This document shows positions 1-44,274 of a DNA stretch of 44,274 nt, piece by piece. A model generated the notes under the pieces. That model ran no database searches, had not been told where the DNA came from, and worked only from the letters and a program-made list of their open reading frames with translations. This stretch comes from Catajapyx aquilonaris. Lineage: Eukaryota. The number at the start of each line of letters is the position of its first letter. Position 1 is the stretch's first letter. The stretch covers positions 1-44,274 of the forward strand of contig KZ538866.1 in assembly GCA_000934665.2 (NCBI GenBank), written 5' to 3'. A program made the position numbers and the translations under genes.

Positions 1-67
1 CGCGGTTAATTCAAAGTCAAATTCCTCATATCTCGCAGTCAACCAGGCATTTCAGTGTACCCTTTCG

Positions 68-248
68 ATTGGCACCACCCGGCCAGTCCTTTTTTCCCGC
101 CAATTTTGAAGGCACTTTTAAATGTGCCGTAATTTATCCAGTAATGTCATTTTGATGCAACAGAGTGATGGAATGTATGTTTACAGGCATGGGCTAGCTA
201 GTTATGAACAAAAATTCCAAATCCCAGACCAAGGCTAGTTCCCCATTG
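68..248. repeat. Partial copy of the dispersed element also found at 19466-20004
   Basis: Shares blocks with ~19825-20004: cgccaattt, agtaatg.cat, gtgatggaatg.atgttta, ccaaatcccagaccaaggctag...cattg. Confidence 0.7.
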
Positions 249-516
249 CACATTGCACATCCTCTCCCAGTCACCCTGCCCTTGGACCAAGGGCCAATTC
301 TACATTGTCAAATTCATGTCCCCATGTGACAAATAAAGGTCCGTGCTAGGCACTATGCTAAGCACTATATCCAAATTATTATTTAAAAATTATTAAATTA
401 TACGGAATAGTTTTGATAGTAACTTGTATTCTTCCCAACACTCAACCCGTGATTACAATTGTTATTCTTCGATGTACACGTAATACCGTTGATGACCGAA
501 TAAGTAGGCTACGCCT

Positions 517-1836
517 CACAGTGGTCAATATCTGAAAAAAAGTAAACGTAAATGATAACTCCTCAATAATGAAACCGTTTAAGTACGTAAAAAGCATGTC
601 TGCCCATGTTTTCGTGGTCGCTGATGTCGATTTTTAGGTCATTTTGAACCTATAGACCTTATAGGGTGCACCAAAAATTTTCTATGGAAGTTTAAAATGT
701 GCAGAATAAACATTACAAGTAGGTGACAACTGACAATCATATCCGATGTTTTCGCGATCCTAATTTTGATTTTTAGGTTGTTCAGAACCACGACATACAT
801 GGTGTAGCTAAACCATCGAATTTAAGAACTTTTAAAAGCTACATTATAAGTACGGTTAGGTGAAAATAATATTTTACCGTGTGTTGACGGACACTGATTT
901 TGATTTTCAGGCTATATTGAACCCATACCTACAGCCTGTATCCAAAACACTGTCAAATTTGAGATCTCGTGGAATAAATAATAAAGTAGGTGAAAATGAT
1001 GTTTCTGCACAAAATCGCGACTGGTGATTTAAATTATGTTGTTATTTCTAATGTACAAGCACTCAAAACTTCAGGAAACACACTGTGCTTATGAAAACGG
1101 TAGAAATTATTATTAATGTATGGCCTTTTAAATTCAGTGTAGGGCATAAATTGAACCTTCCTGGTATGCGCCTCTGAGGTGTCTTCATTTCTAAAATTGC
1201 GTCTAGCCGAGATTAGCACCTGGACTATGATTTTCTAGTAAAGGGTTGTGAGAAGAATAAAATCAATGCGTTAGTTCACAATACTTTTTCATTTTTATAA
1301 ATTAATTCCTTTAGGTAACTTTATCTTCAGTTATTATTATGATAAAACCTATCCTGAAAAAGCGACTAATCAACGCTGAATCATGAAATTGCTTTTTATC
1401 ATAATAATAACTGAAGATAAAGTTACCTAAAGGAATTAATTTATAAAAATGAAAAAGTATTGTGAACTAACGCATTGATTTTATTCTTCTCACAACCCTT
1501 TTAATGAAATAAGACTATCAATATTTACAACTACTTATACCCTTTACTCTATGAACCCTTAAATTCGATGGTCTTTTTTGGTACACCCTATAGGTCTGGG
1601 TTCAACAATGGCTAAAAATCAAATTAAGCTTCTCAGAACATATGGGAAAATGTTATTTTCGCCTATTAATAACGTTTATTCTAGAAGTTATTCAATACAA
1701 TGGTGTTTGTTTCGGAACACCCTGTAGGTCTAGGCTCAAAATAATCTAAAATTCGAAATCATCAGCGACCCCGAAAACATGTTTTTACGCACTTAAACTG
1801 TTTAGTTGAGCTTTTTTTCAGATATTGACCACTGTG
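517..1836. mobile_element. Non-autonomous foldback/Transib-like DNA element with CACAGTG termini and ~140-bp subterminal tandem repeats
   Basis: TIR CACAGTGGTCAATATCTGAAAAAAAG at 517-542 and its reverse complement at 1811-1836. Diverged ~135-140 bp units (catgttttcg..gtcgctgat...gatttttagg...gtaggtgaaaat) repeat across ~600-1050 and in inverted orientation across ~1550-1790. No transposase ORF and no clean TSD. Confidence 0.6.
1240..1501. repeat. Perfect 108-bp inverted repeat with 46-bp spacer
   Basis: 1240-1347 (aaagggttgtgagaag...gataaaa) is the reverse complement of 1394-1501; I found no mismatches by eye. Confidence 0.9.
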
Positions 1837-4800
1837 ATGACGTAGCTAGTTTCGCAAATACTTTGCAAAATATTTGCCTCAGCCGCGGCTAGCCGCAGAT
1901 GAAACCTTACTGGATAGCTTCCCAATTACCTTCAGGTCAACCTAAAGCCAATTTCTTAACTTCCTCGAACTTCCTCCCGTTTGTATGCCTAGCTGAACTT
2001 CAAATTTTGTCAACATTTTCTGACTGTTGCAAGTTAAAATTTCTCGGATTTCCGTGAAACAATTACTGATATTATTTTCACAGTCCTCAATCAATGCGCT
2101 ACAACACAAGGTACTTAATTTTCCTAAACATTCAGTTTTTAAAGTTTCACAATCATGTTACATGCATGCTCATTTGTGCGCACAATTCAAACAAATAATA
2201 TTTTACGAGCATGGGAAATCTTCTTATACGAAAAGCTAGAGTGAAAACTAATTATGCACAAAATGTCTCATTTACAAGACATTCACATGTGAAAATCAAT
2301 GTCCTACCAAAAAAGTGAGAAATCTATATTAGTTTGAGTTTTTCCGGATTTAAACTATACTGTGTGCGCCTGCACTCTTATTGGAAGAGTGAAACAGGGA
2401 CTTGGTTCATCGAGCGACTGGGGCTGGTGTTGCGTCTCAAGTATACTGAGAAGCACATATTCCAATGGTGTTTGGGGGCGAAGAGGCAGTCGGAGACAAT
2501 CGGGGGGTATTGTAAGGTGTCATCAAGTTACAGTGGTGTTGCCAGATGATTCCCGGAGAAGAGATTGGAGAAGCTGGATGTGTCAACAGAAGAGTTGGTG
2601 CAAGGACGTCCCATAGAACTGTTGAACGAGATCAGTGATGCAAAGAGGAACTGAATCTAATGATGTAGGCCTATACACTGGCGAAACCGTATACTTGTGA
2701 AGTGACAGAATGAAATGGGTTAGATCTGAACATCCAAAGTTTCTCCAACCAGCTGATAGTGGTGCTGATATCAGAATTGCATAAATGACTTTTACCAATG
2801 CCACCAATTAAACTAACAATCTTTATATGCTTTTCATATCAGTGTACAATTATTCTCTGGCTGAAGCAACTTTAGAACCCAAGTTACTAAATGACAAATT
2901 GTTAATATTAATTCGCAGATCAAGAAGTGAATTCAAGTCAGCAAAAACTGATGCTCGTGGCGTGGAGTATAGGCTACTACAGTATTCAGGGGGGAAATCC
3001 ATACAGGTAAAACATACTGTCCCCTTTGCAAATAATTGGCAAAATTAGCCGACCGCTTTATGTGATTGCATGAACTTTTGCTGATCCAAAACCTCGTCCA
3101 AAACAGTGTATATAGGTCGATGGAACATGGGTATTTCAAGCTCTCTAATATTACGTATACACTCCTTTGTCAATTAAAAAATACACTAATTATCTCAAGA
3201 GTGCCTCGCTGCAATTAAGTAGGGGATGGTGACTTCTGAGTTCTGACAGTCCACAGCAGAGGTGAAGGATAAAATTCTCGACTTGGTGCGAAACGTCCAT
3301 TACCGGCACGCCTGCTGCGTGACGCAGGGATACGGAGATACTGTATATATGAAGGTGGTTGTTGTGGCGCCAGAGTCCTTTCGCTTTCAGCTGACTGCCG
3401 TCCAACTAGCACCGCTCTCCTCCGGTCTCAACTATAATCTGTGGCCCGCAATTGATCCTATCCCAAGGTAGATGAGTGACATCTGCTCTTAACGGGTGAG
3501 TCAGTTTTCATGCCTAATTATGTTTTTTTTAAACATCTTTTGCCCCCATCTCTGGTGAATGGCGTAATATGATGTGATTGTTAGTGGGGAATAATCGCAA
3601 TTTGCCTGACAGGCATATAAAGCTGTGGAGTTGATATAGACACGTTTCCAAAATTACGGCAAAAATTGGAATAAATATGTAGAAATACTGTGTAGATAAA
3701 AAGAGGCCAAATGATAAATAACATGTGGGACTCATCATTGTGACGGTATAATGCCTAGTAACATACATTTTTAGTATGCAACATTTTACAGCAGAATATA
3801 CCGTAGTTGTGAAGAATATACGGTATCATTCATAAAGTTATGTCTTTTTAAAAATCCCAGCATATTATTGGAACAGTATACAAAGCTTTCCACATCAGTG
3901 TTTATTTATAATAAATATTTGTTTTTCTCTTGAATATCTAAGCTCGCCTAAGTAGTTGTCCGTGGAAAGACTTGTCCATCAGGAAGTATACCTGCCAAGC
4001 ATCATATTATACATATTTCCTATCTCAATTTCGCCCAAAATGTGGCTCTGATTATTCTGCATTTCAGGTCTGAGGTTAGGTAATCATGGACCACCACACT
4101 AAGGGGAAAAAATATTTTATGCAAAAATGAGATTTCATAAGAAATGACATTACTTTTGGTAAAATATCTATCCAAGCACACGTCATTTGTAACATGTCCA
4201 CTTGACCAGTGACTTCACAAAAAAACGCACTAGAAAGTGAGAGGGGGCATGAATGTCATCCAAATACAAAGAGCACCTTTCGAAAAAAGAAGGTACGCGA
4301 ACTGAAATGCTTCTGGTCATTTCAGTTTCGAAAGGGCATCCTCACCTGATCTCACCCAATTGAATGTTTCTGGTTTTCTGTTGTTGAATAGGTTTCTCCT
4401 GTTTTTCTATCAATAGACCTATCCTCCTATTTCCTTCCAATGACTTCAAAAATTTAACATCTAAATTGCTCCAAGCTCTTCTTTGCAAGAGACTGTTGAC
4501 AGGCATGTATATTCTTTTCCTGTTGCACTACAACTCATTAGGCTCTTTTATTTAAAACCACCTAATTTCTTATACAAGTTCTACACTTCTCTGAAATTTT
4601 GGGAATACTTCTTAGCACGCTATACTGTGAGGGCCTATTGAAAAAAAATATCTCACGTACGATTAATTATTGGATATGCAAATAATTTCTGCGTGAACGT
4701 AATTTATATCATTGATCTAAAGAAGTAACTTATTTTCACAGTGATTAGTCCACTTTTGTATTCATAGTTGTAAGTAATGGTTTGGAAGTCACGACCTCTT

Positions 4801-7800
4801 AGTCTGACTCCACTAGGAGTGTTGGAACATGAACACGGTCTCATAAAACAAGCTGTTATATTTCGTGTCATAGAATATGCTCGGGGCGCGAGGGAACGTA
4901 AGGCACCGCACTAAGTGAATTTCTAGCAGTCCATTAATCGTCCGGGTGTGTTATGCGAGTTATGTCATGGCACCATTATAAACCAGAGTCGTTGAGTAAT
5001 ATTCTTCCTGAAAACAGCGACACTTTCCCTCCCTTTACGTAACGTACTGTACATCTAAATATACATGTGATGATGCCATTACCGCTCATTTTCGTGGATT
5101 TAGCGTCGTCAGGTGGTATAAACAATGATTTATTTTTAATTACCAGTAAGACCTTGATAGATGACCCGTAGCCATAATCTGAACGTATCTATGCACGAGT
5201 CGGTACGTCGAAATAATGGGACATGGGCTATATCCCGATATTGACACACCCGATTCAGTCATGACACGGGGACAAACTGGAACACCAGCGGCGGTAGGGA
5301 CAGCACTAAAACGAGTAGCAAGGTCTCCCCCACCATGAATGCACTTGCCTTGAGCTAAAAATTGCTATCGGTCGGAAGACAATGTTATAGGGTTTAGTAG
5401 CCGAAATATGCGTGATCGAACGGAAACATTTGGCTAATAACCTATTCCTGCGCACTGTACTGTATACATCACGGAAGCATAGGCGACCTTGTCCTAGGCG
5501 AAAGCGATGAACTAGCTATGAGCATTCTTTCAAATGTCACAGGGTAGCTATATAGATACCAAGCATCATCAAGGTTACTCCTCGGCCATCTCAACAATTT
5601 TAAAAGCGTCACGATCTTTTCTTGGGCCAGCGTATGCCCCAAGTGTAAACTGCTTGAGGCAATTGGTACCGGTTTTGAGACCAGAGGCCAAAAAACCGTA
5701 CCGCGTACTATCTCATTGACTGAACCGGTGATTCCCAATAAAAGGATTTAAACTGGGCGTGGTGGATTTTTTTCCTTGCACATTTCTGTGACCACAGGGT
5801 AACGCCCATTTTATTGGGTCAGTGTTAATGTTCTTATTTCACTCGCCTGTAAGTTGGGCTAAGCCGGCACTTGATACCTCGTCAAAGACGGTCCTGGGAG
5901 ATTACATAAAGCGGTAACGCTGCTCGAGGACATGCTCTCGAGTGGCCTACATGACGGCAGGGCTCCACTAACACATTATTATTCTTTGCCTTGGCCAAGG
6001 ACGGCGTACTTCTTGACCCACCCGGACCCATTGCTTCATCTCGAAAGTGTTTGACCGTTAACAATGCAACGTCCTGTTGATGCCAGATGAATGCTTCTTT
6101 GACAGTAGCTATGACTTGTATGTTTTGACTTGGACCGATTTGCAAGCCGCGCCTCATATTAATCAAAATCTAGCTGGAGATTTGCACGCTGGAATCGGAC
6201 AAGACTGGCATTCAGACTGACAAACAAGCTCTAATTATCCGGAGAAAAGTTGATCTGGACAGACCAAACATGGACACCATTTTAATTGACAACTGTGAAA
6301 TGCTCTTAGGCTGTGGATCCTTGGCCGAAAAAGAAGTGGAAGTGCAAAAAAATATATACACATTTTTTTCAAAGTCGTGCCCGGGTTTTTAGTTCGGTTT
6401 GTAATTAGCGTCTGCAAATCATGTCATCCAACAAGTGGGTCAGCGAGAATCAGAGGGAATCTCTTGGCGTGCATGTGGACTGGTATGTCGTGTCGTGCAG
6501 TGCTTTATTGGACTCCAGCGAGATGGATTGAGGTTCCAACATTCTCCTTACTTGCGTCCAGCTTTGCATTTGAAATGAAGGGTTCATCAAGTCTGACCGG
6601 ACTCTCACATGCATTTCACCCCCGCGTGGTATACGAAAACTCACTTGCTCATGGCATGTGAGGTTTCTTTCTGGTTTAAATACCTCCCACTTTGTAAGGC
6701 GATGTCAACAAAATTATGCAACAGGATGGATGATCCCCAAACCCCCTGCTGTTCTTGTTAATTTTTTCCTGTCAAAGGAAGTCCAGTCTGTCAGATACAA
6801 AATATTGGATATGAAAAAGAAACAAGTCATTGAATTATTTTCATGCTCGACAATCAACTGTCTGGTTGTGCCATATATGATGAGTCAAATGGACTCTTTC
6901 GTGCCGTAATGAGATCCGAAGTAAGTTGACTCGTGCGTGTGAGAGGGCCTTTTATATTTTATGGAACATTAGCAGGCAACGAAGGACGACCAGGGCAGAA
7001 TCCCACGTCGTATAATCCCTTACGTTGAAAATATCAGGCAGATTGGGCAAAAGGCCATGGGGTAAGTATAGCGCTGTCAGCTTTGTCCAAAATGTAGGCC
7101 AGTGCCCATTGGCATAAATGATGACTGATGAAAACTTTGTGTCACTCCCGAAACACTTTGGTCAGATAGGGGGTGCTCTGGTATGCTGTCCTTAATGGAG
7201 CATTCATTCGGCGAATGAATGAGCGATTTGGGGGTGAGACAATATTTAAAATAAGTCCCGGTCAGATCGGAATTTCGGGCTCGCCCTCTTTTAACCTCAT
7301 ATCCATATTGCTCGATACAAGGTCGGGCCCAGAGTGAGTGGGGGGACATTAATAAAGCTCGTGACAAAAGCCTCGTTTTCATATGAGACCCATAAGGTTT
7401 GGAGGCAGCAGTGCCGTTGTGCCACCCACGTGACTTTTACCCAGAAAGAAACTGCGCCCCAGTTCGTGACCCGGTTGTTTCCAGAGGGGCTTTCAAAACT
7501 GGAAGTCCTTATCGCTACATTCCGCTTTAGAAACAAGAGCATCTTGCACAGAGTGAAGCAACATACAGGAGGCACACAGCCGCCGATTAAGCTGCTTATT
7601 TTGGGAGGGACACGTTGCTGTATTTTTAGAGCAATGACCATATTCAAAATTTGGCAGTTTGGGCGCATTAAGTATGACTTCTTCCCATAACTCATACTAG
7701 TCGTATATGCTATCCCATCGTATTTTGATATTAATTAAATACAAATGATCAACACCCCACTATATGGACTGAACCTAGAGGGAAACAACTTTACATGTTG

Positions 7801-9330
7801 TAATTTAAAATAATGACATATGACAACAATAGTAATACGGTATAAAATAATAGGCCTATTATAGCGTAGGCTACTACAAATACATCAAGATATACATTCA
7901 CTCCTCACAGGCACGTATATAATTTACAAGGGTATTAAGAAGTGTCATCCGATGCTGCCTCACCTTGGATAAACGTGATTCATTAACTTTGGGGTGACAA
8001 ATGTGTGGGAACAAGAATCAGGTAAATAGATGTTACAGGGTCCAACCCTACATAGTCTACATCGCAAATGCGAGGTCAGAATCCCCATAATTGAATGCTA
8101 CTTGGTGACTCGAAATTCAAGTTGTGCCTCCTCATAGGTGATGGTTTGCCTTCTTCAGAACGAAACACCACTCAAAGTCGTGAATCAGTTCAAGAGCCTC
8201 AGCAGATTCCAGTTTCGAAAACATGTCAGGCCTACATTCCATATTCGTCGCGTGACCGGTATTTTACGGGCAATTCTACACTACGACAAATGCAATAATT
8301 ATTATGCATTCGGCAGATTAGACCTTTGAGATTGTCCACTTTGGAGTCAGGAACATGGGAATAATTTTTTTTGCTATTTATGTGTCAAAAGATAGAGCTT
8401 GCCTCCTTGAATAAGACTTGCTTCGAGGAATTTGTAGCCAACGGGTATACTCTTGTAAACAAGAAAAGAAAAATTCCATAACTGTTCTTGTGCGTTGGCC
8501 AGGAATAGGAACGATATTATTCTCATCGACAAAAATAAACGTATTGTTTTTTGATCATGTTTTGCGTTCGTAGCTGTATATAAAGTCATAGGTGTATCGT
8601 AACAGGCTATTATGTCAACGTCTCTGATCAGATATCGCTCGCTGTCAATCTTCAAGGACGCGACACTCATGGCTCAGAATTGGGAGATGCAGGTCACTCG
8701 TAATTTTGAACCGTGGACAAGGTTAGGCTAGGCGATGTAGCCAGCTAGAGTCATAAATAGGTCTGGCAGGCGTCGGTGCAAGGAAGTGGGGCACACGGAC
8801 AGCCATAAGTTCCGACTAAGGCATGTTTCTAAATACAGGGTGGGCCGTAATTTCCTCATAAGGGGCAGAGAGACGAATCCTTGACCTATTACAAGTACAA
8901 GACCAGAGGAATTATATTCTTGATTGGAAATGGCGTTGTCGTGCGGAATTAATTTAATTGATATTAAATTAGGGAATAGCCTACTAGTTTTACCAACTCC
9001 AAACTACTCAGGCTTCCCTGAATTGTCTACATGCAGGATGTGCCAAGGTGTTATTGCCTTCTTACGTCGTAATGACTCTTTCCAACCAAGAATTAGAGTG
9101 CATTGTCCCATTTTGCCACCTATTCATGTACGGAAATTTGTGTTTCAGTGACATCCAGTTACATGCATATACGTCTCAACTTCCTATCTTGCAAGGGTGT
9201 CCCATCGAGACACTCGACATTCAACACCAACCTTTGACGCAGCAGTACGGTACGGTCAACAAAGTAACATCTGAACATCCCAACGTCAATAACAACAGGT
9301 ACGAATGCCAGGCTTATTTCAGAGTTCAAG

Positions 9331-12300
9331 ATGAGCATGTCACGGAAGAAGAATGCGTGGGACGGCCACCTAGAGCAACCGGTGGCCGTGATGGCATTGC
9401 TGCTGACCACTCTGATCCTAACAGTAAAAGGTGAGCTTACCATACAAAAGGGCGTGAGTTATTTGAGTAAAGCGTGAGTGGAGGCGGATTCACCTTTAAC
9501 ATCTCGCCCTGTCCGCGGCACCTCAGACCGAAAGGGGTTGCCACAGAAACCGGTGCTTCTGGTGACCGGTTTTCGACTCTGAGAAAACCCAGGGTGAAAC
9601 AGATACAGTATACCAGAGTGAATGAAGAAACCCCCCGAATTAATTAGAAAGAGCCACCCCGGAGAGCGGAAAGAAAGGGGCCACACACACACCATAATGA
9701 ATGCGATGGAATTAGTCATGTTGGTACTAGAGCAATTACGTCGACTGACATTTTGCCGTGCTTATCTTTCCTAGTGTCAGTTCTCTGAATATATCGTTTT
9801 GCCTTTCCAGGCCATGCTTTAATTTTAGTGGCCTCTAAGGACCAGAATATGACGGGGAAAGCCACTCAAAAAGTATGTCCGACTGATGACCAATTGTGCA
9901 ATCGGGGAAGCCAAATTTTCCGCTTGTTTGTCCTTGCATCAGGACCATGTCATATACGAACTCATTTCCCAACTGACGATGGCCCCGGAATATTTTGTTC
10001 TAGCCAGTGCCCTAGTTTCCTTTCACTTTTATAGCGAATGAGATGGAAAAAAGATGCTAGGGAGGATTCAAAACATGCTAGACCGCACCTTCATAGTGCC
10101 GTGACGGATGGTCGTGCTGCCATTAAAATATTTAGGTAGCTGCGGTGAAAGACACTGTAGCCCGTAATTGTCAAGTCATGTAGAATGTTCGGGGGCAAGT
10201 TTTGGTAACCTTGTAAAAATGCCCATTCAAGAATTTGTTTAAAATTCTGGGTGATCACAAAGTAACGCCTAAGAATTTAGGGAGGAGCAGATGGAGGAAG
10301 ATATAAATTATTTAAAAAACCATATATTTTTCAGGACACTGCGACCTTACAAGTCCACCAACGAAACATGTCGTGTGCTATTACGAAGGCGGAGAGTTAT
10401 CGTCTGGTCTGCCCTGGTGCAAGTGCACTCATGTGATTTATCGCAATAGCAGTCGCGTGGACATGAACCTCGGTAAGTGAACGTTCCTATGTGAGGTGTG
10501 GGAGCACTTTTATTGCTTAGTCGCATTTATTAATTGCTATCATTTTCCGATGGAGTCAAATTGGGGGTGGGCCGCGTGCGAAGTGTGACCTTGCAGTAAT
10601 TGGTCCACGGTGTAAGCTGGCGAGAGGATTATGAAATAGGTGGCGTCGCCACATAACTTCGCACCCACGTGGTTTTAAGTACTCAAGAGCACACAGCCTT
10701 CTGCGTTAAAAAAAAGTGAGAGGAAGCCCATCTGGAACGGCGTCGACCACCGCCCTCAATCGCTGTTTGGCCTTGCTCTTCCTTGCAGCTAATCATGAAC
10801 TTGCGCGAGATAGTCCAGTGAAAGTTACCGGAGACTTTGAACTTTTGGGGACACCTTACATTTTATTGCTATGCCAACCCATAAGCTTCTGTAGTTGTAG
10901 TGGCAAAACACATGCTCTTTGATGAGTGTGGACCTGGGTTCGATTCCCAGCAGAGGCAAACTGGGACATATGCTTATGTAACGAAAGGTGTTGTAATGGC
11001 GGATGTGCTGAACACATTTTCACTTGCAGGTCAGTTCAAGACCCTGTCTCAACATAAGCTAGGAAACGAAAAGTTGAGACTGCTCGTTTCACTAGGAGTG
11101 AACGAGAGCGACCCTGAAGAGTTCAATGATCTCTTAAATGATGAGGTCCAAAATGTTCTTGTTAAAAGTGTAACAGACTTATTTGCAGACAGAATAGTAG
11201 ACGGAGTTGAAATTGTGTGGAACAGGCTAGATGGAAGGAATCAGCTGTTGGAGCTACTTCAAGTATGTCGCAAGCTATGATTATTATTTGAGAGTTGCAA
11301 TCATCACTGAAATATTTTTAGGCATTAAAGGCGTCAATAGCTAACATCGAAAGATCTGGCAGAGAGAATGAAGAAGACAAGTTTCTTTTATTTTTATCAG
11401 TTGACACGCGTCCGGAATATTTAGTGAAAAACTACGACCTGGAGGCTCTTTCCAAGTAAGGTGTAGAAAGTGGGTTCTGCCTACTTTTCCATAACTAACA
11501 ATGTCTCTTTATTTAGCTTCGTCGACTTTTTCACCGTACCCACTCACAAACTGACAGACAGTTCAACTGAAGGAGTGACCTTTCATCACAGCCGACTTAT
11601 GGGAATATCTGACGTTTTGAACACTGTAAGTACATTTTATACCCATCAAGTTATTAGCGCCTGTATTTATTGTAACTTGACATATTTATTTCAACAGGAC
11701 TCCCAAGTCGATTTGCTTGTGGGAATCGGGGCTCCTGCAGAAAAACTTATTATCACCATACCATCTTTCGCAAGTTCGTTTCTCCTGCAAAATTCATCGT
11801 TAACAACTCCTCGTTCTCCGGTCACAGGTCATCCTACATTCGTCCCCTTTCCTCAGGTGACAAATATAGTACTTTTCTGGACAAATCTAGCCGTACCGCT
11901 ACTCACTATTTTATTGTCACAGGTCTGCAAGATGCTTCAAGAGGGTAACTGGACCATTGAGAGAGACGACGACTACACCGGTAGCTATGCTTTCAAGGAC
12001 AAAACCTGGGTGGCGTTTGATGATGAAAACAGCATAAAGATCAAGGTGAAAGCATCCATTTTGGCTGAAACTGTTATTTAATGCGCTTGATGTATCGTAG
12101 GCAAAGTATGCCCTGCTGCGAGACCTAGGTGGTGTCGCCATCTTTCCAATCGACGCCGACGATGATAGCGGCACCTGTGGGCGAGGCACCTTCCCACTGC
12201 TGACAAGCCTCTACGATACTCTCACCAAACTGGAGAGGAAGCCTCGTCGAGTAGTGGCTGAAAGCTTGGCCCAAGATCTGGAAGCTGCTGCCACATCTCA

Positions 12301-15300
12301 TCCACTAGCATCATCCCAGGCCAATGTCCGACTTTCCCCGTTCAGGATCCTCCGAGTGGTAGAACGGGACGGAAGCATCCGGGCTGTCCGAAGTGGTGGT
12401 GCCGACACCCCCTTTGAATGCTCCAGGCAAGGATTCTATCGACACCCACAATCCTGCAACCAGTTCTATCGTTGTGTCAAGTTTCATCAGCTGGTTGACG
12501 ACTTTACGGTGTTCGAGTATGACTGTCCGCCTGGGCTTGTGTTTGATGAGAAATGGGAAGTGTGTGTGAGGCCCTTCGACACTGCTCCTTGCGGAGGATC
12601 CAGCGAGATCTTCCCGGTTCCAAGGCAGAAGTTTGTATGCCCTGGAGAAGGTTACTTTACTGATCCAGAGAACTGTCGTTGGTTCTTTGCATGCCGCGAC
12701 TACATGAGAGACGGAAATATGATACAGTACGAGTTCAGGTGTCCTTTCGGTTTGGCCTTTGACGAAAGCCACTTGATGTGCAATTGGCCATGGCTAGTAG
12801 ATTCGTGTGATAACAGTGGATACCCTAATGGCTTTGACAAAGGTCACCAGGTTGTGACCCAAATATCTCCTATTGTTGTGGGACCAACTGTATCAACATC
12901 AGGACTTGGAACTAGGGGGGACAAGTTTGTTGATCGCGGAAGTTCCGCAGGAACCACTAGAGGCTTTGAGCATACATCATTGAAACCAACTGCAAGAGGT
13001 GGGCCTACCTTGACATCGCGTATTACTGGGACCGCTCATACTCAGAGTTCACGGTCAACAATTGGAGGGTTACCAGCATTAACCCAATCTGGTAGAGGCA
13101 GCACGGGGGCACGTTTCACAAGTGGTATTAGTCCCACAGCTAGAGGAACAAGTCAGGGTTATTCAGGCGCAATTTCCACTCCAATAGGCCCAGGAAGAGG
13201 AGGAAAGACCGCTGATTTTAGCAGCAAAGCGCCTTTCATTCGTACTGTCCCTACAGAAACTACTTATAGTTCTCTGGGCACCATATCTACACCTTCAGGT
13301 AGAATATCGACTGGCTACAATAGCAAGACACCCTTTTCTGGCAGTAATACTGCAGGAACAAGTCGTGGTTCTCTGGGAACAGTTTCCGCGACTATAGACC
13401 TGGGCAGAGGCACTCAGTCTACTATTGGGGTTCCTTTTAGTAGCTTGAGTTCTACAGGCACAACAGCTAGTTTTGGCACAGGAGGATCACGTGGAAGCAC
13501 GCCCACGTTGCCGTCCTCGGTTCAAACTGGCAAAGTTGTAATTCCATTCTCTACTGTCACTTACGGGAGCCCCGGTACCAGTAGTTTTGGAACGTCAGGC
13601 ACCAGTTTTACGGGAACTAGTGCAAATAAAGTACCAACTCTTTTTGCTGGATCCAGTTCTCCAAAAACTGATGCAGGCAGATATGACAATACTTTTGGGG
13701 TGACAAATACCGGGAGAACTACTAGCAGATTTAGAACTACTAGCGGCGATATCGGAGTAGGTACTGACGTGAGCAGATTTGAAACCTCTTTCGGTGGCAG
13801 CGGTAGTACAGGAACTACAAGTTCTTTTGGTGGTGCTATTCCTTCAGGAACTAGTGGAGGAAGATTTAAAACTACTTTTGGTGCCAGCGGTAGTACAGGA
13901 ACTACAAGTTCTTTTGCTGGTTCTGTTCCTTCAGGAACTAGTGGAGGAAGATTTAAAACTACTTTCGGCGCCAGTGGTAGTACAGGAACTACGTTTGGTG
14001 TTACCATTCCTACAGGAACTAGCGGAAGCAGATTAAAAACCACAATTGATGGCAGAAGTACGGCCGGGGCTAGTATAAGCAGATTTGACATTACATCTGG
14101 TAGAGCAAGTATTCCTACTCTTGCAACGCACTCTATTGATGTAGGTGTCAGGACTGAAGGAACTAGTTCCGGTACATTGGTAACACCTTACGCTGGCACC
14201 AGTTCCGGAAGTTTTGTTAGCTACGGAATTGTAACTCCTGCGCCTGATAGGAACACTATTGGCAGTGTTTTGACTCCAAGTTTTGGAAGCTCGGGTACCA
14301 CTGGCCACATAGGGCGTACATCACTTGGCACTAGGACAAGCCCTAGAGGAACAACTGAAACTCCAATTGACATTCAAATAGCTACTTTTGCTTCTCCATC
14401 GCCTATCACTGGAGATGGAAAAGACAGGCAAACCATTGGAGGTAGTCGTCATACGCCTTTTGGCCCCATTACTCACACCTCTGGCCAATCCACTACCAGT
14501 TCATTTAGCATACCTTCAATACCGTCCACCCGGTACACAAATCCTCAAGTATCCCGCACAACAGCCGGATTATCACGTGGTTTTGATGGCACAACGAAAA
14601 GTTTGCCACCTGTAGGAACATCTGGACAGAGTAAAATTTCTTTGGTGACACAGTCACCAGGGCCAACATGTATCCATTGCCGACCGTCTTTTGGAATTAG
14701 TGTTGACGGTGGCACTAGCACGCAGCAATTTCCTAGTGCAAATCCAACCTATTCATACAATCCCAATCTCACTGGATCATCCGGTTCATTGGCATCGAGC
14801 GTATCATTTCAACCTTATACAAAAACTAGTTCAGGTAGCCCTCGTGGAGAAAATACCCGCTATCAGAACACACTTAGTTCTTTTGATCCTACGCAGGGGT
14901 TAGGGCCATCCACAAGGTATTCATCGACAGCCTCCGGTCGTGGAACGTCTTCAACAACAATATTTTTGACGGCTCCATCGCCCTCGTTTAGTACTAAATT
15001 GATATCTCAATCGACATCAAAACCAGTTCCAATAGGGCAGGCACTTACAACCGGCGGTGTTGTCATTTCTGAATCTGGAGTAAGGAGTACTGAGAGGACT
15101 ACACTTGAACCTTACAGATATACCATACCGCCATACAGTCCAACCCCTCGGACACTTACGCCCACAACGTACAGGCCTACACGCAGACCAACACTCAGAC
15201 CAACACTCAGACCAACACTCAGACCAACACATAGACCACCGACCACACCACCATCGGTTCCTCGTAGCAGTATAGATGAGGGATTAATAGTATCAGGTCC

Positions 15301-16807
15301 AACCAGACCATTTGATCGGAATCCAAACCCAGGCAAAATTCAATTGCCGGATGCGACACTAGCTTTCGGGGACCGACTCAATACTTTTACTAGGACTAAA
15401 TCTCCAGTATCGAAGACAACAGCATTTGGACCATCAAGCTCGGGTGCAACAAGAACCACAGGTTCTGAACGTATCTCTCAGCCTCCTGCAGGACTTACAG
15501 GAAGTATAAGTACAATAAGTACAAGTTTTGCAGGTTACGACACATCTAGAACCACAAGTTTAGGCTTAGGAACACGGAATCTGGGAGGATCTGTGTTTAC
15601 TGGCAGTGGGGACGGTACGAGTATCACTACCAAACTTCCAAGTCATGTAGGTTTTGACGCAACTCGAACTACAAGTTCAGGTTTTAGACCTAGTTCTCCG
15701 GGAGTATCCGTATCGGTTGGCGGTGGCGGTAGGCCCACAGCAACTATTTCTTACCCACAAAGTTCACTTAGCTATGGCACCTCACAATCGGGAAGAGGTG
15801 GTTCCAGTTCAGTAAAAATACCAATCCTTCCGCCAAACGTGGTCACACTCTCTACTGCATCTGTTGGCACTAGACCCAACCAGTTGGCGACCACTGAAAG
15901 AACGCAATTTAGGCCGACTAGTACCGTCACATACTCGACCCTTGGGTCATTACCCTCTCATGTTAGTGACACATCTCGGTTTTCAACAAACGGGTTGGGA
16001 AATCGGGTTGTCACTGACAGGATTACTGGTAAATCATCAACCCTTCTCACTGCCCCGACCTTTTCCTCACCTTTGCAAAGCAAAACCGTTAGGACCACAT
16101 TCCCCATAGGACCACCTAGAGGCAGTAGTAGTACCTTACCTGTTGCAGAATTTGGAACAAGCTTGTCAAGTAAACAGACTCATTTCGGAGGGGTTGGAAG
16201 TCTCAAGACGCCCGGAACACCATACACCAGACCTACAATGGGTGTAAGTGAGCCATCAAAATACACACCATCTGTCCCGTACATTACAGGCAGAGGAAGT
16301 CCAGGGTATGAATTTGAGGAAATTATTAGTAGTCCAGATATCGGTAGAGGTTCTCCTTCTACTAGTGGTAGGCATCCTACCGTTGCACCTACGATTGCAG
16401 CGACAAGTCGAGTACCAGGAGGTAAATCGGGAAGGATCAAAAACGTTGTTACGCTGTCGACCAAGAATCCTCCTCCTCTGCTTTCAAAATATGGGTTCAA
16501 AATCTTAATCGATCCTGAAAAATTTTCTGGGGTTGACAACCTATCATTTATTACCAGATTTAATGACAGCAACTGTGAGAGGCCAGGTCTATTTCGAGAT
16601 CCAGAGGATTGTAACAAGTTTTACGAATGTTATTATGACCCTAGCCTGAACGGATTTACCTTGCACTTGTTCAGTTGTCCGGTACAGTTGGCATATGACA
16701 GCGATCTCACTGGTTGTAATTGGCCATTCAATGGTCCTTGGTGCGAAGGGGACCGTCTACGACATTCACTAGATGAAAATGTGAGAAATTACCCTTTCAT
16801 TAAATAG
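9331..16807 (+). CDS. Group X-like chitinase-like protein: signal peptide, degenerate GH18, 2x CBM14, mucin-like region, C-terminal CBM14 (~1900 aa, 8 coding exons)
   Basis: Phase-consistent GT-AG exons 9331-9430, 10335-10472, 11030-11262, 11322-11455, 11517-11625, 11698-11856, 11923-12045, 12101-16807 (5703 nt). Signal-like MALLLTTLILTVKG (alternative ATG at 9391). GH18 motifs KHVVCYY, CTHVIY, LLVSLG, DGVEIVWN, YDLEALS, GAPAEKLII, WVAFDD, KAKYALLRDLGGVAIFPIDADD. Three 6-Cys peritrophin-A domains (~12419-12810 for two, ~16574-16745 for the third). Confidence 0.88.
13775..14045 (+). repeat. 87-bp (29-aa) coding tandem repeat in the mucin region
   Basis: Units start at 13775, 13862, 13949 and 14030 (RFKTTFGASGSTGTTSSFxxxxPSGTSGG); the third unit is 6 bp shorter. 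Confidence 0.85.
15173..15243 (+). repeat. 12-bp coding repeat (RPTL)n
   Basis: cagaccaacact repeated; translates as RPTRRPTLRPTLRPTLRPTHRPPT. Confidence 0.85.
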
Positions 16808-16844
16808 GTGGGTGTTTATTTTGTGTAAATATGTTTGTTGTAGA

Positions 16845-16850
16845 AATAAA
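16845..16850 (+). promoter_or_regulatory. Probable polyadenylation signal of the chitinase-like gene
   Basis: AATAAA 38 nt after the stop, followed by T-rich sequence. Confidence 0.55.
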
Positions 16851-17452
16851 TGCAGCATGCGAGATATTTTATTTGTATAATGTTATGGTCAAGATTTTCT
16901 GGCTTCATAATTATTGCATCATTTAATATTTATTACAAATGGCACCCGAGCAAAATGTTATACGTCACTTGATACCCTGAAATGAATAAGATGTAAACAG
17001 GAGATTCTTCAGTTTATATTTATGTAACACGTACACTAGTTTGGGCTGCAACATACTTATCACTTACAGCAGAGTTTGCACCTACAATTCAAAATTCCAG
17101 GCCTGCACTTTTTTTTTTTACTAAACAACTGGCCTCAATTCATGTATAAACCTTTGCTTGAGTGCTCTACAACTGTATGATTTGTCCTGATGTTTTTTAA
17201 AAATATAAATGTAATAAATTCGAAAGAAATGAAAAATAAATAAACATAATTTGAACATAATGTAGTATAGTACATTACCAGCCTTACAATAAAACTGAGA
17301 ACTTTCAGTTACCTTACACTGAAATGGGAAGAGTAAAAACATAAAAACATAATAATATCAACGACGGGTACGGTTCAACAAAATATTCGCCACATCACCA
17401 CCTCAAAAGTGGTATATTAATTACAATTCAATGAGCAAATGTGCCGAACCAA

Positions 17453-19387
17453 CTATTTGTATGGGGTTTTTCGATAAACAGGCATAGAACGAATTACGCT
17501 AGAATAACCTGTGGTCATTGGTTGCGGAAACGCTGGTACTGCTTTGGGAAAAGCATTGGGATTTTCTTGCCTTATCAATTCAATAAGAGAAAGCTGACTC
17601 TCTTTTCTTGATAAAACAGACACATGTGGTTGATTATCTGTAGATTTGACAACAGTCACCACCTTAGATATATTATGTTTTACTACATTTTCTTGAATCT
17701 CGTTATTTCTTGCAGTTTCGGTGGTTCCTCTAGGTTTATATTCGCTCGGCACAGTAACATTTTCAGCAGGCTTGGATTTACGTGCAATATTTTGTGTTAT
17801 GCTTGAAACGTGTGCTTCCTGCGGTTTTAAATTTTCATACTCGACACTCGATTCTTTTTCACGATATGACTTTCTATCTATTTCATTAGCATGCGGTGTA
17901 ACATTTTGAACATTTTGCACGGTGTGTGGCAATATGTAACGATTCTCCGCGGGCATTACCTCCTCAGATTCGTACTGCTCGTCTCTTACAACAATTTGCT
18001 TACTATTCTGAACAGCAGGTGCATCGATATCGTCTAAAATAGGTTCACTTTGTTGTCGCAAAAATCGCCTGTTTGTTGCTGAACCACCATTGTTATTGAA
18101 ACTACTACCCACCGCCAGCTCCATATAAGGCTCTGGTTCTTCACTGCCATAAACTACTTGTGTGTCATGAACAGGCTTAAACAGAGATTCTACAGGAAGA
18201 TTTTCAGTTGAAAATACCCATGGATACCTAACCTGCTGGTCGTTTCCATTTGGCCAATTGTTAGTTACATGCATTTGCAAAGGCTTAGGTGTGCTACTAT
18301 CCCTTGGAGCTGGTGTGGTCTTTTCAGTCGGAGGTACTGTAGTAGTCACTTCCTCAATAGGTCGTTGAGTTGTCCTTCTCCTGATCTTTGGCTTCAAACG
18401 ATTGTATCTCGAATTTTGTAGTGGATTCAATCCTATATTTGTTGCTGGTGTAGTTGGGTTGTCATCTTTTTCATCAGGATTATTTAACACCACTTGAGCT
18501 CCTGGTCTCACAAAGCGACGTTTGACTGGGTTCCCTTCAGCAGGAGTAACATCATTCTTGGGTGGTTGCACGCTGGAATAGTTCTGAGCCGTATGGACCA
18601 TTGGGATGTTGACTTCTGGCCTAGGTTGGTAGACAAAATGTTCGACACTAGGTTGTGATATGTAGTATTCCGATGCTGCTGGAAGGTTGGGACCAAGAAC
18701 TTGAGGTCGTGGAGTGGTGAAGTAATTTGCAGGAAGGGAAGCTGCAGGTACAGATGTTGCAGGAAGTGATGTCATAGTAGGAGACAGGGGTGTCGCCGGG
18801 AGGGATGAAGAAAATGATATCGAAGGAAGTGATGCTGCTTGCAATGAGGCTGGAGGCAGTGATGCAACAGGGAGTGACCCTTGAAATTGTCCTGCCGGTA
18901 CAGAGTAAATCAGCTGAAGTCCCTGATACTGGGGCTGGGAAGTTTGGATCGGGTACACAGGATAAGAAGTCTGAACTACAGGTACGGACGGAACGGCAGG
19001 AACACGATACTGATAAGCATTAGGATATGAGTCTTGTCCGGTGCTGGTGAACAACTCGGGTGATGATGGAGATACATGGAAGTTTTTGTCGCTTCCCCAG
19101 GTACTAGAGACGAGACTTGAGACACTCGGTTGAGAAGACGGCCGAAAGTACTTCACGTACACATTGTGCCCATACTGGGACGAGGAGCCTTGATCAGTAG
19201 AATAGCCTCGGTGAGGGTCGCTGTTGGCAGGCTTCGGGTAGCTCACCATAGTATAGGAATAGTTGGGGGACACTGACCACGAGTCTCGTCCTTGCCTGTG
19301 AGTCTCGTTTTTCAGGGCTGAGCAGCTGCATGTCACCAAAAACATCCACATAATGACCATAGTAGGCCATAGGAGACTGGATGTTCC
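17453..19387 (-). CDS. Secreted low-complexity (P/S/V/Y/T-rich) protein, large terminal exon (>=635 aa)
   Basis: 1.9-kb ORF with hydrophobic N-terminus (LLWPTMVIMWMFLVTCSCSA). A strong acceptor (ttttttttctctctctctctcattag) ends at 19388 in frame, so the start is either ATG 19360 or an unlocated upstream exon. Contains ASLP repeats and a PTT-rich stretch; no domain recognised. Confidence 0.75.
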   Translation of the reverse strand, partial: GTSSLLWPTMVIMWMFLVTCSCSALKNETHRQGRDSWSVSPNYSYTMVSYPKPANSDPHRGYSTDQGSSSQYGHNVYVKYFRPSSQPSVSSLVSSTWGSDKNFHVSPSSPELFTSTGQDSYPNAYQYRVPAVPSVPVVQTSYPVYPIQTSQPQYQGLQLIYSVPAGQFQGSLPVASLPPASLQAASLPSISFSSSLPATPLSPTMTSLPATSVPAASLPANYFTTPRPQVLGPNLPAASEYYISQPSVEHFVYQPRPEVNIPMVHTAQNYSSVQPPKNDVTPAEGNPVKRRFVRPGAQVVLNNPDEKDDNPTTPATNIGLNPLQNSRYNRLKPKIRRRTTQRPIEEVTTTVPPTEKTTPAPRDSSTPKPLQMHVTNNWPNGNDQQVRYPWVFSTENLPVESLFKPVHDTQVVYGSEEPEPYMELAVGSSFNNNGGSATNRRFLRQQSEPILDDIDAPAVQNSKQIVVRDEQYESEEVMPAENRYILPHTVQNVQNVTPHANEIDRKSYREKESSVEYENLKPQEAHVSSITQNIARKSKPAENVTVPSEYKPRGTTETARNNEIQENVVKHNISKVVTVVKSTDNQPHVSVLSRKESQLSLIELIRQENPNAFPKAVPAFPQPMTTGYSSVIRSMPVYRKTPYK

Positions 19388-19465
19388 CTAATGAGAGAGA
19401 GAGAGAAAAAAAATGTAGTTTCTCTGATTATTATTACTCTCAAGACACATAACGACATAACGCAT

Positions 19466-20004
19466 CAATGGGGTCCTAGCCTATACATTTTGCAAACCCT
19501 TCTAAAAAATTGTCATTATTTTTAAATGAATTTTTGTGTTTTTTGTTTGAAGAAATACATACCGTATTAGTTTTCGAACTATCATAATAATTATACGGTA
19601 TGGTATTGCCCTCTGACGTCCCTGTTGCTAAACATATCGATGCAGAGGCAGGAATTCACCCTGGCTGCTTTGTTCCTTCGTTTGTTGCCTAACAAAGGAA
19701 TCGAACGACCGCCAGCAGTAAAGCCGAATCGAACGAACCGCCATTAAATAAGCCGAATCGAACGACCGTCAGTCAGCGGTCTGCTGACGTCACTGTTGTT
19801 AAGCAGGGGAATGGGCTTATTATTTTGGACCACGGCCCCCGTTTTCCTCGCCAATTTCATAGTGAATTTTAAAAACCCGATAAATTATCGAGTAATGACA
19901 TATTGGTGCAGAGAAGTGATGGAATGCATGTTTATATGTAGGCTATGGTTGAGCTATTCGTTTCCAAATTACCCAAATCCCAGACCAAGGCTAGGACCAC
20001 ATTG
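19466..20004. mobile_element. MITE with 17-bp TIRs
   Basis: CAATGGGGTCCTAGCCT (19466-19482) versus AGGCTAGGACCACATTG (19988-20004), 1 mismatch. Internal triple repeat gaatcgaacga(a)ccg at ~19697-19770. A second partial copy lies at 68-248. Confidence 0.6.
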
Positions 20005-22773
20005 CTTCGGCGATACGAAGCGTGAAGGATATGAGAATAATTGAAGAGTCCATTTGCAAAGAGTTTCAAATCCACCTTCTGTGGAGCTGAGATTAAAGTT
20101 TAAAATTACATATGTTGAATAAATTCAAATGCGATCTAGCCTACCTGTCGCCCTAATTTTTCTGTGATAGTCACCCAAACATATTTTGGTACCATAAAGT
20201 TTTAAAATGTTACTCGTGTATTTTTCCAGTTATCTAATTTTCAATTTGGAGATAAGACACTTTGCTTCTGTAATGCGGATATACCTGTAAGAAATGATTT
20301 TGTACCACACCACCGTATATAAAGGTTTTGGTGTTCTTTGTGCTAGCATGAGACCTGCAATATTTCCATTACTTGTATTATCAATACTAATGTAACCTGT
20401 ATGACTGTAACGAAACCTGAGTGTATCGGAAATTTGTTCATTACCTTTTCTGGAGTGCACCAGAGAGGAGAAGAGAGCTGTTATATTAGGTTTTGGGCAT
20501 CGAACTGACAAAATAATCCAATCGAAATCGAATACAGGCACTACCGGGCACTACACGGATATGCAACGTATCTTGCAGTCACTGTCTTGTCTACGATTGC
20601 TGTATCTATAGGCTACCGGTATTTCAGAATATGAAATATTTGATAGATGTTCCACTGCCAGGTAATGGAATGGAGTCGTGACACCTGAAATATTTTCTCC
20701 ACTTGCAGGCAAATGACTGCGAAATACTGTACAATGCATGACATAATTGGACTTTCCGCTTCTAGCAATAATTAAGATTCCATTTAATTTATTACACTTA
20801 AATATATTTAATAATTTTTTAATAGTGACAGCCAAAGTACATCAATGCATTGCACCAATGCAATATAAAACTTTTGAGCTTATACAGTGATACTGCGATT
20901 TGTGAGGGCAATTTTAAACTTATTATTGTAAAATTAATAAAATGGTATATTCGCCCTTATTCTCCTTAATGCCGATGATATCTACATTGCGCCTGTGGTT
21001 GCCAATTCATTAATTCCTTTGTGCATGATATAGTCATATAGAGTAAGCTCTTTTATCCATTTAGGCTTGAAGGGGCGCCGCCATCTTTAAACAAATTTTA
21101 TCTTACACTACACATATGGACAAACTGCCTAAAATTATGAGTAATACCAATCAACAACAGTCGCTCTCAAACGTCACCACAAACGGTGAATTTTGAAACA
21201 CTTTGGTGCACTTATATCTTCTTCAAATTTCTTTGTAACGTTTTACTAAATTCAAAAATGCCATTTAAGTTTGTTGTTTTTGAGGCTTTCATAACGCTTC
21301 TAGTCCAAAAAATAATTTAACAATGCCGACAAAAATAACAGTCAGGATTATGACATTAGAAATAATTGGAGAGATCACATAATAGTTTTGTAAAAATGCC
21401 GCAATATTTTATTAATTATTTGCATGAAATAAATAATTTGCATGCATGATTTATTATGTTCAGGAATAAAGCCCGTTTTATTCGAAAAATATACACTGTC
21501 ACTGGCTATGTACTTGTAATATATTATATTATACTTATTATAGACTACCTGAATTCGAAAAGCGGTATCATATTTTAATGTAGCTTATAACCTAATATTT
21601 ACCTTATTACTTATTAATTAACTGCAACGTGTAAGTTATACTTCGTCATGTATACTTCGTCTCCTATTTAGGAAGATCCCACCCACCCACCGCCTGTAAA
21701 CTATACGAAGGCAGAATTGCGTGAATATACCCCTGAATTGGCTCTAATGTCAAGGACAGGAAACACATGGAGGGTATACCGCATACTGATAACTCCACAA
21801 ACCGAATGTTTGGTACTTGCCATTTTGATGAGTCAACTCTTCAAGGCAATCCAACTGTCAGAGAGCTTCCAGACACAACCTCTTCTGTTTGACCCTTCTC
21901 CTTGAATTGAACTTTTACCCGAGAAGATTCTGGGGTCGCCGTTTTTAAAACCGCGGCAACTAAGAGATCGTAACGGTAACGGATCATTTTGACAAAAGAG
22001 GTCCAGTTTCAAACCCAAACTTAGACGAAGGGGTCAGCAGGTCAAGCGGAAACAGTTTTAATGGAGTAGTAACTGTAAATATAGAAAGTGAAATTCCATG
22101 AGGTGGACTTTGCAGGTTTATTATCAGCCTGTCTATTCAACATCACATTGTTCGTTCCGTGTTATTGCACTATGCAAGATTACTGTAAAAATTTGTGTTA
22201 ATCTTGTTCTAAATACGTATATAAGTACTATCAGTTCAATGTCAGGCCGTCAAAATAATTAATTACAATGTAGTGTATGCTGTGACTCATGCAATGTTTT
22301 GCGTAAGATATGTTTAGAAATGTCACGGACAGATTGAATTTACGGTACTGCATATTTCCTTTTTGCAATGCCGAACTTTTCTTGTTGGCCTTCAATACTG
22401 CAACGTGGGAGCTCCGGGTATGCAGTCAAGGTGAAGGATAATAATTATCTTATAGTGAATGTTGTTCTTCCCAGTCAAGAAAGAGTTGTGCATATAATTT
22501 TTCCATAGCAAATGAGAATTTATGTGGCCCAAATCATTGTTTTAAATATATAAGCTGGAACCCAGAGAAGTTCCATCATCCTGCAAATTTTCCTGCCGGG
22601 AATGTACAAGAACGACACCTGTAAATCGACATCCTAGAGTATGCAGTAAATAGGGTGTATTGGAAATGTTTACAAAGTACCGTGCCGGTACATAAAATGG
22701 CTGATAACAAGATAAATAGGCAAATGGAGCATGATGCTTATAATCCGAGCAGAAATAATAACTATGCATAATT

Positions 22774-22781
<8 letters not shown>

Positions 22782-22849
<68 letters not shown>

Positions 22850-23141
22850 GATACCCCATTAGCAGCCCTTTAGGCTTTATTAGGGGGCCGGGGGATTTCT
22901 CCCAATTTTTTTTTGTTTGTCTGGAACTCTTTCCATTTTTACTATACGTACTTTTCATCGGAATTGAGGCAAGGATAGGTAAGGAAGGAAGCGGCTGTGG
23001 CCTATAATTACGGTACCGACCCCGGAATTATCCTGCGGTGACCATGGGAAACCACAGAAAACCATGATCAGGGTCGCCGGCCTCCGGGATTCGAACCCAG
23101 GACCTCCCGATTAGCAGTCGGACACCACTTCTGCTTCGGTG
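22782..23141 (-). mobile_element. tRNA-derived SINE with (TTA)n tail and 13-bp TSD
   Basis: Minus strand shows a tRNA-like head with B box GGTTCGAATCCC (~23085-23098), a core ggttttctgtggtttccc...caggataattccgggg, and a (TTA)n 3' tail. Direct repeat TAATTCTGAATAA at 22769-22781 and 23142-23154. Confidence 0.8.
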
Positions 23142-23557
23142 TAATTCTGAATAACAATACATATTTAACGTGGTCTTTTATGGTGCAGTACAATGTACTT
23201 CTGACTCAGCCAAACACAGTATAAAATCTTTCAATATCGATCTTTAATATTACCGCCGTATCATACCCAAATGTTCAAGAAGGGTCAATATTACGAGCAT
23301 TTTTGGGAGTGCAAGTCCAAGCATATAATTATTATCAGGAGGTTTATTCTTAACCTACAGTTATTTAGCAGTCCATAGCAGGAGATCAATGTGGTGTGGC
23401 ATGTGCATTGCTTGTTCTTTAGGTTTGTTCTAAAATACGTATATGCTCATATTTTAAATTATTCTTGACTGACCGAAACGGAAGCGGAAAAATCTCGTAA
23501 ATTTCTTCATCGGGATTGCAAATTGTAAGCTTAGAAGTCATAAACTCATAGCTGCCC

Positions 23558-23630
<73 letters not shown>
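23558..23630. repeat. (TTA)n microsatellite
   Basis: About 24 perfect units. Confidence 0.95.
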
Positions 23631-23631
<1 letters not shown>

Positions 23632-24154
23632 AGTTGACTACGGATAACAGCATCGGTTATACCAGACTCGAAAGGCCGGTCTTGGCAAACTTCCATAAGG
23701 TCCTGTGTATTTTTACTCCTGATATAACATACTAATTTTCATCTTATCTCGGCTATAACAGACCATATTTTGGCCCATCGCATCGGCGGGAAAATATGTT
23801 GTTTTTGATTGTTTAACTTCCTTTCCCATGCACAGGAAGGCAGAGAATACTGGATCGGGGGAGATTTTCGTATCTGTCACTCATCTAAGATACTCAAAAC
23901 CATACTTTTTCTGGTACGTACATTTGCAACAAGGGGACGGCAGAAGAAAATTGAGAATTTTTTTGGTCCTGCATAATTTACGGGTGAGATAATTTTGAAT
24001 TTTTGCGGATAGTTTCATTAATGTATGCAGCCTATGGAAAGCAGAAAACTTCTTGTATTCGTAGCAAAAGTGGCGATTTGTCTATAACAGACCTCGGTTA
24101 TAACATACTTTTTCCGCAGTCCCTTGAAGTCTGTTCTATATCAGGAGTCAACTG
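23631..24154. mobile_element. Tigger/pogo-like MITE
   Basis: TA|CAGTTGACTACGGATAACAG ... CTGTTCTATATCAGGAGTCAACTG termini, with internal (g)ctataacag / gatataaca repeats typical of Tigger-type ends. Confidence 0.6.
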
Positions 24155-24231
24155 TTTTATTATTCTGCTTCCATGACAACATAATATTACCTTGTTTTAT
24201 ATTGCATAGCTATACAATAGTAGTGCCAAAG

Positions 24232-25674
<1,443 letters not shown>

Positions 25675-26862
25675 GGCCTAATAGGGACCCAATAAGCAGG
25701 TCAATTACTGCAGGTAATTTTTCACGGAGTAATCAAGTTTCGCATATCTAAAACAAAAGGTGCCAGATGAGCCGCTTTCCAATAAAAATGTGCAACACAT
25801 ATGTCCAAATCCGTAATATTGTGATACAATAAAAAATTCACCAATTATTCTGCATGTATATGATGTCTCATTTATTTTGCTGCACTAGACATGCCTGTCT
25901 CAATGCTGCAAAATATCAGTTGCACAATTATTTCTTTCACCCAGTTAACTTTATTCCATGATGTTTTCTTTTTTTAATGATACCACCCTAGGCACGAAGT
26001 ACACAAAATATTCGAAGGATATGGAGAAACCGAGAAAATCGAAGTACTTACGGAATTAATACGTAGAAAAGTGCATTAAAGGAGCTCATACGGCAAAAAT
26101 ATTCAAATTCGCTCGTGTTCTTGCCGTGAAGTGCCATGGCCTGGCCGCCAAAACCATTAAAGATGGCGGACCTTTACGGCCTGCCTATACCCTATTTAAC
26201 CCTCGTTGGTGCTGGCCGGCGACTCGCGACCGGATACAGGTGTTGTGGCTTCGGAATATAGCCTTTTGGCTGTATTTTCACCCTGCTAACGTGGAAATTA
26301 GCAGCAGAGGTGATGTTTTCTCAACACTATAGGCCAAGCAGACTTAGTAAATCCAAAAATTTTCAAAATTCAAGAGGGTAAGAAGAGTTACTTTGTTGAA
26401 GTGATGTCTTCATGTTTAGATTGTGTTATCATCAAATATTTCAAAAAATTCCAATACAAAATTTTCAAATGTAATATTATTTTTAAAACTGGGGTTAATG
26501 TGAAACGGCGTAAAATGGAGCGGCGTAAAACGGGTACTTCCCGTATAGGAAATCTTTATTGGCCGTTTCACAACCAGCACGCTATCATAATTTTCATTTG
26601 ATCATTGTGATATTGTTTATGGATCATGATTTCCATGCTCTGGATATGTGATAGGAGACATGGCAAAGCATACAATGAAGATGGTAATAATTTTTCCCTG
26701 GGTCATCAATAAAAAGCGGAAAATCAGACATTCGCTTTTCCTGGTGTTCTGAAATGGGTAGCCTGGTTTTGATAATGACCTACACCTACTTACTTATTGC
26801 AGTATGATTTACTGCGATCTGTACTTACGCACGGGCTCCCAATAAGGCTCCCCATAAGGATA

Positions 26863-27479
26863 CAGGTAGTACCCGTTTTACGCCGGTAATATTGGTTCCC
26901 GCAAAACGCGGCATAAAATGAAAAGGGGTAAAACGACACAAAATTATAATGGAAGTAAATGAGATAGGTTCCAAGATTTCTAAAAATTTCCCTGATACAG
27001 TGTTTAAATTGCAGTTTTTAATTCCGACTATATCAAACATTTATAATGCACGTTTAATGGAAGGTTCCAGGTGAAGGGTCATCTGGTTCTGAGGCCTCTT
27101 TTCCATTCTTTTGGCAAGAACTGCAGTAGACGTATGCCTGGTTGCACCAACAAAATTACCGGCCCCATAGCTATCGGACCGGTAATTTTGTTGGTGAAAC
27201 CAGGCAGTAGGGTATTTAACAGACTTCGGAGGTTCCGATGAGACCAACAATAAGGTACTGTATTTATCGATAGAACCCGCCACAAGACAAGAAATAGCAT
27301 TATTTTATGGTCGTGCGTTTGGACTCAAAAGTGTTGAAGTGTTGTGCTTATGCTCAGATTGTGTTGTTATCGTCATATTTTTCACAATTCTTCAATTTAA
27401 AAATTTTATGATGCCATTTTCAAACCGGCGTTAACGTAAAACGGCATAAGATGGAGATGTGTAAAACGGGTACCTACTG
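26863..27479. mobile_element. Tigger-like MITE
   Basis: TA|CAGGTAGTACCCGTTTTACGCC ... GTAAAACGGGTACCTACTG imperfect TIRs. An orphan second right end (gcggcgtaaaacgggtacttcccgta) lies at ~26495-26545. Confidence 0.6.
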
Positions 27480-27659
27480 TTTCATAATTAGACGGTGTGA
27501 TGCAATAATGCGTCAACCCACATGAGACCAGTTTTGAGAAAAGGGGCTTTGAAGGTCATACCTGTGAAATTAATTCAGTGTTCTTTTCGGTCATTTATGG
27601 CAGAAGTATGCTGATTTCACCTGCGTGATTTTAACTGAATTATGTAGGATCCTTTAGGT

Positions 27660-27860
27660 CAGCGGTTCTTAGCCTGGGGTTCCCGCACCTCCAGGGGGTG
27701 CGAGGTGGCTTCCCTGGGGGTGCGAGCAAGGTGCACCTCTGGACTTAATCTAACCAAGAGCTAATAACTGGTCTAACTATGAACGTAGCCTAATCAATCA
27801 CCCCTGGTATAGGGGGTGCGACAAGGACCAATATATTGTCTACAACGGGGTGCGGAGGTA
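27660..27860 (+). mobile_element. hAT-like MITE fragment (5' end)
   Basis: CAGCGGTTCTTAGCCTGGGGTTCCCGCACC...GGGGGTGCG repeats resemble Charlie-type hAT ends. Right end not found. Confidence 0.4.
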
Positions 27861-28196
27861 TATGTTCCTGGGCTTGGCTCAATTTTGACATTTTTGTGGG
27901 TTGACAAATTATTGCATAACACCGTCCATGCACAACATTCATGAGTTAACTTTTCGGTGGGGACTACTTACTCGTAGGAATAAATGCACCATTCATCAAT
28001 CGCTACTTACATACGAACTGCAGTGAGACCAAACTTATCACAGCTGCAGCAATTCAAGTGTCAATTATTCCAAAAAACACCAGAAGATGCTTCGATTCAG
28101 AATGTTATCACCTACCCGTAGTATTACACTCGTATCATAATTAATAAGCATACCGGGGCTGACAAAGGTCACTATTTTTACAATTGGAGGTATGAA

Positions 28197-28269
28197 GGTT
28201 CCGTGGTGTAGTGGTTATCACGTCCGCTTTACACGCGGAAGGTCCTTGGTTCGAACCCGAGCGGAATCA
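28197..28269 (+). tRNA. tRNA-Val (TAC)
   Basis: GGTTCCG acceptor stem pairs with CGGAATC; D arm TGGTGTAGTGGTTATCAC; anticodon stem TCCGC/GCGGA with loop TT-TAC-AC; T loop TTCGAAC; oligo-T terminator follows. Confidence 0.95.
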
Positions 28270-28580
28270 AGTTTTTAGTTTTTGTGTTCTAATTTTCACT
28301 TTTTCCGACTTGCTTTTGCAAACCTCAATATGGCATTTTTCCTTACCTGTAGTGTACGTATTACTATGAAAGATAAACTCATATGCTGCAATTACTATTT
28401 AACAACAACAACAATATGGGGTGGGACCTGGTGGGACCCTGCCTCATATTATAGGTCTTTCATGCAGATCTTTCACTGCAGGTACTGAAAAATTTATGAG
28501 TCTCACAAAATCAAGTCATAATAAGGGGAAATTAATCTCTACGTCGATTTTAACAAATTACAGCATAAAAAGTAAAAATG

Positions 28581-28653
28581 TGATTCCGCTCGGGATCGAA
28601 CCAAGGACCTTCCGCGTGTAAAGCGGATGTGATAACCACTACACCACGGAACC
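28581..28653 (-). tRNA. tRNA-Val (TAC), inverted paralogue
   Basis: Reverse-complement copy differing at 2 nt (D/anticodon junction G>A; T loop TTCGATC). Minus-strand T-run terminator at ~28566-28578. Confidence 0.95.
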
Positions 28654-29649
28654 TTCATACCTATACTGTTTATAAATAGCAACCTAGTGCCCGCCCCAGT
28701 GTGCTCATTACCGTAACTATGATACGAGTGTAATCAAGTGTAATACTACAGGTAGATAATACCAAATTTTAATCGAAGCATCTTCTGGCGAGTTTTCGAA
28801 GACTTGACACGTCAAGTTCTGAAGCCGCGTGATCAGTTTTGGTTCACTGCAGTTCTAAATAGTGATTTTGATGTCCGTATTAAGGTGTTATATACAGAAT
28901 GGTGCATTTCATCAGTTCCCAGGATGGAGAAGCTGTTGTTCCCACTGTTCAGGCAAACTGTCTTTTCGTTCCGACCTTTATTGCTTCCACTCTTCCCCAC
29001 CACTTGTCCCTGCCACAGCAACACCAACCAAATAAATTCGAATGGTTTTGGTTGAGGTGTATAAAAAAAAGGTCAAGTTCCTAGGCCTTTTCACTGCAGT
29101 AGGTTACTGCTCATATGAAACTCAAATCAAGATGAAATTGTCTTCCATTTGGACCATGTGATTTGGACTAAGAACTTCGGCATGTTCCTTGACAGTAGGC
29201 TATAACCATTTTACCTCCTATTCGACGCACCCGAGCTTTCATTGGTTGCTCATCCTTGAAATGAAGATAAGGTACCAGGGAAGCATTCACCCATGCATTC
29301 ACCAGTCCTCGCGACTACTTTTGGCTAGTAACTTCGTTTGAGTCGTAACCGGTCGTAACCATACTTTCGTTTGGAGCATGGTTTGGAGGTTCTTAGAATC
29401 GTTGAACTATCCATTGCTGTTGTACTTAACGTATTTGTGCTCAGCCTACGAGAAGTTTGTCCGAAGATTTAGCTACTATAGTGACTGGTTCTTCGTGATT
29501 GTTGTTGTTCCCATGTTGACGTGGACCTCATTTGAACTTGGAGTCGAACTGGATTGTGTGATGAGTATCACCCCCTTTGATTCGTATTTGCCAATGTTGA
29601 TTACCTGGTATTATTATTGCACTATTTCGCCGAGATTGATGACATGATT

Positions 29650-30130
29650 TTTAATGCTCAATGCATTGCTTTTGGGTTAAATAAGTCATTAGTATATAGG
29701 CTACCCAAATGTTGATTATCTTGTTCAGGTTATTTTTGGATGATCCTGATTATTCCTTGGATTGATTATTGATCATCGTTTTTTCCTGTGTTTATTGCAC
29801 AAACTTGGTAATTTTGCTACATACCGGTATACCTTGGTGCCTTTTCCCCCGTAACTCATTATTTTGGGCATTAGTATGTTGTACTCATTCCTGCATATTG
29901 CAGATTTGCAAGTTAATATTGTCGTGCTTTCGAGTTGGATTACCTTGGTGCCTTGACCTTGTCTATTGCCATTTCCTGTTATCTCCTTGCTGGACTTTAT
30001 ATTTACCTGCATCAACCTCGTCAGCCTGATCACCAGCACCATTTTCTTCATTGCATTTATTATTTTTGGAGGGATGTCAAACCTCTCTATTATTTGAATG
30101 AGATCATTGTTATTAATTTGATATGAGCTC
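29650..30130 (-). mobile_element. Highly degraded non-LTR retrotransposon RT remnant
   Basis: Translations LIQIIERFDIPPKIINAMKKM...GNRQG and KNNLNKIINIW resemble RT segments of R4/Dong-like LINEs. Heavily disrupted. Confidence 0.35.
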
Positions 30131-31776
30131 ATTATACATACTCTCAAGTATGAACAAATAAAATTAAGATATAAGCCAACTTGGCATAACTACTATTTCT
30201 TCCGCTGCAACTATCTCCTATGCTCGTTTTGGCACTTAACTTTGGTGCATCTTTTCTCGTGTTACGAAGATTCAGGGAATTGTGAAAGTTATATTGAGAA
30301 CTCTTCAAGTCTGAATTTGGTGTAAAATAGCTATTGTTGTTTTGAATAAAAAAGTAATACAGTAATTATTACAAGTATATCTGAGCGTTTATATTCTCAT
30401 TCGCAATAAGATCGACATTTTATGAGATTCCCGATATCGATCATTTAACGGTAATTGCTATCAGCATGTGCATCGATATCCCAATAAAAATAATAGCTAC
30501 TCAAATATACAGTATGAGCAGGACTATACTGCAGGCCTCTGAGGAGTAACATTATCGGTTCTGTTTAGAGACAGACATCATTGAATATCAAAATACAGAA
30601 ATATTTTATTGCAAAAAAGAAACCTATACGTGTCATAGACAATATTAGTTAATATGCCTTTCACTTTTTTGCACTTTTTCACAATAGCACTGCCCAAGGC
30701 AACAGCAGTTGCTGAAAATTAAACATACACATGCGACTAGACAGGCTATTACATATACGGTAAGTAATTGTTGAAATGACAAAAAGCAAAAATTATAACT
30801 ATCAAAATACATTTCAACTGATAATATTGTGCGGAACAATATATGTCTCATAATCATACGTATAGCTACAGAACAATAATTCCGGGAAGTCCACAAGAAT
30901 ACTAGTATATACTGTGCAATATAGTGATACTCAAGCTAGCATTGCACTCTGTTCGTACAATTGAATTCATTCAGGATTCAGATGTGGTCAAGGTCAACAT
31001 ACTAATTACTCCTGCTGGAGATGTGACATTAAAAACGAAATGTTCAAAATCTTTAATACAGTACAATGCAATTCACATTTTATGTATTGACTTGAAGTGA
31101 GAAATTATCAAGGAATTGCCACTTCATATAACGTAAACGGTGACCAATGTTGCAGGCTTGTAGACAGATTATTAAGCATAGGCCTACCCATCCTAATTTT
31201 TTGCACTGAGGACCTTTAGCTGCCTTGTGACTGCAGAATATATTTATTTTCAAGATCGAAATCAGAGCGCCCAATACAGAGTTGAGGCTGGGTATGTTCA
31301 CATAATGTCCCATCTCCCATACACGAGAAGGAGTGGTAATGCATTTATGTATCCAAATAAAGACCTGAATTACAGTGTATAATAATAAGAAACAACAGTT
31401 ACAATCGGTAGTTCTCAAATTCCGGTGATCTCCATATTACTGTAAGCCATTATATCCTCCATTTGGTGATAAGGTAATTCATGACCAGTGAGTAAATATT
31501 GCGACTTTAAGTTTATTGTAAATTAAACATTGGGAGCTTCAGGACTTTCAGAGTCTACCATTACTATCAATATCGGATGGAAGTCCTGGTGACATCGAAA
31601 GTTACGACGTACTGTACGTGGTATTATGAAATGTTTTTAATTAATTAATTTATTTATTTTCCTACCCCGGACTCTCGCTTGGGGGTGGTATCATGAGATG
31701 TATAATGAATAGTCAACAACAAAATAGGTTTATATGGATATACCAAGTTAAGTCCATTACCATATACAGTATCTTT

Positions 31777-34700
31777 CTAATACAGGAACGTATTAAAGGG
31801 ATAGTAGTATGGCGTGTGGGCATGAACAGAGTAAGTCAGGACTGGCACTTCTTGCTCCGTTTCCTTCAGCTCTATCTTCTTAGTGTCAGCAGGGGTATCG
31901 GCTTCCACTGGCTGGTAAGTCCGCACCTGTTAATTCAGCATAACTTATGTAATTTGACCATCATTATCACTTATGTACCGTAGTAATTATATCGGTGATC
32001 GACCAGATCGCGTATTACACCGGTATAATATTGATACTACAAGATCTTTATCAATACCTTGATCTTAGTTGTTGCAACTGCAGGCACAACAGCCAGAGTG
32101 TCCCTCTTCTTCCTGAAGAATACCGGATGAGTGACGTAGGGATATCCCAGGTAGCTGTAGGTCAAAGGTACACTATGCTCATGCTCGGTCACCTCCAACT
32201 TTTTGGTGTCGGCTGGAGTGGCAGCGTCCACAGTCTTATATTCCTGAACCTAAGGAAATAATAATGCATTAGTATGTTCTCGACTATTATACAAATAATT
32301 GGGCTTATTCAGATAATTGGGTCGAACTGGTTTTCGCCCATCATCCGACTGGTTTAGATTAGCGTAATAAATACTGACATGTAATGGAAACATCACGCTA
32401 TGTCAGTGGCAAACACTGCGGTAACACAGCACATAACACTGCATGTCAGATGTGCGTGCGCAAGAAAAACATGACCATATACGGTACCTTGATAGTTGTT
32501 CCGACAAGAGGATGATGGACAACCCCCCTCTTCTTACGGGCCGGGGCATTGCTGGCAGCCGCCTTTGCTTCGTCAAACACACGCTGGAATTGGGCTTTGG
32601 CAGCACTCACCTGGATTAAGGGACAGTGACCTGAACTGACACGGAACCTAAGATGGGGATGAGGCGCCCAAGCACGTGCTTCCATCCACATGCCCAGACA
32701 GAATAGGAGCCCGTTACATGCCCCATAAAAACCACTTTTTTCCTCATTCCCTTTTTCCTCTCAAGTAGCTGCTGTTCTGCCCCACTGAAACGGTGCTTGC
32801 TGACTATTAGCATATATGGCCTGCATCTTGTCCCAGATTCAGTTGAGAAGGAACGAAAGAGAAAGAGAAAGAAAAAAAAGAAGTAGGGGTATGGGAAAGT
32901 GGGCTGAGCGAATCCTTGTGGTGTTATACGCATTTTTATGGATAGAACTAGGTTGCTGGTTGTTGTAGCTCACAGGTAAGGGTCAGAGGAAAGGGAATGT
33001 TTAAGGTTGTGTTGAAGATTCATGCAAAGAGTGACGTAGTTTTCCGCTTCGTTGGTCATTATCGAAAGAAACGAATGAGTTAATTGTGTCATTGGAAACA
33101 AAGGTTGTCTTGTTGTTAAGGTAATTATAATGTTAAAAATGTCAAAAACTGGATGGAGTAGTCGTGTGTACAGTCTGACCTGTTCTACTGATCTACTTTA
33201 TTTTCTCTGCACAAGTAAAGCAATTTTGCCGAAATTATGAGTTATGACATCAATCATTCTCAATATTTTTAAAAAGAACTAGTTCCGACCAGACAGGTTT
33301 AAATAAACGGGGTATTAAACTCATTTCATTTTAAGCACAATTTATTATAAAATTACGTTACTGGCAAGTCAGAAATTGAACAAAAATATTGTGTTGTGAG
33401 AGATCTATGAGCTGTATGACTTCAAAGAAGCAATAATTTTGCCAGTAACCGTTTGCACTTTTTCACCTTTTTCCAAAAGTACACTTTAAAAAGTTTCAAA
33501 ATGACAAATATGACTCCCTCCAATCCACCACCTTGCTCTTCAACTTCAGCTTCAAACCAGGACGTGCTATAAGCAGAGATTTCTGTCCGACCTTTGAGCA
33601 GAGCAAACCCCGCGGATGGACGATGGTGACCACCCATATAATCCAGATTTGGAATACCCCCACTTGTACGCTTTTTTTTCTTGTTAGATTCCGATGATCC
33701 AGATTTATTTTTGCTTTTGGTTTTGGAATTTGAATTTGAATTTGAATTTAATTTGAAATCAATTGAACCTGTCCGAGCTTTGCTGTCTGAATTATTTTCG
33801 GATAGTGTTTGAACTGCTGGTTTCAGCAAAGTGTTAATTTCGTCACTGTAAGCTTCCAAGAGGGTCGAGTTGAGAATCATATTCCTGAGGAAATTTGGTA
33901 TCTTCGTTACCATGTTAGAAAACTGTTGGAATCTAGATATCGCTTTTTTCAGAGTGAAAAGTTCCTCAAATTTTTCCTGCTCGGACGAACTAAGAACTTC
34001 CAAATCATCTTCGTCCACTTCGTCCATGTCGTCTAATAGCCTGTCAACTTCCTTCGATGAATAATTTTTGTCCTTGTCGAAATTACTGACCAGTTTTCCG
34101 AAATCTACTCCTGCTTTTTTAAGCAAGTTCACATGCTTCGACTCCAGTACTTCCCCTTCGTAATCACCGTCTTCGTCACCGTCACCGCCTCCTTCGTCAT
34201 CGTATTCGTCGTCAAAGTCAAACATGTCATAAAACTTGTCATTTTTCTTAGACGTTGAGTAAAATCGGATTGGCTTCATTTGCGTCCAGTTCTCTCCGGA
34301 GTCTTCGTCACTGTCAGAGTCACCGTCACCCCACCACAAGTCCTTTCCTAAAGCCTGACGGTCACGTTTTGAACGCCTCAAGGCAATCTGATGAGTAAGC
34401 GGGTAAAATCTTTTACTACCCCATTTTTTTCAGAATGTTTAGTTATGTACTGCTTATTCTCTAGGTTAGGTCATAAATAATGGCAAGTGACAAAAAAATG
34501 AACAGTTTCTTCCCCAACCCCATCCGTACCTTTTCATTCATCAAAGTTTCAGTATATTTATAAACGTGGTCAAACGTCTCAAAGTTTTTATATGGGCTAC
34601 ACATTATGGCTTACCTCTGGGGTGTCATTGACTGGTTCTGGCCCTTTCAGGTCAGCTGTTGGAGCTTCTGGAAGGTTATTTGCGCCGGTAACTCGAAATC

Positions 34701-36276
34701 CACCTGAGTCGGCTACATAGTTGACCTGAGAAATAAAGAGAAGAAAAAGAACGACAAATTTGGATTCGGACCGTGAAGTGACTCCTGGCGAGAGAAAACT
34801 CATAAACCCATGTAGGCCTCTACTGGGATTCGAACCCAGGTCCGTGCTCACGAGGAGCACGTGTTCTGCCCCTAAACTATAGAGGCTTTTAGGTCGAGTT
34901 TTCCACTTAAGCAAATGCGGTGGTCATTTGATTTTACAAGATAAAATAATTACTTTTGTTCAGGGTACAAACAAAGGTGGCTAATGTGGAGAATGAGGCA
35001 TTACTGGTTGAGTAGTTGTAACCTTGCTCCAACTGTTATTTTAAAATTATTTGCTTCCAAAATATATTTTCTGCTATTTCTCTTTTGTTTCCATCAGTCT
35101 TCACATACGCAAAATTTAACCCGCAATTACCGTTGGCAATAACGTTATCATTCAGCAGCCAAAGCCCAGTTTAATCAAGCAAAAGTAAATCTTTATGACA
35201 AGTGTATCTATGTTTTGGCAAGTAATTGCTACAAACAAGTAACAAGGAAAAACCCACGGTATATCATTAACATTCAGTAATGAAATTAATACTAAATTAT
35301 AACACATTTAAATACCAATAATTTATTGTTATTAGCAGCCAACTTATGCTACCATATGCATACAACAGAGCAAACCTTTCCACGGCCTAGGTGCTATTGT
35401 GCATTTTCACTCCCTTTGACACCCACTCCTGTCCTCATTAGCATACTGATAGAGATTTAAAACGTGCAAACTAGAACTTCCTTACGAGCTCCCAATAACA
35501 GGCTAGTAGGCTAATGGCAAGGTCGAAAGGGAAGAGGCAGCAATTAAGGGAAAGATTTAGGTTCAGTGAAGACATCAAATTCAAGAATTTGAAGGCCAAG
35601 TCTTACTTGAACAACTTTGTGGTTGGGATCCACATAACTGTAGGATCCAGCCACGCCTCCACCTAGTCCTTTGGTTTCCACTCTGGCCAGTCCAGGGCTG
35701 GCATGCCCAAAACTGTAGTGACCCAACGAATCCTGGGAGTGATACTGGCTGGCCACAGGTCCATATGGCACAAACGTGTAAGGGTAGGCAAAATGCACAG
35801 CCGAGGTCAACCCTAGCGCCAGGGTCAACAACACGAACTAGGGGGGAAAATGGTGATGAAAAATCGGACACTGGAGATATAGGGGTAGGCTATATAAATG
35901 CCAATTCACCGTTTGAAAATTGGGAGGCGGCATTTGGCCCCCCCACAGAGAAACCGATTCTTGCGCACAAACACGAACACTCGTTTACAACTGCATAATG
36001 GGCACTGGATTCCTAGGCATAAGGTTTCCACCATCCACTCCTTCTCAGACTGTGACCCATTCTGTCCTTCTTGGAAACATCGTGTCCTGTATTCCTCATT
36101 CGCCACTTTTACATACTCCCCTCCTCCCCAACTTCCCCAAACGTAGTGGAGGAGAAGAGAAAAAAACGAAAAGAAAAACGAGGCACAAGGGCGCACTCTG
36201 ATGGGTGGCACTACTCGTCTTTGGAATATCTGAGAGTGTATGGAGGTAGAAATCGGTCACTGACCTCAAATTTCAT
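31777..36276 (-). CDS. R&R (Chitin_bind_4) cuticular protein with 18-aa motif and two RKKR-delimited repeat modules (272 aa, 6 exons)
   Basis: All phase-0 GT-AG exons: 36276-36265 (MKFE), 35837-35607, 34725-34615, 32610-32488, 32249-32058, 31926-31777. Signal MKFEFVLLTLALGLTSA. R&R SQYHSQDSLGHYSFG...GSYSYVDPNHKVVQ|VNYVADSGGFRV. 18-aa motif PVNDTPE|VSAAKAQFQRVF. Two RKKR sites and two xAxTPADTKK modules. Confidence 0.88.
33422..34387 (-). CDS. Acidic 321-codon exon within intron 3 of the cuticle gene (alternative terminal exon or nested gene)
   Basis: Acceptor ttactcatcag|ATT at 34388. In-frame stop at 34430-34432 with no ATG between it and the acceptor. RSKR site, D/E-rich block, basic/hydrophobic tail. 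AATAAA at 33346-33341 on the minus strand. Confidence 0.65.
   Translation of the reverse strand: MALRRSKRDRQALGKDLWWGDGDSDSDEDSGENWTQMKPIRFYSTSKKNDKFYDMFDFDDEYDDEGGGDGDEDGDYEGEVLESKHVNLLKKAGVDFGKLVSNFDKDKNYSSKEVDRLLDDMDEVDEDDLEVLSSSEQEKFEELFTLKKAISRFQQFSNMVTKIPNFLRNMILNSTLLEAYSDEINTLLKPAVQTLSENNSDSKARTGSIDFKLNSNSNSNSKTKSKNKSGSSESNKKKKRTSGGIPNLDYMGGHHRPSAGFALLKGRTEISAYSTSWFEAEVEEQGGGLEGVIFVILKLFKVYFWKKVKKCKRLLAKLLLL
34790..34885 (-). repeat. tRNA-like SINE head fragment
   Basis: Minus strand ...ggacctgggttcgaatcccagtagaggc (B box). A similar ggacctgggttcgattcccagcagaggc lies on the plus strand at ~10930-10958. Confidence 0.45.
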
Positions 36277-37354
36277 GCAACGATGAGAATGAGTGGTGTT
36301 CGACATTTACATAACAAGTAGGGTCAAACCGATAACTACCGTGGATGCCGCATTACGTGCTAACGGGATTTCCCTCAATGTTTTCAAAGAGCGTCAATTA
36401 TTTATAACAACTTATTCTAAGCAGTTATTCATTGCAGTCCGATTAACATTCATTCATTCATTTCACTCACGGCATATTCCCACCAGCGATGACCAGGTAC
36501 AATCCACCTGGCCATCTCGTACGATCAGTATAATGAATCCTCTGGTGACTGGTCAGGCCACGCAAAGGATAGTTCGATTAACAACTAATGTAATTATTCC
36601 TCGAAAGTTGTCAACTAGGCCTAAAGTAAGGAAAGAAACTTACAAGAGCTTTCATGGTTGCTTCGTGAGCTGCCAAAATGCTACTATCAATAACACAGAG
36701 GTGATGGTCTCTTTATATGAGGCTGCAGGCTATATCCAACAGTATAGAGATGAATGCGGTGGCAGCAGCCACGCCTGCGAAGCGTCAACAAAACCATCAA
36801 AAAAGTGACCCCACCCTACCTTCCTTGTTGTCCTTCAAGCAAGGAGCTCTCCTGATCATCCTCTTTTGGTGGTGTTTATAGGAAGAGGTTTTCCGCATAT
36901 GTAGCCGGCCTATCTTCAGTTTCGTCAGTTACCTGCCTGTTGACCTCAAAGCAAAAATTGCCTTCAGGGGTAACATGCCACGCAGTATGACAAATGGCTA
37001 CTACTTTTTTGATGGGACAATTTGCCAAAATGATAATTAATATTTCAGAGAAACTGCACACTGACCCAGTCAGGTTTATTATGTAGGCTTCTTGTAGCAA
37101 GTTTCATTTACTGGAAAATTCAAAGGAACGTCATAATTTAGTGTAGCATATGAAAATATGCAAAATTTCCGTATGCATTATTCACCTATATTAGTCACAC
37201 ATTATGGTAATTGATGATATCACGTCTACGTAAGACGAAATTGTTATTAAAATAATTTATGGTCGGATGCAATGGATATTCAATAAATAATTAAGTTCCC
37301 CTGGTCTGGTTAAGAGACAATAATTAATTATCAGATCATTACACCATACAAGTA

Positions 37355-38050
37355 CGAGGGCTGTAAATTAAATAGTGGTAACTATTTAATTACTTGGGAG
37401 TTGGGACTGGAAATGCATGGCAGCTTCAATGTAGTCACCAGCATTGTGGAACACATTAGCGATGTGGAAGTCGAAGGATGCCATTGCCCAGCGCTAGTTT
37501 GGTTGATGTTTCGTATATAGAACGGTCTAAAGCGCGAAAGGTCTGGGATAGTCATACCCAGACGTTTCTTGAGAATGTTCAGGATAGTCATACTCGACAA
37601 GCCTGTCCCACTGGCTAACTCACGAACTGTCTACCTCCGATCGTTCTCCATCAATGTGGAAAGAGCAGCCACTTGTTCCTCGTCACTTGCATTTGGATGG
37701 GGATCATATGTCACGTTTTGCCTTCCCTGACGGAAAGCATTTCCCCACCTTCCAACCGTCCTATATGGCAATGCATGTTCCCCACAAACTTGTAAAAGCC
37801 CTTCATGACACATTTTCCATTTTTAACCAGGACCTTTGCTCAAATTGGGAAAACATCACCTTTAGACCGGTTGATTGCAACAGCTCACGTTATACTTTTT
37901 ACTGCCCATGCGCATACTGAGGTGGGACGATCCCATGTCCTGAGGTTAGATCATCAAGACCTAACCTGCCTGTGGCATAAGCGGTGTAAACTTCCTATAT
38001 TTCACTGATTTTCTAGAGATGTGTTGCCACTATTTCATTTACAGCCCTCG
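37355..38050 (-). mobile_element. Internally deleted mariner (Tc1/mariner) element
   Basis: TIRs TA|CGAGGGCTGTAAATTAAATAGTGG and CCACTATTTCATTTACAGCCCTCG|TA. Degenerate transposase N-terminus on the minus strand: EQRSWLK, CGEHALPYRTVGRW..AFRQGR, DRR*TVRELA...ILKKRLGM. DDD domain deleted. Confidence 0.85.
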
Positions 38051-38187
38051 TATACGGTAACAACATCCTCCCTCTGCATTTCGTCATCAGTCGTCTGTTA
38101 TTTAGCATTGTCTCACCAGAACATAAACATGTGGTATAATTATCTAACATTCACAAGCGAAAAGTGCGCTTTTTTCGTGGAGGAAAT

Positions 38188-38405
38188 TACCGAGGCGGCC
38201 TGGTTGTTTGGCGCACAGGGGTTCGAATCCTGGTGCAGAGCAACAGTTCTGACAGGTGTTTTCTGTGGTTGATCCGGGTCACTTATTCCAGGATAATTCC
38301 GGGGAGGTTACCGTTTCAGTATGCCCATATCAGCTTTCTTCCGGCCTTATCTTATTGTCCAAATGTGCCGTACAAAAGTGGGCTGTGTAAAACGAGAAGA
38401 TAACC
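38188..38405 (+). mobile_element. Diverged tRNA-derived SINE related to 22782-23141
   Basis: B box GGTTCGAATCC plus shared core gttttctgtggtt...caggataattccgggg...cagc.....ttcc...ccttatc. Confidence 0.6.
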
Positions 38406-38742
38406 CCCCATGTAGGCCTATACTATACTCAAAAATTCAGCTAACATCCGACATCGGTATGACCATCGCATCGGTGGCATGAACGCTCCTGATTGAAATT
38501 GGGCACCACTCGCACTCCAACGACAGAGGTGTCTAACTTTTACACGCTCCGTTAAAAATTGTCTGACGTTATTGCTTAGAGTCCTTAGACACTAATTGGC
38601 CTAATTCCAGGGCTGAAAAAGTAGGTAGATGTTTAAAATAGTGTAGCCTACGTGATATCACAAGATTTTTCCCAACGAGCATAAATGGGACCACCTCTGA
38701 ATTCCGGCATAAGGATATTATGCTATTTGGTGATATTCAATA

Positions 38743-39328
38743 CAGGGGGTGGTCCATTTAAAACTGTTTCTGCTAATATCCTGACAATCATGCATCCAAC
38801 AAGACCTGCTGCATATGGAATGTGGGTTGCACCAAGGGGGGCACAGGATAGTGCTGCGGGGTACATTGCGGATGGCGCCACTGACCGTGACCCGGGGTCA
38901 AGGTTACATTCGTCAATGGAAACCCCCATAATTTATTGCAGATATTGACACTACATGAAAAGCAAATACACTTTCACAGGGACTACATTGTCAATTGAAT
39001 GCGCCAACAGTGCCAAAAAAATGTTGAAGATGGTGATATTCACCTTGTTATGACTCATAACAAGGTGAATATCACTATCTTCAACATTTTTTTGGCACTG
39101 TTGGCGCATTTCATGTAGTGTCAATATCTGCAATAAATTATGGGGGTTTCCATTGACGAATGCGACCTTGACCCCGGGTCATGGTCAGTGGCGCCATCCG
39201 CAATGTACCCCGCAGTACTATCCTGTGTCCCCCTTGGTGCAACCCACATTCCATATGCCGAAGGTCTTGTTGGATGCATGATTGTCAGGATATTATCAGT
39301 TTTAAACAGTTTTAAATGGACCACCCTG
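38743..39328. mobile_element. Hairpin MITE (Tc1/mariner type, TA TSD)
   Basis: TA|CAGGG(GG)TGGTCCATTTAAAACTG ... CAGTTTTAAATGGACCACCCTG|TA. The whole element is palindromic about ttatgactcataa (~39053), with a ~35-bp insertion in the left arm. Confidence 0.85.
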
Positions 39329-39369
39329 TATAAGTGATTAAGTATTTTGCAAAAAATGCCACGATGATT

Positions 39370-39370
39370 T

Positions 39371-39435
<65 letters not shown>

Positions 39436-39445
39436 TATCATCATT
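39370..39445. repeat. (CAT)n microsatellite
   Basis: More than 20 units. Confidence 0.95.
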
Positions 39446-40636
39446 ATTTCTGGTATACAAAGAGCAAAAAATATATATACATCCAAGGATCATGTTGGGA
39501 TTATTTTCGTACTTGTGATGGGCATGTTCAAATGTGTAGGACCTTGAAAGAATGGTCGCAAACACATGCTGAGCAAGCTAGCAGTACATTTCATCCGTTC
39601 GTCCTCGACTTGTCCAATAGTTTTCCATCGTACACTTTTTCCTTCATTTTTTTTTTTTCGCTCAAGAGGGGAAGTGCTGACCACACCCAGAGTCCCACAT
39701 CCACAACAACGTTTCCCTAATCATTTAACCTTGATTATAATACAATAAGGGACCACTGTTACAACACCAGCATATTAATGAATTTGCGAAACTTCACTCT
39801 GCAGCCTAGTCATGCCAATCCCCTTTGTTACGTTTTAAGCAATAAGTTTCTGTATACAGTATTAATATTTTCGCACCAGTCGTGCATTTCATTCCAAATA
39901 AAGCAGATAATTAAGTTACCTTGAGAGATAAGCAGAATACATACTAGTAGTTCGTAAACCAAATCACAATATTCTCGTGCACCAAGACTTGCTACCATTA
40001 GTTTCTGTGGTAGTCTCTAACAATTTTAATAACTATACATTTTCCTATAAAAGAGGTAGTCAGTGAAATTATACTGTACAAAATATAATTATGTTTAACA
40101 GTATGACATACATTCAATAATTAAGTATAACACGTTATAAATATTCAAAAACAAACATTGTAAATCCCAACAGCTGCAGTTCACATTTTAAATTGGAAGC
40201 AGTGAAACCAAGAGTGAAACTCTCTTTCATTCTTCTTGCAGAGATGAAGTTGTTTCCAAGTGGAGCCACTGTGCTGATAATAAATTAATTTACTCAATTG
40301 GTCAATATTTACACTCTTTTGGAAGTGGTTTTGGATGGAACTTTTATGTCCATCTGACTTGTGAGAATGTAAATCCCCATATCCTTCGTTTATGGATACA
40401 TTCTGAGAGTGATGTGCCCTAGATATACCATAGTGCTCAGTTCGGGCCCGTCGTCTTTTTTACACAGTAGAAAAAATGACTCGGTGATAGCATGCGCTTG
40501 CTTCTGGGAAGGTGTTGTGCTGTGTTGCGTTGGTTAGGAAAACAACACCAATCCTCGACCACCGTTTAATTCATTGTGGAGGTCAAGTGATTTCCGGAAT
40601 AGAAGATTATTGAAGAAAAGCCAGGTAGTTTACATA

Positions 40637-40868
40637 CAGGGTGTCTAAACTTTTTTGTCCGAACAATTATTGGAAATATTGCCCTAAGCTGCTTATTTTT
40701 TAGCAGTGACTTGCAACCAGTGATGCTTCCCTGGCTTTATCAGTTGAGGGATGCACCCAAAGATATCTTTGGATGTGCCAGGAATGTTGGGGCATATTCT
40801 GGCTACATAGCTAGAAGATACATAGGCTTTTCCGATAACTGTTCGGACAAAAAAGTCGAGACACCCTG
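40637..40868. mobile_element. Short hairpin MITE (CAGGGTG ends, TA TSD)
   Basis: TA|CAGGGTGTCTAAACTTTTTTGTCCGAACA ... TGTTCGGACAAAAAAGTCGAGACACCCTG|TA. Confidence 0.8.
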
Positions 40869-41556
40869 TATTTTTATAAGTAAAGCTAGTGTGTTTATGT
40901 TTCCAAGTGTTAGTGAAGCCTATATACAGTATATACAAGGCGTTTAAAAATTTTGTGGACATTTAAATATGAGATAGGGAACACCAAGAAGTCAATGAAT
41001 GTGTGTCTGCTGACATCATCCTTCAGTGCTAGAGGATGCTGACAGGTATCAGTGGAGCTGGTTCTAGGCTATATAAATGAATGGAAGGAAGTGTGAACAA
41101 CCGGTTTATTCAAATAAGTGACAGAAAACAGCTTTGTATTGTTTGCATGCACGACAGAGAAAGGCAACAGTGTTGAAGGCTTGATTGGCGTACATTTCAA
41201 ATGATTCTCAGCATATCACAAACAGTTGTCACAGTGATTTTTGCCATGGGATCTGCCTCTCAGTCAATGCCATAATAAATTATCAGCAGTCGTAAAACGG
41301 TCCATTATACATGTGACGTGTTCAATATATGAATGCTGACTGCAAGCACAGGTCCATATGTATGCACTGTCTCCGCTTGGAAGAAATTATGGTTTCAAAA
41401 CTGCATATTTTTCCTGACTTAAATATTGGCACAATCCCACTGGTACAAACCACATTATACAAGCAGTTTACATCCTTAGAATGGCTCTGAACATGGGTGG
41501 TAACTATACTGTATACAAGTACTGTACATGACTGAATGTATGCCAGTAATGTAATA

Positions 41557-42223
41557 CAGGGTGATTCTCTCGAATGGAAACCCAGACATTCCTCAATAAC
41601 TTTTTAACTATGGTATGGTTCCCGATGAAAATTGACTTATACTTACCTTGTACCATGCCAAAACAAGGTCCGACTAAAGAATATACCAAAAGTGGTCCCC
41701 TCCAGCGTCCATGAATTTTTTAATGCGAGTCTGCATCTTTACCGAAGACTCCTGCCTACTGGCGGCGGGCATTGCCTCCATCTTCCGCCAGCCAAGCGCC
41801 GTAGGGGGGTTCACAACTAGCTGACGGTAGCATACGAAACGAACGAAACGAAATAGTGGACCAATCAAGAGCCCAAAAGTGAAAGTCACTTTTAGTCATC
41901 CTCAAGTGGGCTCTGATTGGTCCACTATTTCGTTTCGTTCGTTTCATATGCTACCGTCAGCTAGTTGTGAACCCCCCTACGGCGCTTGGCTGGCGGGAGA
42001 TGGAGGCAATGCCCGCCGCCAGTAGGCAGGAGTCTTCGGTAAAGATGCAGACTCGCATTAAAAAATTCTTGGATGCTGGAGGGGACCACTTTTGGTCCAT
42101 TCTTTAGTTGGACCTTGTTTGGCATGGTACAAGGTAAGTACAAGTCAATTTTTATCGGGAACCATACCATAGTTAAAAAGTTATTGAGGAATGTTTGGGT
42201 TTCCATTCGAGAGAATCACCCTG
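41557..42223. mobile_element. Long hairpin MITE (CAGGGTG ends, TA TSD)
   Basis: ~320-bp arms with few mismatches: TA|CAGGGTGATTCTCTCGAATGGAAACCC ... GGGTTTCCATTCGAGAGAATCACCCTG|TA. Spacer ~41877-41906. Confidence 0.9.
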
Positions 42224-42916
42224 TACAATATCAACTGACATCACTATCTGTGGAAATCTGGCGTAGGCCTACTCTTTTGATTTAAGTTGGTATATTTGCA
42301 TGTATGACTCATCCAGACTGTACACTCATCAGGAGTCCCACCACTCAACCAGGCTGCTGCTTCATCCAGCAGCTTAACACAGTAATTCCATGCAGATATA
42401 AAAGGCATGCTGACTTCAATGATTACCTGTATAGTTACGGTCTGGTCATATTTCATCAATCATCATCTTTTAATAGCGTGTCTTTGGTGAATCATCTAGC
42501 TGAGAGAGCCTAAGGGCATCTTTAAAAGTCTGAGAGACCACTTTTTAAAATGAGAGGACCACCACAACATAGGAAATGCCATATCAGTGCATCATTACAA
42601 GCCAATATGATAGAAAAAGCCATTTTAAAAACATTTTTATTTATTCAAACAACTGAGCCTTTGGGTAAGTAATTGACATCCAGATTGAAACTCATTAAGT
42701 GGTTAATGTCACAAATATTCAATGACACGTTCTACCTTTGATATGGGAAGTCACATTATTTTAGTCCGCAAAAATGATATGAGTCACTGTGAAAAAATAT
42801 CCTCTGCAAAAGATAGCCTTTTGACAAATTAATACTGGATAGCGGCAAAAGGGCTAGGTAAGCCTCGCTGCAGGACAAAAATGCAACAAATCAATTGGCT
42901 GAACTACGTACTTTAT

Positions 42917-43760
42917 TCAGTCAAGGAATGTCTCCACACACTGAATCAAGCAGGACCATTCCTCAACTTGAACTCGCAGACTGATGAATGGAAGATGATG
43001 GCTATCCGTTGAACGTTTTGAGTGCAGCTTGATCTGCGGATAGTGCCTTATGATCAGCTTCCTGATACGGTTCAGGTGTTGGACTGGCATCCCCCTGGGG
43101 CTGCGAAGCTTGGGGCATCCCTCCAGCAGCATCCTGGCCATCTTGGACTTGACCCTATAGTCTTGATGACGTCTACTTTCTCCAGCGCATTCGCACAGCT
43201 GGAAGGTGCGCTCAGAGCACGTCAGCGGTGGGACAGCCTGACCTCTTCGCTGATCACTCTCAACTCCTTCATATTGGGTCTGCTGGACAGTATGTAACAA
43301 AGACTGAAGACCCCAGTGCAGAAGACGGACAGGCAAAGGTGCTCCAGCACAGGCATAGTGTGTGGAGGCGTCACGTCTGCCTCGCCCAAGCCGTCCTCCA
43401 ACTTTTTGACCCAACCACCTAGGCACTCCCAGAATGACAGCCTGGTCAAGGTGTCGACGCACCTCCAGAGCACCCTTTAGACCTGCTTCCACTCCAGGCC
43501 CGGAGGTGCTATCCCGGTCAGGTCCTGGGAGGTCAAGGTCCACTGGGGACAGGTCACCAGTTGCTCCAGCGTCTGACCACTGATGTTACCCATGCCCAGG
43601 GAGGTGACCCTAGAAGGGTCACCATCACTTGCGAGGCAGATATTCCTCCTCCCAAAGTGTCCGAGGTCCGATTATGCAGGCACCCAGCCTGGCTGTGGTC
43701 ATCACGACCTGTAGTGAGGCCACCTGGGGATAAAACAGGGGCAATAAGCTTATACATAAC
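42917..43760 (-). pseudogene. Degenerate leucine-rich-repeat (F-box/RNI-like) coding remnant
   Basis: GC-rich block. Fragments across frames: RVTSLGMGNISGQTLEQLVTCP, RCVDTLTRLSFWEC, LEHLCLS, ILSSRPNMKELRV, ARMLLEGCPKLRS, interrupted by stops and a frameshift. Confidence 0.4.
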
Positions 43761-44274
43761 CAGACATTGACGAAATTATAAGGACCTGCATTAGTTGAAA
43801 ATGGTGCCTCCTCTCAATTCAGCTTCAGAATAGTACAGTAAGTACCAGTTTTACACCTATTCATTTTACGCCATTTCACACTAGAGCTGGTTTGAAAATT
43901 ACACTTGAAAATGTTTTGATAGAAATTTTTTGAAAAATTTGAAGATAACGACACAATCTAAACATAAACACATCATTGCAACACTACTGACAAGGGAACC
44001 TCTCGAAGTGTCACTCGAAGTTCAAGGTGAAATATTTTTTTTCGGGTTCCTTATCAGCTAGAAGGAAAACACCCTTCCTGAGAAATCCTCGATCTCAAGC
44101 GTTTTCGAGATACAGGGGTCAAAAGGTCAAGAATGGACCACTTTATGAAGGCCCTGAGGAAGCTATCATTAGTGCTATCGGCGAGATTTTTGGGATCTAG
44201 AGGTTTCTTGGGATGGGGAATGCAGTGGCACAACCGAAAATCATGAATTATGCACATGAAGGGTACTTCTTAGG

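What the first reader, a model, noticed from the sequence alone, without database searches (positions are those of the whole stretch)
33422..34725. Hidden alternative C-terminus: chitin-binding R&R domain switchable onto a 321-aa acidic module
Seen: inside intron 3 of the cuticle gene, on the same strand, is an intact 966-nt ORF with no ATG between its upstream in-frame stop and its acceptor. The acceptor is phase 0, lies 227 nt after the phase-0 donor of the exon that completes the R&R domain, and the ORF has its own AATAAA. Splicing gives signal-R&R-PVNDTPE|IALRRSKR-then a D/E-rich block (GDGDSDSDEDS, DFDDEYDDEGGGDGDEDGD, DDMDEVDEDD), an S/N/K linker and a hydrophobic/basic tail (GVIFVILKLFKVYFWKKVKKCKRLLAKLLLL). 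Established: acidic chitin-binding proteins such as crayfish CAP-1 take part in crustacean cuticle calcification. Inference: alternative 3' exon choice toggles this gene between a structural polyprotein and a mineral-interacting, possibly membrane-tethered or furin-released form. The switch also cuts the 18-aa motif in half.
Basis: partly seen in the sequence, partly recalled or inferred. Interest (0 to 1): 0.75.

Follow-up and report, generated by a model that had tools for sequence, protein, structure and literature searches.

The report
Orphan open frame inside cuticle-gene intron
A long, intact protein-coding frame with no known relatives sits inside an intron of an arthropod cuticle-protein gene and carries the signals of an alternative final exon, but whether it is ever spliced onto the chitin-binding part could not be tested here.

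Summary
On the minus strand, a 335-codon open frame (33422-34429) lies in the 2004-nt intron 3 of a signal-peptide/R&R cuticle gene. It has a phase-0 CAG acceptor at 34388/34387, 227 nt after the phase-0 donor of exon 3, a TGA stop at 33424-33422 and AATAAA 76 nt after the stop. Such a frame did not arise in any of 4000 intron-sized or 100 window-sized random sequences. The 321-aa product has no relative in 1.84 billion proteins, Pfam, PDB, the ESM Atlas, or metagenome and viral contigs. The databases also lack close relatives of the host gene (best 48%), so this says little. New points in favour: the acceptor is as good as the gene's own. A furin-type RSKR lies at residues 5-8, mirroring the RKKR sites in canonical exons 4 and 5. 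No other signal-peptide first exon was found nearby. Points against: no RNA run was listed, and no genome or orthologue was available. A membrane anchor is not supported, and nothing ties the product to mineral. A weak SET/NAP resemblance failed an independent test. My estimates are 0.45 for an alternative last exon, 0.25 for a nested gene and 0.25 for a young relic.

The parts
36644..36655 (-). Host gene exon 1, coding part: ATG plus three codons (MKAL), donor GTAAGT, phase 0
35607..35837 (-). Host gene exon 2 (77 codons): rest of the signal peptide and the N-terminal part of the R&R chitin-binding consensus; phase-0 donor
   Evidence: Chitin_bind_4, E 1.2e-05, 26 bits against cut-off 25, profile 2-47 of 66; hydrophobic h-region
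34615..34725 (-). Host gene exon 3 (37 codons): C-terminal part of the R&R consensus and the first half of the 18-residue motif (ends PVNDTPE); donor GAG|GTAAGC, phase 0
   Evidence: (Chitin_bind_4 profile 46-63 of 66, E 0.0075, below cut-off on its own)
34388..34614 (-). 227-nt stretch of intron 3 between the exon 3 donor and the candidate acceptor. It has a pyrimidine-rich tract and CAG at its 3' end. It also holds TATA-like motifs and a 4-codon ATG...AAG|GTACGG mini-frame (34541-34530) that could start a nested gene
33425..34387 (-). 321-codon open frame. In order: RSKR site at residues 5-8, acidic disordered part 1-84, predicted helical part 85-197, S/N/K-rich linker 198-258, two C-terminal helices ending in a basic amphipathic tail
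33422..33424 (-). TGA stop of the open frame
33341..33346 (-). AATAAA, 76 nt after the stop; candidate polyadenylation signal of the alternative exon or nested gene
   Evidence: 12.3% of minus-strand positions have one 20-150 nt downstream
32488..32610 (-). Canonical exon 4 (41 codons): second half of the 18-residue motif (VSAAKAQF...), then RKKR
   Evidence: (aphid homologues carry DTPEVAAAK...EAKKAA uninterrupted)
32058..32249 (-). Canonical exon 5 (64 codons): repeat module with TPADTKK and a second RKKR
31777..31926 (-). Canonical exon 6 (49 codons plus stop): second copy of the repeat module. AATAAA follows at 31658 and 31654
   Evidence: (61% identity to exon 5 over 33 residues)

Best explanation
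The open frame is a real coding exon. It is most likely an alternative last exon of the cuticle gene, used through the exon 3 donor (34615), the CAG acceptor (34388/34387) and cleavage and polyadenylation shortly after AATAAA (33346-33341).

This exon choice competes with splicing to exon 4 at 32610. When it wins, the mRNA encodes a 439-aa precursor instead of the 272-aa canonical one. That precursor has the same signal peptide and complete R&R chitin-binding domain, and the 18-residue motif is truncated after DTPE. Eight residues later comes an R-S-K-R proprotein-convertase site, followed by a 313-aa lineage-specific module that is acidic and disordered, then helical, then S/N/K-rich, and ends in a cationic amphipathic tail.

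The canonical tail also carries R-K-K-R before each of its two repeat modules. The likeliest logic is therefore that of a secreted polyprotein: the gene's promoter, signal peptide and R&R head are shared, and the cargo released behind the first convertase site is swapped.

Shown here: the frame, its improbability by chance, the splice and polyA signals, the convertase motifs, and the lack of relatives.

Inferred: that the acceptor is used, that the product enters the secretory pathway, that it is cleaved, and anything about its role.
For: (1) The frame is far beyond chance. 0 of 4000 intron-sized, 0 of 100 window-sized and 0 of 5000 own-composition simulations reached it, and the other frames hold 13-35 stops. 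Base use by codon position looks like coding sequence.

(2) The frame is open for 50 codons upstream of its first ATG. The acidic cluster upstream of that ATG is a DNA repeat of one further in (family D1: 34301-34339 against 34157-34195). Coding therefore seems to begin before any start codon, as expected of a non-first exon.

(3) The acceptor has 12 of 16 pyrimidines before CAG. Only 71 such sites exist on the minus strand of 44274 nt, or 1 per 624 nt. The gene's five canonical acceptors score 13, 15, 11, 11 and 7. Its phase matches the donors of exons 1, 2 and 3, which are all phase 0.

(4) AATAAA lies 76 nt after the stop.

(5) R-S-K-R lies at residues 5-8. Of 100000 shuffles of the ORF, 7.0% have any R-x-K/R-R site, 0.53% have one within the first 25 residues and 0.16% within the first 10. 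Canonical exons 4 and 5 each carry R-K-K-R.

(6) A search of 34388-38500 found 96 ATG...|GT phase-0 first-exon candidates. The host's own exons are the only convincing signal peptide. The one other hydrophobic candidate (ATG 34803) simply reads through the pyrimidine tract of exon 3.

(7) Intron retention cannot deliver the frame, because reading on from exon 3 meets a stop after 5 codons.
Against: - There is no expression evidence of any kind. No RNA run was listed, so no reads could be laid.
- There is no conservation evidence. Hits were 0 at E<=0.001 among 1,835,955,588 representatives and none among 3133 word-sharing candidates. None were confirmed among 173 metagenome and 3 viral stretches. 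The same databases also lack close relatives of the host gene, with a best of 48% identity over 60% of exon 2.
- Third-position GC of the ORF (0.43) is below that of canonical exons 2-5 (0.53) and nearer the background.
- The signals counted in favour were noticed after the fact, and each is individually weak. Chance is roughly 0.08 for such an acceptor in phase within 150 nt, 0.12 for AATAAA and 0.07 for any convertase motif.
- An acid-plus-basic composition with a KKKKR run also suits a nuclear protein.
- The single-sequence structure model is uninformative, with mean pLDDT 44.4.
Confidence: 0.45

Rival explanations
1. It is a nested, independent gene inside intron 3, on the same strand as its host. 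It would be either intronless and start at the first in-frame ATG (34279, 285 aa), or have a small first exon of its own in intron 3 or 2. The product would be a cytosolic or nuclear acidic/basic protein, possibly a very diverged relative or retrocopy of a SET/NAP-type histone chaperone. Its transcript would use the AATAAA at 33346.
For: - An in-frame ATG exists at codon 37.
- A 4-codon ATG...AAG|GTACGG frame in phase 0 lies at 34541-34530, with TATAAATA just upstream.
- The composition (58 D+E, 50 K+R, a KKKKR run, one Cys) fits a nuclear protein.
- The top PDB match of the ORF is human SET. It scores E 0.03-0.05 and 16-18 bits, is colinear over ORF 94-231 against SET 8-150, and shares an identical KIPNF.
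- Against a profile of 8 SET-like proteins fetched here, only 2-5 of 1000 composition-matched shuffles reach the real domain score.
Against: - 50 open codons precede the ATG, and the ATG context is poor, with C at -3.
- Pfam's NAP family is absent even at E<=10, for the whole ORF and for four sub-segments.
- The independent test failed. The C-terminal 86 residues score -4.2 bits against the SET profile, and 994 of 2000 shuffles do as well. They also hit nothing in PDB.
- hhalign gives a probability of 18.5%.
- The three more divergent SET-like sequences score lower (8.2-8.7 bits) than the five that match the printed human chain (13.2-14.7 bits). A copy of an arthropod gene would be expected to do the opposite.
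- Plainly spurious Pfam matches reach similar E-values, for example a bacterial DNA polymerase III tau domain at 0.002-0.03.
- No poly(A) remnant or flanking duplication of a retrocopy is visible.
- This model leaves the RSKR at the exon start and the good acceptor as coincidences.
Confidence: 0.25
2. It is a young or decaying coding relic that is not used. It could be a fragment of an uncharacterised mobile element, or of a duplicated gene that landed in the intron recently enough to be still open. Its splice-like and polyA-like signals would be coincidental.
For: - No relative was found anywhere.
- The frame holds low-complexity and microsatellite stretches: (GAATTT)n at 33726-33757 and repeated GAC/GGT runs.
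- Third-position GC is near background.
- A mariner-type remnant lies close by at 37631-37822.
- Large arthropod genomes hold many unclassified elements (general knowledge).
Against: - There is no second copy in the 44-kb window.
- There are no terminal repeats or target duplications. The only flanking pair is a 14-of-17 match whose downstream copy lies before the AATAAA.
- There is no reverse-transcriptase, transposase or gag-like match.
- By inference, not computation: about 1 kb of unconstrained DNA with indel-prone repeats should lose its frame after roughly 1-2% divergence. The relic would therefore have to be very young.
- The acceptor, AATAAA and convertase motif would all have to be chance.
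Confidence: 0.25

Closest known systems
CPR cuticle proteins (R&R consensus, Pfam PF00379) carrying the 18-residue DTPEV motif
   Same: The host gene has a signal peptide, an R&R consensus split over exons 2 and 3 and the motif (PV)xDTPEVAAA(KR)AA... across the exon 3/4 junction.
   Different: The canonical tail is two ~64-residue repeat modules, each preceded by RKKR, with no Pfam match. The intron that splits the motif holds a 321-codon orphan frame.
Drosophila resilin (Rsl) isoforms RA and RB
   Same: This is a cuticle-matrix gene in which alternative splicing decides whether an R&R chitin-binding domain is joined to unrelated, largely disordered modules (bioRxiv 10.1101/2025.10.01.678482, passages read).
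   Different: In resilin a cassette exon removes the chitin-binding part, and both isoforms are demonstrated. Here the chitin-binding part would be kept and the tail exchanged through an alternative last exon, and nothing is demonstrated.
Acidic calcification-associated cuticle proteins of decapods (CAP-1, CAP-2, DD4/crustocalcin)
   Same: These are proteins of calcified cuticle, some with an R&R domain, thought to interact with CaCO3 (review PMC3335408, passages read). The predicted isoform would likewise pair R&R with acidic blocks.
   Different: No sequence similarity was detected in any search. The review itself says their in vivo functions 'remain speculative'. The RSKR site would separate the acidic module from R&R. 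The module is not purely acidic: it has 58 D+E and 50 K+R, pI 5.25. I recall that CAP-1 is a short peptide whose acidic tail sits on the same chain; I did not read this in a paper here.
SET / NAP nucleosome-assembly-protein family (Pfam PF00956)
   Same: It is the top PDB match, colinear over about 135 residues and including KIPNF. The match is above composition-matched shuffles.
   Different: There is no Pfam NAP match. The C-terminal half shows no similarity. hhalign probability is 18.5%. The part that would form the beta-sheet of the fold is a low-complexity S/N/K run.
Retrocopy captured as an alternative terminal exon (for example TRIM5-CypA; recalled, no paper read)
   Same: An intron-resident, intronless coding block without its own start would be joined to upstream host exons through a 3' splice site and its own polyA site.
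   Different: No parent gene, poly(A) remnant or target-site duplication could be shown here.

Membership tests
CPR cuticle protein (host gene) | R&R chitin-binding consensus (Pfam PF00379) | tested here: met
   Exon 2 frame scores 26 bits against cut-off 25, E 1.2e-05, profile 2-47 of 66. Exon 3 frame covers profile 46-63, at 17 bits on its own.
CPR cuticle protein (host gene) | N-terminal signal peptide | tested here: met
   The best 12-residue hydropathy window in the first 30 residues is 2.69, followed by TSA. This is a simple hydropathy check, not a trained predictor.
18-residue cuticle motif | (PV)xDTPEVAAA(KR)AA(HF)xAA(HY) | tested here: met
   Exon 3 ends PVNDTPE and exon 4 starts VSAAKAQF. 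The motif is as printed in PMC2542385. Aphid homologues carry it uninterrupted.
Alternative last exon | Usable 3' splice site in phase with an upstream donor | tested here: inconclusive
   The site is CAG with 12 of 16 pyrimidines, in phase 0, and as good as 3 of the 5 canonical acceptors or better. This is sequence only, and no trained splice model was on hand.
Alternative last exon | Own polyadenylation signal downstream of the stop | tested here: met
   AATAAA lies at 33346-33341, 76 nt after TGA. The chance of one at 20-150 nt is 12.3%.
Alternative last exon | Transcripts that join the upstream exon to it | not testable with these tools
   No RNA run was listed, so read laying could not be used. 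No genome is held.
Proprotein-convertase-processed secreted precursor | R-x-K/R-R site accessible in a protein that enters the secretory pathway | tested here: inconclusive
   The motif is present at ORF residues 5-8 and in canonical exons 4 and 5. Entry into the pathway depends on the unproven splice. The consensus is recalled.
Acidic calcification-associated R&R proteins (CAP-1 / crustocalcin type) | Sequence relationship or demonstrated calcium or CaCO3 interaction | not tested
   No reference sequences were on hand for a direct comparison. The global searches gave no hit. Binding needs an experiment.
Single-pass membrane protein (the 'membrane-tethered' option) | Hydrophobic helix of about 19 or more residues | tested here: not met
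   The best 19-residue Kyte-Doolittle window is 1.43 (residues 286-304) and contains two lysines. The usual threshold of about 1.6 is recalled. The tail has a hydrophobic moment of up to 0.55, which fits an amphipathic helix better.
SET / NAP family | Match to the NAP domain profile over its length | tested here: not met
   Pfam NAP is absent at E<=10. The SET profile gives 7.5 bits over ORF 100-229 only. The C-terminal part scores -4.2 bits, matched by 994 of 2000 shuffles. hhalign gives 18.5%.

The most novel reading that the evidence does not exclude
One cuticle gene makes two different secreted polyproteins from a shared promoter, signal peptide and R&R chitin-binding head. By choosing a last exon hidden in the intron that splits the conserved 18-residue motif, it swaps its repeat-module tail for a lineage-specific 313-residue module that is acidic, then helical, then cationic. 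A convertase releases that module at RSKR, and it acts in the forming cuticle, for instance on mineral or matrix assembly at particular moult stages.
Probability: 0.15. Interest if true: 0.6.

Novelty: new variant of a known kind. Interest (0 to 1): 0.35.

Why it matters
If the splice is real, it would be a clear case of a structural cuticle gene being re-used as a delivery vehicle for a newly arisen protein. The vehicle would be its promoter, signal peptide and chitin-binding head, and the means would be an alternative last exon and a convertase site. That bears on how orphan genes gain expression and secretion, and on how cuticle properties are varied without new genes. It would also predict a truncated form of the 18-residue motif, which offers a natural test of what that motif does. 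If the splice is not real, this is an ordinary nested or decaying open frame, of interest mainly for annotation.

Tried and rejected
**Expression**
- No RNA holder was listed for 33300-34730, so no reads could be laid. This is no evidence either way.
- No whole genome is held for the window.

**Homology of the ORF**
- Pfam gave only sub-threshold, evidently unrelated matches.
- The word-indexed search gave none of 3133 candidates at E<=0.01.
- The exhaustive phmmer search gave 0 of 1.84 billion at E<=0.001.
- The ESM Atlas gave no usable hit, either for the whole ORF or for residues 80-205.
- Metagenome contigs gave 173 motif stretches and viral contigs gave 3, none confirmed.
- Earlier notes of this scan gave nothing in four look-ups.

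**Structure**
- The single-sequence AlphaFold2 model has mean pLDDT 44.4 and pTM 0.23. That is too poor for a fold search, so none was run.

**SET/NAP lead**
- I followed this up by fetching family members with a degenerate motif.
- The viral scan gave 9 stretches, and none lay in an open frame longer than 50 codons.
- The metagenome scan gave 15 loci, 8 of them with full-length SET-like frames.
- The profile, shuffle and hhalign tests left it as a weak lead only.

**Retrocopy and mobile-element signs**
- I found no convincing flanking duplication, no terminal repeats and no poly(A) remnant.
- There is no second copy in the window.

**Other first exons**
- 96 phase-0 ATG...|GT candidates were examined.
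- The candidate at 34803 has a hydrophobic stretch only because it translates the pyrimidine tract of exon 3.
- MNEK at 34541 remains possible for a nested gene.

**Other checks**
- Secretory-kinase S-x-E sites number 6 against 2.8 expected, P 0.048. CK2-type and N-glycosylation motifs are not enriched. This is too weak to use.
- I compared the starts of the alternative exon and exon 4 by eye, at the DNA level, for signs of exon duplication and saw none.

**Literature**
- A search for alternative splicing + cuticle protein + Rebers-Riddiford + crustacean found 2 papers, neither on such a case (listing only).
- A search for cuticular protein + furin + polyprotein + dibasic found nothing relevant among the 10 papers listed of 72 (listing only).
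- I therefore found no printed description of a comparable isoform in these searches. Subscription journals are largely outside the library.


Full report
**1. What is there**

The host gene lies on the minus strand and reads as follows:
- Exon 1 is 36655-36644: ATG plus three codons, donor GTAAGT.
- Exon 2 is 35837-35607, 77 codons.
- Exon 3 is 34725-34615, 37 codons.
- Exon 4 is 32610-32488, 41 codons.
- Exon 5 is 32249-32058, 64 codons.
- Exon 6 is 31926-31777, 49 codons and the stop.

All donors are in phase 0. Exons 1-2 give a hydrophobic signal-like N-terminus. Exons 2 and 3 together cover positions 2-63 of the 66-position R&R chitin-binding profile.

Exon 3 ends PVNDTPE and exon 4 begins VSAAKAQF. 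Together these rebuild the published 18-residue cuticle motif (PMC2542385, passage read). Aphid homologues carry that motif uninterrupted. The canonical exon 3 to exon 4 splice is therefore well founded.

The canonical tail carries R-K-K-R in exon 4 and again in exon 5. Each site precedes one of two related ~64-residue modules.

**2. The observation**

Intron 3 is 2004 nt long (34614-32611). It holds a same-strand open frame of 335 codons from stop to stop, at 33422-34429.

- The site ...ctcatcag|ATT puts a phase-0 acceptor at 34388/34387, 227 nt after the exon 3 donor.
- From there the frame is 321 codons plus TGA.
- No ATG lies in the 14 open codons before the acceptor. The first in-frame ATG is codon 37.
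- AATAAA follows the stop by 76 nt.

The frame is not chance:
- 0 of 2000 first-order and 0 of 2000 second-order Markov versions of the intron reached 335 codons (maxima 239 and 238).
- 0 of 100 window-sized simulations reached it (maximum 265).
- 0 of 5000 sequences of the ORF's own composition were open.
- The other five frames carry 13-35 stops.

It is the third-longest open frame in the window.

**3. What the product looks like**

The 321 residues have 58 D+E and 50 K+R, pI 5.25, and a single Cys. In order they comprise:
- An acidic part, residues 1-84 (pI 4.1).
- A part predicted helical, residues 85-197.
- An S/N/K-rich basic linker, residues 198-258, partly encoded by a (GAATTT)n microsatellite.
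- Two C-terminal helices ending in a cationic, amphipathic tail.

The structure model has mean pLDDT 44.4 and was not used further.

The best 19-residue hydropathy window is 1.43 and contains two lysines. A membrane anchor is therefore not supported, and an amphipathic helix fits better.

**4. Relatives**

None were found:
- Pfam.
- The word-indexed search, 3133 candidates with none at E<=0.01.
- The exhaustive search of 1,835,955,588 representatives, 0 at E<=0.001.
- The ESM Atlas.
- Metagenome and viral contigs, 173 and 3 motif stretches with none confirmed.
- The rest of the window.

This silence is weak evidence, because the collections also lack close relatives of the host. The best match to exon 2 is 48% identical over 60% of it, from aphids. 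A conserved neighbouring chitinase-like gene finds an amphipod at 61% as its best named match, followed by a copepod, dragonflies and branchiopods. The organism is therefore a pancrustacean from a poorly sampled lineage. Whether it calcifies its cuticle is unknown.

**5. Evidence bearing on the alternative-exon reading**

*For:*
- The acceptor has 12 of 16 pyrimidines before CAG. Only 71 such sites occur on this strand of the window, or 1 per 624 nt. The gene's own acceptors score 13, 15, 11, 11 and 7.
- Coding seems to start before any ATG. Fifty codons are open upstream of the first one, and the acidic cluster there is a DNA repeat of a later one.
- R-S-K-R occupies residues 5-8 of the exon. 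Only 0.16% of 100000 shuffles place such a site within the first ten residues, and 7.0% have one anywhere. It mirrors the R-K-K-R sites of the canonical tail.
- Among 96 possible phase-0 first exons upstream, none but the host's own supplies a credible signal peptide.
- Reading through the exon 3 donor meets a stop after five codons, so only splicing could join the two.

*Against:*
- There is no RNA evidence, no genome and no orthologue.
- Third-position GC is 0.43, against 0.53 in canonical exons 2-5.
- AATAAA is common here. 12.3% of positions have one 20-150 nt downstream, and one lies inside the ORF at 33709.
- All supporting signals were noticed after the fact.

**6. A lead that changed little**

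The top PDB match of the ORF is human SET, a NAP-family histone chaperone. The match has E 0.03-0.05, is colinear over about 135 residues and shares an identical KIPNF.

If real, this would favour a nested nuclear-protein gene or a captured retrocopy. I fetched 8 full-length SET-like frames from metagenome loci using a motif taken from the tool's own alignment and built a profile.

- The ORF scores 7.5 bits over residues 100-229.
- That score is reached by only 2-5 of 1000 composition-matched shuffles. This test is not independent of how SET was picked.
- The independent test failed. The C-terminal 86 residues score -4.2 bits, as do 994 of 2000 shuffles, and they hit nothing in PDB.
- Pfam's NAP profile never appears, even at E<=10.
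- hhalign gives 18.5%.
- The three more divergent SET-like sequences score lower than the five human-like ones.
- Evidently false Pfam matches reach the same E-values.

I keep this as a lead worth an HHpred run, at roughly one chance in eight.

**7. Mechanism, with odds**

*Most likely (0.45): an alternative last exon.* Splicing from 34615 to 34387, with cleavage after AATAAA, competes with splicing to 32610.
- It yields a 439-aa precursor instead of the 272-aa one.
- That precursor has the same signal peptide and R&R domain, and the 18-residue motif is cut after DTPE.
- RSKR follows, and then the 313-residue orphan module.
- If a convertase cuts there, as it presumably does at the RKKR sites of the canonical form, the module is released from the chitin-binding head rather than attached to it.

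*Rivals:*
- A nested independent gene (0.25).
- An unused young relic of a gene or mobile element (0.25).

By inference only: about 1 kb of unconstrained, repeat-bearing DNA should lose its frame after roughly 1-2% divergence. The frame is therefore either constrained or very recent.

**8. Comparison with what is known**

- Splicing that decides whether an R&R domain is joined to other modules is established for Drosophila resilin, where a cassette exon removes the domain (bioRxiv 10.1101/2025.10.01.678482, passages read).
- Acidic cuticle proteins such as CAP-1, CAP-2 and crustocalcin are linked to calcification. A review states that their in vivo functions remain speculative (PMC3335408, passages read).
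- Nothing here links the ORF to them beyond acidity.
- My literature searches (listings only) found no description of a cuticle gene that swaps its tail through an intron-hidden last exon. The library lacks most subscription journals.

**9. Verdict**

The alternative-exon architecture is plausible and internally coherent but untested. The calcification and membrane-tether ideas are unsupported. This is a modestly interesting annotation-level candidate that a single RT-PCR or one RNA-seq data set would settle.

Noticed in passing
window 34815-34886 (-): A tRNA-Arg (anticodon TCG) gene lies in intron 2 of the cuticle gene, on the same strand, about 90 nt upstream of exon 3. ARAGORN calls it and Rfam scores it 47 bits against a gathering score of 29. 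It could be a working tRNA gene or the head of a tRNA-derived SINE.
   Followed up: partly
window 31777-32610 (-): The canonical tail of the cuticle gene consists of two related ~64-residue modules (TPADTKK...VP.LTYS...), each preceded by R-K-K-R. It has no Pfam match, which suggests a convertase-processed polyprotein whose released peptides are undescribed.
   Followed up: partly
window 32605-32613 (-): Exon 4 starts with GTGAGT directly after its CAG acceptor, so the junction reads like a juxtaposed acceptor and donor (a recursive-splice-site look). The letters also encode the conserved V-S of the 18-residue motif, so this may be coincidence.
   Followed up: no
window 10885-16807 (+): A chitinase-like gene has GH18 exons followed by a single 1568-codon exon carrying three CBM_14 chitin-binding domains and a very long S/T/G-rich mucin-like stretch. 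The best named relative is a Hyalella azteca protein at 61% identity.
   Followed up: partly
window 17453-19387 (-): A 644-codon open frame has a signal-like start, is rich in S/P/Q and has no Pfam match. It may be another lineage-specific secreted protein in this chitin-related neighbourhood.
   Followed up: no
window 37382-37822 (-): A remnant of a mariner-type transposase lies just upstream of the cuticle gene. The HTH_48 match has E 0.0017, below Pfam's cut-off.
   Followed up: no
window about 22700-25150: Long homopolymer-codon and microsatellite runs flank an assembly gap of 51 N. The simple-repeat content is typical of large crustacean genomes.
   Followed up: no
window 33913-33908 (-), inside the ORF: A phase-0 ATG|GTAACG donor-like site lies at codon 159/160 of the ORF. 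If used with exon 4, it would make the first 159 codons an in-frame cassette exon instead of a terminal one. The donor is weak, with no G at +5.
   Followed up: no
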